From positions 41,168,001 to 41,232,000 of the forward strand of contig NC_058383.1 of assembly GCF_018350175.1 (NCBI RefSeq): a stretch of DNA of 64,000 nt. The letters run 5' to 3'. The stretch comes from Felis catus (Eukaryota). Made by a program: the position numbers and the translations under genes. This document shows positions 1-64,000 of this stretch, in pieces (the first letter of the stretch is position 1; the number at the start of each line of letters is the position of its first letter). The notes under the pieces are model-generated. The model saw nothing but the letters and a program-made list of their open reading frames with translations, had not been told where the DNA came from and searched no databases.

Positions 1-423
1 TGGATGTTGGGACACAGTCTCTATGAGTGGCTCTTGTATGTTTTGCTGGTTTCTTTGGTTTGGGTTTTGTGCTTTGTTTTTTCAAAGGCCCCTTTTGAAG
101 GTTCTCCCTTCTTGCTTCTCTGGCCCTCCTAGACTCTCCTCTGTGCGTAGCTGAGACCCCTTCTCTGCTGGCCTCTGAGACCAGCACCCTGCTTGTCAGA
201 GATTTAAATGTTCTTACTGTTTTGGAATCATGACTGTTAGTTCATTTTGTAAATAAACGATGAAAATTGAGTTGGTTACAAATATCTGAGGCTTGTAAGT
301 GGTGTAGTTTTTATTTATTTAAAAGTCATCCCTATAGTCCCTTGAAATGTATCCATTTTGGGGTTGAATATTTGGTTGTGGTGCTGGGTACCTCACTGTC
401 CTTGATCTGTTCCTGTTGTCCAG

Positions 424-600
424 GAAGAATACAGAAATTCCATGCCCGCTTCCAGTTTTCAACAGCAGAAGCTGCGCGTCTGTGAGGTCTGTTCAGCCTA
501 CCTTGGTCTCCACGACAATGACCGTCGCCTTGCAGACCACTTCGGGGGCAAGTTACACTTGGGGTTCATTCAGATTCGAGAGAAGCTTGATCAATTGAGG
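424..600 (+). CDS. LUC7L: LUC7L coding exon (second zinc finger, U1 snRNP-associated splicing factor); gene starts upstream of window
   Basis: cag|GAAGAATAC...TTGAGG|gtacgt, 177 nt; translates EEYRNSMPASSFQQQKLRVCEVCSAYLGLHDNDRRLADHFGGKLHLGFIQIREKLDQLR, the LUC7 CxxC...H...H finger. Confidence 0.96.
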
Positions 601-1583
601 GTACGTTAATGTGTTGTGTTTCTGGAGAAACAAGTCTCTTGACTGTCCTCATGTTTCTTGACTTCTAGAAAACCTTGTGTTTTTATCCTCTCTCAAGAAC
701 GTGCCTTGAGTTTTATAGTGAAGTATTCTGATTTCATCACTTTGTTCACACGAGAGATCTAAGGTCTTAGAATCCAGAGGGACCTTGGATATTTATTTAG
801 TCTGCACTTGTTTACAGGAAACAAAGAGTCTCGTCCCCAGGTACAGACCGCTCTTGCCCACCTCTGAAGTAACTTCTGGTTGGAGATCGGAAGAGCCAGT
901 AGTCTCGTTTTTCTCCTTGGGCAGAGGTGGATGTGTGGAGAGTGGTTAGGCTAGACAGAAGATCACATTTCCCGGCCCTTGCCTTTGAGCCTTCTCTGGA
1001 GGATGCGGATGTGGTGGGGCTTTTTTGGATGGTGCTGCTGCACCACTGTCCACCTTTGTCTCTTCCCCAAGACTCCTCATTTTCCTAGGTTAGGCTCTAA
1101 AACATATCATGGGTGCAGAACATTCAGAAGGAAGGATGAGCGTGTTTCAGATACTTTGAACTGTTTTTCAGACTGGTGGAGTCCTCCCTGCTGCGTATGG
1201 AGACCGTTGGGATGGGGTACTAGGCCTCCTATGCAGGCCTTCCCTCCACGCACGTGAAATTCAGTATAGAGGGACAGACATATGGCCCCTGACTGGGACC
1301 CTGTGACCATCGGGGTAGAGAGCCTTGTGTGTCCCCAGAAGGAGCAGGGGGGACAGAGCTCTGCCCCTGAAGAGGGGTTGCCAGCAGGTGCGGTGTGAAC
1401 TCACCAGCAGGGGTGGGGCTGGGGTGGCAGCGTCTGCTCTTGAAGCATTCAGTTCTGTGTTCCCAATAGAATTTTGAAAAGTGATACACTCCGTCACATA
1501 TTATTAAGTTGGAATTTTGTCCTTGCAAGTTGACGGATATGAAAGGTGTAAAAATATTTGTGTCGCCAATAAAATATAAAACT

Positions 1584-1782
1584 TTTTTTAATGTTTGTCT
1601 ATTTTTGAGAGACAGAGTATGAGTGGGAGAGGGGCAGAGAGAGAGGGAGACACAGAATCTGAAGCACGCTCCAGACTCTGAGCTGTCAGCACAGAGCCGG
1701 ACAGAGGGCTTGAACCCACGACTGTGAGATCATGACCTGAGCCGAAGTCGGACGCCTAACCGACTGAGCCACCCAGGTGCCC
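1584..1782 (-). mobile_element. Can-SINE (SINEC_Fc-type) in LUC7L intron
   Basis: Reverse complement of GGGCACCTGGGTGGCTCAGTCGG head, CT-rich body, A tail; flanking gccaata..a.ataaa duplication. Confidence 0.9.
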
Positions 1783-1926
1783 CGCCAATAGAACATAAAT
1801 AGCAGTTTGGTGTCCACTACCATGCCTGCTAAAAATGTACTACTTAGCAGTTGGAAATGGCACTTTTACATTTCTCCTTTAAATTACGTTTCCATTTTCT
1901 ATCATCCCATAATTTTGTCCTGGTAT

Positions 1927-1980
1927 TTTTTTTTTTAAGTTTATTTCTTTATATTGAGAGAGAGCGTGAGCAAGGGAGCA

Positions 1981-2035
<55 letters not shown>

Positions 2036-2156
2036 CCCAGGCAGGCTCAACACAGAGAGAGCCCCACATGAGGCTCGATCTTCCAAACCATGACATCATG
2101 ACCTGAACTAGAATCAACAGTTGGACGCTTAACTGACTGAGCCACCCAGGTGCCCC
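1927..2156 (-). mobile_element. Can-SINE with expanded (GA)n microsatellite
   Basis: SINE head at 2135-2156, (GA)n at about 1984-2030, target-site duplication tgtcctggtatttt. Confidence 0.85.
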
Positions 2157-3569
2157 TGTCCTGGTATTTTATTTTTTTTTTTTTTTATAGCTGAAAACTT
2201 TTTATTTTTTTCTTAGCACATATTTCTCCAACAGAGATGAGAGTATATTGAAAATTTTCCCCCTAAAACCTTAAGAACTTAAGTATTAACTTGATCTAGA
2301 AAGCATGTTTTATCATTGAAGTTACAAGTGGCATGTCGTTGACCAAAGCAACATAAATGTATTTTGATAATAGCTGTTAAACTAACAACAGAAAATGTAT
2401 TTGTAAGTGCACCTCCTAACAGTAGGGAGGGGTAGAGTTCTGGGCCCTAATCAGAGATGGCGTCCCTTACATTGGTCCCAGAGGTGTGCCACACACTGAG
2501 GGTAAGAGCGAGGCAAGACCTTCTTTGTTAGGGGTGGAAGCATAGTGTCTAGGAAGTAGGGAGATGTGGAAAGGAGTTAATGCCAGACCATAGGCCTATG
2601 CTCGGTCACATCCCCTTTAGGAAGTTAAGGGGCTGAAACTCCCATCCTTAACCCTAACCATAACCTGTCCATCGTTGTGTGCCTGCTCAAGTGTAGGACA
2701 AGTGAAACCAGGGGTGGAGGGCCAGAAGCAACCAGACAGGAAGGCTCTCGTGCCTTGGGAGTGCTTTGAGGACAGCTGGCCCCTCTCTCTCAGTCCTTGC
2801 TACGCCTCTCATGCAGTGTCTGGCTGTAGTCTGCAGCAAGGTGGGACCATCCTTTGTGCCATCATGAGCACGAAAACACTGATGACCCTTTGTCTCCCTA
2901 CTCCACTCTACACAGGGCTTCGTTCCACTCAGCAGAGAGGTGGGGGCATCAAAAGGCTTTGAGTTGACCTTGGGTGGGAGTATGCAGACCGATCCCAGGG
3001 CTTTGAGCTAAGCTGTGTCAGTTGTGTTCGGGTAGTAACGTTTCTCAAGGCCTCCTCCTGTCTGTGCATTGTCTTTGCTCCGTGTTTACAATCCAGCCTG
3101 ATGAGCCAAGTATTGAGGGTTCAGGGTCTACCTCCCCTGGCCTACTGTCGCCATGAGGCTGGGTCTAAAGCCAGTGTAGCACGCAGCACCCCAGGGACAA
3201 GCAGCAGGATATGTTTGGTTAGAGACGTGTTTTTTTTTTACCATAAAGTTTGTGGAGTCTCCTTTGGGTAAAAAAATAACTTTCTGGATTGGTGTGAGGC
3301 AAAAGATAGATTTCTGTGACTTAGAACTGTAGCATCTGTTAGAATATACACATCACTGAATTTGTAAGATATAATGATAAAAGCGTTATTTTCTCGTATT
3401 TCCCATTAAGAAGCTTTAATGGTGATTGTGTTCCTGTTTCTTAAGAGTTTCTATTGGATTTCTAAATTATCAATATTGAGATTACGTAAAAGTGCTTTGT
3501 TAAACAGCGTTCACACTCTAGTTGGTGTAACTTGCTCTTCTCTCATTTTCCAATTTCTTGTTTATTTAG

Positions 3570-3658
3570 AAAACTGTGGCTGAAAAGCAGGAGAAGAGGA
3601 ATCAGGATCGACTGAGGAGGAGAGAGGAGAGGGAGCGGGAGGAGCGGCTGAGCAGGAG
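3570..3658 (+). CDS. LUC7L: LUC7L coding exon (RE-rich)
   Basis: tag|AAAACT...AGGAG|gtgagt, 89 nt; KTVAEKQEKRNQDRLRRREEREREERLSR, in frame with the previous exon. Confidence 0.95.
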
Positions 3659-5441
3659 GTGAGTCCACGGCGGATCCACGCCCAGGGAGACCCTGCTCCT
3701 TCCTTCAGTCTGGCTCATAGCACTTGAGCTCAGCTACGGATCTCAGTGGCCCTTAAAAGAAAAATAAGCAATGTGCAACATGTTTCGGAGAGCAGGGTTT
3801 GGGCTGGCGTGGTAGGAGCCTTGCGGTGCGTACACGGCCACCCTGAGCTGCAGGAGCAGTTGTGACAACCTCATTTGTACCTGGAACGGTGTGAGGGAGG
3901 GCTGAGCGGTGGCAATGGGAGAGGCACCTGCCGCGCCCCCATGAGGTCAGGGCGGACCAGTCGGGCAGGAGCAGAGACTTTATGGAGCTGGAGCGTGTTC
4001 TGTCACACAGCCGTACTGCCCTAGGGGGAATCCGCCAAAGGGCCTTAGGGCTGAGTAGACTCCAGTGTTGACTGAGGGTTGTGGGGCCAGTGGGCAGGGG
4101 CGGAAGCAGTGAGAACTGTGAGGAGCTACCTAGGAGAACCAGGCGAAGGAGCTGCTGGTTGACGGGTGCAAGTGGGAAGGGTGTGGGTGTGTTGTGGGGG
4201 TAGAGCTGATAAGGTTTGCTGGTACGAGGTGGCGAGGCAAGCAGAGGGGGATTGAAGTCGGCCTCACTGCTCTCTGGCCTGGCGTGGCCACTTAGGAAAA
4301 TGGAGAAGACTGGGACCGGTGTATGGGGTGAGAAGGCGCTGCGGGGAATAGAACTTGGCTTTGACTGTATTCACTTTGAGATGCTTAGGAGACATCTGGT
4401 CAGAGTTCAGGCAAGAGGCCAGAGGCCAGACCACGCTCTCGTGGGGCACAGCTCGCTGTTCCTTGAAAGGCCTGGATGCTGGGATTCCTGGAGGAATTTC
4501 TTAGTTTGTAATTCAGAAAGGACAGATCACGTTTATAGTTTCCTCTGTGTTTCTTTTCATTACTTTAATCATCTAACAGGTTGTGATTGTAAAGAGACTC
4601 ACTGAGTATAAAAATGTATTAAGCAAAACATGTAAGTCTCTTTTTACCTGAAAGTGACCACTACTCCGGTGGGGTGTGTCTGTGTGTGCGGAAGCACGTG
4701 GGACCCTTGCCTCACCTCTGAGATCTTCCCCCAGCAGGGGTGCTCCTGACAGATACACAGTGCCCTTACAGTGATGTGGCAAGGTTAACTACCCTTTTTT
4801 CCTCCCCCACCTTCACACTTTTTGCACATCCCACCCCCTGCCTCTGGCAGCCACCAGTCTGATCTCTGTATCTGTGAGGTTTGGGAGTTTTTTTAGGTTC
4901 CACAGATAACTGAGATCGTACAGTATTTGTCTCTGACTTATTTTACCTAGCATCATGCCTTGACGGCCCGTCCATGTCGTCACAGATGGCAGCATTTCCT
5001 TCCTTTTTGTGGCTGAGTAGTGTTTCGTTGTGTATTTACTTGTTTGTCCGTCCATATGTCGGTCTCCATGTCTTGGCCCTTGTAAATAACCATGTGATGA
5101 ACGTAGAGGCACAGAGGTCTTTTCAAGATAGTGATTTCAGTTTCTTTGTTCCTGTTGTTGAGAGGGGCAGAGGAAGAGAGAAAGAGAAGGAATCTGAAGC
5201 AGACTTCACGCTCAGTGCGGAGCCTGACGCGGGGCTTATTCCCACACAACCCTGGAATTGTGACCTGAACTGAAATCAAGAGTCGGGGGCACTTGGAGCT
5301 ATAGGCCTGAGAACTAGAAAATAACAAGTCTCTGAGAAGCTGACTCTCCTTCACCTTGTAGACTAGGGGCACCTCTCCTCATACATATGTGAGGGGCGGG
5401 GCAGTTTGGGGGAAATTGTTCATCTTTTTTTTTTCTTTCAG

Positions 5442-5471
5442 GTCTGGTTCAAGAACCAGAGATCGCAGGAG
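5442..5471 (+). CDS. LUC7L: LUC7L 30-nt coding micro-exon
   Basis: Long polypyrimidine tract + cag|GTCTGGTTCAAGAACCAGAGATCGCAGGAG|gtagg; (R)SGSRTRDRR(R), phase-compatible. Confidence 0.92.
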
Positions 5472-5914
5472 GTAGGTTTGCAGATCCATTAATGTGTTCT
5501 CAGTCAAATGTCCTTTTCCATGTGCATTTTTTCCTTAATAGTTAACCATTACAGCTTCACCGTTGTTACCCGGTGGGCAGGGCTGGTTGGGGACACACTC
5601 AAACCCTGTCTGTCTTCGTCAGGTTGGTTGGGGCTTAGTGCAGCAGAGGGACCCACTGTCAATGAGAGAAGTCAGGTGGGATTGCTGAGGCCTATGGGCA
5701 GTGAGTGTTTCCTGGCAAGATGTTTTCGGGAAGCATCAGTGGGAGCATCAGGCCATAATTCTCTTTGACCGGAGATTGATTGTGAACCCCAGTTGTATTT
5801 TTGTAGGAGGGAAGGGGAGATGCCAGGGAAGCATCAGGTCAGACCTGCTGAGAGAGAAGGGCTGTTGGGATGGGGCCATCACAGCCTTCAGAGCCGTCTG
5901 GGTGTCTGCTGCAG

Positions 5915-6082
5915 GTCGCGCTCCCGGGACCGGCGTCGGAGGAGGTCAAGATCTACCTCCAGGGAGAGACGGAAGTCATCCCGGTCCCGGTCCCGAGACA
6001 GACACCGGCGCCACCGCAGCCGTTCCCGGAGCCACAGCCGGGGCCACCGCCGGGCTTCCAGGGACCGGAGTGCGAAATACAA
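5915..6082 (+). CDS. LUC7L: LUC7L RS-domain coding exon
   Basis: cag|GTCGCGC...TACAA|gtaact, 168 nt; SRSRDRRRRRSRSTSRERRKSSRSRSRDRHRRHRSRSRSHSRGHRRASRDRSAKY(K); read-through gives AAG TAA (6081-6086). Confidence 0.95.
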
Positions 6083-7115
6083 GTAACTACTCTGACTCCT
6101 TCAGTAGCTGCAATCGGAGTGAGCCCCTTCTCTTTGTGTTCCCAGGGTCTGCTGGGGGTCTGTCATCGGGGCCCGTTGGCCATACCCGGTAGGGATGGGT
6201 CTGAGGCTTTTGCCTCAGGAGCCTGGCTGGGCATCTGTGGGACTGAGTGTTGGAGCCTTGAGAATTGTGAATGGGGCCCAGGGAACAGGGAGCTCTAAGC
6301 AGAGAGCAGCGGGTAGATTCAGGGCCAGGACAGTTGAGAGGCTGTGGGGGTGGTTACATGGGTATGGCTCCCTCTTGTGACCCGCTGCACACTCAGTGTC
6401 ACCTCCATACACAGAGCCCCTGAGATTTGTGTCCTGACCAGGTGNNNNNNNNNNNNNNNNNNNNNNNNNNNNNNNNNNNNNNNNNNNNNNNNNNNNNNNN
6501 NNNNNNNNNNNNNNNNNNNNNNNNNNNNNNNNNNNNNNNNNNNNNNNNNNNNNNNNNNNNNNNNNNNNNNNNNNNNNNNNCAAGTACAGAAGGGGCAAGA
6601 GGGAGAGAGAGAGTCCCAAGCAGTCTCTTCCCTGTGAGTACAGAGCCCGACGTGGGGTTTGAACTCAAGAACCACAGGATAGTGACCTGAGAGAAGTCAG
6701 ACGCTTAACCAACTGAGCCACCAAGGCACCCCAAGGAAAAACAAATTAAAAACCATTCATACTCACACTTCAAGATAAGCACTGTGTGTGCTTGATTGTA
6801 GCCTTTTTTCCATCACGTTTACATAACGGGTCATATTTCTCATATGCACTCTTGTTTTTTGCTCCATTTACACTCAAGCGAAAGCTTACCCTATTGGGAG
6901 AAACCTCTGCACATGTTACTTTTTCATGGCTGCCTAACACTCCTTTGTGGCGTGGGCACTAGACGGCTGCCCTCTGGCCTTCTGTGGGCCTCCCCAGGTG
7001 TGCTGGGTCTTGGCCTTCCCTAACCTGGTGTTGAGGATCCGAGTTGTCAGCGCCCCAGGAGCCAGCCTGAAGGGGGATGCCAGCCTCCTCTGAGCCTCTG
7101 GTTCTCTTTTCCCAG

Positions 7116-7257
7116 GTTCTCCAGAGAGCGGGCGTCAAGGGAGGAGTCTTGGGAGCATGGACGCAGTGAGCGAGGGGCCGCTGACTGGAGGCTGGAGAGC
7201 TCCAACGGGAAGACAGCTTCACGGAGATCGGAGGAGAAGGAGGCTGGCGAGATCTGA
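7116..7257 (+). CDS. LUC7L: LUC7L terminal coding exon (long isoform)
   Basis: cag|GTTCTCC...ATCTGA; FSRERASREESWEHGRSERGAADWRLESSNGKTASRRSEEKEAGEI*. Confidence 0.94.
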
Positions 7258-7436
7258 GCCTACATCTGGGCCTGTAAATAGTCTGTTAAACGTTTGACAC
7301 AGCCTAAAGTACCCCTTTATATTTGCTGAATACACCTCATCTTTTGTAGTTTACAATTTCTATTGTTTTGGAGCTAGCTGTGAGTTTCTAGAGATGTACA
7401 GAGTTGCTCCTGTGTTCTGGGGTTATGTTGAGTAGG

Positions 7437-7446
7437 AATAAATAAA
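7437..7446 (+). terminator. LUC7L polyadenylation signal (overlapping AATAAA x2)
   Basis: aataaataaa about 180 nt after the stop codon. Confidence 0.8.
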
Positions 7447-8821
7447 TCTGACAGACGGCCTCCTTACTGCTGCGGTGGGGTCTCTGCTGTCCCTCCTGTG
7501 CTCTAGAGACTTCACCATGGCCTTCCATGGTTGATGACACGCTGGATGTTCTCCGTGAGCTTTATTCACCGTCAGAAATGCTGACCTACTGTTAGACATC
7601 ACTTTGAGTGTTGGCATCTGACATGCCTTGCCGCCCTGACCAAGCGGAGCGAGGTGTGCAGAGTTGTCTGCCTGCTGGGCTGGATGTGTCCTTTCTGAGG
7701 GTCTGAGCTGCCCGGCCCCGCCCCTCAGTGCAGACCACAGCAGGCTCTGCGGGGGAGGAGGGAGGTGCCCCATCCTGCATCCACTTCTCTGGAAGGACTG
7801 CCGGTCTAGTGTGCTGTTAGCATAGCCTCAGCCTGCCTGGCTCCAGTGAACCACACTGCAGTTCCCCCTTCAGGAGTTACTTAAGGACGAAGAAAGGCCT
7901 TTGGACGGCATCCACGTGGCAGCCACAGGGTCCTCAGAGGCAGGGGTTACTGATTTGGGATCAGGTTGTAGTTCGACTCACACTCAGGAGAGGCTAGTGG
8001 TGTTCTCATGCTCTCAGCTGCTCTGTCACACGAACTCAGAGACCAAAATCAGCCCATCAGCCCTTTGGGTTGGTTTATTCTAGGAGGGAGCTTCTGATGG
8101 CCAAGTTGTGAAAACTGTCATCCCCACCCCCTTAGTGCAGAGGTGGCCCAGTGGGCACATGGTCACTGGGTCTGGATCTTGTGCCACCAGCACCGGGAAG
8201 TGACTGGTAGCCGTGCTGTGGACTCTGGTATCGCAGTCTGTCCCCTTCTAGGAAGATGTGTGGATAGGTGGGTACTCCTGCAGCATAGGTTTTCCCTGGC
8301 CCCCTGTCTCCACAGGGAGGAAGGGCAGTGTCAGTAGGGTGTCCGTGTCCTGCACTTGTCTGGGGCCCAGGCTGAGCCAGGAAGAAGGGGCCTTGCTGGA
8401 ACATCCAGTGGGAGGCTGCCAGAGAGCAAGGGGTAAACGTCGGCTTGGTAGGTGGCGTAGACACCAAGCGGGCTGGGTGGTGGAGATACGTCTTGGGTTT
8501 GGGAAGTAGAGGCAGATTGGTGCAAAGCCACGAATGGATTAAGGGTGGTCCTAGGAGGGGAGGGGCGGAGGGAATGAGGGCTGGGGTCCTGGGTGCCTGA
8601 CTCGGCTCTGCAGTCCCGTGTGGGGAATGCAGAGAATGGTCTGAAGCAGGCAGGGATACCCTAGCTTAGATAGCGTGAGGGTGTGCTGCTAGGAGGCAGA
8701 GTGTCAGAAGGACCTCCTGCCTACACCCCCCATCTCCTGGAGGGTTAGGCTTTAGAAAACAAAAGAAAAACAAAACTGTAGAACAGTAGTAAAATACACA
8801 CAGTTTACCATTTTAACCTTT

Positions 8822-9020
8822 TTTGTTGGTTTGTTTGTTTACTTTTGAGAGAGAGTACGAGAGGGGTGAGGGCAGAGAGAGGGAGACACAGAATCCGAAG
8901 CAGGCTTCAGGCTCCAAGCTGTCAGCACAGAGCCTGATGCAGAGTTCGAACTCAGTAACCACCAGATGATGACCTGAGCCGAAGTCAGATGCTTAACCGA
9001 CTAAGCCACCCAGGTGCCCC
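8822..9020 (-). mobile_element. Can-SINE
   Basis: gagacacagaatccgaagcaggc...gccacccaggtgcccc signature. Confidence 0.85.
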
Positions 9021-11589
9021 ATTTCAACCATTTTGAAGTGTGCATTTGAGTGGTATTGAGTGTGTCACCATCCATGGAGGGGTGGTTTTGAAAGGGCATC
9101 CCTGGACTTAGTGAGATCTCAGCCACGAGCATGAGGCTGAGGTCAAGGCTGCAGCTGCTCCCTTCACGTGTGGGCGCTCACCAGTCTGTAGCGGAGCAAG
9201 GAGTCTGGAGCTCTTATGCTTGACTCTCCAACCTCGTTATTGGAGGCGCCCACTGCCTCTGGTGCACCCCAGGCCCTTGAGCCTCGTGGCTTTCAAGGGT
9301 TCACCAAGCTCCTGTGTGCAGGAGTGCAGCGGACACACCGTCCTGTGTTCCAGGTGGGTGGAGAGGAGGAGGTGATATTGATGGAGGCCACGCACGACAC
9401 TCCCAGAGCTCCACAGCTCATCCCAGGTGGGTTTCAACAGAGGTGAGCTCCTGGTCGGGGGGATGTGGAGGATGCCTAGAGAAAGTCACCCATAAATCAT
9501 GAAGTGGCTGGGACCAGAGTTCACCACCCCACCTTGAGTCCTTGCTAAGAATACAAAAATGTGGGAAATGTTTATGGAGAAGCAGGGATGCAGGTCAGGG
9601 GGTAGTTGCAGTCCCTGAGGAGATTTGGGTGGGCCAGGCCAGCAGGTGCAGGGCCTCCAGGACCCCAAGGTCATAGTGGAATCCATGTTCCTTGGGACCA
9701 CCCCAGGGCTGTGTGGTGCCCTCAGCCCCTCCCAGTTGCTGTTCCTTGAGGATTTCCCCGCTACACACAGAGTCCTGTCGATTGGCGGAGGACAGAGTGA
9801 CCAGTACCTAGTGTGGGTTGTGGCACCTTCCTGTGTAGAGGTCTGGGGCTACCTTCCAAACTCAAAATGGGGGTCTCTAGCCAGGTCGAGGGCTGCCATC
9901 TGATGAGGGGAGGGTTGGAGAGAATCTGTTGGCCTTGTTCCCTGCATGGGAGCCCATAGGATCCACAGCAGGGCCCAGCCTTGGGCAGCACCCACCCCAG
10001 GGTTCACTGGCAGGTCCTGGGCTCTCACTGCATTCTGTGGATATGTGGAGATCCTCCCTTAGGGTACTGAGGTGCACTTGGCGGGGCCTGGGAGCTAGGA
10101 GAGCTCCCTGGGCAAGGTGGTACCCATCTGTGATTGGAGTAAGGGGGACAGGGGCTGTGCACCAGAGTGCCTTGGAAGGGACCCTTAACCTAGAAATGGG
10201 ATGGTGGCCACAGTGAGGGCTGGGATCCGCATATGGTTACGCTCTGGTAAGATTGGGACAGTTGAGTGGTTCTTAGACTTTAACAGGTACCTTAAAACAG
10301 GTTGCTACCCTGCCTCCCCGCTTCAATTTTCTGGGGAGGGGCCCCAGAAAGAATGTATTTTCATTATTTTGTAGGTCGATTTTTTTTTTTTTTTTTTTTT
10401 GGTTAACATAAAATTCAACATTTTGACCGCTTGAAAGTGGTTTATAATCTATTCCCAATGTTATGCTATCTAGCCCTCTGTAGTTGCAGAACATTTTCAT
10501 CACCCCAAAAGGAGACCTAGTTACCAGTAGGCAGTCACTCTCTCTGACCCAGCCCTAGACCATTGCTCATCTACTTGCTGTGTCTGTCGATTTACCTATT
10601 GTGAACGTTTTCTGTAAGTGAAAGCACGGTAAGTGACCTGTGACTAGCTTCTTTTACTGAGCGTAGTGTTTTGCAAGATGGTCCGCACCGTACCATAAAC
10701 GTAACCCTCGAGAGCTGGAATGGGGGCAGCAGGGTGTTGGGGGCCAGGAGTGGGCACCAGCTTCAAACCCTGAATGACCTCTCTGGGATGTGAAGTGAGA
10801 TGCTGACTCAAAGAGGGGCCCCCAGCTCTTGGCATCAGGGCACACGCCAAAGGTAATACTTGGACCTTAGGAAAGGGGGGTTGAGGAGTCATGTCCTCAG
10901 TTGATGACACAGTTAAATCCTCTGTCCACTGCACAGTCCGTATGCCAGCACCCCAGACAATCCCTCCCCTACTTTCCGCACATGCCCTGGGCATCCTCTG
11001 GCGCGTGAGGCTTTGTGGTGCCACGTCGCCCTGCATGTTATATCACTGCTGACAAAGCTGATGGCTACTTAATGGATGGGCACAAGGTCTGGTGGGTAGC
11101 CATGGTCCCTGACCTAGCCCATGCAGGAGGACTGACCGTCCTCACAGGAGTGCTAGTGCTCCCTGCATAACACAGATCCACAAGGAAGGCTGAGGGGAGA
11201 CCCTGGGGGTCACCGGATTTCCTGAGCACCTGAAGCTCTCTAGCGCTTTCTGGCCCTTTGTTCCTGCCCTTCACTCTTTTCCCTCCCTGGGGCTAATACA
11301 GCTGAGCCTGTGGGCTGGGGCTACCCTCCCAAGGCAGTTGTGCAGGGGTCACTGCCAGGGGAGGAGCAGTGGTGAGAGCTCGTGAAGAAGACTGCCCCCA
11401 CCACTGGACCCAGACACCTTCTTTTTGTTTTTATGGAGATATCATTGATAAATGGTGTTCTGTTAATTTCAACAACACACATATATGTTGCAAAATGGTC
11501 ACCACGGGAAGTCTGCTTAACATCTGTCTTCACAAATTGTTTTCTGGTGGTGAGGACCGCTAAGCTGTACTCTGAACAGCTTTCAAATA

Positions 11590-12185
11590 TACACTATGGT
11601 GTTATTGTATATGTAATAATGTAACTATGTAATAAGGTGCAGTATTGTATATATAATGCTGTGTATGTAACTAATAATATGTAATATGGTGCCATGTTAC
11701 TGTACATATAATTTGGTATATGTAATTAGGTAATAATATAGTGTGTTATTTGCATAATACTGTATGTAATTATGTAGTATAATACAGTGCAGTATTATAT
11801 ATAATACTGTATATGTAATGTAATGATATGTAATACAATGAAGTGTTCTGTATAAAATGCCATATGTAATTACTATATATGGAATACTGTGTATATATAT
11901 AATTAGGTAACATAATACAGTGCAGTATTATATATGTAATACTATGCATGTAATTATGGAACAATACAGGATAGCATTATACATAATATTGTATATGTAA
12001 TTACATAACCTATAATACAGTGAAGTATATATATTTGTAATAGATGCATGTAAATATATAATGCAATTATATATAAATATAACTATAATACTGTATATTA
12101 TGTAATATATAATACAGTATGCTTACTGTATGTGGAATACTGTGTATGTAATTATGTAATAATACACAATGCAGTATTACATATT
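11590..12185. repeat. Degenerate AT-rich tandem repeat (about 45-55 bp unit, core TAATACAGTGCAGTATTATATATAATACTGTA)
   Basis: Recurring atgtaatta / aatacagtg / cagtatta motifs; very AT-rich island in a GC-rich region. Confidence 0.8.
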
Positions 12186-12789
12186 CCTAGGCCTTTTTCT
12201 GAGGCTGCCGGAACCTTCTTTGGAGCTCTGAAGGTCCAGCGTGCCTGGGACTCCAGACGAGTCAGCTACTGGCTGGGCCCAGCCTCTCTCCCTACAGAAG
12301 AGGGCACGGAAGAGTTTAGAGAATAAGAAGCAAGCTCTGCATGTCCACCTGGGTCAGGAAACGGAACGGTGTCTCAGCTCCTGGGAAACCCCCGTCTTCC
12401 CTTCGCGGCCCCTCTGTCTTCCCAGAGGTCACAGCCTCCCGACATGTGGCAGTCTTTGACACATTCATTATTTCATTGGTCTCTGAAGACCAGGAGTCAA
12501 GACACAGCTCAACCAAGTTCTCCCTCACAGGCTGCAATCGAGGGGTCTCCTCTGGGGCTGTTCTGGAGAAGGGTCCACACTCACATAGTTGCTGGCAGCA
12601 TTTAGCTACCTTCTGGGCGTCAACAAGAAGTCCACTCCATGGGGCAGCCACAGCATGGCAGCTTGCTGCTTCAAGCCAGCAAGGGAGACTGTCTCCAAGC
12701 AAGAGAGGCGTTATTAATCATGGAAGCGACATCCAGTCCCCTTTCAGAATTTTGTGGGTTAAAAGCAAGCCGTAGCATCCACTAGCATT

Positions 12790-13620
12790 GCCACAGTTCA
12801 AAAAAGAAAAAAAGGGGAAAAGGAAGAAAGAAAATATAATTGCCAGTGAAGATGTGGAGGAACTGGAACCCTAAATACTGCTGGTGGAACAGAGAATAGG
12901 TCAGCTACTGTGGAGAAGAGTCCGGCAATGAGTTCCTCAACGCGTTAGAATTCTGTAACCCAACGACTACATTCCTAGATACATACCCAAGAGAACTGAA
13001 AGCAAGAACTCCGATACTTGTGCACACACGTTTATAGCTGCATTTTTCACAATAGCCAGAGGGTGAAAACAACCAAATATCCATCAGCAGCTGGATGGAT
13101 AGACTGAAGACAAAATAGAGAAAACAGTATGGAGGTTCCTCCAAAAATTAAATACCATATGATCCAATAATTCCACTAGTGTGTGTTTATCCAGGGGAAG
13201 TGAAAACACTGATTTGAAGAGCTCTCTGCACTCCAGTGTTTTTTTGCAGCATTATATACGAACAAAATGTGGTCTCTTCATGCAATGAAATATTACTCAG
13301 CCATAAAAATGACTGAAATTCTGATGCATACTATAGCATGGATGAGCCTTGAGAACATTATGTTAAGTGAAAACGAAGCCAGAGACAACAGATCACATAT
13401 ATGAACTATCTAGCATCAGTTCCGTACAGACAGTAGACAAATGATCTTCAGAGGTTCTGGGGGAGGAATGGGAGTGACCTGGGGCACAGGGCTTCTGGGG
13501 CGATGAAAAGGTTTGTAACTAGATAGTGGTGTTGGTTGCATAGTATGAATGTGCTAAATGCCACCGAATTGTATGCCCTAAAGTGGTGTAAAGGTTAACT
13601 TTGTTTTATTTATTGTTTAT
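12790..13620 (+). mobile_element. Old LINE-1 (L1M-type) 3' fragment
   Basis: gatgtggaggaactggaaccc, catacccaagagaactgaaagca, tattactcagccataaaaa motifs of the L1 ORF2 end and 3'UTR. Confidence 0.75.
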
Positions 13621-14473
13621 ATTAAAAACAGCAAAACCCACATTCAGAAGGAGGTGGAGAGACTACAGAAGGGTATGAACACCAGGAGGTGGGGATCCTG
13701 AGGTACTTTTCTCACTGGCACTTTTTGAGTCTGTGCTTTTTCTTTGTCCATGTGTCCAGTCTTTATCCTTTGCCGGGATCAATGAAGTCACTTATGGTCG
13801 ATATAGTTAACATATTTGGTCTTGTTGACACCATCTTATTTTGAGCTTTCCCCTTGCCATGCCCATTCTATTTCCATTTTTGCCCCTTTTTGAGGGGATT
13901 GTTTTAGAATAGTTTTTAATCATTTTATTAATTTTTAAACAAATGTTTACTTACTTATTTTTGAAAGAGAGAGAACAAAAGCAGGGGAGGGGCAGAGACA
14001 CAGAATCCGAAGCAGGCCCCAGTGCAGACCCCGACACGGGGTTAGAACTCAAGGACTGTGAGATTGTGACCTGAGCTGAAGTCAGACGCTTAACCAATTG
14101 AGTCACCNNNNNNNNNNNNNNNNNNNNNNNNNNNNNNNNNNNNNNNNNNNNNNNNNNNNNNNNNNNNNNNNNNNNNNNNNNNNNNNNNNNNNNNNNNNNN
14201 NNNNNNNNNNNNNNNNNNNNNNNNNNNNNNNNNNNNNNNNNNNNNNNNNNNNNCTGTGCCGTCAGCAAAAAGCCCAACATGGGACTTGATTCCATAAACT
14301 GAGATCGTGACCTGAGCTGAAACCAAGAATTGGACCTTAACTGAGCCATCCAGGTGCCCCTGTTTTAGAGTGTTTTAACTTCCTACTTTTTTCTCTCCAT
14401 TACTTTGGAAGTCAGACATTCCATTTCTATTTCATGGTTGCTCCAGAATTGACAACGTATGTGCTTAGTGTAT

Positions 14474-15583
14474 TGTGGTATGCTAGCTGAATAATAGCCA
14501 CCAAAGATATCCAGCTCCTAATCCCTGGAACCTGTGAATGTGGCTTTATATGGCAAAAGGCTTTGGAAGGTGTGATTAAGAATTTTGAGATGGGGAGGGG
14601 CACCTGGGTGGCTCAATCGGCTAAACGTCTGGCTTTGGCTCAGGTCATGATCTCACGGTTCATGGGTTCGAGCCGTATGTTGGGCTCTTCTGACAACTGG
14701 GAGCCTGGAGCCTGCTTTGGATTCTGTGTCTCCCTCTCTCTCTGCCACTGCCCCATCTCATTTTCTCTCTCTGTCTCTCTCAGAAGTAAACATGAAAAAA
14801 AAAATTTTAATTTTTGAGATGGAGAAATTATTTTGGATTATCCAGATAGGCCTACTGTAATCACATGGGTCCTTATTAGAGGCAGGCAAGGGGATATGTG
14901 ACTACAGAAGAAAGCAAGATACTCCTAGCTTTACGGATGGAGGAAGAGGCCCAGAACCAAGGAATGCAATTCTAGGAGCTGGAAAAGCAAGGAAATGGAT
15001 TTCCCCCCAGAGCTTCCTGAAGGAGGAGCACAATCCATCTGACATACTGACTTCAGCATAGTGAGACTGAGTTTGGACTTCTGCCCTCCCAAACTGTAAT
15101 ACGAGAATGGATTTGTGGTGTTGTTTTAATGTTTATTTTTGAGAGGAAGAGAGCACAGGCGGGGGAGGAGGAGAAAGGGGCAGAGGCAGAATCCCAAGCA
15201 GGCTGCTCCTGTCAACACGGAGCTGGGTGTAGAGCTCGAACTCAGGAACTGTGACATCATGGCCTGAGCTGAAATCAAGAGTTGGACACTTGGGGTACCT
15301 GGGTGGCTCAGTCGGTTAAGCGTCCAACTTTGGCTCAGGTCATGATCTCATGGTTTGTGGGTTTGAGCCCCACATCGGGCTCTACGCTGTCAGTGCGGAG
15401 CCTGCTTGGGATTCTCTCTCCTCTCTCTGCCCCTTCCCCATATGCACTCTCTCTGTATCTCAAAATAAATAAAAAGACTTAAAAAAAAAAGTTGGACACT
15501 TAACCGACTGAGTGACCCAGGCGCCCCAAATTTGTGTTGTTTTAAGTCACTAAGTTTGTTAGCCAGCAATAGGAAAGTAATAC
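14474..15583 (+). mobile_element. MaLR LTR (MLT1-type) interrupted by nested Can-SINEs (about 14597-14805 and 15125-15527)
   Basis: ctaatccctggaacctgtgaatgt...tatggcaaaagg, agctggaaaagcaaggaaatggatt, ...agcaataggaaagtaataca terminus. Confidence 0.7.
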
Positions 15584-16012
15584 AACTAGCAAAACCTAAA
15601 GTTAATAAAAACATGTTTCCCTCCCAGATGACATAAGGACTTAAGAGCACTTAACTGCCATTGAGTCATGACTTAATTCTGACTTAGTTATTAATATCTG
15701 GTGTTTTATGTCTGTAGGTTTTTTTTTTTTCCTTTCTAATCTCATATGTGATTTTGTATACAATCAGTGTTTGTGTTAGCACGTTGTTTGTTATTCATTC
15801 CTTCTTACATCTCAGGCTTCTCCCCAGGCTCACTGTCCTTCTGCCTGTAGTGCATCCTTTAGTAGAGTCAGGATAGGGTGAGGCAGGATCCAGAGAATTT
15901 AATTCAGATCTATTTTTAAGTTCACTATTTCTCTCTGTGACTATGTTTTATCTGTTACACTTAGCCATTGAATATTTATTTATTTAATGTTTACATTAAA
16001 AAAATTTATTTT

Positions 16013-16640
16013 AGGGGCTCCTGGGTGGCTCAGTTGGTTAAGTGGCCAACTTTGGCTCATGTCATGATCTTGTGGTTCATGAGTTTGAGCCCCCGCATCG
16101 GGCTCTCTACTGTCAGAGTAGAGCCCCATTCAGGTCCTCTGTCTCCCAATCTCTCTGCCCCTCCCCCCCTCTCTCATGCACTCTCTCTCTCTCTCAAAAA
16201 TAAACTTTTCAAAATAATAAAATTTTATTTTAGAGAGAGAGAACATGGACCGGGGGTGGGGGGTGGGGGGAGGAGAGAGAGAGAATCCCAAGCAGGCTCC
16301 ACACTCAGCATGGAGGCTGATGCAGGGCTCCATTCCACAACCGTGGGATCATGACCTGAGCCAAAATCAAGAGTCAGACTCTCAACCAACTGAGCCACCC
16401 AGGCACCCCGGGATTTGGGGTTTTTTTTTTTTAATGTTTTTTTAATGTTTACTTTTGAGAGAGAGAGAGAGTGTGAGCCAAGGAGGGGCTGGGATAGAGG
16501 GAGACACAGAAATCTGAAGTAGGCTCCAGGCTCCGAGCTATTAGCACAGAGCCCAATCCGGGGCTTGAACCCACGAACCGTGAGAACATGACCAGAGCCC
16601 AAGTTAGATGCTTAACCAACCGAGCCACCCAGGTGCCCTG
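16013..16640. mobile_element. Cluster of three Can-SINEs (+ 16013-16210; - 16220-16410; - 16420-16640)
   Basis: Three SINE heads with CT-rich bodies and A/T tails. Confidence 0.85.
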
Positions 16641-17899
16641 CCCTTTGTGGCCTACAGTAAAGTGCCTTTATCTAGGAAGGACTTACTTCCTACTGCCAGG
16701 TGCCTATGAGGGAGTTCAGGATCGTTTTAAATGAGATCCATAGCCTGAGATTTTGAGGGACCATTCAGGTGATACAAACTTGGGCTGCAGAGCCATGAGT
16801 GTCAACATCAGATTTCGATTTATCAGGAAAAGATGTTCCCTTTTCTGCTTACCACCAAGGTATTTTTTTTTTAGGCCCCCTTTTTGGGGAAAGGAGAGAA
16901 TTCTCCAGTAGGTGTAGCCTTTTGGGGCCCGAGCTTTATGGGGAAGAGTCACCTATGGAGCACATCACCTTATACTGCCCCCTTTTTTACCTATGAAGAA
17001 GAAAATTCTAGCCCAATGTTACTAGTTTTGGCAAATACCTCAGGACCCAAGTAGTTTAGGTGCTGTGATAACCTCTCCCTCTCTGAGTCCTCGCCTTTAC
17101 TTGGTTTCTGGCCAGAAGGTTCCTTATCCTCTTCTTTGCTCTTTGATGCTTTTAGGACTATTTAATCTGGATGTCTGACTGGTTCAGTCAATAGAGCATA
17201 TGACACTTGATCTCAGGGTTGTAAGTTGAAACCCCACATTGGATATAGAGCTTTATTTTTTATTATTTTTTATTTTTTTAATGTTTGTTATTGAGAGACA
17301 GAGGCAGAGCATGAGCGTGGGAGGGACAGAGAGAGGAGGAGACACAATCTGAAGCAGGCTCCAGGCCCCGAGCTATCAGCACAGAGCCCGATGCGGGGCT
17401 GGAACTCACGAACTGTGAGATCATGACCTGAGCCGAAGTCGGTGGCTCAACCAACTGAGACACCCAGGCGCCCCTGGGTATAGAGCTTTAAAACAAAAAC
17501 AAAAACAAAAAAACCCATTGAAACCATTTGTCCAGTATTTGTAGTTAGCTGAAGTGAAACTGTGGCCTCTGTTCCCAGGTTGGAAATGCCTGCTCAGAGC
17601 AGTCCGTGTTGGAGCACTGTCAAGGCCCACAGCCCTGAAGGAGGAGCTGAGTGTCTGGAAGAAGTATCCTGCTCTCCCCTCCACCCCCCCAGATAAAGAC
17701 GGAAAAAATGGGCAAGTAATTTCAGTGCATAAGATGAACTAAAAGTCGTCTACAGATCTCCAGAGGAAGGCTTCTGTGGGCTAATCTGATGACGGATACC
17801 ACAGCAGGAAAATAGGGACGGACACAAATGGGCAGTTCACCGGTGCTGGGGCAGGACTCGTCTCCTCCCACCAGGTCCAGAGTCTGGAGGAGGGGCTTT

Positions 17900-19140
17900 C
17901 CTGCCGGGGCCCCCGAGGCCCCCCGGGACCCCCAGGCCCCCAGGCCCCCAGGCCCCTCCAGCAGCACACGGGTCGGGACCTGCGCAGGTTCTGCCGGCAG
18001 GGGGCGCCGCTCCCTCACGTTCCCAGAGGCCGGGACGGGCCGCATGCACCTGGAAGGAGTCCGGGCCTCGCCCGCTGAGGGTGGGGGCGACCTAAACCTT
18101 CCCTCGATCGCCCAGTGCGCCCGGGTCTAACGACGGTGGGGTGCGACTCCGGCGTCTCCGAGACCCCCCCACTCCGCAGACCCGCGCACGCCCCCAGAGA
18201 GAACACGCGCATGCAGGCTGAGGCTTTCTTGCGGGGACTTTACTCAAACTCTGGAACTCGCGGGAGGGGCGGCTGGGCGGCGGGCGCCCCTCTCCGAGTT
18301 TAGCCGTAGCTGGAGGCCAGCGCCGAGATCACGTGGCTCAGAAACTTTTCCAGCGAGGCGTGCATGGCCGGGCTGAAGTCTCCAGGGTAGTGCCGGGCGA
18401 GGGTCACCAGCAGGCAGTGGCCCAGGAGCTGCGGAGAGAGGCAGTCGTCCCGCCCGGGGCCGTCCTTCTCCACCCCCTTTCTCGGCGACCGCTGACCCAG
18501 CGCCGGCCCGGTGCTCACCTTGAAGTTGACGGGGTCCACACGCAGCTGGCGCACGTGCAGGTCGCTCAGAGCCCACAGGGCGGTAGGCAGGTCGTCCAGG
18601 TGGGCCACGGCCCGCGTCAGCGCGTCGGCCACCTTCTTGCCGTGGGCCTTGACCTGGGCGGAGCCGGGGGTCAGGTCGAAGTGGGGGAAGTAGGTCTTGG
18701 TGGTCGGGAAGGCCAGGAAGGTCCTGCGGGAGGAATGGCTAGTGAGGTACGATCCGAGGGCGAGGGGGGTGGGGGGGGAGGCTTGGGGAGGAAGGGCACC
18801 AGGAGCGGGGGGGGGGGGGGGACGGCATCCGCGGGGCAGGCGCCAAGGCGGGGAGCCGGAGGGGCGCCGGGACCTGTTCGCCCGCACCTCTCCAGGGCCT
18901 CGGTCGCGTAGACCCCAACGTTGCTCCCCAGCTTCGTCCACAGCGCGCGCACTGCCGCCCTCTCCGCGGCGGACAGCACCATCGCGGATCCGGCGTTGAG
19001 CGGCGAGCGCTCCGCGCCGGATGGCAGCACGGACGCGATTGGTGCGTCCCCGCGGCCTCCAGGGGGCGCCACGCCGCGGCCGCGCCCCGCTTCTGCTCGT
19101 AGAATAGTCCTGAGGGGTCCCGGCCCCGGTGCTGAGGGGT
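17900..19140. promoter_or_regulatory. CpG island over HBQ1, with CCAAT box (19038-19042) and CTCF-like motifs at 17994-18007 and 19056-19069
   Basis: Dense CpG; CCGGCAGGGGGCGC and CCTCCAGGGGGCGC resemble the CTCF core; no TATA box between CCAAT and ATG. Confidence 0.7.
18300..18982 (-). CDS. HBQ1: Theta-globin; exons 18982-18888, 18723-18519, 18428-18300
   Basis: 95/205/129-nt exons, GT-AG introns; [142 protein letters not shown]; theta-diagnostic KLGSNVGVY and [11 protein letters not shown]; variant polyA signal AGTAAA at 18244-18239. Confidence 0.95.
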
Positions 19141-20974
19141 CCCAGAGTCTGGGACCTGCCCTATTGCCATGAACCCCGCGGCCCCATTTTTGTACTGTTT
19201 ATTATATGGAAACTAATAATTTGTTATTATCATCAGGGGACACTGAATTTTATTCTCCCTCCCTTCCTCCCCAGACTATTATGACATCTCTCTGAGTCTA
19301 TTTTCGCACTGATTGTAAAAAAGGAACATAAAAATGTCCTCTTCCCAAGGTTGCTGTGAGAATTAAGCAGATAACAACTGTCAAGCGCATGGCATATGTT
19401 CCTTTCCGGGCGGTAAACATTTATTAAGTTCCTCCACTGTATCTCAGTGATGATACTTGCCAGGTGCCACTCTATGCATTAAAAAAAAATTTCTTGGAAA
19501 ATTCATATAACATAAAATTTACCGTAGTAGCCATTTTAAAGTGTACAATTCAGTGTCTTTAACCACATTCACACAATGTTGTGCAACCACAACTATCTAG
19601 TACTTGAACTTCATCATCCGAAATGGAAACTTTGTGCCCATTAGCAGTCGCTCCACAACCCTTCCCCTCAGTCCCTGGCAACCACCAGTCTGCTCTCTGT
19701 CTATGGATTTGCCTTTTCTGGATATTTCCTCTATGTGGAATCACACGCTATATATTCTTTTGTGTCTGGCTTCTTTCATTTAGCATGTTTTTGCTCACAT
19801 TGTAGCCTGTGTCAGTGCTCCATAGCTCTTAATGGCTGAATAATATTCCACTGTATGGATAGACTACACTTGATTCCTCCGTTCATCCCCTTATGGACAT
19901 TTGGGTTGTTTCCACCTTTAGCCCAGGGCCTCGTTTTTCCCTAATAATAAAAGAAGGAGACTGCCTCTTCCTGGGAGCTCACACTGTGCCACCAGCTCTG
20001 TTAAAAGTAGCACAAACTGAGGCAGAGACCTGCCATATCATTTTCCAAGGATGACTCTTAGACAGGAAAGAAAGGACACTGCTGTTAGTTGGGGGCTCAG
20101 GCCTGGATGGCTGCCAGGACCAGACCCCTAAGCACTAGCGGCTTGCCGTGAGGGGGGGAAGAGTGTGAGAGTGCAGGCTCCCAGGCCCTGGCTTTTCTCT
20201 TTGCTGCCCTGCCAGGGGGAGTCGGTGGGCCTCAGGAGTGCCAGCCTCTGGGCATTGAAGTAAATGCTGAGCTGGGCCCAAAACCAGGCCTCTGGATCCA
20301 TGGTGCCCCAGGCCGTCATCATCTGCAGAGTGAATGTCCTGGAAGTGACACCAGTGAAAGAGATGCCTCCAGGAAATTGCCTGCCAACTGCCATTGGCAC
20401 AATGTCGTCGGGATTGCATGTGTGTTTTGTAAGCGCTTGACAGGTGTAGGGGCACTGCGGGGGACTCTGAGGAGCGTAACTTCTGGTCTTCCCCACCGCC
20501 CAACTTCAGGAAGAGCCACGGAGAGCTCAGACGTCCAGGCTGGAGGCCCATCAGCTCTCAGCCCAAGTGTGTGCCATAAAACGTAAAGATGGAAAATCAG
20601 TTCATCATTCGAGCAAATCCGAGCTCCAATGGAAAGGTCTGAAGTGAAACGCAGGAAATGGCACTCATTCCAGAGAGAGGGATGGGCGGTGGCCTGCAAA
20701 TCCCGTACTGGCAGCAGGTCCGGCCCCACTACCCTCCCCTTCCGTAGCCTCCCTCAGAGTCAGAGAGGTCGCTGGTACCAGTGGAGGAGAATCACCGCTC
20801 CCCCACCCCCCCAACCTCACCCCCCTCCACGACACGACACACGAAGGCCAGCGACAAAGAAGACAGAGGCGGACAGAGGCTGCAGCCCACTCAGACTTTA
20901 TTCAAAGATCAGGAAGTTCGGGTGCCCGGAGCCCAAGAGGCCCCGGGCCCTCAGGACGATCGCCCCGGCTTCAC

Positions 20975-21661
20975 TCAACGGTATTTGGAGGTCAGCACGG
21001 TGCTCACAGCGCTGAAGAACTTGTCCAGGGAGGCGTGGACGGCGGGGGTGAATTCCGCGGGGTGGTGGCAGGCCAGGGTCACCAGCAGGCAGTGGCTCAG
21101 GAACTGCGGGGAGGGGGGACGTCAGGGGGCGTCGGGGGACGCGGCTGCCCGCACTCCACCTTCTGGAACCCAAGGGACTCTGCCCTCCTGCCAGCAGGGT
21201 CCGGCGAGCCCTCCACCCCAGATGGCCCCCAGCCCGGTGCTCACCTTGAAGTTGACGGGGTCCACACGCAGCTTGTACGCGTGCAGGTCGCTCAGAGCCG
21301 ACATGGCGGTAGGCAGGTCGTCCATGTGGGCCACGGCCTGCGTCAGCGCATCGGCCACCTTCTGGCCGTGGGCCTTGACCTGGGCGGAGCCGTGGCTCAG
21401 GTCGAAGTGGGGGAAGTAGGTCTTGGTGGTGGGGAAGGAGCAGAAGGTCCTGCCGGGAGGAAGAGGTGGGCGAGCCACGGTTAGGCGGGGCGGCGCAGGA
21501 CAAGGATCGCGAGGGGTCGCTGAGCCCCGGGTGCCGGGTGCCCACAGGGGCAAGTTGGGTGCTCACCTCTCCAGGGCCTCTGCGCCATATTCGCCAGCAT
21601 GGGACCCAATCTTACCCCAGCAGGCCTTGACGTTGCTCTTGTCGGCGGCAGACAGCACCAT
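20975..21661 (-). CDS. HBA1: Adult alpha-globin, 3' copy; exons 21661-21567, 21449-21245, 21103-20975
   Basis: [142 protein letters not shown]; CATAAA 21729-21724, CCAAT 21772-21768, AATAAA 20902-20897. HBA1/HBA2 numbering is positional only. Confidence 0.98.
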
Positions 21662-24600
21662 GGTTGGTTCTCTCTGAGTCTGTGTCGGGACCAGAAGGTG
21701 CGGGGCCGCGAGGGCGCGGAGCCTTTATGCCCCGGGCGCGCGGGGCGCGCCTGCCCGGGCTGCGCTCATTGGCTGGCGCGGGGCCGACTCGGCCGGACGG
21801 CAGGGGGCGCCAGCGAGCGGCCAGCGCCAGCCTGGCGCGGTGGGGGCTTTGCTCCAGGCTTTGCAGAGGGTTCGGGTGTCTTCCTCCCATCCGCCTCTTC
21901 ACGGCCATGGCAGTGGTATCCTAGACCCCAGTTAGTGGGGGTCGGTTTGCTGAGGTGGCTCGATGCCCCTTCTTCCAACACGTGAGCTCAGTGACACCCT
22001 TCAGGGTCCCCGAGCGCCCCTATCCCCAGGCTGTGCTCTCCTGAGGATAGGAAGAGAGTAGTCAGTTTGTGCCACCTACCCTGATCTAGGCTTGGCACTC
22101 CCCGGACGTGTATTAACTTGGGCGGAATCAGTGAAAGAATGGGCGGTTAGTCGTGGAAAGAAAGGCCTCTCTTAGCCCAGGGCGGAAAGAGATGTGCACA
22201 CGAGGGGGTCCTTCCTCACATGTACTCGAGAATTCCCACCCAATAGCCCTTCTGCTCCCCTCAGACTTGGTTCTCCCAACCCCCTTTCTTTACACAAATA
22301 GCCATCGACTGCCACTGAGTGCCGATCGCAGAAGGAGCAAATACCAAGGGGCAGAGTTTGCAGGGCTGGGTAGGAGAGTTCCAGGCGCAAGCTCCTTCCT
22401 CCAGGGTGGCGGCTGCTGCACCCCAGGTCAGGGACTCACAGAGGCAGGCCTCTCCTATCTGAGACCTTGCGTGAACGGCTGTCTCTCTCCCCCGCTGTCC
22501 TGGGTCACAATGACACATCCAGTGCTGTAAACTGTGCCTGACACAAGACTCATGAGGCAAATAGTAGTTGAATTGATAAACAAAGCGAATGGCTGGACAA
22601 GGCCTGAGTTTCCAGCCTAGTTAGGGACAGTGACCAAATCATCACACAAGTACACATACAGTGGAAAACCTTGTTAAAGGACCCAAGGAAGCACGGAGGA
22701 AGTGGATGAGGCTTTCAGGGACATCAGGGTTAGTCTGGGGGTCATGGTGGGCTTCCCTGAGGAAGTAAGACTGGAAGATGAGTCAGTAATAGGCAGAGTA
22801 GAGTTCAGGGGGAGCTACCCATCACTTGGTGGAGGGGAAGGGGAGAGAAGGCCTCTGTGGCCGCAGAATGGGGGTGAGAGATGCGGGGGTGATAAGGCTG
22901 GTTAGACCCCACAGCATGGGGCAAGGGAGGAGCTTCCGGTGGGGTGGTAAGAAGGGGCAGGAACTCCAGCTGGTGACAAGTCCCTTGGGCTAGTAGGTGG
23001 TGTGATGGGCACGATGAGGCGGAACATCAGAGCTTGGCGAGGGGAAAAGGGAGGGAGGGGCCACCGCTACGTCCTTTCCTGGGAAGAAGACTTCCCTTTG
23101 GGGACGGGTGGGGGGGCACCACCCTCTGCCCCCATCCCTCTCCTAGGGCCCTCCCGCAAGACCTTCCCTGTGTGTCCAGGAAGAAGTAATGGTCAGACTG
23201 GGAAGAAAGAAGCTCTGGACAAGTCTCAGCAATTCCCCCTTCTGCTCCACCTCCTGGTGTCTGTTCCTCTAATTTTGTTCACACAGGACCCTCCCCCTAG
23301 CTCAGTCCACTTTCCCTTCCTACCTCCACGCTTTTCCCGATTCTGTCAGAGCCAGAGGCCCTCTCCTGGCCCCCCCAAAAAGGATAAGACACTGGGGGCT
23401 TAGAGGCATACAAGACCCACCTCGCAGGCCAGGGACAATGCCCCCTTCTTCATCTTGTTCCAATCCCTCTGCCACTGAGTCCTTCTAAGGCAAGACTGAG
23501 GAACATATCTCAGCTAATGGCTTACATTCTTAACATGGGCAGAGCTCCCACATATATATAAAAGGGAGAAACAAATGACTAATGGGAACAATGGACAAAG
23601 GATATTAACAGGAAATTAACAGAAATGTAGAAATGACCGGGCGCCTGGATGGCTCAGTTTGTTGAGCCACCAACTCTTTATTTCAGCTCAGGTCGTGATC
23701 TCACGTTGCATGGGATTAAGCTCCATGTCAGGCTTTGCTCTGACGGCAAGGATCCTGCTTGGGATTCTCTGTCTCCCCCTCTNNNNNNNNNNNNNNNNNN
23801 NNNNNNNNNNNNNNNNNNNNNNNNNNNNNNNNNNNNNNNNNNNNNNNNNNNNNNNNNNNNNNNNNNNNNNNNNNNNNNNNNNNNNNNNNNNNNNNNNNNN
23901 NNNNNNNNNNNNNNNNNNNNNNNNNNNNNNNNNNNNNNNNNNNNNNNNATAAATCTGTGACATGAGAAAGAGCTGGATACGCTGCTGGAAGAGATGTAGT
24001 GGAGACACAGTTCCATGAGAAAAGCAGGTTGCAGAAAAATATCTAGGGTATGACGATACTTTTAACCAAAAAAGAAGAATGTAGTCATAGATGTAGCTGT
24101 GTCCCCTCAGCACAGGATAGAAGCCAGTGGGCTCAGTCCCAAACTGATAACTGTGTTACTTCTGCAGAGGTGTGGGACAGGGTGCAGCGACTCTCTTTCC
24201 CAACTTTGAATAACACAAAAATGGTGTATGTGGGTGTGCATGTGCACGTGGCTTGTGTGTGAAAGCATGGGCGAATTTTAGTTTATTTGTTTATAGTAGG
24301 CTCCATGCCCAGCACAGAGCCCAACAGGGGGCTTGAACTCACAACCACGACACTGAGATCAAGACCTGAGTTGAGATAAAGAGTTCGACGCTCAATCTAC
24401 TGAGCTACCCAGGTGCCCCCTTAGTTTACTTCTTAAGTGTTTTCTATATTTAAGTAAAAGCGAATTGGGCTCTGGGGCGCAGGAAGGGTGTGTAGTGCCG
24501 GAGGAGAGGCAACCCCCACTGTCCAGAGTGGGGAGCAAGGGGCTCTGTCACTGTCCTGAGACAACCCAGGACTGCGCGCTGCCCTGAGCTCAGACTGGGC

Positions 24601-25484
24601 TGGAGGCCCTGGTGGGGTCTCTAAGACGGTTGCAGAGCCCAGGTGGGGTGTGTGAAGTTGAGCCCAGGGCTTCAGCACTGCCGCCAGGGGACTTTCCAAA
24701 TATTGTTCACAGCACCGAGGCAGAACTTCTGGGGGGCCCCAGGAGCCTTGGGCGTTTGAATAGGGGGAGCAATGAGCTGGGGAACACCTGGCTGCACAAA
24801 CAGTGAGCTGTTAGTGTGCCTCACAACCTGCAGGACAAGGGAGCAAGGCGCTCTGCTAAAGGGCTTCCCCAAGTGCACCTTGACCATTCCCCCAGCTCAC
24901 TGCCCCACTCTTCTTCCCCGACTCTACCCCACCCCCGCTGTCCCCCGGAGGGTTACTGTGACCCAGGAAGGGTGGGAGGGGCTGCAACCCCCTTTCCAGC
25001 CCACCTTCCCTCTGATAGGAAGGAGGTGGGAATCTCCAAGAAACTGTCCAGCACCCGCATTTGCACCAGGAGTGCTGTGTTTTTGTGGTTTGTTTTGATC
25101 TAGACTGTTTAATGGGTGTTAGACTTCAAAAGAAGGTGGCAATCTTAAGACTCCCCTACCTCTTACCCCAGAGAGGGACCCTTGGAAGTCTGGCCCTTCC
25201 CAGGCCTGAACACGGTTCAGCACATTCCTGGAAGCATCAGCCTTACTCCCCTGCCCTCTCCCTCCAAAGTCAGAGAGGTCCCTGGTACCAGTGGAGGAGA
25301 ATCACCGCTCCCCCACCCCCCCAACCTCACCCCCCTCCACGACACGACACACGAAGGCCAGCGACAAAGAAGACAGAGGCGGACAGAGGCTGCAGCCCAC
25401 TCAGACTTTATTCAAAGATCAGGAAGTTCGGGTGCCCGGAGCCCAAGAGGCCCCGGGCCCTCAGGACGATCGCCCCGGCTTCAC

Positions 25485-26171
25485 TCAACGGTATTTGGAG
25501 GTCAGCACGGTGCTCACAGCGCTGAAGAACTTGTCCAGGGAGGCGTGGACGGCGGGGGTGAATTCCGCGGGGTGGTGGCAGGCCAGGGTCACCAGCAGGC
25601 AGTGGCTCAGGAACTGCGGGGAGGGGGGACGTCAGGGGGCGTCGGGGGACGCGGCTGCCCGCACTCCACCTTCTGGAACCCAAGGGACTCTGCCCTCCTG
25701 CCAGCAGGGTCCGGCGAGCCCTCCACCCCAGATGGCCCCCAGCCCGGTGCTCACCTTGAAGTTGACGGGGTCCACACGCAGCTTGTACGCGTGCAGGTCG
25801 CTCAGAGCCGACATGGCGGTAGGCAGGTCGTCCATGTGGGCCACGGCCTGCGTCAGCGCATCGGCCACCTTCTGGCCGTGGGCCTTGACCTGGGCGGAGC
25901 CGTGGCTCAGGTCGAAGTGGGGGAAGTAGGTCTTGGTGGTGGGGAAGGAGCAGAAGGTCCTGCCGGGAGGAAGAGGTGGGCGAGCCACGGTTAGGCGGGG
26001 CGGCGCAGGACAAGGATCGCGAGGGGTCGCTGAGCCCCGGGTGCCGGGTGCCCACAGGGGCAAGTTGGGTGCTCACCTCTCCAGGGCCTCTGCGCCATAT
26101 TCGCCAGCATGGGACCCAATCTTACCCCAGCAGGCCTTGACGTTGCTCTTGTCGGCGGCAGACAGCACCAT
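25485..26171 (-). CDS. HBA2: Adult alpha-globin, 5' copy; exons 26171-26077, 25959-25755, 25613-25485
   Basis: Same sequence as the copy 4510 bp away; CATAAA 26239-26234, CCAAT 26282-26278, AATAAA 25412-25407. Confidence 0.98.
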
Positions 26172-27885
26172 GGTTGGTTCTCTCTGAGTCTGTGTCGGGA
26201 CCAGAAGGTGCGGGGCCGCGAGGGCGCGGAGCCTTTATGCCCCGGGCGCGCGGGGCGCGCCTGCCCGGGCTGCGCTCATTGGCTGGCGCGGGGCCAGGAG
26301 GTGCGCTGGGCCGGCGGCAGCCCTCCCTCTCCCGGTTCCGCGCAGGCAGAGGTGCCTTCTCCAGTCCGGCCCCCGTGATTCTGGGAAGCCTACACAGGTT
26401 CCCCACCCATCTGTCGCGCACCCACGTTCGGCCCCGACCTGGGCTGTTTGCCGGTCGAGAAGGGGAGCACGGCTATTTTCTAAAGTAAAACGAGCTGCTT
26501 TCGCACCAGACTTTGCCGAGGACCAAGGGCTGTAGATTGTCCGTGTTAACGTGAAGGTGAAGGAGATAATGAGGGTTGACACCCTCCAAGCCCTCCTGCT
26601 GCCACTGGTGGGCCGGCGCTCCTAGGCAGCTCGGCGTTAACAGGTGAAGGTGCAGACCGTGGATGGGGGTGGGTAGTTCAGCTTAGGCTCCAGCACCCTT
26701 CGGACTTGAGTGTGGACTGCCACTGGGGCTCAGAGCTCCCTGCAGGAGCGGGTCCCCGCACCCGCCGAGACTGCTATCTGGGGAACCTTCCTCATTCCGA
26801 GTTGGGAGAGTTTCCAGGGTCCCTGGCCTTATTCCCTGGTCCACCAAGGTTCTGAGCAGAGAGCTAAGATTCCTGCCCTGTTGCTGCTGAGGGGAGAGAT
26901 TGACCCTGGCGGGCGGGGGTGGGGAGAGCAGGCGAGGAACGGCTTGGCTGGGAGACTTGCAGATACTGAAAGGCATAGGTGGGGCTGGATGGCCAAGTGC
27001 CTGCCAGGCACTGAGCCTGCCTCATGATCTTTTAAATTATTTCAAAAGACCCAGCGAGGTAGGGCTTTTTGTTGGTCGTCTGCTCTTCGTTTGCTTTTAC
27101 ATTGATGCGTGAGGCTCCTACGGCCCAGGGACATGTCCAGTGTCACAGAGCTTATCCTGTGAACCGGGTCGGAACCCTGCTGTGTGTGCCTGGTCGTGGC
27201 CATCGGGACATCCCACCCCAGTCTCCCACCCCACGAACTTCAGAGAAAGGACCCAACTTGGCCAGGGCAAGGTTTGCTGCAGATTGAGAGTCGCGGGGAG
27301 GGGAGAAGGCGCCGGGGGTCAGAGGAGGCCTGGCCCCTAAGTCTGTTTGACCTCAGGCCAGAAACCTGACCCTTGGGCCTGGTGCCCATGTTTGTCTGCA
27401 AAAGAGCTGCGAATTCTGAATTCTGGCTCCCAGCTCCCAGTGGGAGGGTTGGAGGAAGAATGAAGGAGTGAGCACGGGAGTGGGTGAGTGCAGACGTGCT
27501 TTGGAGCTGGGTGAGAACTGCTCCCAAAGACCCCTGTCATCCTGGTACCCACTTTGCCCCTCCCATTTCCTCGGCAGAGGAGGGCAATTGTTCTGTTCAA
27601 GCCTTTAGGGGTCCACACCCTGCCCAAGATCCAGCACCCTCAGCCCAGCAACCGCCCTCATTTCAGAGTTTGGAGAGATCCAAGGACCGGCTCCCGGGCC
27701 CCTGGTTCTTGGTCTGCAAGGGTTCGTGATGGCGCCCTAAGATTCCAGGAGTCTGCGCGTGGGACCCAGAGCTTCTGCCCAGCTTCTCGGCCCACCTGCC
27801 CCCCAAAGAACACACACGTGCAGGGTCCGGCCATTTGAGGCCTGTTTATTGACACGCACAGACCTAAGCCGGTGGGGCAGGGGAC

Positions 27886-28572
27886 TCATTGGTACTTCTC
27901 AGTCAGCACCATGGCTACTTCGGTCAAGAACTTGTCCCACGCCGCCTGCATCTGCACGGTGAACTCGCCCTGCAGGTGGGAGGCCAGCATCACATGGAAA
28001 CACTGGATCAGCAGCTGTGGGAGGAGGGGCGGATGAGAGGGGGTCTGCTGCAGCCACTTTCTCCTTTAACCCCAACCCCGGGGCGCCAATTCTACCGCGG
28101 CGGGGGCGGGCTCACAGGGAAGTTGGCGGGGTCCACGCGTAGCACTTGCGCGTGCAGGTCGGCCAGCGGGCTCAGGGCGGCGCGCAGGTGGTCCGTGTGT
28201 TGCACGGCCACGCCCACCGCCTCGAGCAAGCGTTGTCCGTGGGTCAGCAGCTGAGCTTCGTCGGGGCAGACGCCCAGGTGCTTGAAGTAGATCTTGGTGC
28301 TGGGATAGACCGTGAAGAGCCTGGTGGAGCAGGTCGGTGAGTGAGGGTGGCCGCGTGGGGTCCTTCCGGCGCCGGCACCTCCCAGACACCCGGAACCCCA
28401 GCCTGGCCCGCCCCTCTGACTCGGGCCCCCAACCCCTGTGTCCGCCTCCCTGTGACCCTGGAAACCCCGCCTCAACCCACCTGAGCAACAGCTCCGCCCC
28501 GAAGGCCGCCTCGTGGCCGGCGATCAGGTCCCAGACCTGCGCTACGTGGGCGCGCTCTTGGGCGCTGAGCAT
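27886..28572 (-). CDS. HBM: Mu-globin (alpha-D orthologue); exons 28572-28481, 28320-28116, 28014-27886
   Basis: 92/205/129-nt exons; [141 protein letters not shown]; CTATAA 28627-28622, AGATAA 28667-28662, AATAAA 27850-27845. Confidence 0.96.
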
Positions 28573-29375
28573 GGCGCCGGCCGGGCGTGCGCTGGCGGCC
28601 CCACCCGCCGCTCCCGCCTCCTTATAGCAGCCCCCACGCCTTCCAGGCGCCCCACCCGCCCTTATCTGCGGGACCCTCGGCCAGCTCGGGCAAATGCCTC
28701 CAGCCCAGGTCCCGATCGCTGCAGAGGCCACGGCCTGGGGCGGGCGGGGCCGGGGGTTACCGGCACCGACTCACGCCGCTGTGTGTGCGTGCTTTTGCTG
28801 CAGACTTGCGCGAAATCGGGAGAGCCTCCCCTGCGGGCAGCGTCAGAGCCTCTGCAGGAGGGAGCCAGTGGAGGGATTGGGAGAAAGAGCGCTGGGCAGG
28901 GACGCTTCTTTTCCGCTAGGGACACGGGAAGCGTATCGTGGGTCCCCGCAGTGCGGGACCTATAGTGTCAGGCTTTGAGGAAAAGCCCCCTGAGTGCCGA
29001 CAGGCACCCCACACGCACGCGACACGCTGAGTAAAGCGACGATCTTTGGGCGATTTGGGAAGCAGGACAGGAGCAAACGCACTTCGGACCCCGGAGAACC
29101 AGCCTGGGGCCTATCTACTCTCTCCCGATTCTGGGGTCCTCAGGCGCAGGGATCGAGCCACAGCGCCCTCGGGGTGGCCTCCAGGCCGGTGGTGACGCTG
29201 GGGTCCACCGCGTTCCTGTGGCTTACGCTTTCTATGCCTCACTTTCTCCCCTCCTTCGGCCAATACTGAGAACGCAGGACCCATTCCATCCGCATCCGTT
29301 TATTGGGGGCAAAATTGAGGGAAGTTGCAGGGGCAGGGGCGGGGTCGCAGCCGGCCCCCGGCCTGGCGGCGGCGC

Positions 29376-30750
29376 TCAGCGGTACTTCTCGGTCAGGACG
29401 CAGGACACGATGGACAGGAACTTGTCCCAGGCGGTATGGGCGTCGGCCGTGAAGTCAGCGGGGAAGTGCGAGGCCACCGTCACCAGCAGACAGTGGGACA
29501 GGAGCTGCGGGGCCCGGAGGGCGGCTCAGCGCGAGGCCGGGGTGCTCTGCGGGGGCTCTGGGGTGGGCGGAGCACCTTCGGCGGCCGAGACCCCGCCCTG
29601 CCCAGCCCCGCCCCCCCCCCCCCCCCGCCTGGTCCCCGCCAGGACCCCGGCCCCCGCGCGCACCTTGAAGTTGACCGGGTCCACGCGCAGAACGTAGGCG
29701 TGCATCTCACTCAGCTTGGACAGGGCGCCCGCGATGTTGTCGATGCTCTTGACCGCATCGCCCAGGGCGGCCGCCACCTTGGCGCCGTGCGTGCGCAGGT
29801 GCGCGGAGCCCGGGCGCAGGTCGAAGTGCGGGAAGTAGGTCTTGGTCTGGGGGTAGCTGGCGAAGAGTCTGCGGGAGGGCGGGACCTGAGCATTGGAGGA
29901 ACGTGGGGCCCCGTCCACCTCTCTACGACCCCTGCGTCCTTCTCCGAGCTTGAGGACCCAAGTGCGACCTCACCACCGCCCTGGGGCCTTCCAGCTCAGC
30001 AGGTGCACCACCTCCTGAGGTGTGCTGTGCTCTGACTGCTGCCCCTCCCCCAAGCTGCACCCCATGGTCCCAAGGCCTTCTGCCTCCACACCCTCCCAGC
30101 ACCCAGGCTCGCCCCTGCTCCCCACCTCAGCCCTCTTCCAGGGTCTCCTTGCTCCCAGCTGGCCCTGCACACCCACCGTAGGCCTCCAGCCCGTTTTCAC
30201 CTCTCCTCCGGCCACAAAAACCTCCTTCCCAACCCCTGACCGGGCTCCTGCTGTACCTACCGTCTGCCAGAAATAATGCCACCTGCAGGCACATTGCAAG
30301 GGAGAGCTCGTAGGGAAACCACCTGGGACCACCTTGCCCCAGGATTAGAGACCCTGGTGCTTGTAGATGCTTGACTGCCTCCTTAGGCATGTCAGGTGTT
30401 GGGGGAAACACATCCACACCCCTCTGGTGAGATGCTGGGCCTGTGCTTGTTCAGGACTCAGTGAGCATAGGGTCCATCAGAAGTCTGTGCAAGTCATCTG
30501 CCCCCCCTCACTGACCCCTTTCTCAGAGAACCCCCACCTCGCTGACCCCTCCTTAGGGACCCTTCCCGCAGAGAGCCCTCTCCTCACTGGCCCCTGTCCT
30601 CACCAACTCCACACTGTCACCTACGGGGCTCCACCCCGGCCCATCTGGCACTCACCTCTCCAGGGCCTGGGTGCCAATGGCATCCGCCTGAGTGGAGATC
30701 TTGCCCCACATGGACAGGATGATGGCCTTCTCAGCCTTGGTCAGAGACAT
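29376..30750 (-). CDS. HBZ: Embryonic zeta-globin, 3' (mu-proximal) copy; exons 30750-30656, 29868-29664, 29504-29376
   Basis: [142 protein letters not shown]; intact; AATAAA 29304-29299. Confidence 0.96.
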
Positions 30751-30817
30751 GGTGGTGGCTGAGCTGGAGCCGGGTGTGCCCAGGACTGGCCTCTGTGTGC
30801 TCACCCCCCGGGATCCC

Positions 30818-30904
30818 TTTATATACACAGAGCCGGGGTGGGGGCCAGGCTGTGGCCATTGGTCTGGAGAGGGGAGAGGGCTGTGGGGGTGGGGTCTCTT
30901 ATCA
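30818..30904 (-). promoter_or_regulatory. Zeta proximal promoter (3' copy): TATATAAA, CACCC, CCAAT, GATA
   Basis: tttatata 30818-30825, attgg 30858-30862, ggggtgggg x2, ttatca 30899-30904. Confidence 0.85.
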
Positions 30905-31889
30905 GGCCCAGCGAGGATGGGTGGTCACCAGTCCCTGGTGGGGCTGGTGGGGTGAAGAAGGGCTAACATTCCCCCCTCCCCGCACTGGGCCACAGCCTGA
31001 GTCCAGGTTCCAGGGAGGTAGGGGCCCAGTCCAGTGACTGACCTCTATAATCATGGTCGCCGAGTTCCCTGTCCTTGTGATATTAGGACGATCTAGAAGG
31101 TAGCAGGCTTTCACAGAAGCACTCTTTCCTCCTTCTTTTATTTAAGCTTCTGTAGCGTCACCTTACAGATGAGTGAATGGAGGTCCACAGAGGGAAACTG
31201 AGGCCAGGTGTCACAGGGTGTGAGTGACAGTCTTGGCTTCAGATGCTCTTGCCTGTGTGTATAGCACCTTCCTCACCTGGATAAGGCTCTTCTCCCCCAC
31301 AGGCCAAGTCCCTCAGCAGCTTGACTGGGGGGATTCTCCAAGCTGGGCACCCAGGCTGGGAGGAGGCTGGACTCTTCACACAGAGTCTGGGGTCACCCGA
31401 GCCTACAATCCTACCTGTCACATTCCCGTCACAGCCTGTACTATTTACATCTCTTTGCCTCTTACCTTATTCCCTTTCCCCTCTCTACCATAAGGCAACC
31501 ATTTTAATGTACTTAATATGTGCCTGTAGTTAGTATGTGTTCTTGCAAAGGGTGCGTGTATTTTGAGTTAAATTATAGCTAGGGGCATCTGGGCGGCTCA
31601 GTCGGTTAATCGTCCCACTTTGGCTGAGGCCCACAGTGCACCGTTCAAGCCCCTGTGAGGGAAAGTGTGACAGGAAGAGCCACTGAGGAAGCTCAGCGCG
31701 CCCTCCCCCCACCCCCTGCGAAACTCCTTGCTCATCCAAAGATGGCAAGGTCCAGGATGGCCCAGCTCGGCTGCCACCTCACAGCACATAATGGTTTTAG
31801 TGACATGTACTCAGTGTGGGAGCCCAGTGAGAACATGGGCACAAGCAAACAAAAGAGAAAAACCGTAACCCTCGTCCCACAGGGAAGAG

Positions 31890-32111
31890 TTTTTTTTTTT
31901 ATTTTTTTTAACATTTTATTTATTTTTGAGACAGGGAGACACAGAGCATGAACGGGGGAGGGTCAGAGAGAGGGAGACACAGAATCTGAAACAGGCTCCA
32001 GGCTCTGAGCTGTCAGCACAGAGCCCGACGCGGGGCTCGAACTCACTGACCGCGAGATCATGACCTGAGCTGAAGTCGGCCGCTTAACCGACTGAGCCAC
32101 CCAGGCGCCCC
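31890..32111 (-). mobile_element. Young SINEC_Fc with target-site duplication
   Basis: CpG-rich intact body; gggaagagttttt on both sides (about 31882 and 32115). Confidence 0.9.
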
Positions 32112-33314
32112 CAGGGGAAGAGTTTTTACCAGTTGGGTGCGATTGTGTCCAGCCCTTTCTTGTATTTAAAACACATGATCAGATGGTATGTCCTGCTTTT
32201 TTCCCCTTCCTATTAAAAATTCCTGTATTTCAAAAAAAGGTGTGCTTATGAGGAAATGTTTATTATGTTAAACTTTTAAAATCAAGTTATAATTTAACTT
32301 TTAAAAAACATTTTTATTTATTTGTGAGAGAGAGAGAGAGAGAGAGCGCACAAGCTGGAGAGGGACAGAGAGAGAGAGGGAGACAGAATCAGAAGAAAGC
32401 TCCAGGCTCTGAGCTGTCCACACAGAGCCTGACGTGGGGCTCGAACTCATGAACCATGAGACCATAACTTGAGCCAAAGTCGGACACTCAACTGACTGAG
32501 CCACCCAGGTGCCCCAGGAGAGAGAATCTTAAGCAGGCTCCACACCCAGGTGCCCCTTTAAAGAGTTAATTGAAAAATTAAACTTGGGGCACTTGGCTGG
32601 CTCAGTTGGTAGAGTGTGAGACACTTGATCTCGGGGTTGTGAGTTCGAGTGCCACATTGGATGTAGAGATCACTTAAAAATCATAAGAGGCGCTTGGGTG
32701 GCTCAGTCGGTGGAGTGCCTGACTCCTGATTTCGACTCAGGTCATGGTCTAATGGTTTGTGAATTCGAGCCCCAAGTGCGGCTCTGTGCTGTCAGTGCAG
32801 AGCCTTTTTGGGATACTCCCACCTCTTGGCAGCATCCAATCCAGGGCAAAGTCCTGCTTCCTCGAGCCCAAGTTGCTAAATGCCGGCCCCACAGAACCAC
32901 AGTGCCCTGTGGTGGGCGGCCTCCTCCGTGGCAATGAGTTGACAAAGCCAACTCTGACTACAGGAGTGTTCCCAGTGGTCTCTTTGGCTGGATGGCATTG
33001 ACCGTAGAAAGAAAATGACAGCAAAGCATGGTGGGTAGTGCTGAGAGGGGTTGCAGTTGTAGATGAGGTGGCCTGGGGAGACGTCACTGAGGGGGCAAAC
33101 GTAAGCAAGTATTGAGTAGTTCAGAGAGTAATTCATGCGACATTCAGGAGAAGAGTGCGCAGCACATAGAGGGGGTTGGCAAGCCCAAAGGCCCTGAGAG
33201 GGGGCTGTGCCTCCATTGTTCAAGAGAAACCAGGAGGCCGGTGGCTGGGCGGAGTGAGGGTGACAGGAGCAGTATTGAGGTCAGATCTTACAGTATCCCT
33301 TAGGTCCCCTTAAA

Positions 33315-33598
33315 ATTTTTTTTTTATGTTTATTCTTTAAATTTTTTTTTCAACGTTTATTTATTTTTGCGACAGAGAGAGACAGAGCATGAACGGGGGA
33401 GGGGCAGAGAGAGAGGGAGACACAGAATCGGAAACAGGCTCCAGTCTCTGAGCCATCAGCCCAGAGCCTGACGCGGGGCTCGAACTCACGGACCGCGAGA
33501 TCGTGACCTGGCTGAAGTCGGACGCTTAACCGACTGCACCACCCAGGCGCCCCTGTTTATTCTTGAAGGAGAGCAAGACAGAGTGTGAGTGGGGGAGG

Positions 33599-33643
<45 letters not shown>

Positions 33644-33775
33644 CAGAATCTGAAGCAGGCTCCAGGCTCCGAGCTGTCAGAACAGAGCCCGACTCGGGGC
33701 TCGAACTCACAAACTGCGAAATCATGACCTGAGCCGAAGTCAGACGCTCAACCGACTGAGCCACCCAGGCTCCCC
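33315..33775 (-). mobile_element. Nested Can-SINEs: young element (about 33338-33553) inserted in the tail of an older one
   Basis: Inner TSD tgtttattctt; outer TSD ttaggtcccctt. Confidence 0.88.
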
Positions 33776-35273
33776 TTTAGGTCCCCTTTATATCCCAGTG
33801 TGTCCCAGTATGGAACGATGGTCCCCTTCACTGTCACCACTGGGGTCCCACAGTTGTGAACATTTGCCATGTTTGCATTATCAGCACATGTAGGGATATA
33901 TCTGGGTGTGCTTTACGTTTCTTCCAAAAATCTGGAATTGTGTGGGAGTCCTCCTGAGGCTCTGTGTCTACACTTCACGCATCTCCTAGACTAAGGTTTT
34001 CCTGCATAAATAACCACAGGTTTATCGCCAATCTAAGTGAATTAACATTCTTTCGCATCACATGTCCTCACTCATCACCAAAATTTGTTCAATCATTCAA
34101 ATTTAGATCTGACCCAGGCTCACACATAGCTTTCAGTTGTCTCTTTATTCTCTTATTCCAGAAACTTTCCACCCCACACCCACCTTTTCTCCATATCAGT
34201 GACTTTTTGGATAGTCCAGACAAGCTGTCTTACAGAATGTTCTACATTTTGCATTGGTCTGATGGTTTTACTTGAAGGTTTTGTTGTTGTTGTTTGTTTT
34301 AAGACAGTGCCTTTATCCATGCATTTCCTGTGCACTGGAAGTCAGATCTAAAGGCTTGGTTAGAGTCAGGTTAAAAATTATTGGCAATGGAAAGGGTGAA
34401 ACACAACCCGATTTAAAAATGGACAAAGGACTTTAATAGATTTTTCTCTAAAAAAAGATACACAGAAAGCACATGAGAAGATGCTCAACCTCATTACTCG
34501 TTAGAGGAACGAAACTGAAAACCACAGGGAAGTACTGCTTCACACTCAATGGGATACATACTATAAAAAAAAAAAAACAGGAACGAGGATCGGTGAGGCA
34601 GTGGAGAGACTAGCGCGTCACGCACTGCAGCTGGAAACGTGGGTTGGAGCAGCTGCCGTGGAAAACGAGCAGGGTTTTTCAAGTTGTCATTTTTTGCTTT
34701 TTTTAATTCTATTTTTGGTGATGTAAAAGATTTACATGATTGAAAAGTAACACCATCCAGAGAGTTAGACTTGGGGGAGCCCCTCCACCCCTTCTTTATC
34801 TCCATCCGTGTTATTATTTGTAATCATTTCCGCTTCATCCTTCAAGGATTTCCTTTTGCAAAACTAAGCAAACACAAGGGGTGCCTAGCTGGCTGAGTCA
34901 GTAGAGCGTGTGACTCTTGATCTCAGGGTCCTGAGTTCAAGTCCCATGCAGGGCATAGCACTTACTTAAAAAAAAAAAAGAGCAAATGCACACAAACTTA
35001 TATACACTCACAAGTGCACACACAGAGCTATGGTCGTAATCATACATGTGTGTCAAAATGTACACATACTCACACCTGTGAGTACACACAAATGCACACA
35101 CGCATTTGTATCTGCTCTCACTGTTTTTCTTTTTTTTTTTTTTAAGTAAACTCTATGTCCAGTGTGGGACTCCAACACACCACCCAGAGGTCAGGAGTCA
35201 CATGCTCTACAGACTGAGCCAGCCAGGCTCCCCCTCCTCTCCTTTCTTACAGAAAAACAGAAAAGCCGCCATG

Positions 35274-35300
35274 ATACACGCACACGCGCGCGCGCGCGCG

Positions 35301-35343
<43 letters not shown>
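35274..35343. repeat. Compound (CG)n/(CA)n alternating purine-pyrimidine microsatellite
   Basis: cacgcacacgcgcgcgcgcgcgcgcacgcacacaca... Confidence 0.95.
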
Positions 35344-35345
<2 letters not shown>

Positions 35346-35805
35346 CTGCATCTCTCTTTTTTTCTTTTCCTTTTTACCTGATAAATCCTGGACATCACAG
35401 CCACTATTACAATTGTCTTCATTTTTTTTTTCAGGTCACAGTTCTCTGCTGTGTGAGCTTTCATGCTCCATTCAGTCAATGCCTGATGATGGACTGGGGT
35501 TTTCTAGTGCTGACAAAACTAAGCTTGTGTAGTCTCTGTGGTAGAAGGGACTGCATTGCAGAAGGGACCATCAGTACAGTGTGGTCAAAGTCTGGATATC
35601 AGTGAGGTTTCATTTCTAGTAGTGTTAATTTGTATTTCTCTAATAATGAGCAAAATGATTTTTTTCTTTCTGTGAGCTGCGATCTGACTGAATATCACAT
35701 CTGTATCCGGGACTAGACTGTCAGTTCCACGGGGCAGGGGGCTTTGCTTTTTCTAGCTGTTGTATTAGAGTCTACAAAAATGCTTGGGCGTCCTGTGCAT
35801 CAAAA

Positions 35806-35806
<1 letters not shown>

Positions 35807-35851
<45 letters not shown>
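35807..35851. repeat. (TG)n microsatellite
   Basis: About 22 perfect TG units. Confidence 0.95.
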
Positions 35852-35853
<2 letters not shown>

Positions 35854-36329
35854 ACTGGAAGGGTGGAAGAATAAATGAGGGACTAGGTACACTCATTCCT
35901 CCTTTCTTGCTAAGATCAAGCATAAACTAGGAAATAGGATAAATCCCAGAGGAATCCCATGGTGCGCCCCAGCAGAGTCAGTGGGGCCAGGTGGGCCTGG
36001 CGCTGACCCCAGAAATAAAGGCCGAGGGGTGCACTTTCTGTCACCCCATCCGGACCCCGAGTGCCCTAGCCCCACACACCACGCCTCCGGAGTGCCCTCT
36101 GAGGTCGGAGAGACCCTCGGGTTATTGCGCAGTGTTCCCGCAGCCCTCCAGGTGTCCCTGTGCCTCCCTGCCTCCCCCCTCCACCTCTGCCGCCCCCTTG
36201 ATGGCTCCAGTGACAAGAGGCGAGGTGGGCGTGCATTCGTTTATTGGCGTCTCAGGGGGGAAGCTAGAGGGTTTGGAGAAGCCTGGAGCCGCGGAGAGGT
36301 CGCAGCCGGCCCCGGCCTGGCGGCGGCGC

Positions 36330-37700
36330 TCAGCGGTACTTCTCGGTCAGGACGCAGGACACGATGGACAGGAACTTGTCCCAGGCGGTATGGGCGTCGG
36401 CCGTGAAGTCAGCGGGGAAGTGCGAGGCCACCGTCACCAGCAGACAGTGGGACAGGAGCTGCGGGGCCCGGAGGGCGGCTCAGCGCGAGGCCGGGGTGCT
36501 CTGCGGGGGCTCTGGGGTGCGCAGAGCACCTTCGGCGGCCGAGACCCCTCCCTGCCCAGCCCCGCCCCCCCCCCCCGCCTGGTCCCCGCCAGGACCCCGG
36601 CCCCCGCGCGCACCTTGAAGTTGACCGGGTCCACGCGCAGAACGTAGGCGTGCATCTCACTCAGCTTGGACAGGGCGCCCGCGATGTTGTCGATGCTCTT
36701 GACCGCATCGCCCAGGGCGGCCGCCACCTTGGCGCCGTGCGTGCGCAGGTGCGCGGAGCCCGGGCGCAGGTCGAAGTGCGGGAAGTAGGTCTTGGTCTGG
36801 GGGTAGCTGGCGAAGAGTCTGCGGGAGGGCGGGACCTGAGCATTGGAGGAACGTGGGGCCCCGTCCACCTCTCTACGACCCCTGCGTCCTTCTCCGAGCT
36901 TGAGGACCCAAGTGCGACCTCACCACCGCCCTGGGGCCTTCCAGCTCAGCAGGTGCACCACCTCCTGAGGTGTGCTGTGCTCTGACTGCTGCCCCTCCCC
37001 CAAGCTGCACCCCATGGTCCCAAGGCCTTCTGCCTCCACACCCTCCCAGCACCCAGGCTCGCCCCTGCTCCCCACCTCAGCCCTCTTCCAGGGTCTCCTT
37101 GCTCCCAGCTGGCCCTGCACACCCACCGTAGGCCTCCAGCCCGTTTTCACCTCTCCTCCGGCCACAAAAACCTCCTTCCCAACCCCTGACCGGGCTCCTG
37201 CTGTACCTACCGTCTGCCAGAAATAATGCCACCTGCAGGCACATTGCAAGGGAGAGCTCGTAGGGAAACCACCTGGGACCACCTTGCCCCAGGATTAGAG
37301 ACCCTGGTGCTTGTAGATGCTTGACTGCCTCCTTAGGCATGTCAGGTGTTGGGGGAAACACATCCACACCCCTCTGGTGAGATGCTGGGCCTGTGCTTGT
37401 TCAGGACTCAGTGAGCATAGGGTCCATCAGAAGTCTGTGCAAGTCATCTGCCCCCCCTCACTGACCCCTTTCTCAGAGAACCCCCACCTCGCTGACCCCT
37501 CCTTAGGGACCCTTCCCGCAGAGAGCCCTCTCCTCACTGGCCCCTGTCCTCACCAACTCCACACTGTCACCTACGGGGCTCCACCCCGGCCCATCTGGCA
37601 CTCACCTCTCCAGGGCCTGGGTGCCAATGGCATCCGCCTGAGTGGAGATCTTGCCCCACATGGACAGGATGATGGCCTTCTCAGCCTTGGTCAGAGACAT
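36330..37700 (-). CDS. HBZ: Embryonic zeta-globin, 5' copy; exons 37700-37606, 36818-36614, 36458-36330
   Basis: Coding sequence same as the 3' copy; AATAAA 36245-36240. Confidence 0.97.
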
Positions 37701-37767
37701 GGTGGTGGCTGAGCTGGAGCCGGGTGTGCCCAGGACTGGCCTCTGTGTGCTCACCCCCCGGGATCCC

Positions 37768-37982
37768 TTTATATACACAGAGCCGGGGTGGGGGCCAGGC
37801 TGTGGCCATTGGTCTGGAGAGGGGAGAGGGCTGTGGGGGTGGGGTCTCTTATCAGGCCCAGCGAGGATGGGTGGTCACCAGTCCCTGGTGGGACTGGTGG
37901 GGTGAGGGGCTATCACTCCACCCTCCCCTTCGGCCTTAGAGGGGATGTTGGCCACAGCCTGACCAGAGTCCTGGAGAGATAG
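37768..37982 (-). promoter_or_regulatory. Zeta promoter (5' copy): TATA, CCAAT, CACCC, three GATA sites, two TGACCA motifs
   Basis: tttatata 37768, attgg 37808, ttatca 37849, ctatca 37910, agatag 37977; tggtca 37872, tgacca 37960. Confidence 0.85.
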
Positions 37983-38389
37983 GGGCCCAGCCAGCCCAGG
38001 AGGCCATGCCTGGGTTTATAGCCCAGCTCTGACCATCCTCTTGCACTTCAGAGTCACAGAATGGGGCAAACCAGAGCGTTAGCTCAACACACTGTCCTTG
38101 GGCTGGAGCAGGCCCCATTTCTGCCTGCCGGGCTCCTTAGTGGGATTCTGTGGCTAGCCCAGCCTGGCCACGCGTCAGTCTCCTCTCCCTCTGGCTCTGC
38201 GATCCCTGGGTTGCCTCTGAGAAAGCAATGGTTTTGTCCACGTGTTGCTGAGGAGAGATGGACTGACCCCCTCTGAAGAGCTGGATGAAGTATCAGATTA
38301 ATAAAAGAGAATTCTTGTAATCTGTGCTCATAGGGGTTGCCGTCCTGCTCACCATATCATCGTTGTGACATAATGAGGCAAATAGTTGT

Positions 38390-41300
38390 TTACGCTTTAT
38401 TTTAACGTCAAACAAAATTGACTTTTTTTAGTATACTGCTCTGTGAGTTTTGACATGCGTAAGTTCATTCAACCCCCGCCACAATCGGGACACACAACAG
38501 CTCTATCCCCCCCGCAAGAAACTCCCACATGCTGGGGGCCTTTGCCATCTCACCCGCCTTACACCTGAACTCTATAATTTTGTCTTTTCAAGAATAACAT
38601 ATGATCGAAGTCTATAGCGCGTTATCTCTTAGGACTGGCTTCTCTTAGACAGCGTGATACCCTTTATACCTCTCCGTGTTGTTACGTGTGCCAATAGTTC
38701 TATTTATCGCTGAGTCATGCTGTGTGGAATGAACCTGTCACAGTGTGTGCGTTCCTTCGCTTAACAAGAGTTTTCCCACTTTGGGACTACTGCTAAAGCT
38801 GCCACGAACGTTGTGCGTAGGTGTTCATGTGAGTGCAAGTTTTCATTTCTCTAGGGGATCCTTTTTCTAGGAGAGGACTGTTGGCTCATGTGCTACGTGT
38901 GTGTTTCTAAGAAACTGCGAACCTTTTCTAGGGTGGCCCGTACCATTTTGCATTGCGGTCGGCCGTGCAGGACGTTCTGGTCGCCACGTGTCGCTGCTGG
39001 CCTCTTTACACTGCAGTCGTTCTGACGGGCGTGCGAGGGTGTGGTGGTGTGCCTTTACTCCTCATTTCCCCCGAGAACCAGCGACGTGAGGGTCTTCTCA
39101 TGTGCTTCTCTGCCATCCGTACGTCTTCTTGGTGAAATATCTGTTCTGCTCTTCTGCCCATTTTTACAATAAGCTGTTTGTTTCTTACCGGCGAGCTCTG
39201 AGACACACTCTGTAGACATTTGCAGACACGCTGGGTGCAGTCTTTTGTCGGATGCGTGACTAGTGCATATCGTCTCCTAGTCTGTATCTTGTCACTTCAG
39301 CCTCTCGATAATGCCGCGTGCAGAGCCAAAGTTTTGATTTTGATCGAGTTCAGGTTACCAAGTTTTCCTTTTATGATTCATGCCTTTAGTGCCACCCCTG
39401 AGAGCACTGTGTCTCATTCCAGGCCACAACGATTTCGTCAGTGATTTCTTATCAAAGTTAATAGTGTATATTTCATGTTTGGATCAGTGATACGTTTGGA
39501 GATAAGTTTTTGTGTATGGGTTAGTTTTTGTTCGTTTCTTTTGGTTTGGTTTGCCTCTGAGTTGTTGCCACACCATTTATTGAAAAGACCGTACATCCCC
39601 TACTGGATTTCCTTCTCATAATCCTTTGTGAGAAATAAATCTGCTGTATTTTTCAGGTCTATTTCTGGACTCTATATTCTGTTGCATTTATCTGTGTGTC
39701 TATCCTTCACCAAAACCATACTATCTTGATTACTGTTGCTTTATGTTAAGTCTTTTTCTTAAAAGATTTTTTTTATTCTTTAATATTTTTTAAAAGTTTA
39801 TTTTACTTATTTTGAGAGAGATAGAGAGCATTGGAGGCAGAGAGAGAGAGAGAGACAGAGACAGAGAATCCTCACCAGGCTCCACACTGTCAGCATGGAG
39901 CCCGATGTGGCGCTTGAACTCAAGAAATGTGAGATAGAGACCTGACCAGAAAGCAGGAGTCGGTTGCTTAACTGGCTGAGCCACCCAGGTGTCCCAGTTT
40001 GTGTTAAGTCTTGAAATTAGATACTTGCCAAAGAATAAGAGAAATACTGCAAACCACGTGTCTGATAAGACACTGGTCCAAAATATTTTTTAAAAATCAT
40101 ACAATTCAACAATAAAAAGATAAAAGAATTTTTAATAGACATTTCTCTAAGGTATACAAATGATCAGTAAGTTCACGAAAGATGCTCAACATCATTACTC
40201 ATGAGGGAGATGCAAATCAAAACCAAAAACAGGTTCCACTTCACACCCCTGAGGATGGCTATGATCAGAAAGACGAAATGCCAAGTGTGGACTAGGATGT
40301 GGAATTGGGATCTTTACGTGCTGTTGGTAAGAATGTTCCCACATGACCAAACTGACTCTTCTACTCTGAGGTACATCCCCAAGAGAAATGAAAACATAAG
40401 ATCACACAAGAGCTTGTATGTTCATAGCAACATCATTCGTAGTAGCCAAAAAGTGGCTCAGTTGGCTCCTGGGTGGCTCAGTCGGTTAGGTGACTGACTT
40501 CGGATTGGGTCATGATCTCGCAGTTTGTGGGTTCGGGCCCCGCGTCGGGCTCTGTGCTGACAGCTCAGAGCCTGGAGCCTGCTTCAGATTCTGTGTCTCC
40601 CACTCTCTCTACCCCTCCCCTAGGGGCTCACACTCTGTGTCTCTGTGTCTGTCTCTCAGTAATAAATAAACGTTAAGAAAATTTTTTTAAAGTGTGAACG
40701 ACCCAAATGTCCATCAGCTGATGTGGGATAATCCACGCAAAGAAATAGTGTTCAGTCACAAAAGGGAATGAAGTACCGCTACGTGAACGAATCTTGAAAA
40801 CACACAAGTTGTATGATTCCATTCATATGAAATGTCCAGAACAGGGATATCGATAGAGAAGGAAAGTAGCTTAGGTAGTTTAGACACGGGGAGTTGGAGG
40901 GTGTGGCTGCTAGGGTATGGAGTTTCTTTGGGGGTGATGAAAACATTCCAACATAGGAGCGCCTGGGTGGTTCGGTCGGTTAAATGTCTGACTTCGGCTC
41001 AGGTCATGATCTCACGGTTCGTGGATTCAAGCCCCGCGTGGGACTCTGTGCTGACAGCTCGGAGCCTGGGGCTGCTTCGGATTCTGTGTCTCCCTCTCTC
41101 TGCCCCTCCCCTGCTCATGCTCTGTCTCTCTCTCTCACTCTCTCAAAAATAAATCAGCATTAAAAAAATAATAAAATAAAATAGATCGTGGTAATGGTTG
41201 TATAACTCCCTGAATCTAAAAACGCATGCTTTAAATAAGTGAAGTGCCTGCTGCGTAACTTGTACCTCGTTACAGCTGTGAAAGGGTCGCGTAATGTCAC

Positions 41301-41440
41301 TCCTCCCACTTTATCCTTCATTTCCAAAATGGTGTTAGTTATTCTAGTTCCTTTGCCTTTCCATATGAATTTTAGAGGCAGCCAAAGAGGTATCCGGACA
41401 AAATCCTGCTGGACTTTTTTTATAGAATCAGAAACTCCTG
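38390..41440. mobile_element. Nested old LINE-1s: - strand L1 (about 38390-40022, resuming about 41286-41440) hosting a + strand L1 fragment (about 40025-41283), plus three Can-SINEs
   Basis: L1 ORF2-end motifs (MREMQIKT..RFHFTP) on +; caccatttattgaaaagac, tcttgattactgt, ttgcctttccatatgaattttaga on -. Confidence 0.7.
40178..40948 (+). repeat. Left arm of long inverted repeat (pairs with 47533-48358)
   Basis: 40368-40948 is the reverse complement of 47533-48113 with 2 mismatches; 40178-40367 matches with an approximately 57-bp indel and several substitutions. Confidence 0.95.
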
Positions 41441-44400
41441 TGTAGGGAGTTTTCGTCACGGATGTTTTGCGAAACTATTCTTAGAGAAAATTTGGCTTGG
41501 ACGAGCCCTTTGAAATGGAAAACACGTACGCCAGGCACCGTGCTGCCGTTTTATTCATGTCGCGGTGCTCATTTCTTCTATACCTGAGATGTGAGATGGT
41601 GAGAGAGTCGGGGGTTGAGGGTGGGAGCAGCATCTGATGGATGCCCCGTCAGCCCTGCAGACAAGGTAAGGCTCTCTCCCTGCGTGTGTCCCGGAGGGAG
41701 AGTCTGCCTTCCCAGACTGAAGTGTGGCCTTCTCCTTCCTGGTCTCTCCTTTATTTACATTTCACAGCTGTCCCCCCCCCCTTTTTTTTTTAAATTAAGT
41801 TTATTTGTTTTGATAGAGAGAGACAGAAAGGGAGAGAGAGAGTCCCAAGCAGGCTCCTTGCTGTCAGCGTGGAGCCCCACAATGGGCTGGAACTCACGAA
41901 TTGTGACATCATGACCTGAGTGGAAACCAAGAGTCGGATGCTCAACAGACTGAGCCACCCAGACGTCCCAGCTGCCCCTTCTTTTTACGAGACGGTGTTC
42001 CCCTGTCCTAGGGGTGTGCCCACCGTCCCTTGGCTTTGTGATTGTTTGCTAACTGTCCTGAGAAGTGATGCTGCCAACCCCAGGGGGCCCCAGGATGTTT
42101 GCCTGGAGTGTGGCTGTGCCTCTCTGGGTTCATCCGAGACTGAGATGAGCCCAGCCATCCTTGGTCTTCACTTGCTGTCTCTTGATTCGGAAGGAAAGTC
42201 CAGCACCACCTCAGGCTCGCAGGCCTATATGAGGGTGTGTAAGGGTGTGTAAGGCTGTGCTGCTCCTTCCGGTTTCTAGAAAGGAGAGGCAGGGAGAGGC
42301 AGCGGGAGAGACGGAGGTGGACAGACAGACTGACAAACAAAAGAGAATGTGTGAGTGAGAAGAGGCTGAGGGTCAGAGGGAAGGTCAGGCAGAGGTAGGT
42401 AATCTGGAGTCCCCGGGGTGAAGCACAGAGAGGTGTCAGTGAGGAACGTGCCTGGGAGAATCCCTCCAGCTGTGGCGTCTGGGGAAACTGTGGCCAGAAG
42501 ACCCTGGGGGGCTGCCCTGTCCCCTAACAGCAGGTAATGACCATGGATTCCAGGATCCCACTCCCAGGCAGCTGTCTCCCCTACGGCGGATGATCCTCAC
42601 CTCCCTTCGGTCCTCCAGGGCCTCCTCTTTCCACCCTGGCAGAACCCCCACCCCATCCTTCGCCTCTGCAAGGAGAGGGAGCCACAGGAGGCCTCTTTGT
42701 TCCTGAAACTTCCAAGCCCCACAAACCATCGTTGTGAGCAAACGTCCCATTCTCTTTTCCTTTTTTTCATTGTGAACTATAGCACAGGGCACACAGTGGA
42801 GCTTCATGAGTTGTTATAAAGCAGATACCGAGCGCCCCAATCCTCCTGAAAGGTGATCCCACCCTGACTTACCCTCTCGCTTCTCACTTTTTACCGCCCA
42901 AACATGCACCCTTCAGCACTTCAGTTGTTTCTGCCTGCCTTTGGCCTTCGGATACATGGAACAATACCACATGCCCTCTTTCACGTCTGCCTTCTTTCAC
43001 CCGTGTCTGTGAGAGGCCAGCCACATCGTGGGGAGTACCTTTTCATCGCTGTGCTGTATCTCCTTGTAGGAACAGACCTCAGGTCATCCACTGTGCTGGG
43101 GGTGGATGTTGCTTGTTAGGTCTTGGCTGTTAGGAATAACGCCATGAACATTCTTGCACGTGTCACTGGATGGCCATGTGCCTGCACTTCTATGGGGTAC
43201 GTTCCCAGGATTGCTGGTTCTAGGGGCATGCGTATTTTTAGCTTTAGGGGATAATGCCAGACTTCTCTCCAGGTAGCTGTACCACCTCACAGCCTTGCCA
43301 GCGGTGCATGGGCTACCCTTCCAAGCATTTCCTGTGGTTGGTCTGCCGCTCTCCTTAGCTTTTGGCTTTTCTGATGGGTATGTAGTAGTGTCTCATGTGG
43401 TCTTAATTTGCATTTTCCTGGTGACCGGTGAGGTTGGGCCCCTGTTCACACATTTGCAGTTCAATTGAATTTCCTCTTCAAAAAAAAAATTTTTTTTTTT
43501 AATTTGAGTGTAGTTGACACACAATATTGCATTAGTTCCAGGCATAAGATTTCCCTGTTTTTGTTTTGTTTTGTTTTGTTTTTTGCAGTATCCAACTCAT
43601 GCCTGTTTGTCTACTGTGTTGCTAGTTTTACTGATTTATAGGAATTTAAAATATATTCTGGATGTAAGTTCCTGGTCAGTTTTCTGTCATTATCTTCCTC
43701 AACTCTGCTGTTTGCCTCCACTCTCTTAATACTGTTCTTGGTTGAACAGAAGTGTATCATTTAGTTATTTAGTTAGCAGTCAAATTTCGTTATTTTTTGG
43801 TCCTATTTAAAAATGCTGGGGGCACCTGGGTGGCTCAGTCGATTGGGTGGCAGACCCACTCAGGTCATGATCTCACAGCTCCTGAGTTCGAACCCCACAT
43901 CGGGCTCTGTGCTGTCAGCTCAGATCCTGGAGCCTGCTCCAGATTCTATATCTTCCCCCTCTCTCTGCCCCTTTCCTGTTTAGGNNNNNNNNNNNNNNNN
44001 NNNNNNNNNNNNNNNNNNNNNNNNNNNNNNNNNNNNNNNNNNNNNNNNNNNNNNNNNNNNNNNNNNNNNNNNNNNNNNNNNNNNNNNNNNNNNNNNNNNN
44101 NNNNNNNNNNNNNNNNNNNNNNNNNNNNNNNNNNNNNNNTGAGTGGCTCAGTCACTTAAGCATCTGACTCTTGATGTCGGCTTGGGTCATGATCTCACGG
44201 TTTGTGAGTCCAAGCCCCATGTTGGGCTCCCCGGCTGACGGTGCAGAGCCTTCTTGGGATTCTCTCTCGCCCTCTCTCTCTCTCTCTCTGCCCCTCCCTT
44301 CCTCATGCTCTCACCCTCTGCCTTTCAAAAGAAATGAATTCGGGGTGCCTGGCTAGCTCAGTCAGTTAGGCATCTGACTTCAGCACCACGACCTTGCGGT

Positions 44401-44459
44401 TGGTGAGTTTGAGCCCCAAATCGTGCTCTCTGCTGTCAGTGCAGAGCCAGCTTCGGATC

Positions 44460-44498
<39 letters not shown>

Positions 44499-45949
44499 GG
44501 TGGGTGTCCCTTCCCCACTCATGTGCTCTATTTCAAAATTAAATAAACAAACTTTTAAAAAAATGTACCTTTCGGGGTACCTAGGTGGCTCAGTCGGTTA
44601 AGTGTCCAACTCAGGTCATGTTCAGTGTTCAGCTGAACACTGTTAAGTGTTCAGCTCAGGTCATGATCTCACGGTTCATGAGTTCGAGCCCCAAATTGGT
44701 CTCTGTGCTCACAGTGTGGAGCCTGCTTGAGATTCTCTCTCTCTCCCTCTCTCTCTCTCTGCCCCTCCCTGGCTCGTGCTTTCTCTCTCTCCCTCAAAAT
44801 AAATAAACTTAAAATAGAAGAGAGATTCTCTTGTAAAAGAAAAATGTTGTATCTTTCTATTTAGAAAAGCCAAGTGTCCATCAATGGATGAATGGGTAAA
44901 CGAATTCTGGTATTTCCATTCGATGAGATATTACTCAGCCATAAAAATGAGGCACTGACACCTGCTACAAGTGGGTGAACCTTGAAAACATGATAGTCAG
45001 TGAAAAGCCAAACAGCAAAGACCACACACTGTGTGATTCCATCCGCGTGGAATGCCAGGAAAGCAGATGAGCGGGTGCCAGGGGCTGGGGGGGGGGGGGG
45101 GCAATTCATAAAGGGTACTAAGTTTCCTTTTGGGATAATGGAAATACTCCAGAACCAGATAGTGATGATGGTCGCATGCCGTTGTGGACATACAAAATGG
45201 CACCAAATTGTTCACTGTGAAGTGGTTAATTTTGCATTTTGTGAATTTTGCTCCAGTTTTCTACAAACTGAAATAAGTGTTGGGCCAAGGTGAAGAGAAA
45301 CTTCCGTGCTAGCTTTCTAAGAACTTCACCATTTAGTCTTTTAGGTCAGGCAACAGTCGACCTGGGACATGAGAAGTGCCGTGGTTCTCACTGACATTGA
45401 TCACCTGCCTTCTGCATTCTGGATACAGCACCAAACACTCTCCATGTGTGTTTGCCCTCACAGGTCTCTGTGGGAGAAGCTTTCTTTTATTATCGTTACA
45501 TGTTTTAAGATAAGGAAATCGAGGCACAGGAGAGTTACGAAATGTTAAAGTTTCAGTGAAGGAGGGAAACACCCCAGTGGGTAGACGAGACCTAAGTTTT
45601 GTGCGGGCCAGACTGCAGGCTCTTTGGGGCTCAGGCAAGTCTCTTCTGTCTCTGGGCCTCGGTTCCCCTGCCTGTGACACAAGGAGCCCGAGCTTGGGCA
45701 GTGCTCCTGCTGGACGCTGAGACCTGCTGGAATTGGCTGAACTCCAAGCCCTGGGCTCACTCAGAGCTTGTATAGTTGGGGCTGAGCTCAGAGGATCCTG
45801 GTCACTCAGCAGAAGGCCGCGATGGGGTCCACAGACCCTTCCCGAGAGTAGCCCCTGGCTGGCCCTGAGCAGGGTAATTAACCTTGTAAACCCCAGTTCT
45901 ACATTTGCAACCTCTCAGGTGGGGTATGAATAGCCCCCACCTCACTGCT

Positions 45950-46180
45950 AGGAGGGATAATCTGTCACCATAGGACCGCAGAACGCGGCAGCGTGAATTC
46001 AAGGTTATCGTAGCTACTACTGTGAGTGGGTGATTCTTTCTGGGCAGGAACACTGCTGCCGAGAAGGTAGAGGCGTCGAGGCGGGTCCGAGATAGGGTGT
46101 GTGAGCCCTGCCTGGCTCTCTGACAGACAGTGGCGGCTCCACTGGGCCCAGAACAAGTGGCAGGACTGATAAGGCCTCCT
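45950..46180. promoter_or_regulatory. Candidate erythroid enhancer MCS-R4 (HS-10 equivalent)
   Basis: GATA cluster in non-repeat DNA: ggataa 45955, ttatcg 46005, AGATAG 46090 abutting GGGTGTG (CACACCC), TGATAA 46167; lies about 8.4 kb upstream of zeta and about 3.3 kb from the NPRL3 promoter, where R4 is expected by synteny. Confidence 0.55.
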
Positions 46181-46283
46181 GGCCCTGGCCAGAGGGGACC
46201 CAGGTTGGGTGTACGGGTTTGGAATTTTCATTTCCAAGAATCGAGTTGTCTTCAAAAATTAGGTTACTAAACAGAATTATTTA

Positions 46284-46521
46284 TTTATTTATTTATTTAT
46301 TTAAAAAAAATTTTTTTTCAACGTTTATTTATTTTTGGGACAGAGAGAGACAGAGCATGAACGGGGGAGGGGCAGAGAGAGAGGGAGACACAGAATCGGA
46401 AACAGGCTCCAGTCTCTGAGCCATCAGCCCAGAGCCTGACGCGGGGCTCGAACTCACGGACCGCGAGATCATGACCTGGCTGAAGTTGGACACTTAACCG
46501 ACTGCGCCACCCAGGCGCCCC
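46284..46521 (-). mobile_element. Young SINEC_Fc with 16-bp TSD
   Basis: taaacagaattattta on both sides; intact body and (TAAA)n tail. Confidence 0.9.
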
Positions 46522-47405
46522 TAAACAGAATTATTTAAATGTATAATGAGGGCACAGAGGTGTGGGGTGTTAGCAGGGAAGAGTTGGAAGATGTGAGCAA
46601 AGGTTGGCCCTGGGCACATCATTGTCCAGGAAACTGTGAGGGCTTTGAGGTAGGACCACACTTAGAGACCACCTGCTCCCAATCCTGTTGCAGGTGCGGA
46701 GGCCCAAAGCAGGGCCAGCCTACCCCCAGGTCCCTCCAGCTGCTGGCACCTGCCAGATTGTCCAGGAAGTGACAGTGAGCTCTGATTTCTGTAACAGCCC
46801 AATAAGGCAGGCCAGTGTGGACTCTGAGATGCTGCCAGTGAGGGTGGTGTGCGATTCGGACCTCTGCTCTCTCCAGTCCAGCCCTGGATAGCCTTGCACC
46901 CGAGCCCTGCTAGGGCAGCCTGGGAAGGCATCCATGCAGGACCTCTGTGGCCTGGGTCCTAGTGGTCCCCCTTTACCTTTCATGGATCCCAGTACTCATT
47001 ACTTGATAAGATACTAACTATATAGCCAGAAAAATAAACAACAAATGCTCTTGTGAAAGCTGCTAGCAGGAAGCAGGCCCCGAGGGGGTGATTGGAGAAG
47101 GGTAGTTTCCTCCAAATCTGGGACTTCCCCCAGAGTTCTGGGGTCAAGAGACTGCCCAATGGGGGCAGCAACACGGCCAGGGAAATTGGAGGAAGGGGGC
47201 CTGTGACAGAGTCCTAGACCTCACATGTGAGTACTGGGCAGAGTCCAAGGACCCCTGTGGACAGGCCCCCATGACCACAGCTGGCCACTCCCCCAGACAC
47301 AAATCCCTTCCCTTTCCTTAGTCTCACCTCCTGCTTCTGTGCCCTTATTCCCATTTCAGGGCCATTCCTGGGAACTGTGAGAGAACTCAGAAGCCTTTTT
47401 TTTTT

Positions 47406-47461
<56 letters not shown>

Positions 47462-47532
47462 CTGTGAGCAGGAGAGGTGTGCAGTTTTCGTATATTCAGA
47501 GGATTGTGCAACCATTACCACAATCAATTTTA

Positions 47533-48358
47533 GAATGTTTTCATCACCCCCAAAGAAACTCCATACCCTAGCAGCCACACCCTCCAACTCCCCGTGTCTA
47601 AACTACCTAAGCTACTTTCCTTCTCTATCGATATCCCTGTTCTGGACATTTCATATGAATGGAATCATACAACTTGTGTGTTTTCAAGATTCGTTCACGT
47701 AGCGGTACTTCATTCCCTTTTGTGACTGAACACTATTTCTTTGCGTGGATTATCCCACATCAGCTGATGGACATTTGGGTCGTTCGCACTTTAAAAAAAT
47801 TTTCTTAACGTTTATTTATTACTGAGAGACAGACACAGAGACACAGAGCGTGAGCCCCTAGGGGAGGGGTAGAGAGAGTGGGAGACACAGAATCTGAAGC
47901 AGGCTCCAGGCTCTGAGCTGTCAGCACAGAGCCCGACGCGGGGCCCGAACCCACAAACTGCGAGATCATGACCCAATCCGAAGTCAGTCACCTAACCGAC
48001 TGAGCCACCCAGGAGCCAACTGAGCCACTTTTTGGCTACTACGAATGATGTTGCTATGAACATACAAGCTCTTGTGTGATCTTATGTTTTCATTTCTCTT
48101 GGGGATGTACCTCGGAGTAGAAGTTAGTTCAGTCATGCGGGAACCCCAGGTTCAACCTTTTGAGGAACTTCCTGTTTTCCACCGTGGCTGCACCATTTTA
48201 CATTCTTACCAACAGCACGTAAAGATCCCAATTCCACATCCTGGTCCACACTTGGCATTTCGTCTTTCTGATCATAGCCATCCTCGGGGGTGTGAAGTGG
48301 AACCTGTTTTTGGTTTTGATTTGCATTTCCCTCATGAGTAATGATGTTGAGCATCTTT
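47533..48358 (-). repeat. Right arm of long inverted repeat, inside a - strand old L1 (about 47480-48870)
   Basis: Reverse complement of 40178-40948, including the same embedded Can-SINE. Confidence 0.95.
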
Positions 48359-49199
48359 TCATGAATTCACTGGCCATTTTTCTGTATTCTTTGGATAAAT
48401 GTCCTTTCACATCCTTTGCCCATTTTTCTTAAGTTTATTTAATTTTAGTAATATCTACACCCAGCATGGGTCTCAAACTCAGGACTCTGGAGATCAAGTC
48501 ACACACTACCTGCTGAGCCAGCCGGGCACCTCTCTGCCCATTTTTCAGTTGGTTGTCTTTATTTTGAGTTGTAAGTTTTTGTTTTGTTTTGTTTTGTTTT
48601 TTTAACATTCTGGATACAATTCCCTTATATGATTTGCAAATATTTTCTCTCATTCTGTGGGTGCTCTTTTTACTTTCTTTGGTGGTGCTCCTTGAGGCAT
48701 AAACGTTTTTAATTTGCTAACTCCAATTAATTTTTTCTTTAGCCACTTGTGCATTTGGTGTCTTATCTAAGAAACCCTTGCCTAGTCCAAGGACAAGAGG
48801 GTTTACTCCTATGTTTTCTGGTAAGAGTTTTATGCTGTTAGCTCTCAACTTAGGTCTATGATCCTTGTGAGAGATTTTTTTACTTTCTGACGTTACTACT
48901 TTATGTTTTAAGTCTGAACTTTCTGTCCAAAGCAAGTGTTAGAGTGAAGAAAGCAACATTTTAGGGGCCTGGGTGGCTCAATCCGTTGAGCATCCGACTC
49001 TAATTTAATCACTTCAGGTGTGGTCTCCCTGTGGTCCGAGGAGCCACTCTCAGCATAGAGCCTGCTTGGGAATTCTCTCTGCCTCCCTCTGCCCTTTTCC
49101 CCCTCACGTGCTCTCTCTGTCTCTCAAATTAAACAAACAAACATTAAAAAAAAAGAATGCAACATTTTGATACAGTCTGCTTGAACCCCAAAGGCACAC

Positions 49200-49980
<781 letters not shown>

Positions 49981-52063
49981 GTCGTTGACCTTTTTGTTTT
50001 CCTGATCATGTATTCAGTGCCTACTTATTAGAGTATTTGAAAAGTACGGAAGAGTAAAAGCAGAGAAAACTCACTCAGTTCAACATGCCAAAGGCATTAT
50101 TGCTAAAGTTCGTCAGTACCTCCAGCCTTTCGAGAATATGTAGAAGTACTGTATGAATGTATTCAGCTTGGAACAAACACGAAATGACAGGTACATCTGA
50201 AGTTTCCCCAGTTCTGTTCCTTCCCTATCGCAGGGATAACCACCTGCCATTTTGGCGGTTGTCCCTCCTGTACAGATATGTATGCAGAGAAAAACAGTGC
50301 CTTGTCTTGGGGATTTTCCCCCCGCATGAATACATTGTTCTGCAGTTGGTCTTTTTTCCATTAAACGATCTTCCTTGGAGCACTTTTCCAGTTTAAAAAG
50401 AGATCACCCTCACTCATAGAGCGGCACATAAGAACATAATAGACATTTAGGTTACTTGCAATTTTTCACTATCATGAATGTGCAGTTCCTGATTTATATT
50501 TTGTTTTAAGTTTACTTTTAAATTTGTTAACATGGTACACAGTTTTAAAGGTACAGAGGGGTATAGATGATGAAAAGAAAGTTCTTTCCCACCATCGATC
50601 CCTAGCCACTCATTTCCCCTTATAGGGGCAGCTGCTATTACCATTTTCCTGTGTATTTTTCCAGAACCTTCTGTGTGAATATAAGCATATACACACATTT
50701 TCTTTTCTTTGTTTTATTTATTTATTTTTTGTAGTAATCTCTAAACCCAATGTTGGGCTGGAACTCAGGACACCGAGATCGAGAGTCCCATGTTCTTCAG
50801 AGTGAACCAGCCAGGCGCACCTACACATTTTATTTTATTTTATTTTATTTTTATTTTTTTATTTTTTAAAGTTTATGTTATTTTATTTTTGAGAGAGAGG
50901 GACAGAGAGGGAGAGGGAGAATCCCAAGCAGGCTCTGCACTGTCAGCGTGGAGCCTGGTGTGGGGCTTGATCTCATGAACCATGAGATCATGACCTGAGC
51001 CGAAAGCAAGAGATGGGTGCTTAACTGACTCAGCCACCCGGATGCTCCTACATGTTGTATTTTCTAAGCAGAAGTGAACACACTGTGCACACTTTTCTGC
51101 CATGTTGTTTTCGTATTCACTTTACATCTTGGATTTAGGTTCAGAATGATCAGAATCATGGGATGAACACACTGTGATTTGTTCACTTAGGCCTCTGTTG
51201 ATAGGCTTTTGGCTAATACAAACAGTGTGAATGTCTTTTCTGTATACATTATCGTTTTTCAGAATATAGGGTCAATTCCCCACAGTGGGATGGTTGGATC
51301 TAGGGAAAAATGAACATACTGATCTTCAGTAGATCAGATTTTTCTGTCTTTGTTAGTGAGATGGGTGAAGTGTCTGATGGTGATTTACATGTGCGTTTGT
51401 CTTAATGACAGAGAGCATGTTTTCCTCTTTTCACAGCCATTTGGATTTCCTTTTTAGTGAATGACTTACTCATAACCTTTGCCTAATTTCATCTTGGGTT
51501 TATTTTTTCCTTATAGATTTGAAGGAGCTCTTTAAATATTTAGGATAAAATAGGCCTTTTTCTGCGACGTGAGGAAGGATGTGGGAACATGGGGCTGCAG
51601 AGTGGTTGCTTCAAGAGCCAGCATAATTGTCTCTTCTCTCAGTGACTGGTTCTGCTGCCTTTCTCGCATACTGAATTCCCTGTTTATTTTTGACCTTTCA
51701 TCTTTCCCAGCGATGTGGGTTCCACACTGCTGAATTACTGTAACTTTACACTGTGTTATACTTTCAGATAGGATTAGTCGCTTATCGTTACTTCTCTTTT
51801 TCAGCACTATCCTGGCTGTTCTTGCTTACTGTTCCCGGTGAGCATGAGTACTGAATATACTGGGCCCTTCTCCCAGACTGTTGGTGGTGTTGTGGGAATC
51901 GTGTCAAATGTATGGGTTAACTGCAAAAAAATGACATCTTTGTGTTGAGTCCCCCTACTCAAGAGCATAGCATGTTTGCTTTCATTCTTTTCTCACTTGC
52001 TAGCATTTCTGATTTCCTCATAGACCACTTGCCCGTAATGAACTTAAAAAAAATTTTTTTAGA

Positions 52064-52190
52064 GGGAGGGGAGGGTAGGTGATGGGCATTGAAGAGGGCA
52101 TCTTTTGGGATGAGCACTGGGTGTTGTATGGAAACTAATTTGACAATTTCATATATTAAAAAAAATAATTAAAAAATGCAAAAAAAAACC
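52064..52190 (+). mobile_element. Severely 5'-truncated carnivore/felid L1 3' terminus with A tail
   Basis: gggtaggtgatgggcattgaagagggca...gatgagcactgggtgttgtatggaa + A-rich tail. Confidence 0.75.
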
Positions 52191-53344
52191 CTAAAGATCC
52201 ACTTTCAAATAATAAAAAAAAAATTTTTTTTTAATGTTTATTTTATTTTAGAGAGAGAGACAGACAAGAGTGTGAGCAGGAGAGGGCCAGAGAGAGAGGG
52301 AGACACAGAATCCGAAGCAGGCTTCAGGCTCTGAGCTGTCATCACAGAGTCCAACACGGGGCTCGAACTCACAAACCAGGAAATCATGACCTGAGCCAAA
52401 GCCAGATGCTTAACCCATTGAGCCACCCAGGTGCCCTGCCTATAAGGAACTTCTTAAGTTCATCCCAAGTTCTTTAAACTGTATTACTCTGGTAAGGTAT
52501 GTGAAGGATATTGGTATATGGACATTGAAAAATTTTTTCTTTAGCCTGTGCTTTTTCCAACCTAGTTGTCATCGTACACTGAGAGGGTGTGTGTGTGTGT
52601 GAGATTCTTTTTTTTTTTTTTTAAACTAAACATAGTGGTAGCAAAAACATTTCCTATGTTATAATTCCTTGGAAACCGTAACTTTTGGAAAAAAATGTTT
52701 GTTATGGTAAAAAATATATATGTGAGGCGCCTGGATGGCTCAGTTGGTTAAGCATCCGACTCTTGATTTTGGCTCAGGTCATGATCTCAGGGTTTGTGAG
52801 ATCAAGCCCCACAGTTGGCTCTGCACTGAGAGCATGGAGCCTGCTTGGGATTCTCTGTCCCTGCCCCTGCTCACACTGTCTCTCTCTTTCTCAAAATAAA
52901 TAAATAAACACACACACACAAAAGGGGTGATATATTAAAATACAAGTGTATATACATATTATAAAAGTTGCCATTTTAACCATTTTTAAGTTTACAGTTT
53001 GGTGGCATTAGTTTCATTCACCATGATTAATTCACTGCATTATGCACCTATCACCACTGTGTATTTCCAGAATTTTCCTCACCTCAAACTGAAATATGTA
53101 ACCATTTAGCAATAATCCAATTTCCTCTGCCCTCAGCCTCTGGTAATCTCTACACTACTTTCTGTCTCTCTTGAGTTTTGCCCACTGTAGGTATTTCATA
53201 TAAGTGTAGTATTTGTCCTTTTGTGTCTGATTTCTTTTACTTAGCGTAATGTTTTCAAGTTCTTCCATGTTTTAACATGTATCAAAACTCCATTCCTTTT
53301 TATGGCCATTGTGTGTATATATGCCACGTTTTTGAAGCCATCGC

Positions 53345-53734
53345 TTTTTTTTTTTACTTGTTTTATTTTTTATTTTCTTAAATTTACATCCAAATTAGTT
53401 AGTATTTAGTGCAACAGTGATTTCAGAGTAGATTCCTTAGTGCCCCTTCCCCATTTAGCCCATCCCCCTCCCTCAACCCCTCCAGTAATCCTCAGTTTGT
53501 TCTCCACATTTATGAGTCTCTTCTGTTTTGTCCGCCTCCCTGTTTCTATATTATTTTTGTCTCCCTTACCTTATGTTCATCTTTTTTGTCTCTTAAAGTC
53601 CTCATAGGAGTGAAGTCATATGATTTTTGTCTTTCTCTGACTGACTAATTTCACTTAGCATAATACCCTCCAGTTCCATCCACGTAGTTGCAAATGGCCA
53701 GATTTCATTCTTTTTGATTGCCGAGTAATATTCC

Positions 53735-53784
<50 letters not shown>

Positions 53785-54430
53785 CCACATCTTCTTTATC
53801 CATTCATCCATCGTTGGACATTTGGGCTCTTTCCATACTTTGGCTGTTGTTGATTGTGCTGCTATAAACATGGGGGTGCATGTGTCCCTTTGAAACAGCA
53901 CACCTGTATCCCGTGGATAAATGCCTAGCAGTGCCATTGCTGGGTCGTAGGGTAGTTCTGTTTTTAGTTTTTTGAGGAACCTCCATACTGTTTTCCAGAG
54001 TGGCTGCACCAGCTTGCATTCCCACCAGCAGCGCAAAAGAGATCCTCTTTCTCCACATCCTCGCCAACATCTGTTGTTGCCTGAGTTGTTAATGTGAGCC
54101 ATTCTGACAGGTGTGAGGTGGTATCTCATTGTGGTTTTGATTTGTATTTCCCTGATGATGAGCGATGTTGAGCATTTTTTCATGTGTCACTTGGCCATCT
54201 GGATGTCTTCTTTGGAGAAGTGCCTGTTCATGTCTTTTGCTCTTTTCTTCACTGGATTGTTTGTTTTTTGGCTGTTGAGTTTGATAAGTTCTTTATAGAT
54301 TTTGGATACTAACCCATCATCTGATATGTCATTTGCAAATATCTTCTCCCATTCTGTCGGTTGCCTTTTAGTTTTGCTGATTGTTTCCTTCGCTGTGCAG
54401 TTTTTTTATTTTGATGAGGTCCCAGTAGTT
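53345..54430 (-). mobile_element. Carnivore/felid LINE-1 3' fragment (ORF2 C-terminus + 3'UTR) with internal (TG)n
   Basis: ORF 53602-54183: [29 protein letters not shown]...[32 protein letters not shown], the L1 ORF2 Cys-rich domain. Confidence 0.92.
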
Positions 54431-54514
54431 AGAGACCATTACTTTTAATGTATCCACAAACCTGCGTGTGGATGGATCCTCTTTTCTTAGCCACTCTCCC
54501 CCTTTTGCCCTCAG

Positions 54515-54584
54515 ATAAGCCTCGTAGCAGATACGCCGTCAACAACACTGGAGACCATGCCGACGACCAGGATGGTGATTCCAG
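54515..54584 (+). CDS. NPRL3: NPRL3 second coding exon
   Basis: cag|ATAAGCCT...TCCAG|gtaagg, 70 nt; (N)[22 protein letters not shown](R). Confidence 0.95.
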
Positions 54585-56309
54585 GTAAGGGCTTTACAGT
54601 CACTCCGTGATGGGGCTGTCGTGCCCCTTGGCCTGGGCAAAGCCCTACCTCCCGTTGACCCAGAGGTTTTCTCCTGTGACAAACCTGGTGTCCTTTTATT
54701 CCATTTGCGGGGGTTTCAGGTTGTACAGAACTGGGATTGTGTTGCCAGTCTCGGCCTTGCTGCGTAGTTTGTTCCATGTTCCAGCTGTGGACTGGTTGGT
54801 TGCTCAAGGAGATTGGAAAACAGATGAGGCTAGAGGGAACTTTATCTACCATGAGAGGAAGATGGAGAAAATCAGTCCCCAGTGCTGTCCTCAGACTTGA
54901 CTTCTCAAGCATGTGCCCAGAGGGCACATGTAGGTGCTTGGGGCAGCCTAGCCTGCTCATGGGGTGATGTGGGCTGAGAGCCAGGGCTGACCCTTGCTCT
55001 TTTAGGGCACGGATGAAAGGCAGGTCCTGGTCCTTCCTGTGTGTGCTCCCCTGCTTGTCCTGGGAGATGCCGTCAGGGTGGCAAACATAAGAAATGACCA
55101 CGTCTGCTTTACATTCATTTAAGGCTTAGTAAATGGTACTACCAGCTACAGGAGCGTTATAAATTGCCTGCCCTAGGTGCCTCTAAACACAGCTGGGGCC
55201 TGCCTGCAGTAAAGGACTCAGCCTCAACTGTTCCATGGCAGAATAGCTGAGCCTATTCCTGGGCCTTTGCCATGGAGTGAGCTAGCGCTATCTCCCTCAG
55301 GCCTCTTGACAAGACACCACATCCGCCATGGTGTTGTGCAGTTCCACAATTGTGGTTTTTACCCTTTTTTGTGAGGGTATATGGGGCCTCTGGCGTGGCC
55401 AGTGACTGTCTCTGAGGGGAGCAAGCTTTGGAAGAGAGACCAGCAGGAGAGGGCAAGGGGTGTGGGGGATTATTGGACATCCCATGTTCTGCTTGATGTA
55501 GAAGGCTGTGGTCTTCTTGTCCTCTGAGATCGGCCACTTGGAACAAACTCTTGTTTGTTACAGGTGCGTAGAAAGCACTTTGCTCCTTCTCGTGGTGCAT
55601 TTTGTCTTCTGCCTGAAGCATAGATTCATTTAGAGCAGGGCTGGCCTGCCCTTCTCCCTCTAAGCTCCATAGGTTTGAGGCTCCGGCTGCTGAAGCAGAA
55701 AGTGCCGTTGGAGCAGTCTGTGTGGCTTTCCTAGGAGGCTGGCAGCACCTGAGCCCTGGAGTTAGCTCTCGGAGGCCTGTAATAAAAGACTAAGAAGGTG
55801 TTTTTTAGGGAATTATTTTCATATGTAGCATACAGAAGGGGAAAAACCATAGGAAGGGAGTGAGGCCTTGTGGGTCTATCAGAATTCTCTGATAAGCTTG
55901 TTCAGTAAGAAGAGCTGGTTCCTTATACTCTGATTAAACTTAAGAATTACTTCATTTGGTAATTTTAGCACATGACAGCACTCCCCACCTGCTGTGTTTT
56001 CAGAGATACTGGTTAATACCCAGCTTTTTTTTGTCCCATTGGCCTGCCAAAGCCTCTGACACCTGGGGGAACCCTGCTGTGGCTCACACATCTTCCAAAG
56101 CAGTACAATTAAGGTGCATCGTACCTTTTGTCTGTGTTCTCCTTGATTGTCTTCTTGAAGGGGCTTTTCTTCTGAAACCAGGAGAATGGTCCTGAGCATT
56201 GTTTTGCTAGATTGAAACGATGTTAACAGGCCACTTGTGTGATGTGTGCGTGTGGTGGAAGACGTCCACGGCCTCAGAGAAGTGAGAATGTAGACCTTTG
56301 GTGCCCTGT

Positions 56310-56472
56310 GTTAAAGTCATCATTTAAATTGAAATGAAATGAAATTTAGTTCCTCCATTATGCTAGCTGCATTTTAATTCTCCGGGGCCACAGGCAGCTC
56401 ATGGCTACTGTACTGAATGGTTCAGATTTAGAGTATCTCCACCACTGTAGAAACTTCTGTTGGACCGCACTG
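56310..56472. mobile_element. hAT-Charlie MITE remnant (MER3/MER33-like)
   Basis: aaatttagttcctcc...gctagctgcatttt...atggctactgtactg...ttctgttggaccgcactg end. Confidence 0.5.
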
Positions 56473-56526
56473 GCTTAGAGCGTGTGCTGGTTTTATAAGG
56501 TGAATCATTAAGATGATGTGTTTCAG

Positions 56527-58500
56527 GGGCGCCTGGGTGGCTTAGAGTCAGTTGAGTGTCTGACTTCAGCTCAGGTCATGATCTCACAGTTTGTGAGTTC
56601 AAGCCCCGCATTGGGCTCTGTGCTGACAGCTCAGAGCCTGGAGCCTGCTTCAGATTCTGTGTCTCCCTCCCTCTGCCCTTCCCTGCTCATGCTCTCTCTC
56701 TGTCTCTCAAAAATGAATAAACGTTAAGAAAAAATTTAAAAAAAAAGATGTGTTTCAGGATATAAAAATTAATTGTCAGGTTAACAAAAACTTATATAGA
56801 CTTCAGTAGGAAGAGAAGAATAAAATGGATATTGTTCATTATCTTTAAGGTTTGAAATTCAGATTTAGAAACGTTGTAGTGTTTCTGTTGGATGAGAGTT
56901 AGGGACCACGGAGGTCATGTGCTTCATAGCATTATGCAGCCCCGACACTGGCAGGGCAAAAACCATCAAGAGAGGTCTTGGAGAAAGCCTGGAGTCTGTC
57001 ACAAAGCACGATCCCTCCCAACGTGCAGTGTTCTGGGCACCGTCTTAGAAGGAGAAGCTGGTAGCTTGGAGAAGAGTTGAGTTTATTTCAGAACACTCAG
57101 AAATCATTTTACTTTAAAATGTTTTTTTTTTTATTTATTTGTGTTTTTGTGTGTGTGAGAGAGAGACAGAGTGTGAGTAGGGGAGGGGCAGAGAGAGAGG
57201 AAGACACAGAATCTGAGGCAGGTTCCAGGCTCTGAGCTGTCAGCACAGAGCCCGACGCGGGGCTCACACTCACAAACCATGAGATCATGACCTGAGCCGA
57301 TGTCGGACGCCCAACCGACGGAGCCACCCAGGCGCCCCAGAAATCATTTTACTTTAGACATCATCCAGAAGACCTTGGAACTGTAAAACCTTTTGATTCT
57401 CAGGTGGCCTTGAGGGAGTGGTGGGATCGGATGGCACTGCTGCCCTCCTCAGCCTTGGCCACCTTTCTCTAAGCAGTGGGTCCAGCTTTTTGGCATGTTC
57501 ACACCCTCAGCTGATGAGAACCTCAGCCAGGCAAGCTGGGTCCTCTACACCAGGTGCACACGGGGCTCCACCGGGCCTCTCTCGACAGCTTTGCTTCTAC
57601 TAGTGTGCAGCTGGACATGTGTTAGAGCACTGCTGACGCTTGGAAGCCCCTTGTGCAGGTGTACTGGCGGCTCAGTCGGTTAACCGTCCGACTCTTGATT
57701 TCGGCTCAGATCATGGTCTTATGTTTTCTGGGTTCGAGTCCCGCATTGGGCTTTGGTGCTGGCAGTACAGAGCCTGCTTGGGATTCTCCCTCCCTCTCTC
57801 TCTCTCTCTGTCCTCCCTTGCTCATGCTTTCTTTCTCTCTCCCCCCCCCCAGAAATAAATAAGTAAGTAAGTAAAAAAGGTGCCCCTCTTTCCTAGAGCT
57901 GAGGTCAGTGTACGGAATGTGGATAAGCAGTGTTGTCCCCAAGCTTGGGCATCCCCCACCCCTTTCCTGACCCAGTCACTGAGTCTACACTAGTGTGTCC
58001 ACACTGGCACATGCCTGCAGGCAACGTGTTGAGACAAGTGCAGCTTCCGGGTTCCAGGTGTGACTCCCATTTTGCATCCTACGGTATGATCTTGGGCATG
58101 TTTCTTAGACCAGGAGCCTCAGTTTTGCCTCTTTGTAAGATGCTGAGGGTGGCAGGGCACCTCTGCCTCCCCCTCCCAGGTCTGGGTATCATGGGAACAT
58201 CTGTGCCTTGGGGAGAGTACTTGTTGGTGGCTCTGCCTCCCTCAGAGGTGCAGACACAAGTTCATAAGATACACCACTGAAGGGGGAGGCGGGGGGGGGG
58301 GGGGGGCGGCACCCGGGTGGCTCAGTTTGAGTGTGTGATTCTTGATTTCGGCACAAGTCATGATCTCACAGTTTGTGGGATCGAGCCCCACGTCGGGCTC
58401 TGTATTAAGTGTGGAGACTGCTTGGGATTCTCCCTCTCTCTCTGCCCCTTCCCTGGTCACGTTCCTTTCTCTCTCAAAGATAAATAAATGAACTTAAAAA
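56527..58500. mobile_element. Four Can-SINEs in NPRL3 intron (+ 56527-56745; - 57115-57338; + 57655-57875; + 58305-58500)
   Basis: SINE heads, CT-rich bodies, AATAAA/A tails. Confidence 0.85.
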
Positions 58501-60302
58501 CAAAACAAAACGAAACATGCCAGCGGGGTCTGACCTGTCACCTCCACAGCCCAGGGTGGAAATAGAGCACTGCTGACACTTGGAAGCCCCAGATGCTTCT
58601 TCTCTTTTGAAACTAGAGGGATTTCGTTGTGACCTGTTTGATCGTCGAAGATAAAGGTGGTAGGAGTTGCACTAGAGCTTCTAGGGCTTCTGACTTGCTG
58701 GGTGATCTTGGAAAGTCCACAAAACATCTTACCCCTTTCTTACTATGTAAACTGATGAGCTGAAGTTTGGGAGCTGTTGAAAAAAGGGGCTCTTGGTTGT
58801 GTGTTTCTGTGGTGCGGGTCTTAGGCGTTTCTCAGTGAGAGCCGTGGGGAGCAGCAGGCCCAGCAGGGTGGCACAGCGCTGTGGCAGGCTCTTGTCCCTC
58901 CAGTGTTGTCTCCACTCTGGGGTCTGGCCTACTCTCTGTTTGCAGGGTACTGGGAAAGCAGCATGTCCCAGAACACAGGCCTCTGCAGACGAACTTGACT
59001 CTTTTAAACATACTCTCTGAAAAACGAAAGTTCATAGCACAGAGGCCTCATCCATCATGTACAGATTTGCTGCCGAAGGGCCTGCCGTCCTGTGCCGTGC
59101 AGAGGCACGCTGAGTTTGGTTTTGCAGACAGTTACGGCATCTCAAGACATGAGGCTGCGATGTTCACTGCATTCTACAGTGTTTATAAGGCTTTTCCCTG
59201 TGGCGATCTCCCTGGATCTTAACTGAGATAGTTTCATCAGAAAGATTAAATGCTCGTGCATGGGTGTCAAGTGAATACGTGTGGTGTTGGGCTCTGACCC
59301 GGGTCTTCCAGCCTTGCTCTTGCTTCTGAAGACAGACACTCACTTGTGCCCAGGCTCTGTTTACACGTGGGAGTTTGAGCTTTTGTGAGAAAACTGTGGT
59401 AAGTCTTCAACTTGGCGAGTGTCTGTGTCTTTTTTCTTGTCCGGTAAGTTGCTTAGCCTTGCCCTCAGCAGTTAATGCTTATGGTGGTACTTTTGCTAGA
59501 CTTTAACACTTGTTTTAATAAAACAGCCTTGTAACTATTCATGATTTTTAAAATCGGTGTGTTTGTTTGGTCTTGATGGTCCTGTTCCCATTCCAGCGAG
59601 CCATGTCCTCCAACCGATGAGCGATTGGTTGCAGGGTAAGCCCAAGACTTCTCCGCCACCTTTCTGTCTTGATTCTTGCTGCCTTCTCTTCTTATAATTG
59701 TGCTTAACTGATTGCCCTCAGTGTTGAAAAATGACTAACGAGGCACACAGGCTCTGGCTTGGACCTCACTGCCTGATCCCCCATGAGTGCCCCTGCCCTT
59801 TCTCCACCTGGAGTTATTTAGCTATTCCACATTACCTGAGAGGCCAAGGCGAGTTTGGCTGGTACCAGGGAGACTTCTGGGACCAGGCATGCACGTAGAC
59901 CTCCCCTCCTCCAGGCAGGCACCAGTGGCCCCATGAAGGTGGTAGGCAAGCAGGAACAGGCTCCTCCTCTCCCTAGCCAGCCTCCAAGAGAGACCTCTGA
60001 TCGTTGCTTCTTCCCTTCATTTCTCAGAGGAGTTACAGGAGGCCTCTCTCAAGGGCTGGGTGCTAAATGTGGTCCTTGGGCTTAGATGCTGTTGTGTGTG
60101 CCCATTAGAGGCAAAAATGTTCCTGTGGAGTTTATATGGCACTTCTCCAGGAGGGTGTGGGTAAGTGGGTCCCTCTGTCCCCTTGATGGGGCATCCCCCT
60201 GGGTGTTGGAGGTGCATAGAATATCCGTGAGCCCCCCAAGACAGGAGGGGGCAGAGTTGAGTTCCCTTCTATGCTGCCTCTCCCTCCCCCCGGCCCTTTT
60301 TC

Positions 60303-60334
<32 letters not shown>

Positions 60335-62139
60335 GCCAAGGCAGAGAAAAAGTCCTGCTCCTGAATATTCCGGCAGAAATAGAAGGTTTTCCCTGTTTTC
60401 CAGCTGGGCTAATTCATGTTAAGTGCTTTTATTTTTGGAAACAAATATCGTCACTTGTTTTTGTTTTACTTTGCTATTTATGTCAGTTGTGTCCCCTTCC
60501 CCTAAATCTCATGACGGACTCTGTGACTTTGGGCATGTTATGTCAGCACACACAGTACAGAAAGTATAAGCCCCTCAAGCATTTGCTAAAATCATAAATG
60601 TGTAATGTTAGGCTGCAGTGAGTGGATCCTTGTGTGGTCCAGACCAGCTCAGTCAGGCAGAGCAGCCTAACACCCTCCCACTCGCCACCCTAGAGAAGCC
60701 TCCTCGAAGGGCCACTCAGCGCAGTGTGGCTTTTAACTTCAGCAGTACATGGCTCTCCAGTTGGTTCCCTCTGTTCTGTCCTTTCTGAATCTAGAGGGGG
60801 AAGTGCTTTTTATTTGGCTCCTGGAAAGACACATTCTGGATTTGGATATTTATAAATGTGAACTGGGCCACTACTGTTTGCCTCTGAATCTCGGGACTCA
60901 CCTCACAGCCAAACTTAGGTTCCTGGTTTGGTGGCTGAAGGCCAGGGCTGAGGCCTGTCTATGGCTCTTTGTGACAGAGCAGAGGTTTTTAGTGGAGATT
61001 GTGGGTATCACAAGAAAAAGCGAACCTTCTGGAATGGTAGGAAGTTGTTTTCCTATCCGTTATCACTGTCCGTGGAGGGGTAGTGTTTGTTCACATAGGG
61101 TGTGCGATGTTGGCATTGAATCAGTTACGAGAGCAGAAGTATTTGTCAGGGTTTTATCATTCTGAAGCCCTCCCTCACCGTCACTGTAACCCTCAGATGG
61201 GAGTTACAGGGCAGAGTGACCCATTTAGAGTTTTTGAAGAAAGCATGTAATAATGCCTTTGGTCTAATACTCTGGAATTTGCCGCCGTCTCTGGTTTATT
61301 CACTCCAGAGAGCGGTATTCCTGGGAAGGAGCGACGCATGCTGGGCAGCCAAGGGCTTGGGCTCTGGATTCCAAGTTTGCCAGAATGTTTCTGACAACAT
61401 CGGTGTCAGGAGGTCCAACTGCAGTCCTGACTGTGCAAGAGGCAAGGCAGCCCGTTCTGACCAACCCCCCTGCATCTGGTTTGTGTGGATACCTGGAGGA
61501 CCGTGTTGGTCCTGGAGGAAGGCTGGAAGCCACCGTGACCAGCCCCCCTTGGCAGTGCTAGGCCCGGCCTGCCTGCTGCGGAGGTGCTGCCTGTCTTGCT
61601 TTTGTCCGCGTGGTGGTTGAGCACCACAAGGTTCTTGCTCCAGGCTGGTTCCAAGTTAGCCTCTAGTGTTAGACATTGAGGCCTGCCGAGTGTAAGGAGC
61701 CCGAAGCAGCGACCCCCCCTTCCTAGATCATTTTATATCAAAGTCATTTGCTCTTTCAGGGCTGAACTGCAGCAGCAGTCCACAGCAGACCTTCCCCTTT
61801 GGAGTGTTAAGGTGTTAGTTGCCTCTTCCCCCCATTGTGGTTCCTCCAGGAGAGAGACATCTGGTGCAGTCCCTGATTCACTGTAGCTCCTCAGTGAAGG
61901 TCCAGGATGCACATTGTGTGTCTGTCCTCGTTGCCCTATTCGGGACTTTAGGGGTCTCCCTGCCCAGGGGTAGAGTGTGGCCTTGGGGGAGGTGGAGCCT
62001 CCTTCCCCAACACAGTGTGCCCTTCTGGCCTGGATGTTAGAAATGCTTTTTCCAGGTGGAGAAATGAGCACCAGTCTTGTCTCCCTTCTGGCTCCAGATC
62101 ATATATGGTTCATCACTGTTTCTGGAGTGCAGGCCCCTG

Positions 62140-62220
62140 GAGCCTGGGCTCTGAGATAAGACTCGACACTGCACCCCCCAGCAGTCTCCTCCCTGTGGTG
62201 CCTTTCCCTTATCTGGACCG
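62140..62220. promoter_or_regulatory. Candidate erythroid enhancer MCS-R3 (HS-33 equivalent)
   Basis: CTG-N7-AGATAA (62144-62159), CACCC, TGTGGT (62194), TTATCT (62209-62214); about 0.8 kb upstream of the third coding exon, similar to my recollection of the human HS-33 position. Confidence 0.6.
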
Positions 62221-62931
62221 CTTCGGGCAGGAAGGAACAGGGCCGCTGGTGGGGAGACCCAAGGGTGCAGATGCATCTTGAAAAGGAGTGAGCTCTGCGG
62301 TTTTACAGAGATTGTATCCAGAGCTGCTGTCGCACTGCAGCCATTCCTCCTTTTCCATGGCATCCAGTCCTGTGTGCCCCCACATTTCTGTCATATCGTT
62401 GGTTCTGCATATTTTGCATATCTTAGAAGTTTCATCCCTAGTAAGAACCCAGATGAGGAAACAGCCAGACAGCCGTGCTGTGAGGAAGGTAATTAACACA
62501 CTGTAGTTAGTGTTGTCCCCTCGCCCTTCACACACCTGGGGATGGGAGGTCCTGGGGGTTGTGGGGTGCAGCCTGGCAAACCTGGGCCAGTTGGGGGAAC
62601 CCCCCAATACGTCTGTGAGCCTCAGTGAGTGGCTTCTCAGGGCAGTGCCAGCTCCAGCTGTTGTCCTCCCTTTAAAAGCAAACTGCAACTCGTTTCTGTC
62701 CTGAATTTCATAGAGCATGCCGAGAAATGACAGCATGTGCCTTCAGCCTATGCTTCTCATGCCTTTTACCTTGTAATTCTGGTGATTTTATGTCCCTGAT
62801 CTTGGGGATTGCTTCAAAAGGGAAACTGATAGAAATCTCCAAGTCAGCAGTGGGGGTTGACCACTCCACGCACGAAGCTGCCATGTCCTGAGACCTTTCC
62901 TCTCTGAGGGCAGGTGGGTGTGGTGCTGTGA

Positions 62932-63494
<563 letters not shown>

Positions 63495-64000
63495 CACTGT
63501 TTCTGAGGCCCTTGTGGAGCCTGTGGCCCACGCTGGCTCCGGTGAAGGCAGCCTTTGTGCGGCAGACTTGACCTGGTGCTTGCTGTCCACTGCACACTCT
63601 CACAGGCCTCCTGTGGTTTCAGTTCTTGCCCCATTCTGGGTCTCTCCTGAATGTGGCCTTCCCTTTTATATCTCAGATGTCTGTTTCTAAAGTGGTGCAA
63701 GTATTTTTTCTTACTCTTAGATGATACCATAGCAAATATTATTAGTTTAGTTCTTTCTCTTGTGCTAAACCCTCTATGTGCATTCTGTGATAAATGAAAT
63801 GGTACAGTACTGAGGGGTTTTAACAAGATCCAATGTACCATCACCCAAGGGAATTTGCACACCAGAACCTGCCAGTCAGTCCTTTGCACTCAGGCAGAAT
63901 CAGGTCTTTGATAAGACAGTATAAGATTTAGCTCCATTTATATGACCCAGAAATTGCAGTCCTCAAATCTTTTCCATGAATCAGCCCATGGAAGGAGCTT

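Follow-up and report, generated by a model that had tools for sequence, protein, structure and literature searches.

Two oppositely oriented 3′ fragments of old L1 elements, lying ~7 kb apart between the zeta-globin gene and the NPRL3 promoter of Felis catus, a short way upstream of the alpha-globin genes, carry near-identical inverted arms, and non-allelic gene conversion between these two dead fragments, without crossover, is the most probable origin of the arms (probability about 0.7). The window, i.e., the whole stretch of 64,000 nucleotides analysed, is GCF_018350175.1, NC_058383.1, positions 41,168,001-41,232,000, and represents one assembly and one haplotype; positions below count from its first letter. 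We take the second gene to be NPRL3 from the translation of the exon within 49200..49866.

Structure of the Inverted Arms

The longer tract, T2, was found to be identical to its inverted partner at 579 of 581 bases, with perfect runs of 264, 62, and 253 bp, and both mismatches (40632, A/G; 40695, T/C) lie in CpG context. A second tract, T1, is identical at 154 of 157 bases, and the two are separated by a deletion of 57 bp and by an island of 32 bp with ~80% identity at most (Table 1). When inverted repeats of at least 100 nt were collected (45 pairs), the T2 pair (597 nt, 99%) and the T1 pair (159 nt, 98%) were the top two, and the remaining pairs among the 25 of these 45 that were listed were 70-90% alike. 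The original prediction had described a 581-bp match with two CpG mismatches, an embedded short interspersed element (SINE) with a doubled head, a spacer of 6584 bp at 40949-47532, and nothing but diverged L1 beyond the arms. All of this was borne out: the SINE is present in both arms and the flanks continue in register at 60-79% identity, while the spacer also includes 155 N left unmentioned before. A further ~190 bp had been called similar apart from an indel; the 57-bp indel is real, the segment missing on the left, but the uniform likeness did not hold, as this stretch consists of the 154/157 tract and then of an island alike at 25/30 with a 2-bp gap.

Table 1. Features of the arms and their surroundings (positions in the window)
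Feature	Position	Strand	Remarks
Upstream zeta-globin gene, coding span	36330..37700	-	Six-frame globin motifs; reference point for distances
Host old L1, downstream piece	38400..39755	-	ORF2 residues 876-1163 at 39754-38903; outer end approximate
Old SINE in host L1	39779..39995	-	Followed by 15-bp host stub, 40008-40022
Left L1 3′ fragment, inserted in host L1	40023..41286	+	Starts near ORF2 residue 1028; carries left arm
T1, left copy	40178..40334	+	154/157 to right
Diverged island adjoining 57-bp deletion	40336..40367	+	25/30 + 2-bp gap
T2, left copy	40368..40948	+	579/581
SINE with doubled head, in both arms	40453..40689	+	~10% from majority SINE state of window; edges approximate
Spacer between T2 arms, 6584 bp	40949..47532	.	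No gene recognised
SINE in left L1 only	40955..41183	+	T2 ends within 10 bp
Host old L1, upstream piece	41288..41484	-	ORF2 residues 810-872
Run of 155 N within spacer	43985..44139	.	
Candidate erythroid element	46085..46175	+	WGATAR 46090; KLF-like 46094-46102; E-box-GATA composite 46154-46172
Right L1 3′ fragment	47462..48930	-	ORF2 residues 940-1208 mapped, and 3′ end; carries right arm
T2, right copy	47533..48113	-	579/581
57 bp in right L1 only	48145..48201	-	
T1, right copy	48202..48358	-	154/157
Own SINE of right L1	near 48430-48535		Within right L1 fragment
NPRL3 GC-rich promoter region and first coding exon	49200..49866	+	Outside arms

Both arms sit in register inside their L1 fragments, with ORF2 coordinates that agree. 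The other 44 of the 45 L1 fragment pairs were 56-72% alike with longest identical runs of 5-15 bp, against a run of 253 bp in the L1 part of the arms, and hence the likeness of the arms is not due to chance. Homology continues in register past the tract ends (110/144 aligned columns in the outer flank, 38/46 in the inner flank). The identity of the patch is thus far above that of the surrounding paralogous sequence, and its edges are sharp, falling at or near large heterologies, namely the SINE confined to the left L1 and the 57-bp deletion. Inspection by eye showed no clear target-site duplication for the left L1.

The SINE copies in the two arms are 99.5% alike (the median of 210 SINE pairs is 77%) and share 22 sites that are rare among the other 19 copies. 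Since they stand ~10% from the majority state, the SINE aged before the last copying. A second SINE pair, also near-identical, was discounted: its identity ends at the element edges, and the two copies are probably members of a young subfamily.

Orientation of the Examined Haplotype

Frameshift-aware mapping to an ORF2 profile demonstrated that the host L1 carries residues 810-872 on one side of the left arm and resumes at residue 876 on the other. The upstream piece scored 82.6, as compared with a maximum of 49.6 in 40 shuffles, and the sequences that an inverted haplotype would place there scored 34.9 and 37.8, i.e., at shuffle level. A DNA-level continuity test against another L1 of the window was uninformative (equally high scores were obtained for 199 of 489 random joins). 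Because the host L1 reads through the left arm, the examined haplotype has the ancestral orientation, in agreement with its earlier description as non-inverted. The flanking markers show no net exchange, a pattern that an even number of flips also fits.

Probable Gene Conversion and Alternative Explanations

The diverged flanks in register, together with the shared SINE and deletions, upheld the earlier proposal of recent copying between pre-existing, opposed L1s, and both partners, which are independent insertions, predate the event. The chromatid would have folded back on itself, allowing a break in one L1 to be repaired with the other as template, and, because the SINE and two internal deletions are common to both arms, copying was probably by synthesis that carried them across whole. 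The event ended without crossover, since the host L1 runs unbroken past the left arm. Conversion between neighbouring Alu elements is described as acting within ~10 kb (PMC8230782), and the identity usually needed is given as ~92% (PMC3966225). As identity in the flanks near the tracts is 75-79%, well below that level, the first event would need a rare homeologous start.

One alternative is replication template switching, in which a fork stalled in one L1 would have used short homology to switch to the inverted L1, copied it, and returned once or twice. The resulting sequence would be that expected from conversion, but no recombination intermediate able to resolve as an inversion would arise, and switching would explain both copying between elements only ~78% alike and a tract interrupted by a diverged island and a deletion. 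However, four in-register junctions are more simply explained by homologous pairing, and there is neither gain nor loss at the T2 edges; we regard template switching as unlikely.

The left L1 may alternatively be an old inverted DNA copy of the 3′ part of the right L1, placed in the host L1 and re-converted in layers. Three zones next to the tracts (31/40, 25/32, and 36/48 alike) rank with the highest of 86 control zones, for which the median is 0.64 and the maximum 0.78, and T1 looks older than T2, as such layering would have it. Against this, the far outer zone matches at 69/115 versus 72/115 for an unrelated young L1, the left element has a 3′ end absent from the right one, and ~78% is also near what two old L1s of one subfamily could show; in the fringes, an older conversion layer was not distinguishable from shared subfamily. 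This explanation, too, seems improbable.

An assembly or gap-filling artefact, in which one site was filled from the other or perhaps from a second allele, has to be weighed as well, given that the window has four N runs, one of them in the spacer. The T2 divergence of 0.34% is on the order of allelic differences, and therefore identity alone is compatible with a misplaced allele. A swap of loci, however, needs long exact overlaps, and unconverted L1 pairs share at most 15 identical bases; an artefact would also have to produce four junctions in register as well as a deletion and an island that are each private, and neither the arms nor their immediate flanks contain N. In addition, the arm differences are mutation-like (three of five at CpG), and the location of both T2 differences at CpG has a probability of 0.40 under cat mutation rates (PMC9290555), as compared with 0.004 under random error. 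An artefact is therefore quite doubtful. Weakest of all, an inversion breakpoint scar in this haplotype (left either by duplication at staggered breaks or by a crossover accompanied by a conversion tract) would resemble the small transposon-bounded inversions in Table 1 of PMC3961182, but is very hard to sustain, because one inversion would break the host L1 that continues across the left arm, and because diverged L1 lies in register on both sides, unlike in a staggered-break duplication.

Under gene conversion, T2 was copied at most ~2 My ago; T1 may, on weak grounds, record an earlier event (p ~0.04). The left arm was possibly the donor, as weakly suggested by base composition: CpG density in the tract (12/501) differs from that of the right flanks (4/593, p 0.02) and resembles that of the left flanks (7/268, p 0.8), but the left-copy count (10/501) gives p 0.06. 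At each of the three CpG differences in the tracts, it is the left copy that has lost the CpG, and the two sides could not be told apart by their identity to a young L1. A 23-base word of the tract had no exact match in metagenome contigs. Scans for outgroups with the old-L1 3′ end gave one match in metagenome contigs, none in viral contigs, and one in prokaryote genomes; one of these matches was rejected on reading as not L1, and the other was a bacterial contig by its title.

The Spacer, Its Candidate R4 Element, and Possible Inversion

The spacer had been said to hold a GATA/CACCC cluster at 45950-46180. A cluster is present there, with its sites pared down to just two WGATAR fits (46090 and 46167), one KLF-like site, and one E-box-GATA composite. 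The composite is one of two in the window, and the combination of two WGATAR and a KLF-like site within 300 bp is found at three places in the window including this one, a count made without a shuffle control. The cluster lies 8.4 kb from the zeta ATG and 3.7 kb from the NPRL3 ATG. MCS-R4, described as a facilitator of alpha-globin (PMC4199490, PMC11414744, PMC11762767, PMC10858684), sits between the NPRL3 promoter and zeta (PMC4199490), and by this position and its GATA/E-box/KLF cluster alone the cat element is a candidate MCS-R4. Rfam gave no matches in 38000-49500, and a fragment of an alpha-globin exon had no exact match. A scan of 36-51 kb for CTCF-like sites gave 12 at no more than two mismatches, five of them in the spacer and none exact, a result that is not meaningful.

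Inversion of the spacer via the arms is a possibility only. Minimal processing segments are quoted as >200 bp in mouse cells and 337-456 bp in humans (PMC3966225), and the longest perfect run in the arms (264 bp) is above the former and below the latter; even for a palindrome of far greater length, crossover is described as rare (PMC3723533). The arms would have no function of their own, being a repair scar that may now serve as a modest substrate for conversion or, rarely, inversion. That the two L1s have been re-homogenised repeatedly in felids, with the spacer in both orientations in cats or between cat species, would come as a surprise to us. A search of titles and abstract openings found no cat paper on this repeat; the likeliest felid-inversion paper lay outside that search.

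If such inversion were true and the cluster were R4, a facilitator would move from 8.4 to 4.7 kb from zeta (distances that we recomputed and that agree with those first proposed), and its distance to the nearer alpha gene would shrink from 19.9 to 16.2 kb, with the genes and other enhancers unmoved. Since the R4 effect is described as depending on position more than on sequence (PMC10858684), an inverted allele would offer, at no cost, a natural test of position dependence. The effect would probably be small, because the move is 3.7 kb, the element would keep its place with the main enhancers on one side and the genes on the other, and inversion of R2 as a single enhancer is reported to have no effect in mouse cells (PMC11762767). 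The pair would then also be one of the converted inverted L1 pairs, ~10 kb apart and genome-wide, that seed small cat inversions.

Comparison with Known Systems

Conversion between transposon pairs and small transposon-bounded inversions are already known in humans, and the locus adds a new instance of a known process, in an interesting place, rather than a new mechanism. It offers a clean, datable conversion between old repeats well under the usual identity threshold, with indels setting the tract edges. The candidate element is likened to mouse MCS-R4, which also lies between the NPRL3 promoter and zeta, ~8 kb from zeta, with few erythroid motifs; the likeness is one of position and perhaps of motifs. 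As in the Alu-Alu conversion described in PMC8230782, dispersed repeats within ~10 kb have exchanged partial tracts and become mosaic elements. In the cat, however, the partners are 3′ fragments of old L1s whose identity beyond the tract is ~78%, short of the 89-100% given there as optimal, and the tract is longer and carries a nested SINE.

Among human inversions, HsInv0347 (THE1C, 1.6-kb repeats, 7.1 kb) and HsInv0341 (L1PA3, 6.2-kb repeats, recurrent) likewise consist of a few kb flanked by transposons in inverted orientation, but the cat repeats (0.58 + 0.16 kb) are shorter than any in Table 1 of PMC3961182, where repeats are at least 1.6 kb. Both human loci are given as polymorphic inversions, whereas the cat locus is known from one orientation and one haplotype.

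At the FLNA-EMD locus, repeats of 11 kb are reportedly homogenised across species, and both orientations are said to occur. This inversion, HsInv0389, is called a mammal recurrent inversion in PMC3961182, and the flip/flop region of yeast is described as having 4 kb repeats, homogenised across species, and both orientations (PMC9731477). These two systems and the cat locus have in common a functional segment flanked by inverted repeats whose likeness is maintained by conversion; the multi-species, two-orientation record is theirs, and the cat locus is seen in one genome. The Y palindrome P6, as described in PMC3723533, shares arm-to-arm conversion across a spacer, with crossover rare in P6, but its arms are far longer and lie on a non-recombining chromosome, whereas those of the cat are short repeat fragments of autosomal type.

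Opposed L1 Fragments Sharing Near-Identical Tracts

The window holds an inverted repeat carried by two oppositely oriented L1 fragments, and we found that its arms comprise a long and a short outer tract. In the long tract, 579/581 bases are identical, in perfect runs of 264, 62, and 253 bp, and both differences (40632 A/G and 40695 T/C) lie at CpG sites; the short tract matches at 154/157 bases. Between the tracts lie a 32-bp island outward of the long tract (25 of 30 aligned positions matching, with a gap of 2 bp) and a right-only segment of 57 bp. Island identity differed from that of the long tract (p 4e-6) and the short tract (p 0.003), and showed no difference from the outer flank (p 0.48). 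The original prediction of a 581-bp near-perfect inverted repeat with two CpG mismatches, a SINE embedded at the same site in both arms, and a 6584-bp spacer (155 N included) was borne out; its further 190 bp of similarity, broken by an indel of about 57 bp, holds for the right-only segment but not for uniformity, the island being far less alike than the short tract.

Features of the inverted repeat and its surroundings (window positions)
Feature	Position	Strand	Remark
Left L1 fragment	from ~40015-40023	+	residue 1028 onward, ORF2 profile mapping
Right L1 fragment	from 48929	-	residues 940-1208, ORF2 profile mapping
Long tract	40368-40948 / 47533-48113		reverse complements
Short tract	40178-40334 / 48202-48358		reverse complements
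Right-only segment	48145-48201
Spacer	40949-47532
Host L1, upstream piece	41482-41292	-	ORF2 residues 810-872
Candidate R4 motif cluster	46085-46175
Second spacer patch	46980-47060		WGATAR at 47004
Similar SINEs	33344-33553 / 46310-46521		direct orientation
CpG-rich old L1 pieces	38400-41600; 34380-34700		near zeta genes
Alpha identical run	20772-21785 / 25282-26295		1014 bp
Zeta identical run	29615-30942 / 36565-37892		1328 bp
Mu-like gene	27889-28575	-
N runs	6445-6580; 14108-14253; 23783-23948; 43985-44139		136-166 bases each
GATA sites	62154-63051		several
Tandem repeat	63100-63493		NPRL3 intron

ORF2 mapping was frameshift-aware, against a profile of 20 full-length L1 ORF2 proteins picked by length from 120 listed. 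Outside the tracts, both L1s stay in register yet are diverged, with 110/144 aligned columns alike in the outer flank and 38/46 in the inner flank after excision of a left-only SINE; with gaps counted as misses, identity was 69/115 in the far and 31/40 in the near outer zone, 25/32 in the island, and 36/48 in the inner zone. Because the other 44 of the 45 pairs among ten L1 fragments in the window share only 56-72% identity, their longest identical runs measuring 5-15 bp, the patch identity is beyond both chance and ordinary family likeness.

Two internal deletions are common to both tract copies and missing from the other L1 fragments, as judged by eye. At 99.5% alike, the arm SINE copies top the 210 pairs (median 77%) formed by the 21 copies of 170 bp or more; they lie about 10% from the majority state and have 22 sites in common that are rare among the other 19 copies. 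These shared deletions, and a same-site SINE so aged and yet so alike, indicate that the copying postdates the ageing of both elements. An identity patch with sharp edges, pre-existing in-register partners, and unexchanged flanking markers, by which a conversion tract is recognized, were all found on this one sequence, and the proposed recent homogenization of two old, opposed L1s was supported. Homology-directed copying would fit tract edges at heterologies: the long tract ends less than 10 bp from the left-only SINE, and the short tract at the 57-bp deletion.

An assembly artefact at one arm, such as a misplaced second allele, would have to create in-register junctions at four places as well as two private features, and a locus swap by the assembler requires long exact overlaps, which unconverted L1 pairs lack. 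That both long-tract differences fall at CpG has a probability of 0.004 under random error versus 0.40 under mutation; since a misplaced allele would likewise give CpG differences, little more than one chance in twenty is left for artefact. The cat pair is a real feature. An exact scan of metagenome contigs with a 23-base tract word found no copy of the locus.

Age, Number of Events, and Donor

On cat pedigree mutation rates, including the CpG rate, as reported in PMC9290555, the age of the long tract is 0.4 My (0.05-1.4), while a phylogenetic rate makes it 0.6 My (0.07-2.0), with an upper bound of about 2.3 My from 0 non-CpG differences in 545 sites; the estimate for the short tract is 2.7-4.1 My (0.6-12). 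The short tract holds three of the five arm differences versus 17% expected (p 0.04, on five mutations and boundaries chosen post hoc). There are hints that the tracts stem from two events, and a single patchy event producing both is possible. Fringe identities come close to the highest found in 86 control zones, whose median is 0.64 and maximum 0.78; this may reflect an older conversion layer or simply a common subfamily. CpG density in the tract (12/501) exceeded that of the right flanks (4/593, p 0.02, rising to 0.06 when the left copy supplies the count) and resembled that of the left flanks (7/268, p 0.8), a weakened hint that the left L1 was the donor. Near the zeta genes, the CpG observed/expected ratio of old L1 pieces rises as high as 0.77-0.98, unusual against the 0.2-0.4 of most others, which suggests germline hypomethylation or GC-biased conversion.

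Haplotype Orientation and the Candidate Enhancer

The host L1, an older element into which the left L1 inserted, scored 82.6 over its upstream piece, against a mean of 36.3 and a maximum of 49.6 in 40 shuffles. Across the left L1 it resumes at residue 876, position 39752, after a stub of 15 bp; what an inverted haplotype would have at that place scored 34.9 and 37.8. Because ORF2 runs in this way across the left L1, the haplotype keeps the ancestral orientation, or has undergone an even number of flips, in agreement with the non-inverted haplotype proposed originally. This is taken from the protein-based result; a DNA-level comparison with another old window L1 gave no discrimination (199/489 random joins scored as high).

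Beyond a minus-strand alpha-globin cluster (theta-like, two alpha, mu-like, two zeta), the window carries a GC-rich promoter and plus-strand exons of NPRL3. The NPRL3 and globin names were assigned via translations, and the SINE and L1 family names are provisional. Among single-domain PDB chains, alpha exon 2 best matched 3d4x_A (145 bits versus 127 for the next), presumably cat haemoglobin. Each of the alpha and zeta pairs shares an identical run, that of zeta including intron 1 and promoter, through either ordinary concerted evolution or assembly collapse. The mu-like gene is known from three exon-like pieces with recognizable reading frames. At least two of the four N runs sit within SINEs, and the tandem repeat (period about 80 bp or a fraction thereof) adjoins the GATA sites.

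A motif cluster in the spacer lies 8.4 kb from the ATG of zeta and 3.7 kb from that of NPRL3. It combines two WGATAR motifs with a single KLF-like site and an E-box-GATA composite; the window has just one other such composite, and only two further places where a KLF-like site and two WGATAR fall within 300 bp. By its motifs and its position between zeta and the NPRL3 promoter, where R4 is placed in PMC4199490, the cluster is more likely than not R4, the alpha-globin facilitator. A second, non-repetitive-looking spacer patch may belong to a regulatory element. The two similar SINEs lie 13 kb apart, the second of them some 130 bp away from the candidate enhancer, and are 97.6% alike, ahead of 91% for the next unrelated pair. 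They are probably a young subfamily, since identity ends at the element edges and a perfect 16-bp target duplication flanks the copy at 46310; local conversion is a less probable explanation.

Recomputation confirmed that a flip would move the cluster from 8.4 to 4.7 kb from zeta, as predicted; its distance to the nearer alpha gene would shrink from 19.9 to 16.2 kb, with no gene broken. In mouse, R4 rescue is described as governed by position, not sequence (PMC10858684), and whole-cluster inversion as having an effect, R2-only inversion none (PMC11414744, PMC11762767). Moving the cluster by 3.7 kb while keeping it on one side of the main enhancers would be expected to have little effect.

Comparison with Known Systems

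Our literature search, judged on titles and abstract beginnings, found no description of this converted pair. The minimal perfect match is quoted as >200 bp in mouse cells and 337-456 bp in humans (PMC3966225); the longer cat runs (253-264 bp) exceed the mouse figure and fall below the human one. The 22 human candidate inversions of PMC3961182 have repeats of at least 1.6 kb, in a set restricted to repeats whose length calls for inverse PCR, and Y palindrome P6 is credited with 146 conversions alongside three inversions (PMC3723533). An inverted cat allele is possible, and would not be expected to be common. Repeated re-homogenization, with the spacer in both orientations among cats or cat species, is improbable; if true, the finding would deserve more attention than as it stands. 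The human inversions HsInv0347 and HsInv0341 (PMC3961182) have a similar transposon-bounded layout, but both orientations define that class, whereas the cat pair is known from one haplotype. Conversion between transposon pairs is an already known kind, and the cat pair resembles Alu-Alu conversion between neighbouring copies within about 10 kb (PMC8230782); less ordinary are its address by the globin genes and its low starting identity, about 78% versus the roughly 92% given as usual (PMC3966225).
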